Shown: positions 1-49,446 of the stretch, piece by piece
Layout: each line of letters starts with the position of its first letter
Position numbering within the stretch: the stretch's first letter is position 1
Source: a virus
Taxonomy: Duplodnaviria > Heunggongvirae > Uroviricota > Caudoviricetes
Strand: one strand, 5' to 3'
Length of the DNA: 49,446 nucleotides
IMG/VR virus record: IMGVR_UViG_2563366799_000006
Made by a program: the position numbers and the translations under genes
The notes under the pieces: generated by a model
What the model saw: only the letters and a program-made list of their open reading frames with translations
What the model was told of the DNA's origin: nothing
Database searches by the model: none

Positions 1-204
1 TCAGTTAATTGGCTGTTTCACACCTTCCCACTCTTTGACTGACTCCGACTTCCAGCGGTTAGGATTACCGGGAAAGTCCGGGGCGGGGAACGGCTTCGCA
101 AAACCCCGCGGCATCGTGTCTGTGCTTTGCCATGACCAAAGGGTTTTACGTGAGATTTTGTATCGACTGGTCAGGTCTGACGTCAGCAAAATATCATCCA
201 TCAT
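1..204 (-). CDS. Excisionase/AlpA-like small DNA-binding protein (putative Xis)
   Basis: 67-aa ORF whose stop is the first codon of the window; GGAG RBS upstream of tandem ATG ATG; small basic protein at the distal end of the leftward early operon where xis normally sits. Confidence 0.45.
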   Translation of the reverse strand: MMDDILLTSDLTSRYKISRKTLWSWQSTDTMPRGFAKPFPAPDFPGNPNRWKSESVKEWEGVKQPIN

Positions 205-246
205 TTTTCTCCAATGGCCCGAACTGGGCCATTTCCAAAAGTAATA

Positions 247-489
247 TCAAGAAACCTGACCAGGCAACGCGCGCAACCGGCGCATACCTGTCATCGCCGT
301 GGCCACGTAGCTAGCCTTACGGTTCACTACCTCCACCCAGACCTTCATACCTTCAACTCTCACCGTGTACGTCTCTTTCATCTTGCTGCGGCCATAGTCG
401 CCGTAACGTTCTGCATGAGTGGCCAGTGCTATGTCGCATGCCTTACGCGCTAACGGGGATTGCTGGTTGCCTCGGTTAATCAGTCGCAT
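247..489 (-). CDS. Hypothetical early protein (ORF track gives longer form 247..558)
   Basis: ORF 247..558; internal ATG at 489 has an AGAAGG RBS and avoids a long overlap with the upstream gene, so the shorter form is preferred. Confidence 0.35.
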   Translation of the reverse strand: MRLINRGNQQSPLARKACDIALATHAERYGDYGRSKMKETYTVRVEGMKVWVEVVNRKASYVATAMTGMRRLRALPGQVS

Positions 490-679
490 GGTCACCGCCT
501 TCTGGATTGGATGGTTGACGGAAAACCGCTCGGGACGGCGACCAATCGCAATATGCATCGGTTTCGGTATGCCCGAAAATTGCCTTACAGCGACGGATAT
601 GGGCGCAGTCGCCGCAGGTCTTACCCTTCGGGAGTTGCATTTTATCGGGGTCTGCCGGGTTATAATTTAGCTCAGTCAT
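476..679 (-). CDS. Hypothetical Cys-rich small protein (CGDC...C...C)
   Basis: 67-aa ORF with GGAGG RBS 6 nt upstream; start overlaps the stop of the upstream gene (coupling); four Cys in a zinc-binding-like spacing. Confidence 0.45.
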   Translation of the reverse strand: MTELNYNPADPDKMQLPKGKTCGDCAHIRRCKAIFGHTETDAYCDWSPSRAVFRQPSNPEGGDHATD

Positions 680-1028
680 TCCAGGCCTCCAGCTCGTTCT
701 GAATCTCTTCGTCTATTTCGTCGTTGCTGGCCTCTTCATTGAGGTAGCTCAGTGCTTCTTTCCTGTACTGCTCACGACGGCTGCTGTCGTACCAAACTGA
801 GAATTCTGGAGACCAGCCACGGTCATCGCCGTTTTCAGCAAAAAAATCATGCATTGCGTTGTTATAGGCCAGGCTCTCTACCATGCATTCAGCAGTTGTC
901 AGGGCGCATTCCCGGATGTAACCGCGAAGGTGGTGTTTGCGCCACCAAGGACTTACTTTCGAATCGCAACGTCCTTTGAACTCAATTTCCCAGCGGCGGA
1001 TGCAGCGTGCGTTTAAAGATTTACTCAT
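672..1028 (-). CDS. Hypothetical early protein with acidic C-terminus
   Basis: 118-aa ORF directly downstream of recT in the same orientation. Confidence 0.5.
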   Translation of the reverse strand: MSKSLNARCIRRWEIEFKGRCDSKVSPWWRKHHLRGYIRECALTTAECMVESLAYNNAMHDFFAENGDDRGWSPEFSVWYDSSRREQYRKEALSYLNEEASNDEIDEEIQNELEAWND

Positions 1029-1062
1029 CTCGTTACCGGGAGGGTTCGCCCTCCCGCCTCCC

Positions 1063-2154
1063 TTAGGCCACGTATTCCGGTTTCATATCCGCCAAGGTGA
1101 TGCTGAACTGATCGTGCAGTTCGTCGCCCAGATGACGTTTCGCCGTTGCAAGAACTCGCTCAACTTCCCCAAACCGTTCAGCTGCATCCGGTTCATCCGG
1201 AGACGGCAGGGAGTTGATCGCGGCTTCAACCTTGTTACGTGAATCAACCAGGTAGTAGCGCTTCACTGCCTTATTCTTCAGCTCGGTGAACAGGGCAGAT
1301 CCGAGCGTGGCCTTCGCGCTTTCGATATCAGCACGCAGTGCTTTGGCGCTATCAACATCCTGTGCTGCCTCGATGCGCTCGCGGAAATCATCGGCAAGAG
1401 CGTCGATATTTACCGACGATTCGTGTGCGCTTTGCGTAGTTGTGACGGTGTCACCTGCGATTTCAGCAACGCTCATTCGTTGGGCTGAGCCAGGGTTAAT
1501 AACTTTTTCTTCTCGTTCTTCGACTTCATCGGCACTGTAAACACCAAGAATCACATCAGGGCAGTACAAGCGAGCCCAGCGCTTTACCGCGAGATAAGCG
1601 AGCTGCTGACGCGGATCACTTGCCCATAGTGTCGAATTACGAACCTGAGCCTGAGAAAGCATGAGTACCAGTTCGCGTGGCTCATCCTCGCCTTTCATCG
1701 TTGCCCACACACGAATTCCTACACCGGCCTCATCCTTTAAATCCCAACCGGGCGCGATGTACTTATTGCCTTTAGAACTGGTTCTCTCTACAAATCGACC
1801 AATGATGTTTTCCCATGGGCCAAACCAATCGTAATGAAGGCGATCTTTTGTAGGCGACATGTTGGTAACAACCGCATTAACCAGTTGAGCTTCGTAACCC
1901 AACACTCCGCTATTACCGACGATGTGGGTCTTCTGAGCTACGGCAAAGGGGTCCATACCCCATCGTGCGGCCTGCATGACCACAGCCATGCAGGCATCTG
2001 GTTTTCCGCGGAAGTGGTCAGGTACAAAAGCGCCACTATTTGCCATCACTGTCGACAAGGTGCGTAGGCGGTCGAAAAGTTCCCCATTAGTCAAAATTGA
2101 GATGTTATCGATCATTTGCGTCTTGTTTTCGTTGGTAGTAATTGCAGTAGACAT
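1063..2154 (-). CDS. recT: RecT-family single-strand annealing recombinase
   Basis: 363-aa ORF starting 12 bp after the stop of the large nuclease gene upstream (recE-recT arrangement as in Rac); sequence recalls RecT/Red-beta annealing proteins; family assignment from memory. Confidence 0.65.
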   Translation of the reverse strand: MSTAITTNENKTQMIDNISILTNGELFDRLRTLSTVMANSGAFVPDHFRGKPDACMAVVMQAARWGMDPFAVAQKTHIVGNSGVLGYEAQLVNAVVTNMSPTKDRLHYDWFGPWENIIGRFVERTSSKGNKYIAPGWDLKDEAGVGIRVWATMKGEDEPRELVLMLSQAQVRNSTLWASDPRQQLAYLAVKRWARLYCPDVILGVYSADEVEEREEKVINPGSAQRMSVAEIAGDTVTTTQSAHESSVNIDALADDFRERIEAAQDVDSAKALRADIESAKATLGSALFTELKNKAVKRYYLVDSRNKVEAAINSLPSPDEPDAAERFGEVERVLATAKRHLGDELHDQFSITLADMKPEYVA

Positions 2155-2166
2155 GTTCTTTTCCCC

Positions 2167-4977
2167 TTATGCCTGAGTACGCAGCGCTTCAAGGCGGCGC
2201 AGGTCGAAGTCGTTCAGTTCGTCGGTGTAATCAGCGGTGATCGGCGCTGGCCATTCGCCAGTGTCAAAGCCGGTAGCGATAGCGCGCATCGCCTTGCGGT
2301 ACTCGAGCATGCCCAGCTCTAGCAGTTCAGCGGATGCCTCGATGATGGCGATCCAGTGGTAGTTCTCGTCTTTGTTGACGAAAATCCAGAAGAACTGGTC
2401 AAGTGCCGCGGTCTCGCAATACATGGCGGCGCTCAGGTGATAGTCACGGTCGATGATTTCCCGGTGCAGTTTGGCGCGCAGACCTTCCTGCTTAATGTTC
2501 CACATGCTGATGGTTTTAAGGTCGGCACCGATGCGTACCCCGTCCAAGTCGATCTCAAGGTCAGGACGCACGCGGACTTCAAGTCCGGTTTCGTCGTCAA
2601 AGCCAAAATAGCTCACCTCAACAGCGCGGCTCGGATGCTGAAGCAGCATCCCGGCGGTTGGGTGCTTTAGCAGGGCTTTCTGAATGGCCAGTGCGGTGCT
2701 CAGCTGCTGGCGGGTGACCAGCACTTTCCCATGCGGATTCTCGCGCCACGCATCCAACAACTCGTCGGCGAATACGGCTTCCGGATTAACAGACTTCACG
2801 GCCTGAATCAGGTCTGATTTGGTACCGGACACTTTCAGTGGTTGGGGCTTCTGCGCCTCCTGTGCAACCAAGTCAGGATTGATGATTGCCAGCTGCTCGA
2901 GCAGCGCGTCACGGCTACCGCTGGTTTTCACCTGCGGCGGCAGGGTGGCGTTGTACTCTTTGATGCAGGCTTTCATCGCCGCTGCGGTCTGCTTCTGGTC
3001 CGCTTCGATCCGCTGGTACTCTTCTGGCAGCGACATGTAGCTCTGGCCAGTTTCCTCGACTGAACCACCCAGTGGCACCTGAGCAGGCAGTGTGGCGTTG
3101 TATTCTTCCAACAACGCTTTGATGTCGTCGGCGCTCAATTGCGCTGGCAGGCTGGCGTTGTACTCATCGATAAACGCGCGGATTGTTGCCGTTGTGGTGA
3201 ACGCGCCTTCCGGGATCATCGGTTCAACGCTGAACTCTTCATCAAGCTGCTCTGGCTGCAACGCAAGGCCGTGCACCAGGTTACCCATGTCCAGTACCGG
3301 AGAACGCTCTTTGGTGATCGTTTTGGCAACGTGGCGCGCATTGAAGTACATCAGCGATACACGCGCATCTTTCACCTGGGTTGAGCTGATACCGTTCGCT
3401 GCGTGATAAACCTCGTTCGGCAACCCTTCATAGCGGCCTGGCTCAAAGTAAGCAGGGTAAACAACAGCCGGTTCGTCAGAATGAGATTCTGGCTCGGTTT
3501 GTGCCGCAACTGGTTCAGTTTGGTTTACAGAATCGCTGTTTTGGCTAACAGAATCCGCATTCTGGTTTACATCGGCCTGCTGGCCGGTATGTGACTCTTC
3601 ACCAGTTTCCAGACTGCTTTCTCCTGACTGCACTTCATCACCAGCCTGTTCTTCATCACTGACAGTTTCTTCCATCTGCACATTGCTGGTGGTTTCCTCA
3701 TTAAGTGGTGAACGGTCATCTGTTTGTGTTTGTTGATCACCCATCAGGCCATCAATGGAGAATACGCCGTTGCCCATGTTGGCGATTTGTGGCTGTTTAG
3801 CAGCTGTTTTCTGCTCTGCAGCGACCTGCTCATTAAACTCATTTTCCCAACTGACGTCCGGCGCATGACCAGCATCAGCCAGCGTTTCTTCTGAGGGGTT
3901 TGAGTGGTCATTTTCGGTTAGATTGGCATTGATATATGCCCGCAACCGCCCAGGAAAGTTAACCAATTCGGATGATGTGCCGCGGATGAGTGCAAAGATG
4001 GCGGCGCGTGAATAGTCCAGGATGCCAGCGGTTTTGCGCAGCGCCTCAGACCATTCGCTGAACGGACTTTCTTTCTTGCTGACAATCTCTTTAGCGCGGC
4101 GGTAGACCCCACCAGGTATGTCGTAGATATTGAAATCCATTGGCAAGGTGGCCAGCGCAATTTCAACATCCAGAGTGTCCAGTGTGTGGACGTAGTCGGT
4201 ATTGCGATCGGTCTTATTTCCACCGCCAGCATTGGTTTTGACGTCAGTGCGTTGAATCTGCACAACACGGTTGCCTTTCTGCCATTCCTTGACCAGCAGG
4301 CCACGGTCGATGTAATCAGTGTTGAACCACACCGTCAGGAACTGGATAACTGTTGCCAGTTCCGGTTTTTTACCGTCGACAGGGAAGGCTTTCTTAACGG
4401 CATTCACGACTTTATGGATATCGTGCTCAATGGCTTTTTTGAATGCTTCCACATTCTCAGCAGCCAGCAGCAGGTTTTGGGCGTACGCGTTATCAGTGTC
4501 CATCTCAAGGCGGACAATCTCGTTTTTCTGACCAGCGTCGACGTGATAGAGATATTCACCATCACCGATGAACTGAGCCAGTACGCGCTGACGGAATGGC
4601 AGGGTGGCAACGACGATCAGGTTCGGCTGCTCTGACTGCTGAGATTCTTCTGCGGTGCTGTCTTCAGTATCCGCGTCGTCGACAGACTCATCTTCAGCCT
4701 GTTGTTTAACATTCCAGGTGCGCTGGTCTTCAGCCAGTTCGTAACGATCGCACCATGTGAAATCAACTTCGCCTTCTTCTGGCAGGTCGTTGTACACCGG
4801 GAAATCAGTGCGAATAGGTTTGGCGTAGTCCTTACCACGGCCGGTTTCGATGCCTGCATCTTCCAGTGCAACATCCAGCTGCAGGTTGGCGCGAGCCTCG
4901 GTTTTCGCAGTGAACCAGACCACTGCATCTTGTTTTCCGGATTTCTGAGTGGCTTTAACCACATTAAAGAATTCCAT
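2167..4977 (-). CDS. recE: RecE-like exonuclease VIII (C-terminal PD-(D/E)xK nuclease domain, acidic linker, internal repeats)
   Basis: 936-aa ORF; C-terminal region has RPD...GADLK, a PD-(D/E)xK-like motif; long D/E/S/Q-rich low-complexity linker; three copies of an EYNA(S/T)LP(A/P)QV peptide motif; immediately upstream of recT. Confidence 0.7.
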   Translation of the reverse strand: MEFFNVVKATQKSGKQDAVVWFTAKTEARANLQLDVALEDAGIETGRGKDYAKPIRTDFPVYNDLPEEGEVDFTWCDRYELAEDQRTWNVKQQAEDESVDDADTEDSTAEESQQSEQPNLIVVATLPFRQRVLAQFIGDGEYLYHVDAGQKNEIVRLEMDTDNAYAQNLLLAAENVEAFKKAIEHDIHKVVNAVKKAFPVDGKKPELATVIQFLTVWFNTDYIDRGLLVKEWQKGNRVVQIQRTDVKTNAGGGNKTDRNTDYVHTLDTLDVEIALATLPMDFNIYDIPGGVYRRAKEIVSKKESPFSEWSEALRKTAGILDYSRAAIFALIRGTSSELVNFPGRLRAYINANLTENDHSNPSEETLADAGHAPDVSWENEFNEQVAAEQKTAAKQPQIANMGNGVFSIDGLMGDQQTQTDDRSPLNEETTSNVQMEETVSDEEQAGDEVQSGESSLETGEESHTGQQADVNQNADSVSQNSDSVNQTEPVAAQTEPESHSDEPAVVYPAYFEPGRYEGLPNEVYHAANGISSTQVKDARVSLMYFNARHVAKTITKERSPVLDMGNLVHGLALQPEQLDEEFSVEPMIPEGAFTTTATIRAFIDEYNASLPAQLSADDIKALLEEYNATLPAQVPLGGSVEETGQSYMSLPEEYQRIEADQKQTAAAMKACIKEYNATLPPQVKTSGSRDALLEQLAIINPDLVAQEAQKPQPLKVSGTKSDLIQAVKSVNPEAVFADELLDAWRENPHGKVLVTRQQLSTALAIQKALLKHPTAGMLLQHPSRAVEVSYFGFDDETGLEVRVRPDLEIDLDGVRIGADLKTISMWNIKQEGLRAKLHREIIDRDYHLSAAMYCETAALDQFFWIFVNKDENYHWIAIIEASAELLELGMLEYRKAMRAIATGFDTGEWPAPITADYTDELNDFDLRRLEALRTQA
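2931..3178. repeat. Three imperfect direct repeats (~22-bp core GGCAGGNTGGCGTTGTAYTC) inside recE
   Basis: Copies at about 2931-2969, 3080-3118 and 3140-3178 on the + strand; they encode the repeated EYNA(S/T)LP(A/P)QV motif. Confidence 0.6.
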
Positions 4978-5116
4978 GTGAGATCCTCATTTTTGGGTGT
5001 TAGAATCCCCGGGCCATTGATAGCGCCCATTGGGTTAACTTTGGTTTTGATGTTGTTTCCGGTGTAACTTTGGTCGGTGCCACCGGACGTAGATCCCGCC
5101 TTGCGCGGGGTGTACG

Positions 5117-5278
5117 TTAGCCTTCGTGAGCCATCTGGTCGTGCGAAGCGCAACGTTTGGAGCAATACTCTTTCTCTTTGCGCGCCAGCAGTGAGCCGTT
5201 GCGATAGAGAAGGGTGCTTTTGATTACCTCTTCCGGTTTAACCGGTTTGCTGCAATAACCGCATTTCTTGTCTTGCAT
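5117..5278 (-). CDS. Small zinc-ribbon-like protein (53 aa, CGYC...C...C), below ORF-track cutoff
   Basis: ATG at 5276-5278 (minus), stop TAA at 5117-5119; hand translation MQDKKCGYCSKPVKPEEVIKSTLLYRNGSLLARKEKEYCSKRCASHDQMAHEG; position matches the small genes between recE and kil in Rac. Confidence 0.35.
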   Translation of the reverse strand: MQDKKCGYCSKPVKPEEVIKSTLLYRNGSLLARKEKEYCSKRCASHDQMAHEG

Positions 5279-5289
5279 GACACTCTCCG

Positions 5290-5655
5290 TTAATGGCTGA
5301 GGCCATTCCCCAGACCGTTCAGATAAACTTCAACCAGCAAATCCCTGGTGTAAGTCATCTCAACGCCGCGATGCAGATACAAACGACCACGAGCATTGGC
5401 TGATGCCGTCCAGGTTGAATCCTTGTGTTTGACGAGCATCCCCGGCTGAACTGCGCCGCGGTTTACTGTCTGTGTACCGTAGTGCTGATGAACCATGATG
5501 TTCTCCACTATTGCTGAGTGAACTTCGCTGGTGGTGCCGTGGTGCTGATCTTCACAGTTGAGCGTTTTAACTCTGCAGTTCACCACCGCGAAACCCACTC
5601 TTATGTGCCTGTCTTTTATCCACTTCAGGCTCGGTGGTATGCTGGTAGTTCTCAC
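5290..5655 (-). CDS. Hypothetical early protein (Kil-position); a shorter 5290..5496 form has a better RBS
   Basis: ORF-track 121-aa form uses a GTG with no RBS; internal ATG at 5494-5496 is preceded by a GGAGA RBS. Confidence 0.4.
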   Translation of the reverse strand: MRTTSIPPSLKWIKDRHIRVGFAVVNCRVKTLNCEDQHHGTTSEVHSAIVENIMVHQHYGTQTVNRGAVQPGMLVKHKDSTWTASANARGRLYLHRGVEMTYTRDLLVEVYLNGLGNGLSH

Positions 5656-5675
5656 ACAGCCAGCAAGGAATAACT

Positions 5676-5969
5676 ATGAAATCAGTAACTAAGCCATGTC
5701 CTATTTGTGGTGAAGATTCTTTGTCTTTTAACCAGACAAATCAGTTGGTTAACATCAAAGTAAAACCACCAACTATTCGTGAAGTTCCATCAGTGGTTTA
5801 CGTTTGCGATACTCACGGATGGTTTTCACTTTCAGAACAGATAAACAGACTCGTCACATCTAATGACGACCCTGCGGCTAAGCAAAAACTGGCTGTTATT
5901 GTCAAAGAGCGATATGTGCCGGAACAGGATCAGCCGTTAGCCCTGAAACCTATTGAGTCGCTCGCATAA
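5676..5969 (+). CDS. Hypothetical zinc-ribbon protein (CPICG...C.THG)
   Basis: 97-aa ORF with AAGGA RBS; rightward gene inside the leftward early region; 3' end overlaps the 3' end of 5950..6219 by 20 bp. Confidence 0.5.
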   Translation: MKSVTKPCPICGEDSLSFNQTNQLVNIKVKPPTIREVPSVVYVCDTHGWFSLSEQINRLVTSNDDPAAKQKLAVIVKERYVPEQDQPLALKPIESLA

Positions 5970-6219
5970 GGTCTTTTCGGCTCTCGCTGCGATATCCCAG
6001 GCGGTACATTTTCACGTAGGCTTTGCCGCGAGGAATGCCGCCTGTTTTGTTGAATCTCTGCTGGGCGCGGCGATGGTGTTTTGCTTCAGGGCTGTTTGAA
6101 CCTTTCCCGCCATTCGATCGAGAACTTGGGAGTTGCATTGGCTTTTGGCGTGAATAGAATTTACGTGCCCAGCATGCTCCAAAGCCGATCATGCCTGTTT
6201 TCTTCGTATTACCTTTCAT
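5950..6219 (-). CDS. Small basic protein, first ORF downstream of the putative PL (N-like antiterminator candidate by position only)
   Basis: 89-aa ORF, GAGGGG RBS, Arg/Lys-rich; lies about 70 nt downstream of the predicted PL start. Confidence 0.4.
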   Translation of the reverse strand: MKGNTKKTGMIGFGACWARKFYSRQKPMQLPSSRSNGGKGSNSPEAKHHRRAQQRFNKTGGIPRGKAYVKMYRLGYRSESRKDLMRATQ

Positions 6220-6298
6220 CTCAATCCCCTCGTTTGCCCTTGTCGCCAGGCCAGCGGAACGTTTGAACTTGATGCGCTTAGTGTTTCTCGATGGGGTG

Positions 6299-6340
6299 AT
6301 GATAGCTAAGGCGATTTATTTTATCAATCGCTTAAACGAT
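6299..6340 (-). promoter_or_regulatory. Putative PL promoter with overlapping OL operator
   Basis: Minus strand reads TTGATA (6322-6327), 17-nt spacer, TATCAT (6299-6304); palindrome ATCGC-TTAA-ACGAT at 6327-6340 matches the OR operator consensus ATCGC-N4-GCGAT. Confidence 0.45.
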
Positions 6341-6663
6341 AATATTGTGATTTTGCCGATTATTATTTGATTTATAAAGTGATTTATTTTTGTATGAGAT
6401 GCGTGATATGCTCAAAAAAACACCAGGCGGGGATATTGATATGGGTTTAGGAATGGATATGTCACGTGATGAGCTGCTGGAAGATCGCGCTGCTTTCATG
6501 GCTGGCGAGATTGGCGGTGCAGTTGTCGAGTAGATAATCAACGGTGTGGTGATAAGTCGAGATGCGATAGTAGATAGCTTGGAGACTAAGCGTCGCGCGG
6601 TTGGAAATGTGATTCACAAAGGAGTGTTGTGGGATGTCACTGCTATGGTGAGAAAAGGAATAT

Positions 6664-6686
6664 GAAAACCGGCATAATGCCGGTTT
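6664..6686 (-). terminator. Hairpin terminator at the end of the cI operon
   Basis: Inverted repeat AACCGGCA-taa-TGCCGGTT followed by a T-rich run on the minus strand, overlapping the stop of 6685..7317. Confidence 0.45.
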
Positions 6687-7317
6687 ACTTTGATTTTTCC
6701 TGTTGGTGAAGTACTCGTGGAGTAGTTGGTTCTTGAGGTAATTGGATGATAACAGGTTGCTGCGCTACTGGTTGAACTACGGGCGGATCACTCTTCAAGG
6801 CAGAAACAAGACTAGGTAATGCAACGACAACCGCAATGATAACGCCAAAAATAGCAAGCCTAGTGGAAATACCTGATTGAATACCGCCAATCGCAGTGTT
6901 TATTCCTGTAATTTGCCCTTGTATACCTTCGAATTTGCCATTGATGGCTTTTACATCCCCATCAACGCTATCCATTTTCCCTTCAATTTTAGAAGAAATA
7001 GAGCTAATAGATGAATTGAGCGATGCCAGCTGAACGTTCATATTCTCGCGTGACAAAGCCATTTCAGCTCTAATCGAAGATGCAATGGACTCCATCTCCG
7101 CCTTATTGGCAGCTAGAAGTGCTTGCATTTCTTCACGGCTAACTGATGACATTTCATTTCCCCCATCAGTTTCATTAGCTTCATCTGTTGATTTGATAAA
7201 GTTAGTATACATTTCTTCTTTATCGACGCGTAGTCTGTTTTGAACATTGGGGTACAGGTCATCTTTATCAATGCCAGAACCGCAGTCTGGGACAGCTTTG
7301 AGAGATGGGCCCATCAC
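6685..7317 (-). CDS. Coiled-coil protein with a single C-terminal transmembrane helix (rexB/sieB position, no recognised family)
   Basis: 210-aa ORF; long heptad-like Ser/Ile/Gly-rich region then hydrophobic segment LAIFGVIIAVVVALPSLVSAL; start overlaps the stop of 7314..7700 (ATGA). Confidence 0.6.
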   Translation of the reverse strand: MMGPSLKAVPDCGSGIDKDDLYPNVQNRLRVDKEEMYTNFIKSTDEANETDGGNEMSSVSREEMQALLAANKAEMESIASSIRAEMALSRENMNVQLASLNSSISSISSKIEGKMDSVDGDVKAINGKFEGIQGQITGINTAIGGIQSGISTRLAIFGVIIAVVVALPSLVSALKSDPPVVQPVAQQPVIIQLPQEPTTPRVLHQQEKSK

Positions 7318-7700
7318 TTCCCATCCTCTCCTTGATCTTCTTTTCTTTTATTAATCAGTGTCCTGGCTTTTTTATAAGAAAAAAGCAGTACATGTGCGCA
7401 GTGATCACACGTGATTCGAAATAGTGGCATACCGCCAGGATATGTCACAGCACTATCAGTATCAGGTTTGTATTGTGCATAACTAAGTGTTTCGATCACA
7501 TGATGTTTTGGCTGATTTTCTTCTACATCAAGATCAAAGGCACCAACTACAGACCATGACTGGTTCCCGCAGATTTGGCAAGTTATTGGTTTTTTGAATG
7601 AATTTATGAAATCAATGAACTCATCCGCTGTGATAATCTCGGAGTTTGCTTCACTATGAAATAATTCCGATTTCATAATTATGATCCTTTTCTGGGCCAA
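7314..7700 (-). CDS. Zinc-ribbon-like protein (CQIC...CDHC), first gene downstream of cI (rexA position, no recognised family)
   Basis: ORF-track 128 aa; likely start is the ATG at 7674-7676 (120 aa) with AAGGA RBS; 20 bp downstream of the cI stop, same strand. Confidence 0.6.
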   Translation of the reverse strand: MAQKRIIIMKSELFHSEANSEIITADEFIDFINSFKKPITCQICGNQSWSVVGAFDLDVEENQPKHHVIETLSYAQYKPDTDSAVTYPGGMPLFRITCDHCAHVLLFSYKKARTLINKRKEDQGEDGK

Positions 7701-7720
7701 AGTAGATAAAAAGTACAGTT

Positions 7721-8404
7721 TTACAATCGGTTATACTTTATTGATTCATGAATCAATGCCTTACCCATTACGTAGAGTTGATCCTGATTACCTTCGTTAA
7801 TGTACCACTTCTCATAAGCTGAGTTATCAGACAAAACTGCCAACCTATCGCCCTGCATCTGCAAGCGCTTCACATGGAAATGTTGTCCGAAAACGAACGC
7901 ATAAACACCGTCGACCTTGAAGTTTCTTACAGAAATATCGAAAAACAATCTGTCACCAGACTGTATAGTTGGACACATGCTGTCGCCATCGACCGTCATT
8001 ACTTTTACGTCTTCCTGAGAACGATTTCCGAAGAGTGAACGAGCGTGTTCGGTTGTGAACTCAATGGCGTGTAGAACCTCAACAAACTCAGAAATCATGA
8101 AAGAACCTGGCCCCGCGCTAAATGTCAGGTCAAGTACGTCAACTCTGAATATGTTTGAGTCTTTTTTTGTCGCGGTAATGGGAGGCGGTAGCTGGCCATC
8201 GTTACGCATCGGTCCGGATCCCGTGGAAAGCCATTCAGGGCGAACATTGAGAACAGAAGCTATCTCGACCGTTTTTCTTGAGCTTGATGCACCATTTAGC
8301 AGCTTGTTAACACTTGACTGTGCCATGCCAACTGCCTTAGCTAGCTTGCCCTGTGTATAACCCGCCTCATTCATTGCGCGATCTAATCGCTCAGAAAAAC
8401 TCAT
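7721..8404 (-). CDS. cI: CI-type prophage repressor (XRE HTH + S24 LexA-like peptidase)
   Basis: 227 aa; N-terminal HTH (QGKLAKAVGMAQSSVNKL); Ala-Gly cleavage site (FSAGPG); Ser in GDSM and Lys in HVKRL; divergent from cro. Confidence 0.9.
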   Translation of the reverse strand: MSFSERLDRAMNEAGYTQGKLAKAVGMAQSSVNKLLNGASSSRKTVEIASVLNVRPEWLSTGSGPMRNDGQLPPPITATKKDSNIFRVDVLDLTFSAGPGSFMISEFVEVLHAIEFTTEHARSLFGNRSQEDVKVMTVDGDSMCPTIQSGDRLFFDISVRNFKVDGVYAFVFGQHFHVKRLQMQGDRLAVLSDNSAYEKWYINEGNQDQLYVMGKALIHESIKYNRL

Positions 8405-8437
8405 TAAAGATACCCCCTAATAACCTTCATAAATATT

Positions 8438-8506
8438 ATCGCCACAGCGATTAATAAGCAAAAAATCGCATAGGCGATTGACATTCGTTAAAGCGATAAA
8501 CATAAT
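8438..8506 (+). promoter_or_regulatory. OR operators and PR promoter
   Basis: Palindromes ATCGC-CACA-GCGAT (8438-8451) and ATCGC-ATAG-GCGAT (8466-8478); TTGACA at 8478-8483, 17-nt spacer, CATAAT at 8501-8506; AGGAG RBS and cro ATG follow. Confidence 0.6.
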
Positions 8507-8533
8507 CAACCTAAATTGATAGAAGGAGCGATT

Positions 8534-8764
8534 ATGAAAAACCCTGCTGTAGAAAAAGCGATTGCAATCGCCGGTAGTCAGAAAGAGCTAGCGAAGCGAT
8601 GTGGTAAGGCCCAATCCACGGTCTGTGACTGGTTAAATGGGAAAAAACAAATCTCCCCGATCCATGTTCCTGTTTTGGTAAAGGCAAGCGAAGGACAGAT
8701 TCAAGCTCATGAATTCCGTCCCGACCTTCCTGAATTGTTTCCGCATCCACATTCAGCCGCCTGA
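8534..8764 (+). CDS. cro: Cro-like HTH regulator (ORF track 8516..8764 uses an upstream TTG)
   Basis: ATG at 8534 with AGGAG RBS; HTH GSQKELAKRCGKAQSTVCDWLNGKK; divergent from cI. Confidence 0.75.
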   Translation: MKNPAVEKAIAIAGSQKELAKRCGKAQSTVCDWLNGKKQISPIHVPVLVKASEGQIQAHEFRPDLPELFPHPHSAA

Positions 8765-8795
8765 CCGGCGGCGCTAACCATCAAGGGAAAGCACT

Positions 8796-9071
8796 ATGCA
8801 ATCACTTACGTTTTACCAGGATACAGGATTGCCGCAGCAGGCGGTGATAAATCGTGCTCAAGCGTGCAAGGGACCTAGCCATGAAGATATTCGTGATGCC
8901 GTTCGCTCATGGGCGGGTGTAGATGGTCAGGATGTCGTTTCTGCTCTGATCATCGAAGAGTACCAGGCGCAGGGTGGTGATGACATCACTTTCCCTGATG
9001 ATCTCTGCCGAAAGCGCCAGAAGCTGTTTCGCTTCCTGGACAACCACTTCAACAGCGAGCGTTACCGCTAG
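8796..9071 (+). CDS. YdaT-like (cII-position) protein, N-terminal part ending at an in-frame amber codon
   Basis: 91-aa ORF ends at TAG 9069-9071; the same frame stays open to 9335; YdaT similarity is from memory. Confidence 0.5.
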   Translation: MQSLTFYQDTGLPQQAVINRAQACKGPSHEDIRDAVRSWAGVDGQDVVSALIIEEYQAQGGDDITFPDDLCRKRQKLFRFLDNHFNSERYR

Positions 9072-9152
9072 AACGTCCGCCAGCTGACTCCGGCAATCCT
9101 CGCTGTCCTGCCGATTGAATACCGCAATCGTCTGCTACCAGAAGACAACGTA

Positions 9153-9335
9153 ATGGCTCGTCTGGCAAGGCTGGAGAAGGAAACCAGCGAAGCGAAGATT
9201 GCTGTCGCAATGGATGCGCCACGTCATCAGAAGCTGAAAGAGTTGAGCGAGGGGATCGTGGAGATGTATCGCGTTGACCCTGGGTTAACCGGTCCGTTGA
9301 TGGAAATAGTGCAGATTATGCTGGGGGCTATATGA
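9153..9335 (+). CDS. Downstream part of the same reading frame as 8796..9071 (possible pseudogene fragment)
   Basis: Same frame as 8796..9071, separated by a single TAG; no convincing RBS before the ATG at 9153. Confidence 0.3.
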   Translation: MARLARLEKETSEAKIAVAMDAPRHQKLKELSEGIVEMYRVDPGLTGPLMEIVQIMLGAI

Positions 9336-9386
9336 CCGGTTCAAAAATGGCGAAAGCCGCGGTGCTCGAACACCAACGGCTTTCAG

Positions 9387-10328
9387 GTGCAAAAACAGTG
9401 CGTAATTGCGGAGAACAGTATGTCAAACACCGCTGAAATAATCAATTTCCCAAATAAAACCGAACAACCGGGAGGTCGTATGACCGACCTGTCGAACGGG
9501 TATACCAAGGTCGCTAACGAGATCCAACAGCTTAAGCCTCGCCTGAGACTGTCAGGCCGGGAATGGCAATGTTTTGAGGCGGTGATCTGGCTTACCTACG
9601 GCTGGAACAAGAAACAGGACCGCGTGACAAATACGGTTATTGCCGAGCTTACGGGCCTGAGCGATACGCATGTATCGGACGCGCTTAAGTCTCTCGCAGA
9701 ACGCAAAATCATCTTTTCACAGAAGCAGGGCATGATGAAAATCGTCGGTGTAAACACTGACCTTTCAGCATGGATTTTAGACAAACCGGAAACGGGAAGA
9801 AAATTCCCGAAAACGGGAAAATCCTTCCCGAAATCAGGAATAACCTTCCCGAAAACGGTAGACACCCAATACAAGAACAAGAACAGTATTAAAAGATCTT
9901 CGTCCGAGAATTCTGACGAATCCTCTGACGCACGTCTGAAGAAATTTTTATCAACTCATCCTGAAGCTGCGGTCTACACACCATCCGGTGCGAAGTGGGG
10001 CTCTGCTGAAGACCTCGAGACAGCTAAGTGGATTTCCTCCAGGGTGAAGCTGATTAACCCAACCTGCAAAGCCCCGGACATGACCTCCTGGTCTAACACT
10101 GTTCGCCTGATGCGCCAGATAGACAACCGGTCGCACCAGGACATCTGCGCGCTGTATGACTGGGCTAGCAAACACCACTTCTGGCAGACCAACATCCTGA
10201 GTCCCGAAAGCCTGCGTAAGCAGTGGGACAAGCTGACAATGCAGCGTAACGCCGGAGGTGAGCAGCGCGCTGTCAAGCCAGATCTGGACTTCAACAACAC
10301 TGACTGGGCCTATGGGGTGATCCGATGA
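9387..10328 (+). CDS. O: Replication initiation protein O (phage_rep_O family)
   Basis: 313 aa; GTG at 9387 or ATG at 9420; N-terminal motif REWQCFEAVIWLTYGW...LTGLSDTHVSDALKSL; ori iterons inside the gene; stop overlaps the P start. Confidence 0.85.
   Translation: MQKQCVIAENSMSNTAEIINFPNKTEQPGGRMTDLSNGYTKVANEIQQLKPRLRLSGREWQCFEAVIWLTYGWNKKQDRVTNTVIAELTGLSDTHVSDALKSLAERKIIFSQKQGMMKIVGVNTDLSAWILDKPETGRKFPKTGKSFPKSGITFPKTVDTQYKNKNSIKRSSSENSDESSDARLKKFLSTHPEAAVYTPSGAKWGSAEDLETAKWISSRVKLINPTCKAPDMTSWSNTVRLMRQIDNRSHQDICALYDWASKHHFWQTNILSPESLRKQWDKLTMQRNAGGEQRAVKPDLDFNNTDWAYGVIR
9786..9861. repeat. Origin-of-replication iterons (about four ~20-bp repeats, core TCCCGAAAACGGGA)
   Basis: Repeats at about 9786, 9805, 9825 and 9845, each with internal dyad TCCCG-N4-CGGGA, followed by an AT-rich stretch to about 9905; located inside O as in lambda. 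Confidence 0.6.
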
Positions 10329-11014
10329 AATCTCTTGCAGAGCAGATGCGTAACCACGACCGCGAGCAGATGAGCCGCATGGCCCATAACCTGCCAGAGC
10401 AGTACCAGGAGTGCGCGCCGGTCGAGCAGGTGGCGCAGGTATTCAACAAGCTGTTCAACGAGCTGCGCGCCGCGTTCCCGGCCAGCATGGCGAACTTCCG
10501 CACCCAGGAAGACCTGAACGAATTCCGCCGTCAGTGGCTGCTGGCGTTTCAGGAGAACGGGATCCACACCATGGCTCAGGTCGATGCCGGCATGCGCATT
10601 GCCCGCCGCCAGGAGCGCCCATTCCTGCCGTCGCCGGGCCAGTTCGTCGCCTGGTGCAAGCAGAGCGGCGGCGCGCTGGGCGTCAACGTTGACCAGGTGA
10701 TCGCCGAATACTGGGACTGGCGTAACCGCTCGTTCGAATTCATCTCCAGCGAGCAATTTCCATGGTCGCAGCCGGTCATGTACCACATTTGCGTAGAATT
10801 GCGCCACCGCAGCACCGAGCGCCAGTTAACGCATGGTGAACTGGCACGCGAGGCAGGCGATCTGCTGGACATGTGGGAAAGGCGCGTCACCGAGGGTAAG
10901 CCAGTGCCGCCGGTACGCCGGGCTATTGCCGCACCAGCTGCCGAGCAAGGGCCGACGCCGATCCAGCTGCTGCTGGCCAAGTACAACCGCAACAAGTCGA
11001 ACGGGATGGTGTGA
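10325..11014 (+). CDS. P: Replication protein P (helicase loader, lambda P-like)
   Basis: 229 aa; recalled similarity to lambda P (REQM.R.A.N.PEQY, VAQ, FPAS.AN, RRQW.LAF.ENGI.TM.QV.AGMR.ARRQ.RPFLPSPGQFVAWC). Confidence 0.9.
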   Translation: MKSLAEQMRNHDREQMSRMAHNLPEQYQECAPVEQVAQVFNKLFNELRAAFPASMANFRTQEDLNEFRRQWLLAFQENGIHTMAQVDAGMRIARRQERPFLPSPGQFVAWCKQSGGALGVNVDQVIAEYWDWRNRSFEFISSEQFPWSQPVMYHICVELRHRSTERQLTHGELAREAGDLLDMWERRVTEGKPVPPVRRAIAAPAAEQGPTPIQLLLAKYNRNKSNGMV

Positions 11015-11015
11015 C

Positions 11016-11360
11016 ATGAACATAACAATCCGTGAGCAGGTGCTGGCAGCCCTGCGCAACAACCCAGGGTTGAACAACGCCAAACTGGCAGGGCTTATCG
11101 GCATGGACACCAAAAAGATATCCGGAACGGTGAGCACGCTGCTGGCAGACGGCCTGATCCGCTGCGAAGGAAAATACGGCCAGCGCCTTTACAGCCTGAC
11201 CAGCTACGGAATGCGCTTCGCCCCTGACACGATACCTGGCATGAAGCAGGGTAAGTCGAAGTTAATTCAGCGGACGGACACAAACGTGATCTGCCAGGAG
11301 TGCCGCAACAGCGCGGCGATGAGAAGGGTATTGATGGTTTGGGGGAGGGTAGGGGTATGA
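11016..11360 (+). CDS. Hypothetical winged-helix-like DNA-binding protein
   Basis: ATG at 11016 (ORF track extends to 10833 in the same frame); 114 aa. Confidence 0.45.
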   Translation: MNITIREQVLAALRNNPGLNNAKLAGLIGMDTKKISGTVSTLLADGLIRCEGKYGQRLYSLTSYGMRFAPDTIPGMKQGKSKLIQRTDTNVICQECRNSAAMRRVLMVWGRVGV

Positions 11361-11554
11361 AAATCGAAGATATCAAAAACGTCGCGGTGTTCTTCAATAT
11401 GAACGGCAAGACAGTAGCGTTACGAATGGATGCTGAGCAGAAGCGGATCGTCGCATTAATGGCGCTTAACACGGCTGATGCTCGGGCAGAACTGATTGAA
11501 GTGCCGCACATGACTTTACCAGCAGACCCAGCCATGGAGGAGGCCGCCCAATGA
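11357..11554 (+). CDS. Hypothetical small protein
   Basis: ATG at 11357 (MKIEDIK...) after a G-rich RBS; ORF track extends to 11300. Confidence 0.45.
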   Translation: MKIEDIKNVAVFFNMNGKTVALRMDAEQKRIVALMALNTADARAELIEVPHMTLPADPAMEEAAQ

Positions 11555-12096
11555 GCAACATCGACAAACGTGGATTACGGGAAGCAGCGGAGAAGGCGAC
11601 GAAAGGCCGGTGGGCTGTTGAGTTCGACGATGAGATTTACTCCACTGACGGCGTGAACCATGAGCAAATAGCCATGGTATTCAGTGAAAACGAAGCGCGT
11701 GATGCTGCATTTATCGCCGCAGCCAACCCCGCCACCGTGCTGGCGCTGCTGGATGAGCTGGAAGCCGCAGAGAAGCGCATAGCAGAACTGGAGGCGCGTT
11801 CATTCAATCCAGCAATTCTGGATGTGGTAGCCGAACGTCAGCGGCAACAGTCGGTTGAAGGATGGACTCCTGAACATGACAACGCATATCAAAATAGCGA
11901 ATTAGCAGATGCAGCGGCTTGTTACGCAATTCATGCGCACAACCAAGGTTTCTCCACTCCAGCACATTGGCCGTGGTCGCCTGATTGGTGGAAGCAATCA
12001 GGAGCACGCTGCGACTTGGTAAAAGCTGGCGCTCTTATTCTGGCAGAAATTGAACGCATTGACCGCGCCGCTGGCATTGGCGTGAAGGGGGAATGA
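11551..12096 (+). CDS. Ead/Ea22-like family protein
   Basis: 181 aa; N-terminus MSNIDKRGLREAAEKATKGRWAVEFDDEIYSTDG recalls Ead/Ea22-like prophage proteins. Confidence 0.55.
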   Translation: MSNIDKRGLREAAEKATKGRWAVEFDDEIYSTDGVNHEQIAMVFSENEARDAAFIAAANPATVLALLDELEAAEKRIAELEARSFNPAILDVVAERQRQQSVEGWTPEHDNAYQNSELADAAACYAIHAHNQGFSTPAHWPWSPDWWKQSGARCDLVKAGALILAEIERIDRAAGIGVKGE

Positions 12097-12097
12097 G

Positions 12098-12475
12098 ATG
12101 GCACTGACGAAAAAACAGCGTGCAGAACTGCGCATGAAGTTTGGCGGTCGCTGTGCTTATTGCGGCTGTGAACTTGGCGATAAGTGGCATGCAGACCATG
12201 TAGAAGCGGTACGAAGAAATATCAGCAACGGCTACGCAATGGACAGGCCAGAAAATGACACGGTCAGCAACATGGTTCCAGCATGCATTCCATGCAACTT
12301 GTTCAAAATGTGCAGCACAGTAGAAGACTTTCGCAGCCGCATAGCCACTCAGGTTGATGTAACTCGCCGTGCGTCAAGAAGTTACCGCACAGCGGAATCA
12401 TTTGGCCTGGTTAAACAGACTAACGCACCAGTTGTGTTCTGGTTCGAGCGGTATCAAGAGGGGGATAACTTGTGA
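12098..12475 (+). CDS. HNH endonuclease
   Basis: 125 aa; CAYCGC...HADH...CIPCN zinc-finger/HNH motif. Confidence 0.8.
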   Translation: MALTKKQRAELRMKFGGRCAYCGCELGDKWHADHVEAVRRNISNGYAMDRPENDTVSNMVPACIPCNLFKMCSTVEDFRSRIATQVDVTRRASRSYRTAESFGLVKQTNAPVVFWFERYQEGDNL

Positions 12476-12690
12476 CCAAAATGTTCCTGAAGAATTATCC
12501 GCGCCAAAGCCGTGTTAAAGAGGCTCTATTTTTCCTTCTCTTTCTTATTTTAATGATTCCAATATCACCGATAGTCCTCATCTGGTTAGCAGGAGAACAG
12601 GCAGAAAAGATAGCTGAGTGGTATAGCTCCATCGTATGGGGGCCATTTAACAAACTGCACAACAAATTAAATCCGTACAGGGAGGACTAA
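12472..12690 (+). CDS. Small hydrophobic membrane protein
   Basis: GTG at 12472 overlapping the HNH stop, or ATG at 12481; hydrophobic core LFFLLFLILMIPISPIVLIWLAG. Confidence 0.45.
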   Translation: MTKMFLKNYPRQSRVKEALFFLLFLILMIPISPIVLIWLAGEQAEKIAEWYSSIVWGPFNKLHNKLNPYRED

Positions 12691-12693
12691 CCC

Positions 12694-13146
12694 ATGACAA
12701 CTAACAACCACCCGGCGCACGGTCCTGTATCACTCGATCGCCTGCACCAGATAAGCGAAATACTCAGCAACGCAGCAGCACAAAGCGACGGCGGTAATCT
12801 CGGCTATGCAATGGCTGATGCTGTGAAGGTGATTGATGGAGTTCTGGAGTCGATGGCCCGTGAGCAAGTACGCCGTGAGCATGCTACATGGTCACAGGCT
12901 ACTTTCGGCGATGTCGGTCCAGTTGGTCCGCTGAAGCACCTTTCCAAAGAAGCGCTCGAGGCGGCAGCTGAACCAAGTGACCTTACCGAATGGGCTGACA
13001 TGCAATTCCTGTTATGGGATGCGCAACGTCGTGCCGGTATCAGTGATGAGCAGATTACCCTGGCGATGGTAGAAAAGTTGGCGGTTAACAAACAGCGCGA
13101 ATGGCCTGAGCCGAAAGATGGTGAGCCGCGTCTGCACATCAAGTAG
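12694..13146 (+). CDS. Hypothetical protein, possibly MazG-like nucleotide pyrophosphohydrolase (DUF550-like)
   Basis: 150 aa; recalled resemblance to prophage dATP/dGTP pyrophosphohydrolase-domain proteins. Confidence 0.45.
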   Translation: MTTNNHPAHGPVSLDRLHQISEILSNAAAQSDGGNLGYAMADAVKVIDGVLESMAREQVRREHATWSQATFGDVGPVGPLKHLSKEALEAAAEPSDLTEWADMQFLLWDAQRRAGISDEQITLAMVEKLAVNKQREWPEPKDGEPRLHIK

Positions 13147-13199
13147 ACTCTTATGGATAATTGAACCCTAATTCATTATGAACATAATAAGGAGTCCTT

Positions 13200-13520
13200 A
13201 TGTCTTACATAATGCCTGAAAAAGGCCAAATGAATGAATATGGAATTGAGGCTTTCGGGATCCCGCTTACCAGTAGGCATGGAGTTGCGATGGAACTGTC
13301 TCAAATGCTACGTTTTTCTTACTATGTAGCTTCAGTTGGGCTTGTAAAATGTATTGAAAGTGTCTTCTATGATTCAGGCTCTTGCTGCTGTAATTTTGAA
13401 TTTATTCCCGGGTTTAATGAGTATTCGGAGGAGGCAGAAAAAATTAGACAGTGCGCGCTACGTTCGATTGGGCAATTTGAATGGTTCGGTATGATTGAAC
13501 ACGGCGACATCAACGGCTAA
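13200..13520 (+). CDS. Hypothetical protein (first gene of the AT-rich insert)
   Basis: 106 aa; GGAG RBS; own terminator downstream; AT-rich by eye. Confidence 0.5.
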   Translation: MSYIMPEKGQMNEYGIEAFGIPLTSRHGVAMELSQMLRFSYYVASVGLVKCIESVFYDSGSCCCNFEFIPGFNEYSEEAEKIRQCALRSIGQFEWFGMIEHGDING

Positions 13521-13548
13521 GTGTTTAACTCCAATAGCAAACGAATAA

Positions 13549-13573
13549 AAGCCTCTAAGTTAGAGGTTTTTTA
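13549..13573 (+). terminator. Intrinsic terminator
   Basis: Stem CCTCT / AGAGG with a 4-nt loop followed by TTTTTT. Confidence 0.55.
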
Positions 13574-13775
13574 TGTCTGAAAGGTAGCATTACCAAGTCT
13601 ATGGTTGCCTAGCTCAGTCAGGCTTGTATTTGGTTGCTTAGCAATCAACTCATGCGACATGAGCGGGATCTTTCTAATCATCATTTTCGGTAAATGATTT
13701 TGGTTGCTTGGTTGACAAAATCGAGAAAATGCGAAAATATATGGTTTACGAATTCCAAAAAAAGCGAAACTTGAA

Positions 13776-14426
13776 ATGAGCGACAACCAGTTAGCACCTT
13801 GTTGGGAATTTCAGCCTTACCTTGCTGAAAGCAATGTTCGTCAGTTGTTAGCGGAAATTGCTAATGTACTCGAGCAATTGTACTACCACAAACACACACT
13901 GGACAGTAACTGGTCCGAAGGTGTAAGGGCTTATGATTGGGTCAGAAATCATTTGATTCAAAGTGAAGGGACACTGCCGGGTCTGGAAATGGTTTCGAAG
14001 GGACTGGATTATGTGGTTGCGTTAAATAAAGTGCCGCTGCAGTTCTCCAAAGATTGCATTAATAACCCGAAGAAGAAGCATCGCCTTCTTCGAAATAGGG
14101 TGGAGCATGAGCAACTTTCATTGTTCGGTGAAACTGAAGCCGAGCAAGATATTACATGGCGGATCATCGCCGAACCATTTTTATCCGATGAAGAAGATGG
14201 CGAGCTGGAATCAACATTGCCTCGCTGGGAAGTGGCTTTAGTTGGGTTTAACGCATATGGTGCCCAGATCAGTATGGTTTCACACCAATCTACTGCTTCA
14301 GCGCCGCTTATGTCTCTTGATACCAACACTCTTCCGGATGAAGCTGAGATTGGCAAAGCCTCTCTTCGCCGCCGTAAAAAAGATCAAGATTTGGATGTGA
14401 GCAGTAATGGAACATCAAGTGAATGA
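13776..14426 (+). CDS. Hypothetical protein, upstream partner of the HTH-ImmA/IrrE metallopeptidase
   Basis: 216 aa; no motif recognised; 3' end overlaps the next gene by 20 bp. Confidence 0.6.
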   Translation: MSDNQLAPCWEFQPYLAESNVRQLLAEIANVLEQLYYHKHTLDSNWSEGVRAYDWVRNHLIQSEGTLPGLEMVSKGLDYVVALNKVPLQFSKDCINNPKKKHRLLRNRVEHEQLSLFGETEAEQDITWRIIAEPFLSDEEDGELESTLPRWEVALVGFNAYGAQISMVSHQSTASAPLMSLDTNTLPDEAEIGKASLRRRKKDQDLDVSSNGTSSE

Positions 14427-15510
14427 CTTTGCTGAGTATCGTGGGGATAAGCTCAAATTAGCCAGAATGGCTGTTGGGCTCTCCTGCGAAGAGTTAGCGG
14501 AGAAAATTGGTAAAACAAAACAATTCGTTAGCAAATTGGAAAAAGGGTTTAAACCATCAGAACAGTTGTTAGAATTAATCTCATCTGCGCTGATGATTAA
14601 ATCTGATTTCCTATTTACTGAACGAAAATATGCTTTAGAAAGCGATGTTTGCCATTTTCGGAGTAAAAAATCGAGAACCCAAACATTAACCAATAGTGTT
14701 CTGGCAAGGGCGGAGATTCTTAACATTATAATCTCTGCCGTTGAGGGAGAAATCGAGTTTCCTGATGTTTGCATACCTGAGCACCCCGGTGCTGAATTGC
14801 TGACTCCAAATGATATTGAACGTGTAGCGGAAGACTGCAGAAGAGCATGGAACTTAGGGCTGGGACCTATATCCTCAATGGTCAAACTGGCTGAGAGTTT
14901 GGGGGTTATTGTTGCTCATGTGACAGGAGTGGATGACCGCGTAGATGCTTTTACTGTTCATAACAACAGGCCAGTAATCATCCGAAATAACGTCAAAAAG
15001 AGTATATGCAGATTCCGATCAGATTTAGGTCACGAATTGGGGCACTTGGTTATGCACGAAGGTATAACCACAGGAGATAAAGTGACTGAATCGCAAGCGG
15101 ATCGTTTTTCAAGCGCGTTGCTAGTTCCTCGATTGTCCTTTATTAAAGAGTTTCCCCGTATACGAGGAAGACAGTTCGATTGGAACGCCCTAGTTGAGTT
15201 TAAGCTTCGGTGGAAGATTAGTCTTAAAATGTGCATTTACCGAGCAACAACTCTAGGCCTGCTGACGCAGGAGCAGGCAAGAACAGGTTATATGCATTTG
15301 AACTCTAAAGGATATACGAAAGTTGAACCAGGAGATGAATTTATTCGCCCGGAAGAACCGAGTATGTTAGCTGAGGCGATTGAAATGCTGGATGATGCAA
15401 CATGGATGAGCATTCTCATGAAAACTGGTTTAAGCCAGGAGTTGGTTAGGGAGTTATTCTCGGTAAACCGCCCACTGTCAAATCCAAGAAATCTACTTCA
15501 ACTGGTTTGA
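14407..15510 (+). CDS. XRE-family HTH fused to ImmA/IrrE-family (COG2856) zinc metallopeptidase
   Basis: 367 aa; N-terminal HTH (LSCEELAEKIGKTKQFVSKLEKG); HEXXH motif HELGHLVMHEG. Confidence 0.8.
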   Translation: MEHQVNDFAEYRGDKLKLARMAVGLSCEELAEKIGKTKQFVSKLEKGFKPSEQLLELISSALMIKSDFLFTERKYALESDVCHFRSKKSRTQTLTNSVLARAEILNIIISAVEGEIEFPDVCIPEHPGAELLTPNDIERVAEDCRRAWNLGLGPISSMVKLAESLGVIVAHVTGVDDRVDAFTVHNNRPVIIRNNVKKSICRFRSDLGHELGHLVMHEGITTGDKVTESQADRFSSALLVPRLSFIKEFPRIRGRQFDWNALVEFKLRWKISLKMCIYRATTLGLLTQEQARTGYMHLNSKGYTKVEPGDEFIRPEEPSMLAEAIEMLDDATWMSILMKTGLSQELVRELFSVNRPLSNPRNLLQLV

Positions 15511-15526
15511 CTCAAAGCTTGTAATA

Positions 15527-15550
15527 AACCCGCTATATGCGGGTTTTTTC
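15527..15550 (+). terminator. Intrinsic terminator
   Basis: AACCCGC-tatat-GCGGGTT followed by a T-run. Confidence 0.7.
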
Positions 15551-15754
15551 TTTCTGGTAGCGCGCTGCGGTAACGCGGTGCCACCGCCGTTCGCTGAAGC
15601 GCTGGTGCGTGCTAATTTGCCGGAACTATGCCAATCGAAACAAATAGCGGCTTAGAGTCTGAGTTTCAGGGCAGGACGTAACAAATCCTGCTACTTCAAT
15701 GACGTAGATTTAAACTTGATATAATTGGGCTCCAATCGACAAAGGAGCTATAAA

Positions 15755-15991
15755 ATGCATCACTATATATTTCCACGCAATAACGGCATAACACTGATTA
15801 AAACTGAGGAATTTATTCCTCAAGGCTCAATTTACGATATAGATGGTGGAGACCATTTGTGTATGCATGTGACGCTTAAAGATGGTACTTACGGGTATCT
15901 TCTACCTGTAGGAACCGCCTACAATCATCAATGGGTCATTGGACAAATAAACGCTGTTCGCCCAAATCCACTGGCATTTGATATCAACTAG
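15755..15991 (+). CDS. Hypothetical small protein
   Basis: ATG at 15755 with AAGGAG RBS (ORF track extends to 15725); TATAAT hexamer at 15720-15725; terminator follows. Confidence 0.5.
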   Translation: MHHYIFPRNNGITLIKTEEFIPQGSIYDIDGGDHLCMHVTLKDGTYGYLLPVGTAYNHQWVIGQINAVRPNPLAFDIN

Positions 15992-16022
15992 CCAGATATT
16001 GAGATGAATATTTGAAAACTAC

Positions 16023-16047
16023 AAAACCGCTTCGGCGGTTTTTCTTT
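16023..16047 (+). terminator. Intrinsic terminator
   Basis: AACCGC-ttcg-GCGGTT followed by a T-run. Confidence 0.65.
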
Positions 16048-16083
16048 GTATAATCCTTCTCAAAGCATTGAGGGGGATTCATC

Positions 16084-16341
16084 ATGTCTAGCCATAACAT
16101 CGCAGCAAAATCAAAAGAAGAACAGGACAAGGTGAACGTTGACCTTGCTGCTTCTGGTGTGGCGTACAAAGAACGCCTAAACATGCCAGTTATCGCTGAG
16201 CAGGTGGCCCGCGAGCAGCCAGAGAATCTTCGCGAATACTTCATGGAGCGCGTTCGTTACTACCGCGAGCAGAGCCTGACGCTGCCGAAAGCATCCGATT
16301 CGCGTTATCTGGATATGGCTGCGCAGAATGAGAAGAAGTAA
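16084..16341 (+). CDS. Hypothetical protein
   Basis: 85 aa; GAGGGGG RBS. Confidence 0.5.
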
Positions 16342-16595
16342 TGGGCTGCCTCATTGTAAGCGGAATCAAGTTTTACGTTCTGGCAGAAGGTGACTCATAT
16401 CCCGATCCGCATAATGATAATCGGTATGTCGGTGCATATGCCGTATTCCCGTTTGAGGGAAAGTGGGTTGCTCAGAAGTATTTCAGGGGAGGACGCTGGA
16501 GTGATATCACCGAACGCCGATTTAACACTGAAAACGAGGCATTCAACTTCACATACGAATACGCGTTTCTCCCGGAAAACCGCTACAAATATTAA
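16341..16595 (+). CDS. Hypothetical protein
   Basis: 84 aa; start overlaps the previous stop (TAATG). Confidence 0.5.
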   Translation: MGCLIVSGIKFYVLAEGDSYPDPHNDNRYVGAYAVFPFEGKWVAQKYFRGGRWSDITERRFNTENEAFNFTYEYAFLPENRYKY

Positions 16596-16696
16596 TCAGT
16601 TCAGCTAAAAGCAACATTTGATTTTCCATTATCAGCTGTACATAATGTCAGTGTCAGCCTGAACAACTGACAACTTGATGCGCCACGGAGAGTACC

Positions 16697-17296
16697 ATGG
16701 CGCACGAACTACAACTCATTAAGCAATCATCAGGAATCCTGATCCCCGCTACGCCGGAGACCAGCGATATTCTGCAATCAAAAATCAAACTCGGCTCCGT
16801 ACTGGTGGCTGAGTTCCGGCAGGTACGCAACCCGGCCTTTCACCGTCGTTTCTTCGCGTTACTCAATCTCGGTTTCGAATACTGGGAACCCACCGGCGGG
16901 GCGATCTCCTCCAACGAGCGCAAACTGGTAACCGGCTACGCCAAATTCCTTGCCTCATTCGCGGGAAGTGAAGCTGCACTCCTGGATGCAGCTGAGCAAT
17001 ATCTGGAGCGTATCGCTGATAAGCGCGCCGGTAGCATTAGCATCTGCAAATCCTATGATGCTTATCGTGCATGGGTGATCATCGAGTCTGGTCACTACGA
17101 CGCCATTCAGCTTCCCGACGGCACCCTTCGCAAACACCCCCGCAGCATTGCCTTCGCCAACATGGACGAAACCGAGTTCCAGCAGCTGTACAAAGCCGCG
17201 CTCGATGTTCTGTGGCGCTGGGTATTGTCCCGGGCATTCAAAGACCAGCGTGAAGCGGAAAACGCCGCCTCGCAGCTCATGAGCTTTGCGGGGTGA
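16697..17296 (+). CDS. DUF1367-like nin-region protein
   Basis: 199 aa; GGAG RBS; motif EFRQVRNPAFHRRFFALLNLGF recalled from DUF1367 prophage proteins. Confidence 0.5.
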   Translation: MAHELQLIKQSSGILIPATPETSDILQSKIKLGSVLVAEFRQVRNPAFHRRFFALLNLGFEYWEPTGGAISSNERKLVTGYAKFLASFAGSEAALLDAAEQYLERIADKRAGSISICKSYDAYRAWVIIESGHYDAIQLPDGTLRKHPRSIAFANMDETEFQQLYKAALDVLWRWVLSRAFKDQREAENAASQLMSFAG

Positions 17297-17502
17297 TGGC
17301 GATGAAGCATACCTGGTTCCATCATACCGATTGCACAACCCAGCAGGCCGAAGAGCTCATGGAGGAATACCAGCGCCGCGGCGTAATGGTAGAGCGCAGC
17401 CTGAACTCCGATTATCTCACCTGGACCGTCAGCGCCCGGCTTCCTGAAGGCAATAAACCACCGCGTATAAATCGCCAGTGGCAAAACCGGATATGGGGGT
17501 GA
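17293..17502 (+). CDS. Hypothetical small protein
   Basis: 69 aa; GTG at 17293 or ATG at 17296 overlapping the upstream stop. Confidence 0.45.
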   Translation: MMAMKHTWFHHTDCTTQQAEELMEEYQRRGVMVERSLNSDYLTWTVSARLPEGNKPPRINRQWQNRIWG

Positions 17503-17786
17503 GCGTGGCTATTTATCGCAGCAAGAAATGGCTCGCCGCCGTCGGGCAGATCGAACGTTGTGTTCTTTGTGGCGCATGGGGAACGCAGGTGGCACACCGG
17601 AACGAAGGGAAAGGCATGGGATTAAAAACTGATGACTGTGCGACAGCTGCGCTCTGCGTTTGCTGTCATGACAGCATTGATAACGGGAATAAGCTGAACA
17701 GGGAAGAGCGCCGGCAGCTTATGGATCGCGCGATTGTTCTGACAGTGATTGAAGTTGCCCGCCGCGGGCTGGTGGTGCCCGCATGA
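17478..17786 (+). CDS. DUF1364/YbcO-like zinc-binding putative nuclease
   Basis: GTG at 17478 or ATG at 17493; motifs CVLCGAWG...AHR...CVCCHD; sits just upstream of rusA as YbcO does in DLP12. Confidence 0.5.
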   Translation: MAKPDMGVSVAIYRSKKWLAAVGQIERCVLCGAWGTQVAHRNEGKGMGLKTDDCATAALCVCCHDSIDNGNKLNREERRQLMDRAIVLTVIEVARRGLVVPA

Positions 17787-18139
17787 AAATTTACGAAATT
17801 ACGCCGATTGGCAAGCCCAGGATGACTCAGCGTGACCGATGGCATAAACGGCCAGCAACGGCAGCGTACTGGGCTTACAAAGAACAGGTCAGGTTGCTCG
17901 GCATCCGTCTGCCTGAGTCCGGATATCACGTCACGTTCGTTATCCCCATGCCAAAGAGCTGGAGTAAGGCAAAGCGGGCGCAATATGTCGGCAAGCCACA
18001 TCGACAAAAGCCGGACAAAGACAACCTGGAAAAAGCTTTGCTGGATGCAGTGTTTGACGAGGATAGCCATGTCTGGGACGGACGGGTTACCAAAATCTGG
18101 GGAGAAACCGGGCAAATCATTATTGAGGAGGCCAAATGA
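17783..18139 (+). CDS. rusA: RusA-family Holliday junction resolvase
   Basis: 118 aa; acidic motif PDKDNLEKALLDAVFD typical of RusA; position before Q. Confidence 0.8.
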   Translation: MKIYEITPIGKPRMTQRDRWHKRPATAAYWAYKEQVRLLGIRLPESGYHVTFVIPMPKSWSKAKRAQYVGKPHRQKPDKDNLEKALLDAVFDEDSHVWDGRVTKIWGETGQIIIEEAK

Positions 18140-18273
18140 AGCCAGAAACGCTTGAGATACTCCGCGCGCGCTGGCAGCGCCTTCGCATTTATCGCTACCG
18201 GGGATCGGTGCTGGTGGATTATCGCATTCTTCGTAATTTTGTTCGTATCTATCATTCAGCAGGAGCAGCCTAA
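18136..18273 (+). CDS. YlcG-like small Arg-rich protein (45 aa), below ORF-track cutoff
   Basis: ATG at 18136 overlaps the rusA stop (ATGA) and its stop overlaps the Q start (TAATG); hand translation MKPETLEILRARWQRLRIYRYRGSVLVDYRILRNFVRIYHSAGAA; same position as ylcG in DLP12. Confidence 0.45.
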   Translation: MKPETLEILRARWQRLRIYRYRGSVLVDYRILRNFVRIYHSAGAA

Positions 18274-19088
18274 TGAACCTCGAAAACACCGTGAAATATC
18301 ACTTCGCCAAGTCGACGCTTATTAGCGACTCTCCGCGCGCCACTGGTTCAGATTCGCTGACCGGGACGGATGTCATGGCGGCCATGGGCATGACCCAGGA
18401 ACGTGCCGCCATGGGATACAGTGCCTTCCTCGGCAAGATGGGCATCAGTTACAACGATCGGGAGAGGGCGATTGAGTTGCTGTCTGAGTACGCGTTAACC
18501 AAATGCGATAAGGTTGCCGCGCTGCGCAAGCTGGACGATGCGGTTAAGCCACTGGTGATGCACCAGTTGGCCACCTTCGCTTTTGAAGATTACTCCCGCA
18601 GCGCTGCGAGCGTTAAGCAGTGTGATTGTTGCAGCGGGCAGGGATTTATTGAGGCCGACGTGTTCACAATGAAATCTCATTATTCAATGAGGATTCCTCA
18701 ATGGGCGAAAGAGCTTGGTCAGTCACCGAGTGATTTCGAGGTTAAACGACAGGTTCGAGAGGTGGTTCGAGTGCTGTGCTCGAACTGCAAGGGGAAGAAG
18801 GTTGTCAGTTGTGCCTGCAATGATTGCCGGGGACGTGGGAAAGCCGTAGACCAGAAGGAAACGAAGAAACAGGGTGTGCCGGTTATGACTGACTGCAAGC
18901 GCTGCGGCGGGCGTGGATATGAACGCATTCCTTCAACTGAGGCCCACGCAGCTGTTTGCCAGATTACGGATGTAATCAGCCTGGATACGTGGAAGAAGTC
19001 CGTTAAACCGTTCTATGATCAGCTGATTACGAAATTCGATATTGAAGAGGCATGGGCAGAAAACCAACTGAAACAAATAACACGATAA
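18273..19088 (+). CDS. Q: Late-gene antitermination protein Q
   Basis: 271 aa; N-terminus SDSPRATGSDSLTGTDVMAAMGM and Cys-pair zinc fingers (CSNCKGKK...CNDCRGRG...CKRCGGRG); located before the lysis genes. Confidence 0.8.
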   Translation: MNLENTVKYHFAKSTLISDSPRATGSDSLTGTDVMAAMGMTQERAAMGYSAFLGKMGISYNDRERAIELLSEYALTKCDKVAALRKLDDAVKPLVMHQLATFAFEDYSRSAASVKQCDCCSGQGFIEADVFTMKSHYSMRIPQWAKELGQSPSDFEVKRQVREVVRVLCSNCKGKKVVSCACNDCRGRGKAVDQKETKKQGVPVMTDCKRCGGRGYERIPSTEAHAAVCQITDVISLDTWKKSVKPFYDQLITKFDIEEAWAENQLKQITR

Positions 19089-19173
19089 CGGCTATGGAAG
19101 TTAATTCCAGCTATTTACTTTTCCCGAATCTGTGTTAATTTTATCCCAACGATGGGTTAATGCCTTCGTTTCA

Positions 19174-19206
19174 AGCCCCGCGGATAACACCGTGGGGCTT
19201 TTGCGT
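19174..19206 (+). terminator. Intrinsic terminator downstream of Q (tR'-like)
   Basis: AGCCCCGCGG-ataacac-CGTGGGGCT followed by TTTTGCGTTT. Confidence 0.55.
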
Positions 19207-19454
19207 TTCTGGAGGGTAAGAAAATGCACGGGTAGAACGGACAGACCGCAGTCGAAAGGCACTGCAGCAGTCATGATGCTGCCCCGAGTCGCGTAATGGC
19301 GAGCCTGTGTAGTGATGGGTAAGGGTTCATAGATCAAAATAAGCTCCGGTAAAGCAGCGTGAATGCCAGATACGCACCGGTTATCAGCGGCGATGACGCG
19401 ACAGCACCTCAAGGGCATGAGCGTGGCCACTCCGGGAAGTGGCAAAGAATTTAT

Positions 19455-19485
19455 AGCCTCGCTTATGCGGGGCTTTTCTATTTCA
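19455..19485 (+). terminator. Intrinsic terminator (AGCCTCGC-N4-GCGGGGCT family)
   Basis: AGCCTCGC-ttat-GCGGGGCT followed by TTTTCTATTT. Confidence 0.5.
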
Positions 19486-19592
19486 GGCCTCACGGGAATC
19501 ATCCGCTACGTGCTTTGTTGATAAATCCAGCCCGTGAAGCCTGACCCTTTTCATACACACACAGCGCCATCCGAAGAATCGGAGGTGAGGCT

Positions 19593-19871
19593 ATGACCAG
19601 AATGAGCACCATTTACAGCAGACTTTCATATGGAACAGGCACCACGCTGACCGGCTGCGGTGTATCAGCGAAGGCATATGCCGAAACAGCAAAAACAGCA
19701 AAAGAGGTGTCCTGGATGTTGGCCGACAGAATTGCAGGGTTAAGCCTGAGCGACTGGGCAATTATTGTCGGTATCGCATGCACGGTAATCACCTGTGCAG
19801 TGAACTGGTATTTCCGCTGGAAAGAACGGGAGGATCGGCGCAATGGCTATGTCTCTAAAGCTGAAGAATAA
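19593..19871 (+). CDS. Holin (two-TM, pinholin-like; MTRM dual-start motif)
   Basis: 92 aa; GGAGG RBS; hydrophobic segments; charged C-terminus [10 protein letters not shown]; immediately upstream of a SAR endolysin. Confidence 0.65.
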   Translation: MTRMSTIYSRLSYGTGTTLTGCGVSAKAYAETAKTAKEVSWMLADRIAGLSLSDWAIIVGIACTVITCAVNWYFRWKEREDRRNGYVSKAEE

Positions 19872-20391
19872 ATTGAGCGCAGCGGTCGTTGGTTTGATTC
19901 TTGCCGGGGCTTCCGCACCCGTGATTCTCGATCAGTTTCTGGATGAGAAAGAGGGTAACAGCTTGACAGCATATCGCGACGGCGGCGGACTCTGGACCAT
20001 TTGCCGTGGTGCAACAATGGTTGATGGCAAGCCAGTAGTACAGGGCATGAAGCTGTCAGCTGAGAAATGCGCCCAGGTAAACGCCATTGAACGCGACAAG
20101 GCGCTGGCGTGGGTTGACCGAAATATCAAAGTACCACTGACCGAACCACAGAAGGTGGGTATTGCATCCTTCTGCCCGTATAACATCGGCCCCGGTAAAT
20201 GCTTCCCATCGACCTTCTATAAGCGCATCAACGCAGGTGACCGCATCGGTGCATGCGAGGCAATCCGCTGGTGGATTAAAGACGGTGGCCGTGATTGCCG
20301 TCTAACCAAAGGCCAGAAGAATGGCTGCTATGGTCAGGTTGAGCGACGGGACCAGGAAAGCGCGCTGGCGTGCTGGGGGTTAGACCAATGA
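19843..20391 (+). CDS. SAR endolysin (GH24 lysozyme with N-terminal signal-anchor-release domain)
   Basis: 182 aa; N-terminal hydrophobic [19 protein letters not shown]; catalytic E-x8-D-x5-T ([16 protein letters not shown]). Confidence 0.85.
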
Positions 20392-20936
20392 TCAGCGAGT
20401 CTGTTAAGACCTGGTGGAAAGCCGCCACGGTTTCAGCGCTTCTCATTGCCTCATTCGCCGCAGGTAGTGTGTGGACGGAACGAGCATGGGAAAAGAAATG
20501 GGCAGATCGTAATAGTGAGGAGTCCTCTCAGGCAGAGAACGCTCAAACGGTTGCCCGTATGATTGAACAAGGGCGTGTAATTGCTCGCGATGAGGCTGTT
20601 AAAAATGCACAAGAACAGGCTGCAAAAGCAGCTGCGAATGCTGCTGGTCTGTCTGCCACTGTTAGCCAGCTGCGCACCGAAGCAACAAAACTTGCCATCC
20701 ACCTGGATGCCGCAAAGCACACCGCAGATCTTGCCGCTACCGTCCGAAGCAAAACAACCGACACCAACGCAGGATTGCTTGCCGACATGCTCGGAGATAT
20801 TGCAGCAGAAGCTAAACGATATGCTGGAATCGCTGACGAACGCTACCGGGCAGGAATGACGTGTGAGCGCGTTTACGACTCGGTGAGAGAGTCAAATAAC
20901 GGGATCTGGCAAAAAGCGGGGACGAATCCCCGCTAG
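20388..20936 (+). CDS. Rz: i-spanin (Rz-like)
   Basis: ATG at 20388 (ORF track 20370); N-terminal TM ([20 protein letters not shown]) then coiled-coil region; contains an embedded +1 lipoprotein ORF. Confidence 0.7.
20638..20859 (+). CDS. Rz1: o-spanin (Rz1-like lipoprotein) embedded in the +1 frame of Rz
   Basis: ATG at 20638; signal peptide with lipobox LASC; Pro-rich mature region; lies entirely within Rz. Confidence 0.65.
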
Positions 20937-20939
20937 CTG

Positions 20940-21155
20940 TTAGCCAACTTTGCGATAAGGGTAGCCAGCTTTTTTGATGTGGGCATCAAAATACTGGCCT
21001 TTTGACGACGCATTCATTAGTGCCGTGTACACGGTAGATGGAACCCGAGAGTATTGATAAATGCCACTGCTATGGAATGCAATTTCCAGCGTCGAAGTGG
21101 CCTGGTCATAACCTACTGATTGGAGATTTGAAGATGAAACAGGTTGACGAATCAA
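20940..21155 (-). CDS. KTSC-domain protein
   Basis: 71 aa; sequence MIRQPVSSSNLQSVGYDQATSTLEIAFHSSGIYQYSRVPSTVYTALMNASSKGQYF matches the recalled KTSC-domain pattern; opposite strand to the late operon. Confidence 0.55.
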   Translation of the reverse strand: MIRQPVSSSNLQSVGYDQATSTLEIAFHSSGIYQYSRVPSTVYTALMNASSKGQYFDAHIKKAGYPYRKVG

Positions 21156-21298
21156 AGCAGTTTCCTCGTTTGAATGGGAAGAGTCCCGAGGAAATCGTAG
21201 AGCTATTCAAAAGTTATAACTTTGTCGATGATCATGGTCATCGACTGGATATGTGCCAGGACTTCAAAGATTTGGTTGAGCTTGCAAGCGATGCCTGA
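21134..21298 (+). CDS. Hypothetical small protein
   Basis: ATG at 21134 with GGAG RBS (ORF track extends to 21038); terminator downstream. Confidence 0.4.
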   Translation: MKQVDESKQFPRLNGKSPEEIVELFKSYNFVDDHGHRLDMCQDFKDLVELASDA

Positions 21299-21325
21299 TG
21301 GCGTTACCGAAGCAGAAAGAAAGCT

Positions 21326-21351
21326 AGCCTCGCATTAGCGGGGCTTTTTTA
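21326..21351 (+). terminator. Intrinsic terminator (AGCCTCGC-N4-GCGGGGCT family)
   Basis: AGCCTCGC-atta-GCGGGGCT followed by TTTTTT. Confidence 0.6.
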
Positions 21352-21377
21352 CGACCAGAAGAAGCAGGAGAAGAAGT

Positions 21378-21578
21378 ATGTTAACAGTAAAAGTAATGTC
21401 GCCTGGTGGCGGCGAAGAGATTCATTGCGGTCTGAGTGTTGGCTTTAACCCTGACCAGCAGAGTATTGCTGTCTCGGGCATGGACCAGAACGTGTTTCTG
21501 AAACCCGGCGAGGTTGCTTATGTGATGAATGCTAACGGTAAGACCATTTCCCGTTACGAATGCCCCGCGCAGTTATGA
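21378..21578 (+). CDS. Hypothetical small protein
   Basis: 66 aa; GGAG RBS. Confidence 0.5.
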   Translation: MLTVKVMSPGGGEEIHCGLSVGFNPDQQSIAVSGMDQNVFLKPGEVAYVMNANGKTISRYECPAQL

Positions 21579-21638
21579 GCATTACAGAAGCCATTCCGAA
21601 GAGTGGCTTCGATAATGTGGCGTTAATATTACTGATTC

Positions 21639-21812
21639 TCAGTAGTCCGACTTAGCGAGAGAGGTTCCGCTGAAAAAACCTGATTTCCGTTCATCTTTTA
21701 CGAACCATTCGCAATAGTACTGATCACGTTCATCATCAAAGTAGCTTACGGTCATCAGGGGGCCACCGGACTTCAATTGGACAACGGTTCCATCTTCCAA
21801 TTTTTCAGACAT
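21639..21812 (-). CDS. DUF2158/YodC-like small protein (57 aa), below ORF-track cutoff
   Basis: ATG at 21810-21812 (minus) with GGAGG RBS; hand translation MSEKLEDGTVVQLKSGGPLMTVSYFDDERDQYYCEWFVKDERKSGFFSGTSLAKSDY; V.LKSGGP.MTV motif recalled from DUF2158. Confidence 0.45.
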   Translation of the reverse strand: MSEKLEDGTVVQLKSGGPLMTVSYFDDERDQYYCEWFVKDERKSGFFSGTSLAKSDY

Positions 21813-21938
21813 TTAATCCTCCATATCAAAAAAGAAATTGATCGTTTTAACTTGTAGATAGGGATGCCATGACGCTAGCGCCCTATTGATTTGCCTAACC
21901 AATATGTACTGACAACCTTATAAAGGCTAGAGATATTT

Positions 21939-22589
21939 ATGGCAAAAACGGCTTCGAGTGATCTTCCGCAACGCCCACTTCCACCAGTTAATTTCATTGG
22001 CCCCGATAACTGGCAGCCCTACACCAGATTAATCCCCGCCAATGAAGCGCATGAGTGGATAAGCCGACAAATCCTCAGCGATAGCGGAAGCATACATAAT
22101 CCTGACCACGCCCATTTAATTGAAGCTGATTTGTGTTTTATGTGGGCTTCAGAATCGTTCGCGAAGAAAGGTCGCTATGTTCTCGGTCAGGCCGAGCAGG
22201 TAATGCTCCGCGCAGGTGGTTGGCAGAAAGCCAGAATGGAACAGCAGATGTATGAATGGTTTGGGCGCATCCCGAAGTTCATCATCACGTTGGCCTCCGA
22301 TTATTGTTCACAATGCAGCGACCTCGAGTTCTGCGCACTGGTAGAGCATGAGCTTTACCACATTGCCCAGGCCACCGATGAGTTTGGCGCTCCGAAGTTC
22401 AACAAAGAGACCGGGCAACCGGTACTGACATTGCGCGGCCACGACGTCGAAGAATTTGTCGGTGTTGTGCGTAGATACGGGGCGAGCACTGAAGTGCAAG
22501 AACTGGTGGACGCAGCCAATCAACCTGCAGAGGTGGCAAAACTTAACATCGCCAGAGCGTGCGGGACGTGCATGCTGAGACTGGCGTGA
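21939..22589 (+). CDS. Putative phage metallopeptidase-like protein (HExxH)
   Basis: 216 aa; motif VEHELYHIAQ; position just upstream of the terminase small subunit. Confidence 0.5.
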   Translation: MAKTASSDLPQRPLPPVNFIGPDNWQPYTRLIPANEAHEWISRQILSDSGSIHNPDHAHLIEADLCFMWASESFAKKGRYVLGQAEQVMLRAGGWQKARMEQQMYEWFGRIPKFIITLASDYCSQCSDLEFCALVEHELYHIAQATDEFGAPKFNKETGQPVLTLRGHDVEEFVGVVRRYGASTEVQELVDAANQPAEVAKLNIARACGTCMLRLA

Positions 22590-22620
22590 ATTTTTGACTG
22601 ATTATGACAGGCGGTAAGCG

Positions 22621-23109
22621 ATGGCTGCATTAAAGGGAGAGGTGAAAGCGTTTATCGTTCAATCGCTTGCATGCTTCGACACGCCGTCGCAAGTGGTCGA
22701 TGCCGTCAAAAAAGAATTTGGCATCACGATCCCCCGTCAGCAGGTTGAATCTCACGACCCGACGAAAGCAAACGGCAAAGGTCTGGCGAAAAAATGGGTC
22801 GAGATGTTCAACGAAACCCGCGAGCGCTTCCAGACGGAAATTGCAGAAATCCCGATCGCTAATAAGGCTTATCGGCTTCGCGTACTGCAACGAATGTCTG
22901 TGACCGCAGAGAACATGAAAAACCTCGGCATGACAGCTCAGCTTCTCGAACAGGCAGCAAAAGAAGTTGGGGATGTCTACACCAACAAACAGAAGGTTGA
23001 GCAAAGCGTTGTTGCCACCCATAACGTTATGCCGGTCCCGTCCTGCGATAACGTCGACGACTGGGAAGCAGCAGCACAGAAACAGCAGAGCGAGGTTCTT
23101 GGTGGATGA
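22621..23109 (+). CDS. Terminase small subunit (putative)
   Basis: 162 aa; stop overlaps the TerL start; N-terminus recalls DUF2280-type small terminase. Confidence 0.55.
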   Translation: MAALKGEVKAFIVQSLACFDTPSQVVDAVKKEFGITIPRQQVESHDPTKANGKGLAKKWVEMFNETRERFQTEIAEIPIANKAYRLRVLQRMSVTAENMKNLGMTAQLLEQAAKEVGDVYTNKQKVEQSVVATHNVMPVPSCDNVDDWEAAAQKQQSEVLGG

Positions 23110-24677
23110 ATTACAAAGCCGTCTGGAAACCTTTGCCGGGATCGCAATCGCTCTCCCTGAGTTGCCCGTGTAACGAAATCCTCTACGAAGGTACGCGAGG
23201 CCCCGGTAAAACCGCCGCGCAACTGGCGCGCTTTCGTCGCCTGGTTGGTCTGGGCTATGGCTCGTTCTGGCGTGGCGTCATTTTCGATACCGAGTATAAA
23301 AACCTCACCGACATCATTACCCAGTCAAAGCGTATGTATCGCCTGTTTAATGACGGTGCACGCTATCTGGCGTCAGCATCTGAATTGCGCTGGGTATGGC
23401 CGACTGGCGAAGAGTTGCTGTTCCGCTTTGGGAAGGAAGAGGGGGATTACTGGGATTACCACGGTCAGGAGTTCCCGTTCATCGGCTTTAACGAGCTGAC
23501 AAAGCAGCAGTCTGCTGAGTTCTACGAAATGATGTTCTCCTGCCGGCGCTCATCGTTCCGGCCGGAGAACTACCCGCTGGCTAACGGCGGTCTGTTGAAG
23601 CCAATCCCGCTCGAAACATTCAGCACGACCAACCCATTCGGCATCGGCCACACCTGGGTGAAGAAACGCTTCATCGAGCCAGCGCCCCGCGGCACCATCA
23701 TTCGTGAAACGCAGCAGGTGTTTAACCCGCAAACTGAGCGCGAAGAGGATGTGACGCTGACGCGCGTGGCTATTCACGGCTCGTTCAAAGAGAACCCGTA
23801 TCTGGATCCCCAGTACATCGCAACGCTGATGGCCATCAAAGACCCGAACCGCCGCAAAGCTTGGGTAGAGGGCTCCTGGGATGTCACCAGCGGTGGGCGC
23901 TTTGACCACCTGTGGAATGCATCGCTGCACGTCATTAAGCCGTTCCGCATCCCGGATAGCTGGACGGTTGACCGTTCCCATGACTGGGGTGAGTCGAAGC
24001 CGTTCTCTAACCTCTGGTGGGCGCGAGCCGACGGTACTGCCGCAGAACTGCCTGATGGTCGCCAGTTCTGCCCGCCTGCCGGGTCGCTGATCCTGATTGG
24101 CGAGTGGTATGGCTGTCCACCTGACGAGCTGAACAAAGGGCTCAATATGAGCTCGACAAACGTCGCCAAGGGTGTGGCCTGGATTGATAAGCGGCTGATG
24201 GGCGAAGAGCTGCCTGAACCTGAAGAGATAAAACTCAATGGGATAACTCAGGGGCAACTGAACATCATGCCCGGTATCTGCAAAAAGGTTGTGCCCGGAC
24301 CTGCTGACGGGGCTATCTACAACACCGGTGATGACGAATTATCTATTGCCCAGAAAATGGAATCCCAGGGCGTTAAATGGGTGCCATCCAACAAGAAGCC
24401 GGGTTCACGCGTGAACGGCGCGGCACTGTTTGCTGACATGCTGGAGGCCGTCATTGAGGGCAAGAAGCTGGAATCAGGTATGCCAGAGAAACCAGCATTC
24501 TACGTGTTTGACTACTGCCGGGGCTGGATTAGCCGTGTTCCGGTTCTCGTTCGCGACAGTAAGAACCCTGACGATGTAGACACACAGCAGGAAGATCACG
24601 ATTGGGATGGCACGCGCTATGCCGTCCTACATTCACCGCCGAAGAAAGTCGGCAAAGTCACCAGCCTGAGGCTCTAA
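23106..24677 (+). CDS. Terminase large subunit
   Basis: 523 aa; Walker A GTRGPGKT; C-terminal nuclease-type acidic motifs (DHDWDGTRYA). Confidence 0.9.
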   Translation: MNYKAVWKPLPGSQSLSLSCPCNEILYEGTRGPGKTAAQLARFRRLVGLGYGSFWRGVIFDTEYKNLTDIITQSKRMYRLFNDGARYLASASELRWVWPTGEELLFRFGKEEGDYWDYHGQEFPFIGFNELTKQQSAEFYEMMFSCRRSSFRPENYPLANGGLLKPIPLETFSTTNPFGIGHTWVKKRFIEPAPRGTIIRETQQVFNPQTEREEDVTLTRVAIHGSFKENPYLDPQYIATLMAIKDPNRRKAWVEGSWDVTSGGRFDHLWNASLHVIKPFRIPDSWTVDRSHDWGESKPFSNLWWARADGTAAELPDGRQFCPPAGSLILIGEWYGCPPDELNKGLNMSSTNVAKGVAWIDKRLMGEELPEPEEIKLNGITQGQLNIMPGICKKVVPGPADGAIYNTGDDELSIAQKMESQGVKWVPSNKKPGSRVNGAALFADMLEAVIEGKKLESGMPEKPAFYVFDYCRGWISRVPVLVRDSKNPDDVDTQQEDHDWDGTRYAVLHSPPKKVGKVTSLRL

Positions 24678-24681
24678 ACCC

Positions 24682-26085
24682 ATGCCTGATATTTCAACCC
24701 CCAATCTGGACTATGGGAACATGGTGCAGGCGTGGGACATCAACGACGCCCTGATGGGCGGCACGCTCTATATGCGACAACTGGGCGAGGCATATCTCCC
24801 GCGCTGGCCGAAAGAAGACAAAGAGGACTATAAAAAACGCCTCTCTGTGGCCACGCTTTTGCCCGCCTACGAAGAGACCATCAACCAGAACGTTGGCCGC
24901 GTATTCGCTGAGCCGATCCAACTGGGCGAGAACGTCCCGGATGCGCTGCGCGAGTTCTCGAAGAACGTTGACCTGGAAGGCAGTCGCCTCGATGTCTGGT
25001 CGCAGGCGTTCTTCAGCCTGGCAATGCAGTATGGCCTTTCGCACGCTCTGGTGGATTATCCCCGGGTGGACGCCGAAAAGGTGAAGACCAAGGCGGATGA
25101 AAAGGCTATCGGCGCGCGGCCGTACGTCACCATGCTAAATCCCCGTCAGGTGATCGGCTGGAAGTCAAAGATAACCGGCGGCAAGGTGGTGCTCACCGAA
25201 CTGCGCATCAAAGAGGTGGTAGTCGAAGACGGCGATGATTTCGGGCAAACAAAGGTCGAGCAGATTCGACTGCTGACGCCCGGGCAGGTGCAGATTTACC
25301 GCAAGGCCACTGGTGCCGACGGCCAGGCGAACTGGACGCTGCACGAGGAATGGCAAACATCCCGCAGGGATATTACCCTGGTTACGCTCTACACCAAGCG
25401 CACTGGGTTTATGTGCGGTTCTCCGCCGCTGTTGAACATGGCGCTGTTGAATGTGAAGCACTGGCAGAGCCAGAGCGAGCAGGACAACATTCTGCACGTC
25501 GCGCGCGTCCCTCTGCTCACGGTATTCGGGCTAGAGGATGGGCAGGAACTGGTAATTGGCTCTTCGTCTGCAACTCAGTTCTCCGATCGACAGAAACAGG
25601 GATTGGAATATGTCGAGCATACTGGAACCTCAATTAGTGCCGGTAAAGAGTCGCTAACCGACCTGGTGGAGCAGATGCGCCAGGCAGGCGCGAAACTGCT
25701 GCGCACTGACAACACCTCAACCAAGTCTGTTGACCAGACCTCAGAAGAGAAGATGCAGGAGCAGTCACCGCTCTACACCATGGCAACCAGCCTAGAGGAT
25801 GCGATCGACAATATCCTGCAGATTATGGCTGAGTACATCGGTGAATCCGAAGGTGGTAACGTCGATGTCCGCACCGAGCTGGATGTCGAGTCGAAAGAGT
25901 TCAATCCTCCTGCTGCACTGGCCATTCAGTCGCTACGTCAGGGCGGTGACCTTCGCCGCATAGATGCGATTAAAGCGCTGCAGAAGCTTAACCTGATTGA
26001 TGCAGACGCAGACCCAGAAAAGGTCCTGGACGAGTTATTGGCTGAATCCTCCTCGCTGGATACCAGAACGATAGGCGAGGTGTGA
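24682..26085 (+). CDS. Portal protein
   Basis: 467 aa; immediately after TerL; size and position typical. Confidence 0.75.
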   Translation: MPDISTPNLDYGNMVQAWDINDALMGGTLYMRQLGEAYLPRWPKEDKEDYKKRLSVATLLPAYEETINQNVGRVFAEPIQLGENVPDALREFSKNVDLEGSRLDVWSQAFFSLAMQYGLSHALVDYPRVDAEKVKTKADEKAIGARPYVTMLNPRQVIGWKSKITGGKVVLTELRIKEVVVEDGDDFGQTKVEQIRLLTPGQVQIYRKATGADGQANWTLHEEWQTSRRDITLVTLYTKRTGFMCGSPPLLNMALLNVKHWQSQSEQDNILHVARVPLLTVFGLEDGQELVIGSSSATQFSDRQKQGLEYVEHTGTSISAGKESLTDLVEQMRQAGAKLLRTDNTSTKSVDQTSEEKMQEQSPLYTMATSLEDAIDNILQIMAEYIGESEGGNVDVRTELDVESKEFNPPAALAIQSLRQGGDLRRIDAIKALQKLNLIDADADPEKVLDELLAESSSLDTRTIGEV

Positions 26086-26086
26086 T

Positions 26087-27190
26087 ATGGCACGCACCGT
26101 CAATGACCGCCTGCAGGACGAGACCATAGCGCATGGCCTTTATGTGACGCGCTACGGCACCGGCGTCGCCCGGCGCATGGTCGCGTTGCTGAATAGGATG
26201 GATGCTGACCTGGCCGCAAAACTGCTGGTGCTGCTGGACGGAAAGCGCGCTGATACCTATAGCGCCCGTCGTCTGGCATCGCTGCTGGCTGGCGTGCGCG
26301 ACCTGAATCAGCAGGCCTATGAACCGGTTAATGCTGCGCTGACGCGCGAACTGACGCGCTACGTTGAATATGAGACCGGGTATCAGCTGGACCTGTTCAG
26401 CAGCATCATCCCTAAACAGATCCTCAAGCATGTGCCGCTCCAGAGCATTGCGGCAGAACAGGTTTACGCCTCAGCAGTGGCGCAGCCCTTTCAGGGGCGG
26501 TTGCTGAAAGAGTGGAGTCAGAAGCTTGAATTGGATCGGCTGGACAAAATCACCAACGCTGTACGCTCCGGTTTCCTCCAGGGCGAAACGGTAGAGCAGA
26601 TTGTCCGGCGCGTAGCGGGTACGCCGCAGAGAAATCGCGAGGACGGGGTGATCAACACATCCCGTCGCGACCTGGCGGTGGTGACCCGCACCGCGGTGAA
26701 TCACATGGCCGCCACGGCGCGTCAGGAATTCGCCCAGGCAAATAGCGATATCGTGAAGGCCAAACAGTGGTCCTCAACCCTGGATACGCATACCAGCCAG
26801 TGGTGCATCATCCGCGACCGCAAACTCTATACGCTCGATGGCAAGCCGCTGGGGCATGAAATTCCCTACCTACGCGGGCCGGGAAAAATCCATTTTCTAT
26901 GCAGGTCCTGCGAAATCCTGCTCACGAAGTCGTGGGAAGAATTGCAGATAGCGTCAGGCGAGCTGAGTAGCGCCACACGCGCCTCAATGGACGGCCAAGT
27001 ACCAGCGCATACCAGCTACGCCGATTGGCTCACCCGGCAGCCATACGCGCGGCAGGAGCAGGTGCTGGGCGTTACCCGCGCCATGATACTTCGGGACGGC
27101 AAAATCACCGTGCCGGAGATGTTCAACGATGCCGGGGAGTTCCTGACCCTGGACGAACTGCGCCGCGTGGATGCATCGGCTTTTGAATAA
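26087..27190 (+). CDS. Head morphogenesis protein (minor head protein, SPP1 gp7-like)
   Basis: 367 aa; follows the portal gene. Confidence 0.6.
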   Translation: MARTVNDRLQDETIAHGLYVTRYGTGVARRMVALLNRMDADLAAKLLVLLDGKRADTYSARRLASLLAGVRDLNQQAYEPVNAALTRELTRYVEYETGYQLDLFSSIIPKQILKHVPLQSIAAEQVYASAVAQPFQGRLLKEWSQKLELDRLDKITNAVRSGFLQGETVEQIVRRVAGTPQRNREDGVINTSRRDLAVVTRTAVNHMAATARQEFAQANSDIVKAKQWSSTLDTHTSQWCIIRDRKLYTLDGKPLGHEIPYLRGPGKIHFLCRSCEILLTKSWEELQIASGELSSATRASMDGQVPAHTSYADWLTRQPYARQEQVLGVTRAMILRDGKITVPEMFNDAGEFLTLDELRRVDASAFE

Positions 27191-27210
27191 CTGAATAAGG
27201 TAATAAAACA

Positions 27211-27675
27211 ATGACTCAACATATTGGCGTGAAGCTCATCAATGCTTACCCGATGACCCGTCTGGCATATAACGACTTTCGTGGTTGGGAGTTACCAAGT
27301 GACGAAAACGGAAGTGATGAAGGTTATCTCGTCGAGTATCTGGATGGCGGAAAGCCAAATACCGATCGCTTCAACGGGTATGTGAGCTGGAGTCCGAAAG
27401 ATGTGTTCGACAAAGCCTACCGACCAGTGGCGGGGCTTAGCTTCGGACTGGCTGTCGAAGCCCTGAAATCAGGCAAGCGTGTCACCCGCGCAGGCTGGAA
27501 CGGCAAGGGCCTGTGGCTTGAGCTGGTCCAGCAGTCGCCATCTGTGGACCTGCCGTACATTCGTTTAATTTATCCGGTGCCGGGCAATGGTGCTATGCCA
27601 TACCCAAATGGCGCTCGCGTGCCTTGGGCACCAAGCCAAACCGACGTCTTGGCTGATGACTGGCAAATTCTCTAA
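27211..27675 (+). CDS. Two-domain protein with C-terminal DUF2829-like (Tad2-like) domain
   Basis: 154 aa; C-terminal half FGLAVEALKSGKRVTRAGWNGKG...WAPSQTDVLADDWQIL matches the recalled DUF2829 signature; extra N-terminal domain of about 75 aa. Confidence 0.5.
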   Translation: MTQHIGVKLINAYPMTRLAYNDFRGWELPSDENGSDEGYLVEYLDGGKPNTDRFNGYVSWSPKDVFDKAYRPVAGLSFGLAVEALKSGKRVTRAGWNGKGLWLELVQQSPSVDLPYIRLIYPVPGNGAMPYPNGARVPWAPSQTDVLADDWQIL

Positions 27676-27698
27676 ACCAGTTGCTTGGGGGGTGGTCT

Positions 27699-27908
27699 AT
27701 GCGAGATGACGATTTTCACCATGTGGGCGATGGCCGCGGTAAGCGCCGAGTGTTCGTTAACGGCAACGAGGTCAAACGCTGCATATGGGCGGATGTTAAG
27801 CGAGGAATCGCATGCTTCTATCCATATCCACTCCGGGTCCACAAGCGCAAGCGGGATGAGGTCTATTCCCGCAAGCTACGCGGCGTAGTAACCGTCGAAT
27901 TTATCTAA
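27699..27908 (+). CDS. Hypothetical small basic protein
   Basis: ATG at 27699 (ORF track 27681 uses TTG); 69 aa, Lys/Arg-rich. Confidence 0.4.
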   Translation: MRDDDFHHVGDGRGKRRVFVNGNEVKRCIWADVKRGIACFYPYPLRVHKRKRDEVYSRKLRGVVTVEFI

Positions 27909-28016
27909 CAGGCTTCCTCCGGGTGGCCTTTTTTATGCCTGCCGCTGAGCGGATGCGACGCGGTGCCCGGGTCGGATGACCCATTACGTATGGCCGGAAG
28001 GCTGGAGCAAAAAACA

Positions 28017-28769
28017 ATGAAACTGAAACTTGATGCTAACGGAAATGTGGTCGTTGAAAACGGTATGCCTGTGTACATCCATGATGATGGCAAAGAGATC
28101 CCGTTCGATGCGGTCGCAGCGATGACCAAAATCACCTCACTGAATGGCGAGGCGAAAACTCACCGCGAAGCGAAGGAAGCGGCGGAAGCCAATCTCGCGA
28201 AATTCTCGGGCATCACCGACCCGGCCAAGGCGCTCGAAGCCCTGGAGATGATGACCAAAATCGACCAGAAAAAACTGATCGATGCTGGTGCCGTTGACCA
28301 GGTAAAGGCGGAGATCACCAAAGTTTTCCAACAGCAGCTGGACGAAGCGAACAGCAAGACCCAGCAGCTGGAAACTCAACTCTACGACGAGATGATCGGC
28401 GGCCGCTTCGGTGGTTCGAAATTCATCTCCGAGAAGATGGCGATCCCGGCTGAGTTCGTGCGCTCCCACTTCGGGCAGAACTTCAAAATCGAAGATGGCA
28501 AGGTCGTGGCTTACGACGGGCAGGGCAATAAGGTGTTCTCCCGTACCAAACCCGGTGAACTGGCTGGCTTCGATGAAGCGCTGGAATCTCTGGTCGAGTT
28601 GCATCCGCAGAAAGACTACATCCTCAAAGCGTCCGGCAACAGCGGCGGTGGTTCTCACCAGTCGCAGCACCAGGCCGGGCAAAAAACCATGAAACGCGAT
28701 GCGTTTGATTCCCTGGATAACGCTGGCAAGCAAGCAGCGCTGAAAGACGGCGTCAGCATCGTCGATTAA
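28017..28769 (+). CDS. Scaffolding protein (putative; alternative start 27963)
   Basis: ATG at 28017 with GGAG RBS; helical, charged protein immediately upstream of the major capsid gene. Confidence 0.55.
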   Translation: MKLKLDANGNVVVENGMPVYIHDDGKEIPFDAVAAMTKITSLNGEAKTHREAKEAAEANLAKFSGITDPAKALEALEMMTKIDQKKLIDAGAVDQVKAEITKVFQQQLDEANSKTQQLETQLYDEMIGGRFGGSKFISEKMAIPAEFVRSHFGQNFKIEDGKVVAYDGQGNKVFSRTKPGELAGFDEALESLVELHPQKDYILKASGNSGGGSHQSQHQAGQKTMKRDAFDSLDNAGKQAALKDGVSIVD

Positions 28770-28786
28770 ATCGAAAGGAGCCATAA

Positions 28787-29926
28787 ATGGCAGGCAATAC
28801 CCTTACTGGTCTGATCCCGACCATCTATACCGCGCTGGACGTAGTGTCCCGCGAGCAAACTGGTTTTATTCCTGCGGTGGCGCGTGACGCGAAAGCGGAT
28901 GCTGCTGCAAAAGACCAGACCGTACGTGCGCCAGTCGCACCTGCAGCCACTACTGAAGATATTGTCCCTGGTCCGTCAGCACCTAATTCTGGCGACCAGA
29001 CCATCGGTGGTGTGGATGTCAAAATCACCAAATCCAAGATGGCCCCGGTCAAATGGAATGGTGAAGAGCAATTGGCTTTGGGCCCGGCTGGTACCTACAA
29101 CACCATCCTGGCTGACCAGTTCAAGCAGGCTTTCCGAGCGCTGGCGAATGAAGTGGATGCAGACCTCGCTGCGCTGTACCTCAACTCCTCCCGCGCTGTT
29201 GGCGTGCCGAAGAATACCCCGTTCAGCATCAAAGACGATCTGACTGATGCTGCGTTGGCGCGTCAAATCCTGACCGATAACGGTGCGCCGACTACTGATT
29301 TGCGTATGGTGCTGGGTGGCGAAGCGATGGCATCCATCCGTGGTAAACAGGCTGTACTCTTCAAAGCGAACGAAGCGGGAACCGACCAGCTGCTGCGTGA
29401 AGGTGTTATCGGTCGCATCATGGGCTTCAACCTCCACGAATCCTTCAGCATCAAGCGTACCGCGAAAAGCGCTGCTGCTGGCTATAAGGTCAATGGCGAG
29501 AAGAAAGAGGGCGATATCATCATCGCTATCTCTGCCGGCACCGGCGGTATTGCTGCAGGTACTGCGGTGAAGTTCGCTGGTGATGACAATCAGTATCTGG
29601 TTGTTGCGGCTACGTCTTCCACTATCACCATCAGCGCGCCGGGGCTCCGTCAGGATCTGGCAGACCAGGCTGATGTCACTGTGTTGAGCGAATTTGTACC
29701 GAACATGGCGTTTGACCGCGGGGCATTCCTGCTGGCCAGCCGTACCCCGGCGATGCCTGAAGGTGGCGATACTGCTGATGACGTCATGAATGTGACCGAC
29801 CCGGTATCTGGCATCACCTTCCAGGTGGCGCTGTACCGCCAGTACCGTCAGGTGCGTTATGAAGTGGGCCTAGCATGGGGTGTGGCTGCTGTGGCGCCAC
29901 GTCATTCCGCCATCATCATGGGTTAA
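28787..29926 (+). CDS. Major capsid protein
   Basis: 379 aa; AGGAG RBS; follows scaffold; hairpin terminator downstream. Confidence 0.7.
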   Translation: MAGNTLTGLIPTIYTALDVVSREQTGFIPAVARDAKADAAAKDQTVRAPVAPAATTEDIVPGPSAPNSGDQTIGGVDVKITKSKMAPVKWNGEEQLALGPAGTYNTILADQFKQAFRALANEVDADLAALYLNSSRAVGVPKNTPFSIKDDLTDAALARQILTDNGAPTTDLRMVLGGEAMASIRGKQAVLFKANEAGTDQLLREGVIGRIMGFNLHESFSIKRTAKSAAAGYKVNGEKKEGDIIIAISAGTGGIAAGTAVKFAGDDNQYLVVAATSSTITISAPGLRQDLADQADVTVLSEFVPNMAFDRGAFLLASRTPAMPEGGDTADDVMNVTDPVSGITFQVALYRQYRQVRYEVGLAWGVAAVAPRHSAIIMG

Positions 29927-29930
29927 CCCA

Positions 29931-29953
29931 GGGGGCTTCGGCCCCTTTGTTTT
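29931..29953 (+). terminator. Hairpin/terminator after the major capsid gene
   Basis: GGGGC-ttcg-GCCCC followed by TTTGTTTT. Confidence 0.45.
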
Positions 29954-29964
29954 CAGGAGGCCCA

Positions 29965-30165
29965 ATGGCCGGATTAACCAAAGAGCAGCGCGCGCAGCGT
30001 GAGGCTGAAAAGCTTGCCGCGCAGAACGGCGCTGAACAAACAGGTATTGAGCTGGTGGCTATGATGCGAGATACCCCGGAGTTCCCCGGCGGTCCGCTGA
30101 GCGCTGAGGTTCACCCTGACGAAGTCGATAACTGGCTGGCGCTGGACTGGCGACTGGAGGAGTAA
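29965..30165 (+). CDS. Hypothetical small head-module protein
   Basis: ATG at 29965 with GGAGG RBS (ORF track extends upstream to 29875). Confidence 0.45.
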   Translation: MAGLTKEQRAQREAEKLAAQNGAEQTGIELVAMMRDTPEFPGGPLSAEVHPDEVDNWLALDWRLEE

Positions 30166-30167
30166 CT

Positions 30168-30479
30168 GTGAGCGATAAAGATATTGAGCAGGAAATTCAG
30201 GCCAAAGGCTTGAACGCGCCGCGCGTTACGCTGGGCGAGTTGAAGGCGAATATTAAGCATGCCGAGATCGTGAAGCACGTATCCGTCACCGGGCAGGTGC
30301 TTCGCTGGGCGGTCATCACCACTCAAAACGGATTCGCAGTAACAGGGAATCCGTCGTGCTCAGTTTCCTCCGCTAACGACAACGCTGAAATTGGCGAGAA
30401 AATTGCTATTGAGAACGCCGAAAGCGAGTTGTGGGCGTTGATGGGATATGCGTTAAAGCAGAAGCTTTTCGAAGCCTGA
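30168..30479 (+). CDS. Head-module protein (gp49-like, hypothetical)
   Basis: 103 aa; tightly packed after the previous gene. Confidence 0.5.
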   Translation: MSDKDIEQEIQAKGLNAPRVTLGELKANIKHAEIVKHVSVTGQVLRWAVITTQNGFAVTGNPSCSVSSANDNAEIGEKIAIENAESELWALMGYALKQKLFEA

Positions 30480-30492
30480 GAGGAGCTCTGAG

Positions 30493-30975
30493 ATGATTAA
30501 TGCCGATCCCCATTCGTCTGACTTCAACAGCTATGCCAGCGTTGGTGATCTGCGCGCGTTCGCTGCGGGGCGCGGATACACCATCCCTGCTGAAGATGGC
30601 GAATGCAGCCAGATGCTGATGCAGGCAATGGACTTTCTGGAAGGGAAGGCCTGGCGCGGTCAGCGTTCCAGCGCATCACAGCCTCTATCCTGGCCGCGTT
30701 CCGGCGTGCGCTTCGATGGTGTTGACCTGTCGAATGATGCGATTCCACAGCGCCTGATTGATGCTCAATGTCGCCTGGCCATCGAATCGCAGGAGATTGA
30801 CCTCACCCCGTCGGTCGCTGGCGGTGGGGCGGTTACGATGGAGCGCGTCGAGGGTGCGGTAACAGTCCAGTATGAGCCGGGAACGAATAAAGCTTCTCCG
30901 TCATTCCCATGGTTCTATTCCGCACTGCGCGGGCTTGTAGTGGGCGGCAACCAGGTCCGGGTCGAAAGGGGGTAG
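30493..30975 (+). CDS. Head-tail joining/connector-type protein (position-based)
   Basis: 160 aa in the head-tail module. Confidence 0.5.
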   Translation: MINADPHSSDFNSYASVGDLRAFAAGRGYTIPAEDGECSQMLMQAMDFLEGKAWRGQRSSASQPLSWPRSGVRFDGVDLSNDAIPQRLIDAQCRLAIESQEIDLTPSVAGGGAVTMERVEGAVTVQYEPGTNKASPSFPWFYSALRGLVVGGNQVRVERG

Positions 30976-30976
30976 C

Positions 30977-31330
30977 ATGGCAATCGACTATCGCCGCATG
31001 CGCGCGACCGCGACCCGACTGCTGACCGAGAACGGGAAGGCATATCAGCTTACCCGCGGCGGCGGCACCATCCGTGACCAGTTCGGCAAAGAGGTCACCA
31101 CCCCGGCCATTACCGCGACCGTAACCGGTGTTATCACCGAATACTCCTCCCGCGAAATCGACGGTTCCCTGATCGCCACCGGCGACAAGAAGCTGGCGGC
31201 CACTTTCGAGACGGAAGTGCGCATCGATGACCGCATCGAAATCGACGGCAAAAAATGGCGCGTGGTGCAGCCGAATCCGGTTAAGCCTGCCGATGTGCTG
31301 ATTTCCTACAACATCCAACTGAGGGCGTAA
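30977..31330 (+). CDS. Head-tail module protein (hypothetical)
   Basis: 117 aa; start 2 bp after the previous stop. Confidence 0.5.
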   Translation: MAIDYRRMRATATRLLTENGKAYQLTRGGGTIRDQFGKEVTTPAITATVTGVITEYSSREIDGSLIATGDKKLAATFETEVRIDDRIEIDGKKWRVVQPNPVKPADVLISYNIQLRA

Positions 31331-31332
31331 CT

Positions 31333-31932
31333 ATGGCAAGTTCTGCTAATCAGCCGTTCCTGGCTGCTATTCAGCTGTTCGTTGATGGCTCAAAGCAGGA
31401 GATTGACGAGGCGGTGCGCCGGACGGGTATCAAAATCCTCGCTCAACTGGTTGAGATGTCCCCGGTGGGCCAACCGGATATCTGGCAGGTCAACCAGACC
31501 GCGACGGCGTACAACACTGCGGTGCGGGAGCATAACGCGACCCTGCGTGATGACCCGGCTAATCTGACCAAATCAGGACGACTTAAGCGCGGCCTGCGCG
31601 TCAACGACTCGATGGACATCAAAAAGCCTGAGGGCTATGTCGGCGGGCGGTTTAAAAACAACTGGTATGTGGGCTTTGACAGCCAGCCAAGCCAATCCAA
31701 CGACACCCCCGACGCTTCCGGCCAGGGTTCCAACTCCCGCGGTCTGGCAGTGCTCGAGGTGTTCCGGGTAGGGCAGGTCAGCTCGATTTTCTTCACCAAT
31801 AATCTGCCATATGCGGCAGCACTGGAGAACGGGCATTCCGGCCAGGCACCCGGCGGCATGGTGGGCATCACTGCGCTGGATGCCGCGCAGTTGTTCCGTG
31901 AGGCAATGAGCGAGGTGCGCAATGGCCAGTGA
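31333..31932 (+). CDS. Tail completion/neck protein (HK97 gp10-like, position-based)
   Basis: 199 aa. Confidence 0.5.
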   Translation: MASSANQPFLAAIQLFVDGSKQEIDEAVRRTGIKILAQLVEMSPVGQPDIWQVNQTATAYNTAVREHNATLRDDPANLTKSGRLKRGLRVNDSMDIKKPEGYVGGRFKNNWYVGFDSQPSQSNDTPDASGQGSNSRGLAVLEVFRVGQVSSIFFTNNLPYAAALENGHSGQAPGGMVGITALDAAQLFREAMSEVRNGQ

Positions 31933-32371
31933 CCAGTCAATGCGAATTGCTGAACTACTGGAGAGCCGCATTGCGGTTATCTGCTTATCGCTTGGGCTGC
32001 CCGTAGCCTGGCCGAACATACCGTTTACTCCCCCGGATAGCTCACCATACGGGCGTGTTTATGTTCTGCCGGCACAGACGGTGGGGCAAGACCTGGAAGG
32101 TCAATTGCGAACCTATCAGGGCATCCTGCAGCTCAACATCATTGCGCCAGCAGGCAGCGGCGTGACGCAGGCCAGAGGGCTGGCTAAATCTGTCGCTGAT
32201 GCGTTTCCTGAAGGGCTTGCGCTGGTGGATGGTGACCTGACTGTTTATATCAATGGGCCGCCGCAGGTGAGACAACCCATCCAGGACCGGCCAACCTCGG
32301 CGTCCAACGGGTCCAGTGGCTCCATAACCTACACCATTCCCGTCAGCATGCAGTACCGCGCTGACTACTGA
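31922..32371 (+). CDS. Tail terminator-like protein (position-based)
   Basis: 149 aa; overlaps the previous gene by 11 bp. Confidence 0.5.
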   Translation: MASDQSMRIAELLESRIAVICLSLGLPVAWPNIPFTPPDSSPYGRVYVLPAQTVGQDLEGQLRTYQGILQLNIIAPAGSGVTQARGLAKSVADAFPEGLALVDGDLTVYINGPPQVRQPIQDRPTSASNGSSGSITYTIPVSMQYRADY

Positions 32372-32417
32372 CCCGCCAGATGGCGGGTTTTTTATTACCT
32401 AAATTCAGGAGAGTGCT

Positions 32418-33350
32418 ATGACATTCGCAATCCCTAACGGCTCGCGTGTTAACGTGGCCAAGGCCTATCAGGCTCCCATCACCTTTACCGCTGCCTCTAA
32501 CGCTACTGAATGCGAACTGACTGTTGCATCTGCCGCTGGCATCCTGGCGGGCGACGTAGTGCAGGTGAGCTCCGGCTGGCTAAAACTCGATAATATGGTG
32601 CTGCGCGTTAAATCCGTAGCCGGTACCAAAATCGTGCTGGATTCGTTCGATACCTCTGACACCACCAAATTCCCGGCAGGCACTGGCGCGGGCACGCTGC
32701 GTAAAATCGACACGTGGATCACGATGCCGCAGGTGATGACCCTCTCCACAGAGGGTGGTGACCAGCAGACCATCAGCGTGCAGTTCCTTGAAGACGATAA
32801 GGCCCGTACCATCCCGACCTTCAAAAACGCCGTGGTGCAGGTCTACACCTTCGCGCACGATCCGCTGCTGGCAATTTACAAGCGTCTGAGTGAACTTGAC
32901 GAATCCAGCGACACCACTGCTGTGTGGTTCCATAACCCGCGCGGCAAAGCGGACCGTTATTACTCTGCCAAAGTGTCTTTCCAGAAGGTGCCTAAGACCG
33001 AAATCAACGCCGTGGAAAGCAACGAAGCGCGCATGAACTTCGAATCGGATATGCAGATTTACCCGATCGCCGATTCATCCGTTACGCCGCTGGCGTTCCT
33101 GACTGATCTGCCATCAACCAAAGCAGTTAGTGTTGGAGATGCGCTCGATTTAGCCGTCGTTATGCAAGGCGGCTCAGCCCCTTACACCTACGTGTGGAAG
33201 AAAGGAAGCTCCGCAATTCCGGGCAAAACCGCCTCGACGTTCAACATTCCATCTGTGGCATCCGGTGATGCTGGCTCTTACACCTGCGAAGTCACTGACG
33301 CGGCGGGCAAAACTATCACCTCTGCTGCTTGCACCGTCACGGTCAGCTAA
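32418..33350 (+). CDS. Major tail protein with C-terminal Ig-like domain
   Basis: 310 aa; C-terminal Ig-like motif GSYTCEVTDAAGKTITSAACTVTVS; precedes the G/GT chaperone genes. Confidence 0.7.
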   Translation: MTFAIPNGSRVNVAKAYQAPITFTAASNATECELTVASAAGILAGDVVQVSSGWLKLDNMVLRVKSVAGTKIVLDSFDTSDTTKFPAGTGAGTLRKIDTWITMPQVMTLSTEGGDQQTISVQFLEDDKARTIPTFKNAVVQVYTFAHDPLLAIYKRLSELDESSDTTAVWFHNPRGKADRYYSAKVSFQKVPKTEINAVESNEARMNFESDMQIYPIADSSVTPLAFLTDLPSTKAVSVGDALDLAVVMQGGSAPYTYVWKKGSSAIPGKTASTFNIPSVASGDAGSYTCEVTDAAGKTITSAACTVTVS

Positions 33351-33357
33351 CCACTCG

Positions 33358-33380
33358 AGCCCGGTACGCCGGGCTTTCTT
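33358..33380 (+). terminator. Hairpin terminator after the major tail gene
   Basis: AGCCCGG-tacg-CCGGGCT followed by TTCTT. Confidence 0.5.
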
Positions 33381-33415
33381 CGCTACTGAAACCAAAGTCT
33401 TTCTTAGGAATCGAA

Positions 33416-33754
33416 ATGACCAAATTTTCCCTGATCCCCAACCCAACTTTTTCTGTGACCGCGAGCATTCCGCGCGCTGGCGCCGAAGACGGCAAGCTGA
33501 CGTTCACTTTCCGCCATAAGACGCTGGGAGAGCTGCGCTCCATGGACGAGAAGCTGCAAAAGGCCGCCGAAGGTAAAAAGGATGCTATCGAGCCACAGGC
33601 CGACTACCTCATGGAAATTGTCGAGGGGTGGGCGCTTCCCGATGAGTTCAACCGCGAAAACGTTATTGTCCTTCTGCGGAACTATCCACGCGCGTTCGAC
33701 AGCATCGGTCTGGCATACACCAAAGAGCTGATGGGTATCCGCGAAAAAAACTGA
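33416..33754 (+). CDS. Tail assembly chaperone G
   Basis: ATG at 33416 (ORF track extends to 33329); ends with the slippery site A_AAA_AAC just before its stop. Confidence 0.7.
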   Translation: MTKFSLIPNPTFSVTASIPRAGAEDGKLTFTFRHKTLGELRSMDEKLQKAAEGKKDAIEPQADYLMEIVEGWALPDEFNRENVIVLLRNYPRAFDSIGLAYTKELMGIREKN

Positions 33755-34059
33755 GGCAGGTCGCCGCAGCATTGTATACGCCGGGACCGACGCTCGCGGA
33801 GCTGAGCGCTTTTGGTTTGACGCCTGAGGACGTGGAGGAAGAGGTGGGGATCCTGCCCTCGGTGTGGAGGTCCTTCACCATCTTCTCTTCCCTGGCGACC
33901 CAGTGGCGAGTCGGCGCGAGCGGGGCGACCGGCCTTGATTACAACGTTCTCCCCTGGATGTTCGAGTTACACGGGGTTGAGGATGCGGCGGCCTGCATGG
34001 CTGACCTTCAAATTATGGAAAGCGAGGCTCTCAAGGTAATGCATAAGGAGACGAAATAA
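33748..34059 (+). CDS. Tail assembly chaperone GT extension (T part, reached by -1 frameshift from G)
   Basis: The -1 frame is open from the slippery heptamer at 33745-33751 to the TAA at 34057-34059; no independent ATG or RBS. Confidence 0.6.
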   Translation, partial: KLRQVAAALYTPGPTLAELSAFGLTPEDVEEEVGILPSVWRSFTIFSSLATQWRVGASGATGLDYNVLPWMFELHGVEDAAACMADLQIMESEALKVMHKETK

Positions 34060-37000
34060 TGACAGACCAGATCGCCTCGATTACTTTGCGGGCCGATGTT
34101 TCTGACCTGAAAACAGCCAGCAACGAACTGGATAAACTCGGCCAGGCGGCGGCCGGTGCTGTAGATAAAGCGGATGATTTAAATAGCGTGTTCCGCGCTG
34201 GGGCTGAATCTGCGAAGCAAGGCAGCGAAGGACTCAAGGAGCAGCAGAACGCGCTCAAAGGGCTGCTGGAGAATATCGACCCGGTTACCAAGGCCTTAAA
34301 CCGCCTGGATGAGCAGCAAGAATCGCTGCGGAAATTCCAGGCCAAAGGTTTCCTGGATACCGATACCTTTCAGGCATACAACAAAATCCTGGATGACACC
34401 CGCCTCAAGCTGACCGACACCGGAGAAGCCGCGGCGCGTGCTCAGGCCGAATTAGCCGCTACCCAGGCGGCAGAGAAGCAGTCCGCAGCGTTAAAGAACC
34501 TTCTTGGATCCATCGACCCGACTATCCGCGCGTTCAATTCGTTGGATGAACAGCACGCACAGCTGGTGGAACATTTCGAAGCTGGGCGCATTAACGGTGC
34601 TCAGTTCGAGCACTTCAACACAATCCTTAACCAGACGCGTGAGCGCCTCTCTGGTGTCGCTGACGTACTACCAGAGGCGCTATCCCGGCAGGAAGCTGCT
34701 GCCCGGCGCGCTGGAATCTCCGTTGGTCAGTACAGCGCAGCAATGCGCACGCTTCCGGCGCAATTCACCGATATCGCCACGCAGCTGGCTGGCGGTCAGT
34801 CGCCGTTCCTGATTCTGCTGCAACAGGGCGGGCAGATTAAAGACCAGTTCGGCTCGGTTCAGGGGGCGCTGTCCGGCGTCGGCGAATACATCCGCAGCAT
34901 GGCTGGGATGATTAACCCTACCACAATCGCACTTGGTGGGCTGATTGGCACGATCGGCCTGCTGGCTGCCGCAGCGTATAACTCCTCGGAGCAATTTGAG
35001 CAGGTGGCACGCTCTGTCATCATGATGGGTGGGGCTGGCTTCTCCTCAATGCAGCAGCTCAACCAGGCCGCTGAGGAAGTGGCTGGCAAGACGAATACAT
35101 CGATTAGCTCCACCGTCGATACGCTGGTTACGTTGAACGATACTGGCAAATATACCGCAAGCCAGATGAAGCAGGTCGCAACGACCATCACCCTCATGGG
35201 TAAGGCCGGAAATGATACCAAAGCGGCAATAAGCGACTTCGGAAAGATTGTCAGCGATCCGGTTAAAGGGCTTGCCAGCCTCAATGAACAATATGGTTTC
35301 GTTGATGAAGCCATGATCAAGCACATTATCCAGCTACGTAAGCAGAAGGGTGAGCAGGCGGCTGTTACCGAAGCTATTGAGCTGTTTGCAGGCGTCATGG
35401 CAAAGCGCGCAGAGGAGACCAACAAAGCGACCGATAATATCGGTCAAACGTGGGAAAACCTTAAAAAGAGCGCTTCTGACACCTTTGGCGATATAGGTAT
35501 TACCGTGCGCGCATGGGGAAACCAGATCATTGATATTTTCGAACTGGTTAAATCCTCGATCAAAGACTTGTTCCTCAATATCACCTCTCTGGACGCCAAG
35601 TTCACCAGCACCATCGCTGGCTGGGCAGACAAAATCCCGGGTGGCGGTGCGCTGGCTAATTTCCTCGGCATGGACGTTGAGGCAATGAAAAAGGCTGGAG
35701 CGGAGGCGGACAAAGAGATTGAGGCGAACAAAAAACGCTATAACGAGCTTTGGAAGCGCGTCACTGCGCCTAACGCACAGGCAAACTATGAGGCTGAAGC
35801 GCGAGGGTCTAACGTAAAAGGTGATGGAGGAACAAGTCGAGAATCAAGAGACGCAGTCTCGAAGCTTGCACAAGACTCAGCCAAAAAGACCAAAGAGGCA
35901 AAAGCCACGCTGGATGCTGGCGATCGCACTCTTGAGAACTACCGCGCCCAGGCCAGAACGTTAACTGAAACACTCGAAACGTTGCGCAAGACTGGGGAGA
36001 CTCAGGTCAGATATACCGAGTTCAGCAAACAGCAATCCCATTTTGCCGAGCTGGACGAGGCTGCTAAGACCCGCGCGCTGACCGCACAGGAGAAATCTCT
36101 TCTATCGAACCGAGAGGCCATCCTCAACGCCGCCAAAGTTGTGGATCAGAAAAATAAGGAAGTCGAGGCCCAGCAGAAGATTAACGGCCTGGCGCAGCAG
36201 GCAAATAAGTATGTTACGCAGATGACTGAAAAGTCTGAGGCATTGCGTAGCGGGGCTGGGTTAAGTAGTCGCATGGCCCAGCGAATGACCGAAGAGGCGC
36301 AGCTTCGGCAGGGCTGGCTAAATGGCGGTGGTAATCTAGAGGATGCTGGCTACGAGAAAGAGCTGGCAGCTCTTCGTAACTACTACGCCGAAGAGGATAA
36401 GCTACGGGGTGACTGGAAAGCAGGGGCAGTTAGTGGCTGGAATGAATATCTTGAGGCCGCCACGAATACCTATGACGCCGTGAAGAACGTCGCCAGCTCC
36501 ACGCTGACCGGCTTGAGCGACATGCTGACTGAGCTGATGATCACTGGCAAAGCATCAGTTAAAGAATTCGGTAAATCCATGCTCAAGATGATCCTGGATG
36601 TTACGAACCGCCTCATGGTTGCCTACGCAGTGCAGGCCGCAATGGGATGGGTAAACGGAGGGGCAGGAGGTGGCAACACACCCGGTGGAGCATACGCGAA
36701 CGCTGCTGCAGGCGTAACGTTCAACGCTAAAGGCGGAGTCTATGAATCGCCGGGCCTAAGCAAGTATGTGAATGGCGTCTACGATTCTCCTCAGTACTTC
36801 ACGTTCCAGGGGGCATCTAAGTTTGCGAAAGGGGGGGTCTTTGGAGAGGCAGGGCCGGAAGCTATTATGCCGTTAGCTAAAGATTCAGCAGGGCGGTTGG
36901 GTGTACGCGCCCAAGGAGGTGGAAGTATTGCTCCTGTAATTAATACCGTCATTAATGTTGAGGCTAATGGTAATGTATCAACCAGCACATCGTCGGATGG

Positions 37001-37112
37001 TGATGCAATGGCGCGTGCTTTAGCCAAGCAGATCAATGATCAGGCAAAAATGATAGTGCTCAATGAGCTTAAGCCTTCTGGCGCTATCTACAACTACATT
37101 AACAAGCGATAA
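34059..37112 (+). CDS. Tail tape measure protein
   Basis: 1017 aa; helical/coiled-coil N-terminal two-thirds, Gly-rich C-terminal region; start overlaps the T stop (TAATG). Confidence 0.9.
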   Translation: MTDQIASITLRADVSDLKTASNELDKLGQAAAGAVDKADDLNSVFRAGAESAKQGSEGLKEQQNALKGLLENIDPVTKALNRLDEQQESLRKFQAKGFLDTDTFQAYNKILDDTRLKLTDTGEAAARAQAELAATQAAEKQSAALKNLLGSIDPTIRAFNSLDEQHAQLVEHFEAGRINGAQFEHFNTILNQTRERLSGVADVLPEALSRQEAAARRAGISVGQYSAAMRTLPAQFTDIATQLAGGQSPFLILLQQGGQIKDQFGSVQGALSGVGEYIRSMAGMINPTTIALGGLIGTIGLLAAAAYNSSEQFEQVARSVIMMGGAGFSSMQQLNQAAEEVAGKTNTSISSTVDTLVTLNDTGKYTASQMKQVATTITLMGKAGNDTKAAISDFGKIVSDPVKGLASLNEQYGFVDEAMIKHIIQLRKQKGEQAAVTEAIELFAGVMAKRAEETNKATDNIGQTWENLKKSASDTFGDIGITVRAWGNQIIDIFELVKSSIKDLFLNITSLDAKFTSTIAGWADKIPGGGALANFLGMDVEAMKKAGAEADKEIEANKKRYNELWKRVTAPNAQANYEAEARGSNVKGDGGTSRESRDAVSKLAQDSAKKTKEAKATLDAGDRTLENYRAQARTLTETLETLRKTGETQVRYTEFSKQQSHFAELDEAAKTRALTAQEKSLLSNREAILNAAKVVDQKNKEVEAQQKINGLAQQANKYVTQMTEKSEALRSGAGLSSRMAQRMTEEAQLRQGWLNGGGNLEDAGYEKELAALRNYYAEEDKLRGDWKAGAVSGWNEYLEAATNTYDAVKNVASSTLTGLSDMLTELMITGKASVKEFGKSMLKMILDVTNRLMVAYAVQAAMGWVNGGAGGGNTPGGAYANAAAGVTFNAKGGVYESPGLSKYVNGVYDSPQYFTFQGASKFAKGGVFGEAGPEAIMPLAKDSAGRLGVRAQGGGSIAPVINTVINVEANGNVSTSTSSDGDAMARALAKQINDQAKMIVLNELKPSGAIYNYINKR

Positions 37113-37125
37113 TTGAGAGGTTTTA

Positions 37126-37338
37126 ATGGACTTAAAAGTTGACGGCATCAATGTTTATGATGATGAGGAAGGAAAGATTGTTTCAGTAACCGTGCATGTA
37201 ATGAGGGATGAATATCGAAGTCATGCAACGACATACGTTGAGCTCCCGTATTCTGATGCGCTGACAATCCATGAAATTCACACGCAGGCGCTCAATGCCG
37301 CCAAAGAGAAACTTAAGCTGATCGCAAGCAGCATCTGA
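37126..37338 (+). CDS. Hypothetical small protein
   Basis: 70 aa; GAGAGG RBS. Confidence 0.45.
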   Translation: MDLKVDGINVYDDEEGKIVSVTVHVMRDEYRSHATTYVELPYSDALTIHEIHTQALNAAKEKLKLIASSI

Positions 37339-37393
37339 TCGTTACATTCTGACATCCCCTGGTTAATATGTAAAAAACCATATTGTTCAGGGG

Positions 37394-37822
37394 ATGATAA
37401 TGAAATTACTCTTCATTAGCGTTGTTGCGTTGTGTTTGGCCGGTTGTGCTACTGAAGCCGTTTTACCAAGCCAGGCGAAACAAGCACCCAAAGAACGATT
37501 GCTCAAGTTCCAGTCGCCAGGTGTAGGGGAACAGGCGAAGCTAATTGTGGTGCGCGATAAAGGATTTCTTGGAAGCGGTTGTTTCGTCGGCGTGTACCTA
37601 AACCAAGAGAAGGCAGCTATTTTGGATCCAGGTGAGAAGGCCGAATTTTACCTCAAACCGGGAGAATGGAATGTTGCTTTAATGGGGGAAGGAAAGATGT
37701 GCATCGCTGACAAGATACCTGCTGGAAGAGACTTTGTGCTCACTGCGAACACTACAAAAGCCGTCCGTTTATTTGCAGATCCGAGCGGAAACACTGACGT
37801 CAAAACACTGCCGAACCAATAG
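37394..37822 (+). CDS. Lipoprotein (cargo gene between tape measure and M)
   Basis: 142 aa; signal peptide with lipobox LAGC; terminator downstream. Confidence 0.65.
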   Translation: MIMKLLFISVVALCLAGCATEAVLPSQAKQAPKERLLKFQSPGVGEQAKLIVVRDKGFLGSGCFVGVYLNQEKAAILDPGEKAEFYLKPGEWNVALMGEGKMCIADKIPAGRDFVLTANTTKAVRLFADPSGNTDVKTLPNQ

Positions 37823-37842
37823 CCCCCAATACCTAATAACCA

Positions 37843-37870
37843 GCCTCGTATCCGCGGGGCTTTTTGTTGT
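37843..37870 (+). terminator. Intrinsic terminator (AGCCTCG...CGGGGCT family)
   Basis: AGCCTCG-tatccg-CGGGGCT followed by TTTTTGTTGTTG. Confidence 0.5.
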
Positions 37871-38283
37871 TGCAGGTGGGCGGGGTGGTTAAAAAGTGAG
37901 CACCACATTCAAGGGGGCCGAAATATTACAGCAATCTTTGTTGTCGTGCATTCCAACCAAGTCATGTATTTTGTGCAAAAAGTGCTATTTATGGCCTTCT
38001 TGAACTCTTCAACCGGATCATAGGCCCAGCCTATCTCCTGAGAACGTGACAATAGTTTACTATTACCTGAGGGGTAACTTCTGCGAAAGTGTGGCTAACT
38101 TGCAAAGTGGCCGCGATAAAATTCGTCGAACATGCATCTATCTTCAGACATAGGCCCATTGCTCAAATATGACGAATGGTATTAAATTGTCCTCAACCAC
38201 TTGAAGTGGTCATTAATTCTTTGGATGTGTTTACATCCTACAATTTGAGAAAGCACTGCCAAACGTGCATGAGGGTGATAATC

Positions 38284-38463
38284 ATGGGTCACGCATTAAA
38301 AAAGGCAGATCGCTTGTACATTCCGCCTCGTGACAAATCCACGGTGGCGAAACCTCGTGCAGCGATCAGCGAAGCATGTTCACACACTGGTCAAGTTAAA
38401 AATGCCTTTGAGTTTGGGTTTGCTCGTTATGAGAAGGCGATGGAAGAACTTTCAAAGGTCTGA
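38284..38463 (+). CDS. Putative antitoxin partner of the Doc-family toxin (family not recognised)
   Basis: ATG at 38284 with GAGGG RBS (ORF track extends to 38176); 59 aa; 10 bp upstream of the Doc gene; perfect palindrome ACCACTT-G-AAGTGGT at 38206-38220 upstream. Confidence 0.45.
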   Translation: MGHALKKADRLYIPPRDKSTVAKPRAAISEACSHTGQVKNAFEFGFARYEKAMEELSKV

Positions 38464-38473
38464 GTAGAAACGG

Positions 38474-38971
38474 ATGACGATAGAGTATGTTGAAGGAGTC
38501 AATTATCTTTCCATTGACGATATCGTTTACATCAATAGGTCTCTGATCGAGACTCAGACGCCAAATGAGCCAATAGGCGTACTGAATCCGAACAACCTCA
38601 GTTCTTCACAGTCCAGACCAAGTACGATTCGATATTATGAGCAGACAGACGATATGTTTCGCCTGTCTGCTGTTCTTATTGAAAGCCTGATCCAGAATCA
38701 TCCATTCGCAAATGCAAACAAACGCACCGCTATGATGGCTGGATACGTATTCCTGTTGCTGAATGGATATGAGCTTACAGCACCCAGTGATGAGGTCGTA
38801 ACCATCGCAGAGGGTTTGGCTCGTAAGGATTACTCAGTGGAAGACCTGGAAAATTGGTTATGCCACTGGTCCCGAGAGTACGATTCCAGAACGTTATGTG
38901 CAACAGGCGGAAATTCGCTTCAGGCTCTCGTGGCGACTTCACACTACATCCGAATCATATCGAATAACTGA
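38474..38971 (+). CDS. Doc (death-on-curing)/Fic-family toxin
   Basis: 165 aa; motif HPFANANKRTA (compare P1 Doc H.F.DANKRTA). Confidence 0.75.
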   Translation: MTIEYVEGVNYLSIDDIVYINRSLIETQTPNEPIGVLNPNNLSSSQSRPSTIRYYEQTDDMFRLSAVLIESLIQNHPFANANKRTAMMAGYVFLLLNGYELTAPSDEVVTIAEGLARKDYSVEDLENWLCHWSREYDSRTLCATGGNSLQALVATSHYIRIISNN

Positions 38972-38972
38972 A

Positions 38973-38993
38973 TCCGCTAAGAGGCGGTTTTTT
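38973..38993 (+). terminator. Intrinsic terminator after the Doc gene
   Basis: Short stem CCGCT/GGCGG followed by seven T. Confidence 0.5.
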
Positions 38994-39015
38994 TGCCGAC
39001 CAATACTGAATTATA

Positions 39016-39038
39016 TAACCCGCTTCGGCGGGTTTTTT
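39016..39038 (+). terminator. Intrinsic terminator (second of a tandem pair)
   Basis: AACCCGC-ttcg-GCGGGTT followed by TTTTTT. Confidence 0.65.
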
Positions 39039-39050
39039 TATGGAGCAAAT

Positions 39051-39401
39051 ATGGCCGTTGAAACATACAACTGGCGATCTCAGCTCGGGGCTGGCGCGAT
39101 TGAATATAGTCAAACGGTGCGTGCTGCGCAGTTTGGCGATGGCTACGAACAGGTGGCCGAGAACGGCATCAACTCCACGGCGATCCAGGTGCCAATGAAA
39201 CACGTTGGCAGTGAGTCTGAGGTAAACGCAGTGCGCGACTTCCTCCTGGCTCATACCGTTAAAGCTTTTATCATCACGCCGCCCGGCGAAGCGAAGGGGC
39301 TTTATCGGGTAGTCGCCGATTCCGTACGGAAAAATCAGATCAGCAGCAAGTTTGCTGAGCTGACGTTCACCATCAAACGGGCTTACGGAGTGTATGCATA
39401 A
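39051..39401 (+). CDS. M: Minor tail protein M
   Basis: ATG at 39051 with GGAG RBS (ORF track extends to 38898); FGDGY motif shared with lambda M; gene order M-L-K-I-J. Confidence 0.7.
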   Translation: MAVETYNWRSQLGAGAIEYSQTVRAAQFGDGYEQVAENGINSTAIQVPMKHVGSESEVNAVRDFLLAHTVKAFIITPPGEAKGLYRVVADSVRKNQISSKFAELTFTIKRAYGVYA

Positions 39402-40171
39402 TGGCATTAGTCGATCAGGCGGCGATGCTGGCACCGGGTGGCAGAGTTCGCCTGGTTGAAGTTGACGCCTCAGAGTTCAGTGGCGGTATTCACCGTTTCC
39501 ACTACGCACCTTTCCCCCATACACCGGAAGAGATCGACGCTGCCAATGGTGATGAAGAAAAGCTCGGACCAAAGCCAATCGTATTCGGTGGCAATACCTA
39601 CGATTTTTGGCCGTTTCAGGTAGCAGGCCTGGAGCTTTCAACAGACCAGGCCGCAGAGCCGACACTCAGCGTTTCCAACCTCGACGGTCATATCACGGCG
39701 CTATGCCTGCAATTTAAAGACATGGTTAATGCCAAAGTGAGCATTATCGACACCTATTCGGTTTACCTCGATGCCGTGAATTACCCTGGTGGGGTGAACC
39801 CGACCGCAGACCCGTCGATGTTCACGCTTCAGACCTTCTGGCTTGACACGAAAACCTCCGAAGACGACGAAGTGGTTTCATGGTCACTCAGTAGCCCCGC
39901 AGACTTGCAGGGGCTTGTTATCCCAACCAGACAAATCACCTCGCTCTGTGAATGGGCGCTACGCGGGCAGTACCGGAGCGGCGATGGATGCACCTATAAC
40001 GGTACGGCATATTTCGACGCGAAGGGGAACCAGGTTTCAGATCCTGCCCTTGATGTATGTGGTGGATGCTTCAGTGACTGCCGTAAACGATTTGGCGCCG
40101 GCCTGGCAGATCCTAACGCGGCAATTCTCGACTTTGGCGGCTTTCCGGCAACCGTTCTCTTCACCCGATAA
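39401..40171 (+). CDS. L: Minor tail protein L
   Basis: 256 aa; motifs PTLSVSNL, YLDAVN, C-terminal Cys cluster, DFGGF, as in lambda L. Confidence 0.85.
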   Translation: MALVDQAAMLAPGGRVRLVEVDASEFSGGIHRFHYAPFPHTPEEIDAANGDEEKLGPKPIVFGGNTYDFWPFQVAGLELSTDQAAEPTLSVSNLDGHITALCLQFKDMVNAKVSIIDTYSVYLDAVNYPGGVNPTADPSMFTLQTFWLDTKTSEDDEVVSWSLSSPADLQGLVIPTRQITSLCEWALRGQYRSGDGCTYNGTAYFDAKGNQVSDPALDVCGGCFSDCRKRFGAGLADPNAAILDFGGFPATVLFTR

Positions 40172-40183
40172 CCGGACATAGCA

Positions 40184-40915
40184 ATGAATAAAACCATATT
40201 GGCAGCTATCCGTGCTCATGCGCTGGAGGAATCCCCGCGCGAGAGCTGCGGATTCGTTATTCAGTCTGGCCGTCGCCAGCGCTATATTCCTGTACCAAAC
40301 ACTCACGAAAATCCAACAGAGCATTTCCGCATCGATGGCGAGCATTGGGCGAACGCCGAAGATATCGGGACGATTGTGCGCGTCATCCATTCCCATCCTG
40401 GCGATGGAGCAAGGCCGATTCCATCCGATCTGGACCGCCAGCAATGCAACAACTCCGGCGTGGTCTGGGGTATTTACGCGCCGGATAGCGACGAATACGC
40501 TGAGATAATGCCGGAGGCGGTACCCCTTATCGGGCGTCCGTTTATTCTGGGCTCAAATGACTGCTGGGGGCTGGTAATGGATTGGCATGCCACCCAAGGC
40601 GTGAAGCTGAACGATTTTCGCGTCGATTACCCGTGGTGGGAAAGCCAGTACCCGGACAATCTCTATTTCGAAAACTGGGAGCGGGAAGGGTTTGTCGAAT
40701 GCGATCCGGCACCAGGCTGTATGGTCATCATGCAGGTTGAATCCAGTAAGTGGAACCACGCGGGGATCATTACCGAGGAAGGTGAACTGCTTCACCATCT
40801 GTATGGGCAGCCATCCTGCATCACGCCGTATGCGCGTGGTTATTTCAAAGACAGGACGATGATCTGCGTCCGTCACAAGGACCTGCCACAGGAGATAAAG
40901 CCATGGCGCGTTTAA
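40184..40915 (+). CDS. K: Tail assembly protein K (JAMM/MPN + NlpC/P60)
   Basis: 243 aa; HSHPGDGARPIPSDLD JAMM motif; Cys/His peptidase motifs. Confidence 0.85.
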   Translation: MNKTILAAIRAHALEESPRESCGFVIQSGRRQRYIPVPNTHENPTEHFRIDGEHWANAEDIGTIVRVIHSHPGDGARPIPSDLDRQQCNNSGVVWGIYAPDSDEYAEIMPEAVPLIGRPFILGSNDCWGLVMDWHATQGVKLNDFRVDYPWWESQYPDNLYFENWEREGFVECDPAPGCMVIMQVESSKWNHAGIITEEGELLHHLYGQPSCITPYARGYFKDRTMICVRHKDLPQEIKPWRV

Positions 40916-41502
40916 CCACTATTCGTCTGTATGGCGCACTGGGCGCCCGGTTCGGGCGCGTGCATAAACTGGCAGTGCAGACATCTGCCGAAGCGGTCAA
41001 AGCCCTGTGTATCAACTTCGACGGACTGGAAGACTATCTAATGAATGCAAAAAAAAATGGCATGACCTTCGCGGTGTTTCGCGGTAAGCGCAACATAGGC
41101 GTGCAGGACTTCCAGGAGCTGGCAGGCGATAGCGATATTCGCATAGCGCCGGTTATGGAGGGGGCGAAGAAGGCGGGTATGTTCCAGACCATCTTGGGGG
41201 CAGTGATGGTGGTCGCCGGTATTATCGTCGGCGTGGCGACCGGCTGGACCGGTGTAGGTCTCACCTTTGGTGCCGGACTTATCATGTCGGGCGCGTCAAT
41301 GATGGCTGGTGGAATTTACCAGATGCTTTCGCCCCAGCCCAAAGGACTACAGGGGCGAGACGATCCTGACAATAAACCATCATATGCCTTCGGTGGCTCG
41401 GTGAATACCCTTGCGATGGGTAACCCGGTCGCGCTTCTTTATGGTGAGCGCGAGATTGGCGGCGCCATCATCAGTGCCGGCATAGTCGCAGAAGACATCT
41501 AA
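40903..41502 (+). CDS. I: Tail assembly protein I
   Basis: 199 aa; overlaps K; hydrophobic Gly-rich central segment as in lambda I. Confidence 0.8.
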   Translation: MARLTTIRLYGALGARFGRVHKLAVQTSAEAVKALCINFDGLEDYLMNAKKNGMTFAVFRGKRNIGVQDFQELAGDSDIRIAPVMEGAKKAGMFQTILGAVMVVAGIIVGVATGWTGVGLTFGAGLIMSGASMMAGGIYQMLSPQPKGLQGRDDPDNKPSYAFGGSVNTLAMGNPVALLYGEREIGGAIISAGIVAEDI

Positions 41503-41521
41503 AACTCCTTTCTGAATATCA

Positions 41522-41546
41522 AGCACCCAATTGGGTGCTTTTTTTA
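41522..41546 (+). terminator. Hairpin plus T-run between I and J
   Basis: AGCACCC-aatt-GGGTGCT followed by TTTTTTT. Confidence 0.55.
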
Positions 41547-41556
41547 TGGATGTAAT

Positions 41557-44500
41557 ATGGAAGCGATCACTGGTGCAAAGGGTGGCAGCCAGAAGCAGCA
41601 CACACCTGTAGAACAGCCCGATTCGGCTCAGTCAATGGCGCGCTGCCGCATGCTGCTGGCGCTCGGGGAGGGGGAGTTTGCTGGTGGCCTGGATGCGACC
41701 CGGATATTCCTGGACGGTACGCCGTTGGGAAACCCCGACGGAACGATGAATTTTGAAAATGTGTCATGGGATTTCCGGCCTGGCACACAGACCCAGACAC
41801 CAATACCGGGATTCCCTGCAGTCGAGAATGAAACTACGGTTGGGGTATCGCTGACAAAGGCCACACCATGGACCCGCGCACTGAGTAACACCCAGATTGA
41901 CGCGGTGCTGGTTCGTATTGGCATCCCTGGGTTACAGCAGCAGGAAAACGATGGGGATATTGTCGGCACTACGGTTCAGTACCATATTGATCTGGCGGTG
42001 GACGGTGGCGCTTACTCGACAGTCATGACGAAAACCGTCACAGAGAAGCTCAGCTCGCTCTATGAACTAACCCACCGTATTAATCTTCCCAAAGCCAGCA
42101 CTGGCTGGCAAATTCGAGTGGTGCGTGACACCGATGACAGCACCAGCCAGATGCTGCAGAACAAAACGCAGGTGCAAGCGATTACTGAAGTGATCGATGC
42201 TCGCCTGCGATATCCACACACAGCGCTGCTGTACGTGTCCTTTAACGCAAAGTCATTCAACAACATCCCTAAGATTTCCTGCATGCCGAAGGGGCGCATC
42301 ATCCGAATCCCTTCGAACTATGATCCAATAGCGCGGACTTATAGCGGAACATGGGACGGGACGTTTAAATGGGGCTGGACGAATAACCCGGCGTGGATTT
42401 GGTTCGATGTTCTGACTGAGCCGCGCTTCGGCCTTGGGCGCCGCGTGACGCCAGAAATGCTCGATAAGTGGGAGCTCTATCGCATCGCCCAGCGCTGCGA
42501 CCAGAAGGTACCCGACGGGAAAGGCGGAAGCGGTACCGAGCCACGCTTCATGTTTGACGTTTACATCCAGTCCCAGGCTGATGCCTGGCAGGTGATTAAA
42601 GATATTGCCGCGGGCTTCAACGGAATGACTTTCTGGGGCAACAACATGTTCAATGTTGTCTCTGACATGCCGGCGGACACTACGAAGTTGCAGATCCTCA
42701 CTCGCGCATCAGTGGTGGGTAAGCCGGTGTACTCGAGTGGCAGTGAGAAAAACCGATTCTCCAGCGCGCTGATTAACTTCAGCGATCCGGATAACCACTA
42801 CCAGGACCGCACCACGGCAGTGATGTTTCCGGAACTGGTAAGGCAGTTCAAGTTTAAGCAGACACAAATCACTGCGATCGGTTGTACGCGTGAGAGCGAG
42901 GCGCAGCGGCGTGGCGGGTGGGCGGTGTATTCCAACTCCCTTGACCGCATTATCACGCTTCAGACTGGACTTGATGGCTTTGTATTCGTGCCGGGCACCG
43001 TATTTGCGTTTGCAGATGAACGCCTGTCAGGGCGCGTTTACGGCGGGCGTATCACCGGGTATAACGCTGGTCTTAAGGCCGTGACCATTGACCGGGGCAC
43101 CAGTGCGGTGGCGGGCGATACGCTGATGATTCGCACCCAGGGCGGTACCGTTGAAAGCCGGGTGATACAGGCCGTAAATGGCACGCAGCTGATCCTGTCC
43201 ACGCCGTTCACGGCGGCGCCATTACCTAATGCCGTATTCGTCATTGATGCTGGTCAGCTGCGCCTGCAGTATTTCCGGGTAACGAACCTAAAATTTGATG
43301 ATGAGGAAAACACCTTCACCATTACCGGTGCGGAGTATAACGCGTCGAAATACGACGCCGTTGATAACAATGCTCGCCTCGATACTCCTCCGATAAGCCT
43401 GATTCCGACCGGGCTAGTTAACCAGCCGACCAACATCGTGGTATCGAGCTATGATGCGGTTCGCCAGGGGCAACGCGTGGCCACGCTAACCGCCTCGTGG
43501 GATGCGCCAATTGATAAAGACGGCAAACTGCAGTCGGACGTAATAGCGTACCGGGCACAGTGGAAGCGCGGAAATAACGAATGGGTAAACGTGCCTGAAA
43601 CCGGGTTACGAAATATCGAAGTGCCTGGCATTTTCGAGGGCGATTACCTTGTGCGCGTCCGTGCGATTAACTCTGGGGGAGCGTCCAGCCTTTGGGCCAC
43701 GTCTGCGTTGACCCATCTTACCGGCCGCACCGGTGAAGTGCCCAAACCTGTCGGACTAACAGCAACAGAGGATGTTGTATTTGGGATCAACATTACATGG
43801 GGTTTCCCCGCAGATACCGCCGACACCCTGAGCACGGAACTGCAATACAGCGCTTCAGTCGATGGGGCAAATCCAATGCTTTTGGCGTCGGTGCCGTATC
43901 CTCAGAAACTCTATCAGCAGATGGGGCTGAAGGCAGGGCAGGAATTCTGGTACCGGGCACGGCTGGTTGACCGCATCGGGAATCAGAGCGACTGGACAGA
44001 CTGGGTGCGCGGGCAGGCCAGCATCGATGTTTCCGATATCACCGATGCAATCCTGGAGGACATGAAAGGCTCCGATACGTTCAAAGACCTGATCGAGAAC
44101 GCGGTGGACAGCAATGAAAAAATTGCTGGCATGGCTGACGAAATTAAAAACCATGCCGACGAACTCGAGCAGCAGGCGAAAGACATCCTGGAGAACGCTG
44201 ACGGGCTGGCTCAGGCCGAAGTGAAGATCGACGAGATTTCTGTGTCGATGGACGGCATGACGGGAGGAGTGAAGAACTCGGCAATCGCGATTATTCAGAA
44301 TGGGCTGGCGCAGGTGGTAAGCCGTCGCTCGCAGACCGCCACGAACGCCGGGAACAGTGCCAGTATAGACAGAGTGGATACTACGATTGCCGATACCAGC
44401 CAGGCGGTCGCACGCGCGCTGGTCACACTGGATGCAGAAGCTGGTGGCAATATCTCTAACTCAACGGACCTGACAGAAACTCTTGCTGATTTCACCCAGG

Positions 44501-45036
44501 CTTCGGCAACAAAAATCAACACTCTGACTGTTAAATCAGGCGAAAACAGTGCAGCGATAAACGTCAACGCACAGGCTATAGCAGATGTAAACGGTAACCT
44601 CAGCGCGATGTATAACATCAAGGTGGGGGTGTCCAGTAACGGGCAGTATTACGCTGCCGGGATGGGTATTGGGGTTCAAAATACACCCTCCGGCATGCAG
44701 TCACAGGTAATCTTCCTGGCAGACCGTTTCGCCGTGACTACTATGGTCGGCGGGACTGTAACACTGCCGTTCGTTATCCAGAATGGCCAGGCCATTATCA
44801 GGGATACAGTCATTGGCGACGGGACCATAAGCAATGCAAAAATTGGCAATTACATCCAGTCGAACAATTATGTTGCCGGCTCTGTTGGCTGGAAACTGGA
44901 TAAGTCCGGGACGTTTGAGAACTACGGTTCGACAGCTGGGGAGGGAGCCATGAAGCAGACCAACCAGACAATCAGCGTCAAGGATGGCAACAACGTTCTG
45001 AGAGTGCAGGTTGGCCGATTAACGGGGGTGTTCTGA
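41557..45036 (+). CDS. J: Host specificity protein J (central tail fibre/tip)
   Basis: 1159 aa; follows I; size and position. Confidence 0.9.
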   Translation: MEAITGAKGGSQKQHTPVEQPDSAQSMARCRMLLALGEGEFAGGLDATRIFLDGTPLGNPDGTMNFENVSWDFRPGTQTQTPIPGFPAVENETTVGVSLTKATPWTRALSNTQIDAVLVRIGIPGLQQQENDGDIVGTTVQYHIDLAVDGGAYSTVMTKTVTEKLSSLYELTHRINLPKASTGWQIRVVRDTDDSTSQMLQNKTQVQAITEVIDARLRYPHTALLYVSFNAKSFNNIPKISCMPKGRIIRIPSNYDPIARTYSGTWDGTFKWGWTNNPAWIWFDVLTEPRFGLGRRVTPEMLDKWELYRIAQRCDQKVPDGKGGSGTEPRFMFDVYIQSQADAWQVIKDIAAGFNGMTFWGNNMFNVVSDMPADTTKLQILTRASVVGKPVYSSGSEKNRFSSALINFSDPDNHYQDRTTAVMFPELVRQFKFKQTQITAIGCTRESEAQRRGGWAVYSNSLDRIITLQTGLDGFVFVPGTVFAFADERLSGRVYGGRITGYNAGLKAVTIDRGTSAVAGDTLMIRTQGGTVESRVIQAVNGTQLILSTPFTAAPLPNAVFVIDAGQLRLQYFRVTNLKFDDEENTFTITGAEYNASKYDAVDNNARLDTPPISLIPTGLVNQPTNIVVSSYDAVRQGQRVATLTASWDAPIDKDGKLQSDVIAYRAQWKRGNNEWVNVPETGLRNIEVPGIFEGDYLVRVRAINSGGASSLWATSALTHLTGRTGEVPKPVGLTATEDVVFGINITWGFPADTADTLSTELQYSASVDGANPMLLASVPYPQKLYQQMGLKAGQEFWYRARLVDRIGNQSDWTDWVRGQASIDVSDITDAILEDMKGSDTFKDLIENAVDSNEKIAGMADEIKNHADELEQQAKDILENADGLAQAEVKIDEISVSMDGMTGGVKNSAIAIIQNGLAQVVSRRSQTATNAGNSASIDRVDTTIADTSQAVARALVTLDAEAGGNISNSTDLTETLADFTQASATKINTLTVKSGENSAAINVNAQAIADVNGNLSAMYNIKVGVSSNGQYYAAGMGIGVQNTPSGMQSQVIFLADRFAVTTMVGGTVTLPFVIQNGQAIIRDTVIGDGTISNAKIGNYIQSNNYVAGSVGWKLDKSGTFENYGSTAGEGAMKQTNQTISVKDGNNVLRVQVGRLTGVF

Positions 45037-45037
45037 T

Positions 45038-45340
45038 ATGGCTTATGGAATACAGACCTGGGATGCTTCGGGAAACCCCAACAACTACGGAATCAAGCCC
45101 GTTTCCGTTGTTGGACGTATACAACTTGCCGCCGGACAAAACTCCGGCAGCTGGTCTTTCACTGTACCCTCAGGAATGAAGGTCGGTTTTGCGCTCTCAC
45201 TTGATGAAGGAGGTAACAGCGTAGGGAGGAGCATTGTCGCGTCAGGGAACACAATAACCGTAACCGCAGCCTCTTCTGTGGGCCTGGGTAATTACCCGGC
45301 CTCTAAATGTGAGGTGGTCGTTTTCATGGAGAAAGCATAA
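45038..45340 (+). CDS. Hypothetical tail-associated protein (WDASG motif)
   Basis: 100 aa; start 2 bp after the J stop. Confidence 0.5.
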   Translation: MAYGIQTWDASGNPNNYGIKPVSVVGRIQLAAGQNSGSWSFTVPSGMKVGFALSLDEGGNSVGRSIVASGNTITVTAASSVGLGNYPASKCEVVVFMEKA

Positions 45341-46014
45341 TGGCCGAATTTGGCGCGATGATATTAATGGATAACGGGAATCCCTTTGTAACGCCACAAT
45401 CAACGCCTTTCTGTCTTTACGGGAAGTATACCTTCAATTCATCCGCGAATGGCAGTTCTCAGCAGGTTGCTCAAAATATCGCTTTAAACGCTGATTACCC
45501 AGTGATGGTTTTTATCAAAACCACCAATACAGCACAGCCCACTCCGGTTATGTCTTACAGGAACGGCGGTAATGTGTATGTTGCTGGTGTTAATCCCTAC
45601 AACCAAAGTTTCACTTTAACGGCGTACGTTTTTGCCATATTCCCGCAGATATTACCGAAATGGGGTTTGGCAATATGGGATGCGAGCGGAAAGCTTGTGT
45701 TAACTAATGAGTCCCGTGTGCTATCAGACCTGCAGACGGTTGGCACGCCTGGTGCAAACGGCGGGATAAATATTGACCAGACGCTGAGCGGGTCATGGGC
45801 CGTTGCACCTGCTCAGTTGGGTCAGACCATCATTGTGAATAATTCAACCCAGCCTCCGACTATCTACACGATAAATGCTTATTCTTCATGCAGGTTTGAC
45901 GGGGCCAATACGAGGATAAACGCAGGGGGGACCTCCACTGGGGCAGGTTCACCTGGAGGGGGAACGAATACTGGCATTTCATTAACCGCCATAAATACAG
46001 CGGCCTATGATTGA
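45340..46014 (+). CDS. Hypothetical tail-associated protein (WDASG motif, paralogous segment to the previous gene)
   Basis: 224 aa; start overlaps the previous stop. Confidence 0.5.
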   Translation: MAEFGAMILMDNGNPFVTPQSTPFCLYGKYTFNSSANGSSQQVAQNIALNADYPVMVFIKTTNTAQPTPVMSYRNGGNVYVAGVNPYNQSFTLTAYVFAIFPQILPKWGLAIWDASGKLVLTNESRVLSDLQTVGTPGANGGINIDQTLSGSWAVAPAQLGQTIIVNNSTQPPTIYTINAYSSCRFDGANTRINAGGTSTGAGSPGGGTNTGISLTAINTAAYD

Positions 46015-46125
46015 TTGATCGTTTTTAGCGATCAATAACATAATATTGATCTATCCAATCAATTATACCCACCAGAATTGTATTGGTATCGTCTAAGATA
46101 CTGAATTCCTCTGGATACTATCAAA

Positions 46126-46359
46126 ATGAGAAAACTGATTATCTGCATGGCAGGCGCTGTCATGCTTACAGGATGCGCTGGCGTAATTGAGAAACAGGAA
46201 CCAGTTTGCAGCGGCACTGCAATCGTTGGCGGTCAGGAAACTACGGTTCAGATTTACGGTGTGCGTAAACAAAACAACCAGACGCAGTACCGGGCTGGAT
46301 ATCCTTTCAGCTGGCGCTGGGTAAGTGCGAATACATTTACCGAAACAACCTGCAAATAA
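46126..46359 (+). CDS. Small lipoprotein (Cor-like superinfection-exclusion candidate by size and position)
   Basis: 77 aa; lipobox LTGC; between J and the tail fibre; terminator downstream. Confidence 0.6.
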   Translation: MRKLIICMAGAVMLTGCAGVIEKQEPVCSGTAIVGGQETTVQIYGVRKQNNQTQYRAGYPFSWRWVSANTFTETTCK

Positions 46360-46382
46360 CCCACTACGCTTAAACATAAACC

Positions 46383-46403
46383 TCGCTCCGGCGGGGTTTT
46401 TTT
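46383..46403 (+). terminator. Intrinsic terminator
   Basis: CTCGC-tccg-GCGGG followed by TTTTTTT. Confidence 0.5.
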
Positions 46404-46419
46404 ATTGCCTGGAGAAAAT

Positions 46420-47685
46420 ATGCTTTATAACACCGGCACCATCGCCATTAATGGAAATACCGCCACCGGGACGGGTACAAACTGGACGGCACCGGCCAGC
46501 CAGGTCCGCGCTGGCCAGACGATCATCGTCATGTCTAACCCGGTGCAGATGTTCCAGATTTCATCTGTGAACAGCGCCACGTCAATGACGGTTACGCCTG
46601 CTGCTTCCCCGGCGCTGAGCGGCCAGAAGTATGGAATCCTGGTGTCCGATAACATCTCTGTCGACGGACTGGCGCAGGCGATGTCGCAGCTCATCAAAGA
46701 GTATGACGAGAACATTGGCGCGTGGGAGACATTCGCCACTACCTCAGCAAACCAGACCATCACCGTTACCATCAACGGAACCTCCGTTAATATTCCAAGT
46801 ATTGGCGCGCTTGCCAGAAAGGGGTCCAACAACGATATCACCGAGCTGAAAGGGCTCACAACTGCGCTTTCTGTTGCACAGGGCGGGACTGGGGCAAAGA
46901 CCGAAGCTGACGCTCGCACAAACCTCGGTTTAGGAGACAGCGCCACAAGGAACGTCGGAACGGCGGCCGGAACCGTGGCAGCTGGCGACGATTCACGGCT
47001 TGGAAGCGTTAACGGTAAAACGGGGGGGACGATTTCATCTGCTGTGACGATCAACGGTGTTGGTGGCGGAGCAACTGACTGGCATACAAATGCCGGCGGT
47101 GGTTTAGGGGTCAGAAAGGGAAGTGGCGGTGATAACTCCATTGAGATGAATAATACGACAAATGATTCATCTCAGGGCAATTATGTAAACCAGATAGTTG
47201 GTAAGTGGTATAGCGGTTCATGGGCGCTAGGTGCAATACGGAGCGGCTCGACTCCACTTGATCGTGTTCAGTTAAATGTGATAGCGGAATCTGGTGGGGC
47301 AGCCGCATCGTTTATGTTTTACCCTGATGGTCGTGGCACTGGTGGTCAATGGGTATCGCTCTCAGATGCGCGTATAAAAAAAGACATCGCGCGCATATCC
47401 GATCCTCTCATAAAGATGAAAGCCATTAAAGGCTGCTTTTGGGAGCGTATAGACAATGAAACTACGGGTTACGGCTTTATTGCACAGGACGTTGAGCAAG
47501 TATTTCCCGAAGCTGTTAAAGGTGGCTATGATATTACTCTGGAGGACGGAACAGTTATTCCTGATGTGAAAACTGTCGATACTTACGGGGTTGCTGCAGC
47601 TTTGCACCATGAGGCAATTCTGGCCCTAATGGTTAGGGTCGATAATTTGACGAGTAAGGTGGAAAAACTGGAACAAGGAAGCTGA
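46420..47685 (+). CDS. Side tail fibre with C-terminal S74-type intramolecular chaperone domain; C-terminal part lies in an invertible segment
   Basis: ATG at 46420 with GGAG RBS (ORF track 46405 uses TTG); C-terminus ...SDARIKKDI...GFIAQDVEQVFPEAV; crossover site inside the gene at 46913-46938. Confidence 0.8.
   Translation: MLYNTGTIAINGNTATGTGTNWTAPASQVRAGQTIIVMSNPVQMFQISSVNSATSMTVTPAASPALSGQKYGILVSDNISVDGLAQAMSQLIKEYDENIGAWETFATTSANQTITVTINGTSVNIPSIGALARKGSNNDITELKGLTTALSVAQGGTGAKTEADARTNLGLGDSATRNVGTAAGTVAAGDDSRLGSVNGKTGGTISSAVTINGVGGGATDWHTNAGGGLGVRKGSGGDNSIEMNNTTNDSSQGNYVNQIVGKWYSGSWALGAIRSGSTPLDRVQLNVIAESGGAAASFMFYPDGRGTGGQWVSLSDARIKKDIARISDPLIKMKAIKGCFWERIDNETTGYGFIAQDVEQVFPEAVKGGYDITLEDGTVIPDVKTVDTYGVAAALHHEAILALMVRVDNLTSKVEKLEQGS
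46913..46938 (+). other. gix/hix-like inversion crossover site (left)
   Basis: CTCGCACAAACC-TC-GGTTTAGGAGAC, imperfect 12-2-12 dyad with AAACC..GGTTT core. Confidence 0.55.
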
Positions 47686-47692
47686 ATAATTT

Positions 47693-47721
47693 GCAGCCCG
47701 TAATTTGCCGGAACGGGCTGC
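47693..47721. terminator. Hairpin between the convergent fibre cassettes (possible bidirectional terminator)
   Basis: GCAGCCCG-13 nt-CGGGCTGC; AT-rich flank on the minus-strand side. Confidence 0.35.
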
Positions 47722-47738
47722 AGTTGAATGCTCAGGAT

Positions 47739-48818
47739 TCATGATGCCGCTATTTTTAGCTTAAGCTCCTGGAGCTCTTTCTGTGTTGTCTCCAGCTGTT
47801 TAATGACGTAGTTCAATGCCAGCACGGTATCAAGCATGATGACGTTGTTATCCAGTGCCAACGTATCATCAGCATCAACCCTGTTTCCTTCACTATCAAA
47901 CTTTGGCGCAGCAGGGACCAGCTTTACGTACTCACTATCAATCTTCATGACGTCCTGAGCGATTACACCTCGGCGAACTCTCTCACGAGGGTCATCGTTG
48001 TAGACGTAAGTTGCTGGCAGGAATTTCCTGATATTCTCGTATGACTGATAACCATCATCATATTTAATATCGTGCTTCAGCGTAATGTCACAGTTAGGCT
48101 GCTTCTGGAAAATATAGTTCCCGGAAAGATTCCCACCAGCGTTGGCATATATATCACCGTTTGCTGTCGTGAATTGAAATATACGCTGACCGGCAGAGCC
48201 ACCATCCCCAAGTGTTGTTATTGCCACATCCGCCCACGGACTAGGCCCGGTAGCTATAGAACCAAGCCCTACCGTTGAAGAATATCCGCCACTGCATTGA
48301 CTATGCCAGCGGGCAAAGGGAATGAAACCAGCATCATTATTAACTGCAACATTACCCCTAAAAAAAGATATATTTCTTTGCCATGTATTAATGTCTGACC
48401 AGGAGCCACCATATCCAGCTCCATTTGCTCCACACGAAGATGATTTGAATCTCTCATCAGGGTAAAATAAAAATGAACCCGCCGTACCAGTTCCGCTATT
48501 TACATTTAACTGCGCTCTGTCTAAATTAGTCCCACTCCCCCGAACGCCGCCAAGAGACCAGTTCCCATTATACCAAGCTCCTCCCACAGCGTTTACATAA
48601 CTTCCGACAGTCCCATCCCCTGTAATGTTGTATAGCTTAACAGCCTTATCACCACCTTCCTGCGTGGATACTCCAATACTATTTCCCTGAGTTACCATCA
48701 AACTGCCGGTAACATTTCCCCCTGTTTTTTTATCGACAGTATTCAACCGCGAATCATCCCCGGCTGCCACGGTTCCGGCCGCCGTTCCGACGTCCTTCGT
48801 CGCGCTACTTCCTAAACC
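47739..48818 (-). CDS. Alternative tail-fibre C-terminal cassette (promoterless; expressed only after inversion)
   Basis: Minus-strand frame open from the right crossover site to the stop at 47739-47741; begins SATKDVGTAAGTVAAGDDSRL, parallel to the + fibre; own C-terminal chaperone-type domain (RGVIAQDVMKIDSEYV); ORF track 47739..48770 uses an internal GTG. Confidence 0.65.
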   Translation of the reverse strand, partial: GLGSSATKDVGTAAGTVAAGDDSRLNTVDKKTGGNVTGSLMVTQGNSIGVSTQEGGDKAVKLYNITGDGTVGSYVNAVGGAWYNGNWSLGGVRGSGTNLDRAQLNVNSGTGTAGSFLFYPDERFKSSSCGANGAGYGGSWSDINTWQRNISFFRGNVAVNNDAGFIPFARWHSQCSGGYSSTVGLGSIATGPSPWADVAITTLGDGGSAGQRIFQFTTANGDIYANAGGNLSGNYIFQKQPNCDITLKHDIKYDDGYQSYENIRKFLPATYVYNDDPRERVRRGVIAQDVMKIDSEYVKLVPAAPKFDSEGNRVDADDTLALDNNVIMLDTVLALNYVIKQLETTQKELQELKLKIAAS

Positions 48819-48832
48819 GACGTTTTATAGAT
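48807..48832 (-). other. gix/hix-like inversion crossover site (right, inverted)
   Basis: Reverse complement reads ATCTATAAAACG-TC-GGTTTAGGAAGT; right half matches the left site 10/12, same central TC. Confidence 0.55.
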
Positions 48833-48888
48833 TGCTCTCGAGCGGCCTGGCCGATAACTTCACCTGATTTTTTTGCAGAAATAACTGG

Positions 48889-49446
48889 GTGAAAAATATG
48901 CAAATTGGCTATGTCAGAGTGTCAACAAATGACCAAAATACAGATCTCCAGCGCCAAGCTCTCGAACGCGCAGGATGTGAACAGGTTTTTGAAGAAAAAA
49001 TGAGCGGGACGGTAGCGAACCGGCCAGCGCTCAAAAAGCTTCTGCGGACTCTGAATGCGGGCGATACACTGGTGGTGTGGAAGCTGGACAGGATAGGCCG
49101 CAACGTTCTGCATGCGCTGTTGATGTTCCAGCAGTTACAGGAAAAGGGTATCAACTTCCGCAGTATTACCGATGGCGTGGATCTCAAAACAGCCAGCGGC
49201 CGCTATAACTTTCGTAACATCCTTTCCGCAGCACAATATGAATCTGATCTTAATAGCGAACGTACCTTAGCAGGGCTGGCCGTAGCCAGGGCAAAATGGC
49301 GAGTTGGTGGTCGCAGGCCTAAGTTCACGGATGAGCAATGGCGGGAAATGGGGGAGCGGATGGCAACCGGTGAATCACGACAAAGCGTATCAAAAACGTA
49401 TGGAGTAGGGCTCTCAACTCTGTATAAAAAGTTTCCAGCTAGCTGA
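48889..49446 (+). CDS. Serine DNA invertase (Gin/Hin/Pin/Cin family)
   Basis: 185 aa; N-terminus IGYVRVSTNDQNTDLQRQAL with catalytic Ser; GDTLVVWKLDRIGRN; C-terminal HTH GVGLSTLYKKFPA; stop codon is the last three bases of the window. Confidence 0.9.
   Translation: MKNMQIGYVRVSTNDQNTDLQRQALERAGCEQVFEEKMSGTVANRPALKKLLRTLNAGDTLVVWKLDRIGRNVLHALLMFQQLQEKGINFRSITDGVDLKTASGRYNFRNILSAAQYESDLNSERTLAGLAVARAKWRVGGRRPKFTDEQWREMGERMATGESRQSVSKTYGVGLSTLYKKFPAS

Follow-up and report, generated by a model that had tools for sequence, protein, structure and literature searches.

Why should a hairpin with the form of a strong transcription terminator lie inside a phage tail operon, directly before the gene for the host specificity protein? 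The question is raised by a stretch of 49,446 nucleotides from a virus of the Caudoviricetes (IMG/VR record IMGVR_UViG_2563366799_000006; the whole of this DNA is referred to below as the window), in which such an element separates tail genes I and J. The original prediction held that a terminator within the tail operon could attenuate expression of J and thereby set the stoichiometry of the tail tip.

Intra-operon terminators in lambdoid late operons have been described by the authors of the phage L genome, who stated that their roles are not known and named two options: partial termination, or the halting of transcription that has not been antiterminated (10.1101/2020.10.05.325894). Phage L and the window are alike in having predicted Rho-independent terminators in a late operon with a single Q-type-controlled promoter, but phage L has the virion module of a P22-like podovirus, with other gene junctions, whereas the window encodes a lambda-like siphovirus tail.

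The I-J junction of a lambdoid prophage

The window is a lambdoid prophage whose virion module is common to phage HK639. A whole-window comparison with HK639 found only this module, from terminase to J, to be shared (79-90% identity), the early regions being different. Over the segment 41000-42200, which spans the junction, identity is 88.5% to Escherichia phage HK639 and 99.4-99.8% to prophages of several E. coli chromosomes; among the carriers are E. coli H5 and H6 (99.8%). The junction comprises the following features:

40903..41502, plus strand: tail assembly gene I, 199 amino acids (Pfam PF06805, Lambda_tail_I)
41503..41520, plus strand: spacer from the I stop codon to the hairpin, pyrimidine-rich and fast-evolving
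41521..41540, plus strand: predicted terminator hairpin, AAGCACCC, an AATT loop and GGGTGCTT, a perfect 20-bp palindrome
41539..41545, plus strand: U-tract of seven T, the first one or two of which double as the last bases of the stem
41546..41559, plus strand: conserved junction ATGGATGTAATATG, with a weak Shine-Dalgarno sequence GGAT (41548-41551), a 5-nt spacer and the J start codon (41557)
41557..45036, plus strand: gene J, central tail fibre or host specificity protein, 1159 amino acids (Pfam FNIII-A_GpJ, Phage-tail_3, Phage_Tail_Tip)

Over its first 250 residues J shares 97.6% identity with the host specificity protein of HK639, and genes K, L and M were also confirmed by Pfam. Beyond J lie ORFs at 45038-45340 and 45340-46014 and a minus-strand ORF at 46093-46377, none with a Pfam match, and a strong plus-strand terminator (46378-46399) closes the block 3' of J.

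A hairpin with the form of an intrinsic terminator

The letters at 41521-41546 read AAGCACCCAATTGGGTGCTTTTTTTA. Positions 41521-41528 pair with 41533-41540 around the AATT loop (41529-41532), forming eight pairs (five G-C and three A-U) when both A-U pairs are counted. The seven-pair version (41522-41528 with 41533-41539) is the same stem minus its outer A-U pair, and the 7-bp stem, 4-nt loop and seven T of the original prediction, placed 10 nt before J, are contained in this structure; 10 nt is the distance to the J ATG from 41546, the end coordinate given there, and from the T-run itself it is only 11 nt. The gap between I and J amounts to 54 nt, in which only 18 nt, and no gene, separate the I stop codon (41500-41502) from the hairpin, and the U-run stops 2 nt before the GGAT.

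Folded alone, the hairpin has a free energy of -12.7 kcal/mol (z = -4.6), a value reached by 0 of 200 dinucleotide shuffles; the strong hairpin with a T-run that had been noticed between I and J is real. A terminator scan of 35000-49446 placed it among the four best sites. When the whole window was scanned for hairpins with dG <= -11 kcal/mol and at least six T in eight positions, 16 sites passed, against 3.2 +/- 1.7 in 60 dinucleotide shuffles; the compact, clean sites lie on the plus strand in intergenic gaps, and the hairpin before J is the sixth on that strand. It has a G+C-rich stem with a short loop and an uninterrupted U-tract 3' of the stem, and it lies in noncoding DNA on the transcribed strand. 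By form, the hairpin and T-run look like a Rho-independent (intrinsic) terminator, and may be expected to terminate transcription.

Other readings of the same letters were rejected. A bidirectional terminator is contradicted by the minus-strand tail, GATATTCA, and by the lack of a convergent gene. Frameshifting or slippage at UUUUUUA does not fit a run that lies outside any ORF, 37 nt past the I stop codon, with the hairpin 5' and not 3' of it. In a single-sequence fold the CU-rich spacer pairs with the Shine-Dalgarno and start region of J, and we considered an extended structure that would mask the J ribosome-binding site; this was rejected because the spacer is unconserved and because RNAalifold of 18 diverse spacers from relatives retained this hairpin alone, with no conserved pairing of the upstream spacer to the J ribosome-binding site. 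A search of the whole window against Rfam at gathering thresholds matched no family, and with neither a conserved alternative structure (RNAalifold) nor a conserved upstream spacer, the element lacks the marks of a regulated attenuator or riboswitch.

The annotated terminators of HK639

The GenBank record of HK639 (HM208537.1) carries a "terminator" feature at 19137..19160, between the genes for the tail assembly and host specificity proteins, which aligns with window 41522-41545. No base differs between the two phages in the hairpin, the T-run or the J leader, which hold the same position between I and J, in a surrounding virion module that is 83-90% identical. By this alignment, the hairpin before J is the ortholog of the annotated HK639 terminator, itself a sequence prediction. 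The same record has five further terminators within the late operon, of which those at 4901-4922, 9019-9040 and 16631-16655 correspond to hairpins that we had found independently in the window (~27910-27929, 32370-32389 and 39017-39034, respectively); the one at 9019-9040 precedes HK639_12, the major tail protein. The finding is an ordinary one, already known in kind from lambdoid late operons and already annotated in HK639.

At the junction that follows the major tail protein gene, a single hairpin (33359-33378) with a degraded T-run is present in the window; at the same junction HK639 has an extra gene, HK639_13, between two terminators (10003-10029 and 10850-10873), again an accessory gene bounded by terminators.

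Conservation of structure rather than of sequence

Relatives of the junction were collected in three sets: 26 loci from genomes of other Enterobacteriaceae, retrieved with the I protein; 80 viral contigs, retrieved with the J N-terminus; and 80 lambda-type viral contigs. All 43 unique cassettes preceding J have a hairpin of <= -8 kcal/mol directly before the T-run, built from stems of four unrelated kinds (5' arms AGCACCC, AACCCGC, AAGCCGC and GGCCACC). Thirty of these cassettes have the stem type of the window (type A, AGCACCC / GGGTGCT), and the numbers of minority bases in each column of their alignment are as follows:

5' stem arm: 0, 0, 0, 0, 1, 0, 4
3' stem arm: 0, 0, 0, 1, 0, 0, 0
Loop, four columns: 1, 14, 1, 12
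Seven columns 5' of the stem: 13-16 in six columns, 1 in one

Six variant stem sequences occur, four of them through C-to-T changes that retain a G.U pair. Past the closing T of the stem, the T-run has six T in 28 of the 30 type-A relatives and five in the other two. A near-invariant stem and U-run beside a diverged loop and spacer, with variants that mostly preserve G.U pairs, point to purifying selection. Judged from these alignments, selection at the I-J site keeps the structure together with the U-run and leaves loop and upstream spacer free to vary.

The remaining stems at this site are AACCCGC-TTCG-GCGGGTT, AAGCCGC-CAGAGT-GCGGCTT and, in phage mEp235, GGCCACC-TTCG-GGTGGCC, and all three are followed by the same T-run and then by the leader ATGGRYGYAATATG. 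A formal covariation count across stem types was dropped, since MAFFT placed types A and B one base out of register and a fold-based realignment would have been circular; in its stead we report what fraction of the start-anchored cassettes have a hairpin and how many distinct arms occur.

Phage lambda (NC_001416) has a hairpin of its own in the I-J gap, at ~15464-15481 (AACCGCC-TGCG-GGCGGTT, then TTGTCATTT / TTGTCATTTATGGAG). It stands in the same place, directly before the J ribosome-binding site, it has the same design of 7-bp stem and 4-nt loop, and TTTATGGA follows the stem in both phages, but its stem sequence is unrelated to that of the window and its T-run is interrupted (TTTTGTCATTT), which by sequence makes it the weaker terminator. 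Across the 80 lambda-type loci a variable loop sits on a conserved stem, and a variant stem, AGCCGCC/GGCGGCT, occurs where the upstream DNA differs. The lambda record does not annotate the I-J hairpin, and our literature search found no paper on it.

Nine more distant J-encoding phages had a readable I-J junction. A hairpin with a T-rich tail occupies the gap in five of them (mEp235, Acinetobacter phage qsb1, Klebsiella phage Roth42, Salmonella phage 36 and an Stx1a phage); in the other four (a Dhillonvirus, Burkholderia phage vB_E264, Klebsiella phage VLCpiS8c and Providencia phage PSTRCR_117lys) the gap or the hairpin is absent. Since some J-bearing phages do without it, the hairpin is not essential for expression of J. 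A hairpin between I and J is also present in T1-like phages, which are classed as virulent and are not known to form lysogens or to carry a Q gene.

A late operon with lambda-type Q and qut and serial predicted terminators

The window has the parts of a lambda-type late antitermination system, and hairpins comparable to the one before J recur along the operon that it would control:

18273..19088, plus strand: lambda-type Q antiterminator gene (Pfam PF03589, Antiterm; match to Q-lambda chain 7UBM_Q, E 2.5e-48)
19113..19168, plus strand: pR'-like late promoter with a qut / sigma-dependent pause element (alignment with lambda 44484-44649)
19173..19200, plus strand: tR'-like terminator just 3' of the late promoter (11-bp stem, -21.1 kcal/mol)
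19455-19474: strong terminator before the holin gene
32370..32389, plus strand: intra-operon terminator directly before the major tail protein gene (32418-33350), equivalent to HK639 9019-9040

The initial transcribed region reads CAACGATGGGTTAAT, exactly as in the pause/qut element of lambda. The tR'-like terminator is much closer to pR'/qut than it is in lambda. The Q protein, of 271 amino acids, is lambda-type at both ends and has about 65 extra residues in the middle, including a match to the DnaJ-type motif CXXCXGXG. Further along, serial terminators lie near 21345, 27929, 29946, 32388, 37861, 39033 and 41539, and in all about eight comparable sense-strand terminators are spread along the late operon.

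The Q gene, its pR'/qut loading site and tR' all lie upstream of the hairpin in the same transcription unit. A promoter scan of the plus strand from ~38262 to 44843 found no promoter-like site, the stretch between the T-run and the J ATG included, so that J would depend on read-through. Lambda Q is known to form a nozzle on the RNA exit channel of RNA polymerase that precludes the formation of terminator hairpins (PMC9388147). A different route of read-through, RNA-based antitermination of the HK022/HK639 put type, was rejected: the early region of HK639 has a putL-like antiterminator RNA, but neither HK639 putL nor the M3-like RNA finds a match in the window. The absence of both from window 1-22000 indicates a different early antitermination system.

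A sister cassette before M and accessory genes at both junctions

Much the same unit stands before gene M, at the end of a region of accessory genes:

38176-38463: small ORF upstream of the Fic/Doc ORF, no Pfam match
38474-38971: Fic/Doc-family ORF (Pfam, E 2e-12)
38974-38987 and 39017-39034: two terminators 3' of the Fic/Doc ORF
39017..39053, plus strand: sister cassette, AACCCGC-TTCG-GCGGGTT (39017-39034), seven T and ATGGAGCAAATATG, with the start of M at 39051

The 21-nt motif TTTTTTATGGANSNAATATGG, which comprises the T-run and the junction, occurs twice in the window against 0.02 copies expected, once before J (41540) and once before M (39034). The true start of M is likely the ATG at 39051; the Pfam Phage_min_tail match begins at residue 55 of the longer M ORF. 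HK639 annotates the start of its M (HK639_19) upstream of its own "terminator" feature, and that start has probably been set too early.

Of 25 relatives, 23 have a hairpin and T-run before M, and ten different 5' arms occur among them. The hairpin before M ends a region of accessory genes that begins after the tape-measure gene. The match to HK639 is lost at 38185 and picked up again at 39027, within this hairpin. The pair of ORFs at 38176-38971 looks like an accessory cassette of toxin-antitoxin type inserted between the tape-measure gene and M. HK639 carries different genes in this position.

Some relatives have an insert of 0.5-1 kb between I and J that carries plus-strand lipoprotein-like or HNH ORFs, and a hairpin still abuts J. 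These ORFs, given by locus number, are:

L013, 3177-3791, plus strand: signal-peptide ORF
L023, 3171-3599, plus strand: signal-peptide ORF
L024, 3169-3552, plus strand: signal-peptide ORF
L025, 3188-3472 and 3561-3974, plus strand: signal-peptide ORFs
L029, 3187-3585, plus strand: signal-peptide ORF
L042 (IMGVR_UViG_2654587654_000001), 655-1452: ORF of 265 amino acids with a C-terminal HNH-like motif, between I and a window-type hairpin before J

Most of the I-J gap ORFs in prophages of other Enterobacteriaceae have a lipobox-like cysteine, and each insert is closed by a terminator beside J. From their predicted signal peptides, these ORFs probably encode accessory lipoproteins, and the HNH ORF of L042 probably encodes a homing endonuclease. 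The two junctions also share DNA between genomes: a 31-nt stretch of the cassette before M in the window is identical to the cassette before J in L013, and an exact search with its 28-nt core found it before J in L023-L026 and L102 as well.

A moron is a unit of promoter, gene and terminator inserted between late genes, a concept that goes back to HK97 and HK022. The definition is given in PMC2629481. Like the terminator of a moron, the hairpin beside J closes an inserted lipoprotein or HNH gene in the relatives, and the sister hairpin closes the Fic/Doc cassette before M in the window; the hairpin before J in the window, in contrast, lies only 18 nt from I with no gene between, and is not a moron terminator there. 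The arrangement of a moron, an accessory gene with its own promoter directly upstream of the terminator, fits L013, L023-L026, L029 and L042, and not the window.

Possible functions of the hairpin before J

The reading that we hold to be probable, if with restrained confidence, is that the hairpin before J is an intra-operon intrinsic terminator that is read through by Q-loaded RNA polymerase, stops only polymerase that has not been modified, and marks a junction for accessory genes. We infer termination, read-through and insulation at this site from the elements described above. Late transcription would start at the lambda-type pR'/qut and would need Q to get going; Q, loading onto RNA polymerase there, would confer resistance to terminator hairpins, and the modified polymerase would pass the hairpin before J as it would tR' and roughly seven other terminators of the operon. 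Because Q-loaded polymerase prevents terminator hairpins from forming, the hairpin should not much reduce J mRNA during lytic growth. Polymerase unmodified by Q, engaged on stray transcripts in the lysogen or on independently expressed accessory genes, would be stopped, and J and the genes beyond it would be insulated. The site is also the fixed 3' edge of a junction at which relatives gained lipoprotein genes and an HNH endonuclease, a hairpin always remaining beside J. Some observations count against the insulating part of this reading: the plus strand from ~38262 to 44843 offers no promoter-like site for transcripts that would need a stop, terminators of its own stand between the nearest accessory cassette (38176-38971) and M, and insulation in the lysogen cannot explain the hairpin of the T1-like phages.

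The terminator in the original prediction stands, by its canonical anatomy, its annotation in HK639 and its conserved structure; the attenuation attached to it is unlikely. Attenuation would mean that a fixed share of late transcripts ends at the U-run despite Q, leaving less mRNA for J than for M, L, K and I. Of the two options named for phage L, partial termination is one (10.1101/2020.10.05.325894), the terminator is strong by sequence and conserved in position, T1-like phages included, and the P22 ant region, which lies before the tailspike gene, is believed to affect the level of tailspike (PMC2629481). Against these points stand the lambda-type Q and qut of the window, given that Q precludes terminator hairpins (PMC9388147), and the number of terminators, for some eight in series, each even modestly efficient, would leave the distal genes starved. 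Nor does the placement of terminators follow copy number, as the one at 32370-32389 directly precedes the gene for the major tail protein, the most abundant component of the tail. In the lambda virion gpI, gpJ and gpL are trimers and gpM is a hexamer (PMC10721106); with gpI and gpJ both trimeric, equal amounts are needed and no step-down from I to J is required. The relative expression of lambda late genes, moreover, was reportedly found by Sampson et al. (PNAS, 1988) to be set mainly at translation initiation.

Intercistronic hairpins act as barriers to mRNA decay in E. coli operons such as malE-malF, and the hairpin before J, a stable intercistronic element conserved as a structure and similar to those after other late genes (for example 29930-29947), might likewise block 3'-to-5' exonucleases after endonucleolytic cuts downstream and so stabilise M-L-K-I, or define a processed end for the J segment. 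We think this rather unlikely: the strictly conserved U-run, the hallmark of a terminator, would be superfluous to an exonuclease barrier, and there is no sign that I and J are needed in different amounts. The U-run could instead serve translation of J: lying 5' of a weak Shine-Dalgarno sequence, it would act as an enhancer that binds S1 or as a standby site, with the hairpin keeping the ribosome-binding site clear of upstream structure. The weakness of that sequence, the 2-nt distance from U-run to GGAT and the conservation of a U-run-ATGGA-N6-ATG unit before both M and J speak for such a role, yet it leaves unexplained why a G+C-rich hairpin precedes the U-run in all 43 unique cassettes before J and in 23 of 25 before M; some relatives express J without any gap, and conserved pairing with the ribosome-binding site was not found among the spacers compared. 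We regard it as quite improbable. Very doubtful, too, is the view of the hairpin as an evolutionary scar, the leftover terminator of an accessory gene that once lay between I and J and now of no function. Accessory genes at this junction in relatives do end in a terminator beside J, and homology between the window and HK639 does resume within the sister hairpin before M, but a scar should not keep a stem and U-run almost invariant across genera of the Enterobacteriaceae while loop and adjacent spacer diverge heavily, nor stem variants that mostly preserve G.U pairs.

Least likely of all, and in our view barely credible, is a DNA-level binding site for a dimeric regulator. The 20-bp palindrome AAGCACCCAATTGGGTGCTT is perfect, but it occurs once in the window even with three mismatches allowed, relatives vary its centre and swap both arms for unrelated ones while pairing and T-run are retained, and a one-sided T-run is a feature of RNA and not of a DNA site. 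On the single copy and the replaceable arms we rejected a palindromic operator; the single copy likewise sets the palindrome apart from dispersed REP- or MITE-like palindromes.

A broader proposal finds support in the 31-nt identity between the cassette before M in the window and the cassette before J in other genera. The hairpin-U-run-Shine-Dalgarno-ATG units before M and J might be portable junction cassettes, docking points for the exchange of accessory genes and homing endonucleases from one junction or genome to another. They would be kept as a structure in lambda- and HK639-type prophages and in other phages with a J gene, the T1-like among them, and would have a dedicated role in the expression of the receptor-binding protein besides, through calibrated partial termination or transcript processing. 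In this full form we consider the proposal improbable.

As it stands, the hairpin before J is of little import, being a predicted terminator of a kind routine in lambdoid late operons and one that the nearest sequenced phage already has annotated. If partial termination before J were real, it would provide one answer to the open question of what intra-operon terminators are for. The comparative pattern, a hairpin that stays beside the start of M or J while its sequence is exchanged, illustrates two known ideas: that Q-controlled late operons tolerate strong internal terminators, and that such terminators mark the junctions at which prophages acquire accessory genes.

Follow-up and report, generated by a model that had tools for sequence, protein, structure and literature searches.

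Cor lipoproteins of the phages phi80, N15, HK022 and mEp167 inactivate FhuA and exclude FhuA-dependent phages, and they also lower ferrichrome uptake and confer protection against colicin M. Phage phi80 itself uses FhuA and TonB and depends on loop L8 of FhuA. A review lists mEp237 among the phages unable to infect mEp167 lysogens and attributes this exclusion to the blocking of FhuA by Cor (PMC9311878). According to a 2026 preprint, the molecular mechanism of Cor "has not yet been elucidated". The nearest structural parallel is Llp of phage T5. [quoted passage not shown] Two papers on Llp, from 2022 and 2026, propose a common fold and mode of action for Cor and Llp.

The window analyzed here, that is, the whole stretch of 49,446 nucleotides, is a mosaic lambdoid prophage or phage. 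It carries RecE/RecT, a CI-like repressor (HTH and Peptidase_S24 domains) and O/P/Q-type early genes, together with head genes of P22 type and tail genes of lambda type. Its late genes are ordered J–gp22–gp23–cor–terminator–stf, as in phi80, mEp237, HK022 and prophages of E. coli. A preliminary description had placed a 77-residue lipoprotein gene with lipobox LTGC and its own terminator between the J region and the fibre gene; the coordinates, length, lipobox and terminator are all correct, and the position can be refined in that homologues of gp22 and gp23 separate J from cor. The features of the locus are as follows.

41557..45036, + strand: J, the tail-tip/host-specificity gene.
45038..46014, + strand: gp22 homologue (100 aa) and gp23 homologue (224 aa), a conserved pair between J and cor.
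46015..46125, no strand: AT-rich intergenic region upstream of cor, with 31.5% G+C against 52% for the window.
46062..46092, + strand: putative cor promoter (features of the phi80 record carried over by alignment).
46126..46359, + strand: cor coding sequence, 77 codons plus TAA (ORF list, NCBIfam NF047972, PHROG 1119, identity to phi80).
46126..46173, + strand: lipoprotein signal peptide of Cor, residues 1–16, MRKLIICMAGAVMLTG (sequence; sig_peptide feature on the identical phi80 protein).
46174..46176, + strand: codon of Cys17, the predicted lipid-modified N-terminal Cys of the mature protein, lipobox LTG/C (sequence, family alignments, phi80 annotation).
46174..46356, + strand: mature Cor, 61 aa, 6.8 kDa.
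46378..46403, + strand: intrinsic terminator after cor, stem AAACCUCGC/GCGGGGUUU, loop UCCG, followed by a T-run (hairpin scan, fold).
46420..47685, + strand: stf, the side tail fibre gene, with a C-terminal Peptidase_S74 chaperone domain.

The two genes preceding cor are tightly packed: gp22 (45038–45340) starts 2 nt past the J stop codon, and gp23 (45340–46014) overlaps the stop codon of gp22. No Pfam or NCBIfam family was found for either protein. PHROG labels them "outer membrane protein" and "membrane associated protein"; we saw no support for either label. The two proteins have a short W-D-A-S-G motif in common (BLASTP E = 0.029).

The cor frame, which begins with ATG and ends with TAA, encodes the precursor MRKLIICMAGAVMLTGCAGVIEKQEPVCSGTAIVGGQETTVQIYGVRKQNNQTQYRAGYPFSWRWVSANTFTETTCK. 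Its signal peptide has MRK as the positive n-region, then a hydrophobic core, then the lipobox L-T-G-C containing Cys17, and the mature protein carries Cys residues at mature positions 1, 12 and 60. Cys17 is invariant in the broad Cor family alignments and nearly invariant in alignment A2. C28 and C76, which form a putative disulphide, are invariant in the broad alignment of 18 sequences. The family alignments further show G58 and F71 to be invariant and A57, P60 and F61 to be conserved in at least 90% of sequences. The conserved core IYG...QTQYRAGYPFxWxW is present in the window protein, including the motif A57-G58-Y59-P60-F61-x-W63-x-W65. Under the Lol sorting rule of E. coli, an Asp at position +2 keeps a lipoprotein in the inner membrane. 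The +2 residue of Cor is Ala rather than Asp (MRKLIICMAGAVMLTG followed by CAG), so that transfer to the outer membrane would follow from this rule, and we infer that mature Cor is sorted there.

Sequence comparison identifies the protein as Cor. It is 100% identical over all 77 residues to phi80 Cor (CBH95076 in FN582354) and also to the Cor proteins of mEp237, mEp043, mEp213 and HK225, and the coding DNA is the same as that of phi80 and mEp237. The NCBIfam equivalog NF047972, "phage exclusion lipoprotein Cor", is matched over model positions 1–76 of 78 with 140.9 bits (E = 9e-42), which exceeds its curated cutoff of 31 bits by 110 bits, and PHROG 1119, "Cor superinfection exclusion protein", is matched at E = 7e-37; both matches lie far beyond chance. 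Pfam contains no Cor family and returned sub-threshold matches only, namely DUF4223 (14.8 bits, in the signal-peptide region) and MiAMP1 (14.7 bits), which were dismissed. An Rz1-type spanin lipoprotein, considered on account of size and lipobox, was set aside in view of the Cor match and the location in the tail region. The phi80 record describes its protein as a "conversion resistant protein Cor precursor" that is processed by lipoprotein signal peptidase II, calls the gene a "moron gene", and gives its function as [quoted passage not shown]; the same record marks the cor promoter, signal peptide, lipidated Cys and terminator. In the mEp237 record, reference is made to UniProt P17651, "adsorption-inhibiting cor protein". 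The preliminary description had proposed, from size and location, a Cor-type exclusion lipoprotein of phi80/HK022/N15-like phages, to be checked by comparison with Cor proteins and by expression, and to be given up if neither similarity to Cor nor an exclusion phenotype appeared; the similarity is clear, and both the phi80 identity and NF047972 bear the proposal out. Judged by sequence, the gene is cor in its prototype phi80 form and not merely "Cor-like".

The locus also contains an antisense frame of 94 aa (46093–46377, – strand), which could be imagined to be the real gene, with the cor frame open by chance. The matches to both Cor models fall on the + strand frame, and its lipobox and Cys residues are conserved among relatives. 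Searches returned 113 database homologues and 242 matching records (tblastn against 50,697 phage records), 15 of the latter being at least 99% identical to the window Cor, and cor is annotated in phi80, HK022, mEp237 and RefSeq genomes. The family matches refute the antisense and chance readings, to which we attach next to no probability.

The cor gene is accompanied by an intrinsic terminator. Its hairpin (46378–46399) starts 18 bases past the cor stop codon and has nine pairs, five of them G–C, around a 4-nt loop, and the T-run ends at 46403. The RNA fold has an energy of –15.7 kcal/mol (z = –2.9 against shuffled sequences), and the phi80 and mEp237 records mark the identical sequence as a rho-independent terminator.

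Upstream of cor, the promoter carried over from the phi80 record comprises a –35 element ATTATA (46062–46067) and an extended –10 element TGGTATCGT (46084–46092), with a putative start near 46100. The hexamers (ATTATA and TATCGT) are weak, and the annotated –10 reads TATTGT in phi80 and TATCGT in the window. A reading in which cor is intact but silent here, the upstream changes having abolished its promoter and with it lysogenic conversion, could draw on the approximately 20 of approximately 110 upstream positions that differ from phi80, this –10 substitution among them, and on a generic promoter scan, which picked TTGATC-18-CATAAT at 46015–46044 and did not rise above the background expectation. 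Against this reading, the upstream region is base-for-base the same as that of the isolated phage mEp237 over the aligned 131 nt, and the blocks TTGGTAT and CAATTATACCCA are conserved in the window, phi80, mEp237 and HK022. In addition, the locus, queried as 441 nt covering upstream region, cor and terminator, occurs in 45 of 5,426 complete E. coli genomes, where PGAP names it "cor", and 40 of these 45 copies are at least 99% identical, which argues for a maintained function. Even in the absence of its own promoter, cor would still be transcribed as part of the late operon. A silent cor is very improbable; in the lysogen, the gene would be expressed from its own putative promoter. In this arrangement, cor appears to be a self-contained "moron" cassette within the late tail operon, in which the gene is preceded by an AT-rich region holding the putative promoter and followed by a terminator of its own.

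The upstream region also holds two palindromes, TTGATCG-N7-CGATCAA (46015–46035) and ATTGAT-N7-ATCAAT (46045–46063), which have the same half-site and the same 7-nt spacer and sit just upstream of, or overlap, the putative –35 element. Conservation of the first palindrome extends to phi80 and mEp237, and HK022 has it with one mismatch. Three GATC (Dam) sites fall within 35 nt (46017, 46030 and 46048), as compared with an expectation of 0.37 per 111 nt. The palindromes and the GATC cluster may represent an operator or a methylation-sensitive element. Regulation of cor by Fur and iron jointly with fhuA was rejected, because the best match to the 19-bp Fur box upstream of cor is 11/19 while 91 sites in the window score at least 12.

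A tract of 345 nt (46108–46452) is 100% identical to phi80, whereas the flanks are 72–92% identical per 100 nt. This tract spans the ribosome-binding region of cor, its coding sequence, the terminator and the first 11 codons of stf. Since synonymous sites are identical too, a recent cassette exchange seems to account for the identity better than selection alone, and the sharp mosaic patch suggests that the cor cassette has recently been exchanged as a unit between lambdoid phages.

Taken with the literature on its identical relatives, these observations make us confident that the window carries the cor gene of a phi80/mEp237-type lambdoid E. coli prophage, whose mature product would inactivate FhuA and block adsorption of phages that depend on it. 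The gene, lipobox, terminator, phi80 identity and Llp-like predicted fold (described below) come from our analysis, and FhuA inactivation and exclusion from published work. In the proposed pathway, export of the precursor would be followed by lipidation of Cys17 and cleavage by signal peptidase II. Mature Cor would then reside as a lipoprotein in the inner leaflet of the outer membrane and, acting from the periplasmic side, inactivate FhuA, the TonB-dependent transporter of ferrichrome. Adsorption of FhuA-dependent phages, including phi80, T1, HK022, N15 and those of the window phage's own kind, would fail as a result, and the host would pay for this with a lower uptake of ferrichrome. A host of this prophage should accordingly be predicted to resist T1, phi80, HK022 and other FhuA-dependent phages, and probably also colicin M and albomycin, with lowered ferrichrome uptake; such predicted resistance is relevant to the choice of therapeutic phages.

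The receptor used by the window phage can be approached through its J protein. J matches mEp237 J exactly over its final ~260 residues. Its identity to phi80 J is 80% over the final 469 residues and rises to about 93% over the final ~340. Given the use of FhuA by phi80 and the exclusion of mEp237 from mEp167 lysogens, this likeness of the C-terminus indicates that the window phage is itself very probably FhuA-dependent, in which case its Cor would exclude its own kind.

As to how Cor might act on FhuA, the comparison with Llp depends on the breadth of the profile used. A PDB sequence search with the single Cor protein gave no match, an HMM search of PDB sequences with a narrow Cor profile missed Llp and returned only chance matches (E at least 0.7), and in hhalign the narrow phi80-type profile aligned with Llp over the signal peptide alone. 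Full-length alignment required a broad profile to which Cor proteins of T1, Dhillonvirus and Stx-phage type had been added; with it, hhalign aligned 73 columns (probability 86.5%, E = 4.6e-6), a score that comes partly from the signal peptides. In this alignment, Cys17, Cys28 and Cys76 of Cor fall on Cys16, Cys26 and Cys73 of Llp, and G58–W65 (GYPFSWRW), the most conserved segment of Cor, falls on Llp Ile39–Trp46 with low per-column confidence, which makes this mapping a lead rather than a result. An AlphaFold2 model built from 40 Cor sequences has pLDDT above 90 for residues 28–77 and forms a small five-strand beta fold, predicted to be Llp-like in three dimensions. The best structural match of the model in the PDB is Llp in its FhuA-bound form; in a Foldseek search of the model against the PDB, Llp was not among the matches listed, and against BFVD Foldseek returned Cor-type proteins and further phage lipoproteins. 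For Llp itself, the structure paper notes that AlphaFold2 had docked it to the wrong side of FhuA.

By analogy with Llp, Cor would bind the periplasmic face of the FhuA plug, jam the plug and close the extracellular loops by reverse allostery, with the conserved GYPFxWxW segment as its point of contact with the plug. We regard such an Llp-like binding mode as fairly probable. [quoted passage not shown] Interaction of mEp167 Cor with these outer-membrane proteins is described in the above review (PMC9311878) with reference to Arguijo-Hernandez et al. 2018 (Arch Virol 163:2959), the 2026 preprint calls the mechanism of Cor unresolved, and the sequence similarity between Cor and Llp is marginal in the narrow-profile comparisons. 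Against this account stand the FhuA-bound form of Llp as best structural match, the coincidence of Cys pattern, 77-residue precursor length and conserved-loop position with Llp, and the fact that Llp needs no partner other than FhuA in the reconstituted system. The indirect account appears rather unlikely as the main explanation, and the two models are not mutually exclusive. Returning to the direct model, we lean slightly towards its more specific form, in which the GYPFxWxW segment of Cor corresponds in function to Llp Ile39–Trp46 and would jam the FhuA plug from the periplasm in an intermediate of the TonB cycle; added to it is the suggestion of a cassette recently swapped as a unit. If true, plug jamming through G58–W65 would settle the molecular mechanism of Cor. 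The plug-jamming idea is already in the literature, and the structural link to Llp found here agrees with the recent papers.

Several observations concern the region downstream of cor. Inverted repeats of 79 nt, 85% complementary (46920–46998 and 48747–48825), both start with what we take to be a gix/cix-like core, judged by the Gin/Cin consensus (AAACCTCGGTTTAGGA on the left and, as reverse complement, AAACGTCGGTTTAGGA on the right). These repeats bracket the 3' part of stf together with an alternative C-terminal frame in the opposite orientation (47739–48770, – strand), which has a Peptidase_S74 chaperone domain as well, and a serine invertase (Resolvase and HTH_7 domains) lies at 48889–49446. 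When the inversion is simulated, an in-frame alternative fibre of 528 aa replaces the present one of 421 aa. The C-terminus of stf therefore appears to be invertible (46920–48825), resembling the Gin/Cin/Pin host-range switches, and similar layouts are seen in E. coli H5 and mEp237. In the related prophage of E. coli H5 (positions 9280–11186 of the locus taken from NZ_CP010169), the end with the invertase borders directly on yciI and tonB, where phi80 classically attaches (att80), and mEp237 carries a phi80-like attP. A prophage that encodes an inhibitor of the TonB-dependent receptor FhuA thus adjoins tonB, which is known geography, and the yciI–tonB junction gives context for where the window probably ends.

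The phi80 record also annotates an antisense "moron" gene 25 (85 aa) within the 5' end of stf. This gene is given a promoter to itself and shares the terminator of cor, which would serve as a bidirectional hairpin. In the window, the corresponding frame (46425–46682, – strand) is open, the annotated ATG is ATA and the frame runs upstream to 47141 (238 aa), which weakens the case for a real gene here.

Among the close relatives of the window gene is that of mEp237, whose Cor (AFM76178) is the same in coding DNA, aligned upstream region and terminator. In both phages, the late region also ends with an invertase. The two differ elsewhere: the N-terminal two-thirds of mEp237 J are 32–62% identical to the window J per 100-column block, the C-terminus of the fibre is different, and the mEp237 early region covers 32% of window positions 1–25000, at 91% identity. 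As compared with phi80, the surrounding tail genes show only the 72–92% identity of the flanks, and the downstream fibre of the window is different and invertible. More distant members of the same family are HK022 Cor (NP_037685), which is 79% identical to the window protein, T1 Cor (QEG04368) at ~37%, and the Dhillonvirus "super-infection exclusion proteins"; the JLBYU60 protein is ~43% identical. The lipobox, the Cys28–Cys76 pair and the AGYPF motif are common to the HK022, T1, Dhillonvirus and window proteins, while the T1-like and Dhillonvirus genes reside in virulent phages, in a different genomic setting and with diverged sequence. The cor of the window is a textbook lysogenic-conversion (moron) gene in a copy identical to the prototype, so the value of the present analysis is mainly that of annotation; what it adds is an explicit mapping of Cor onto Llp in structure and position, together with the mosaic junctions that border the cassette and the side observations.

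T5 Llp (PDB 8A60 chain B with FhuA; 7QJF) has a precursor of 77 aa, as does Cor, with sequence identity of only 13–19%. Llp is made early in lytic infection, whereas Cor is made from a prophage, and T5 infects independently of TonB, which both phi80 and T1 require. The contact of Llp with FhuA is seen directly in the structure of the complex, while that of Cor is drawn from likeness to Llp. Within this comparison, the window cor is an already known gene of phi80-type phages, found in its usual place.
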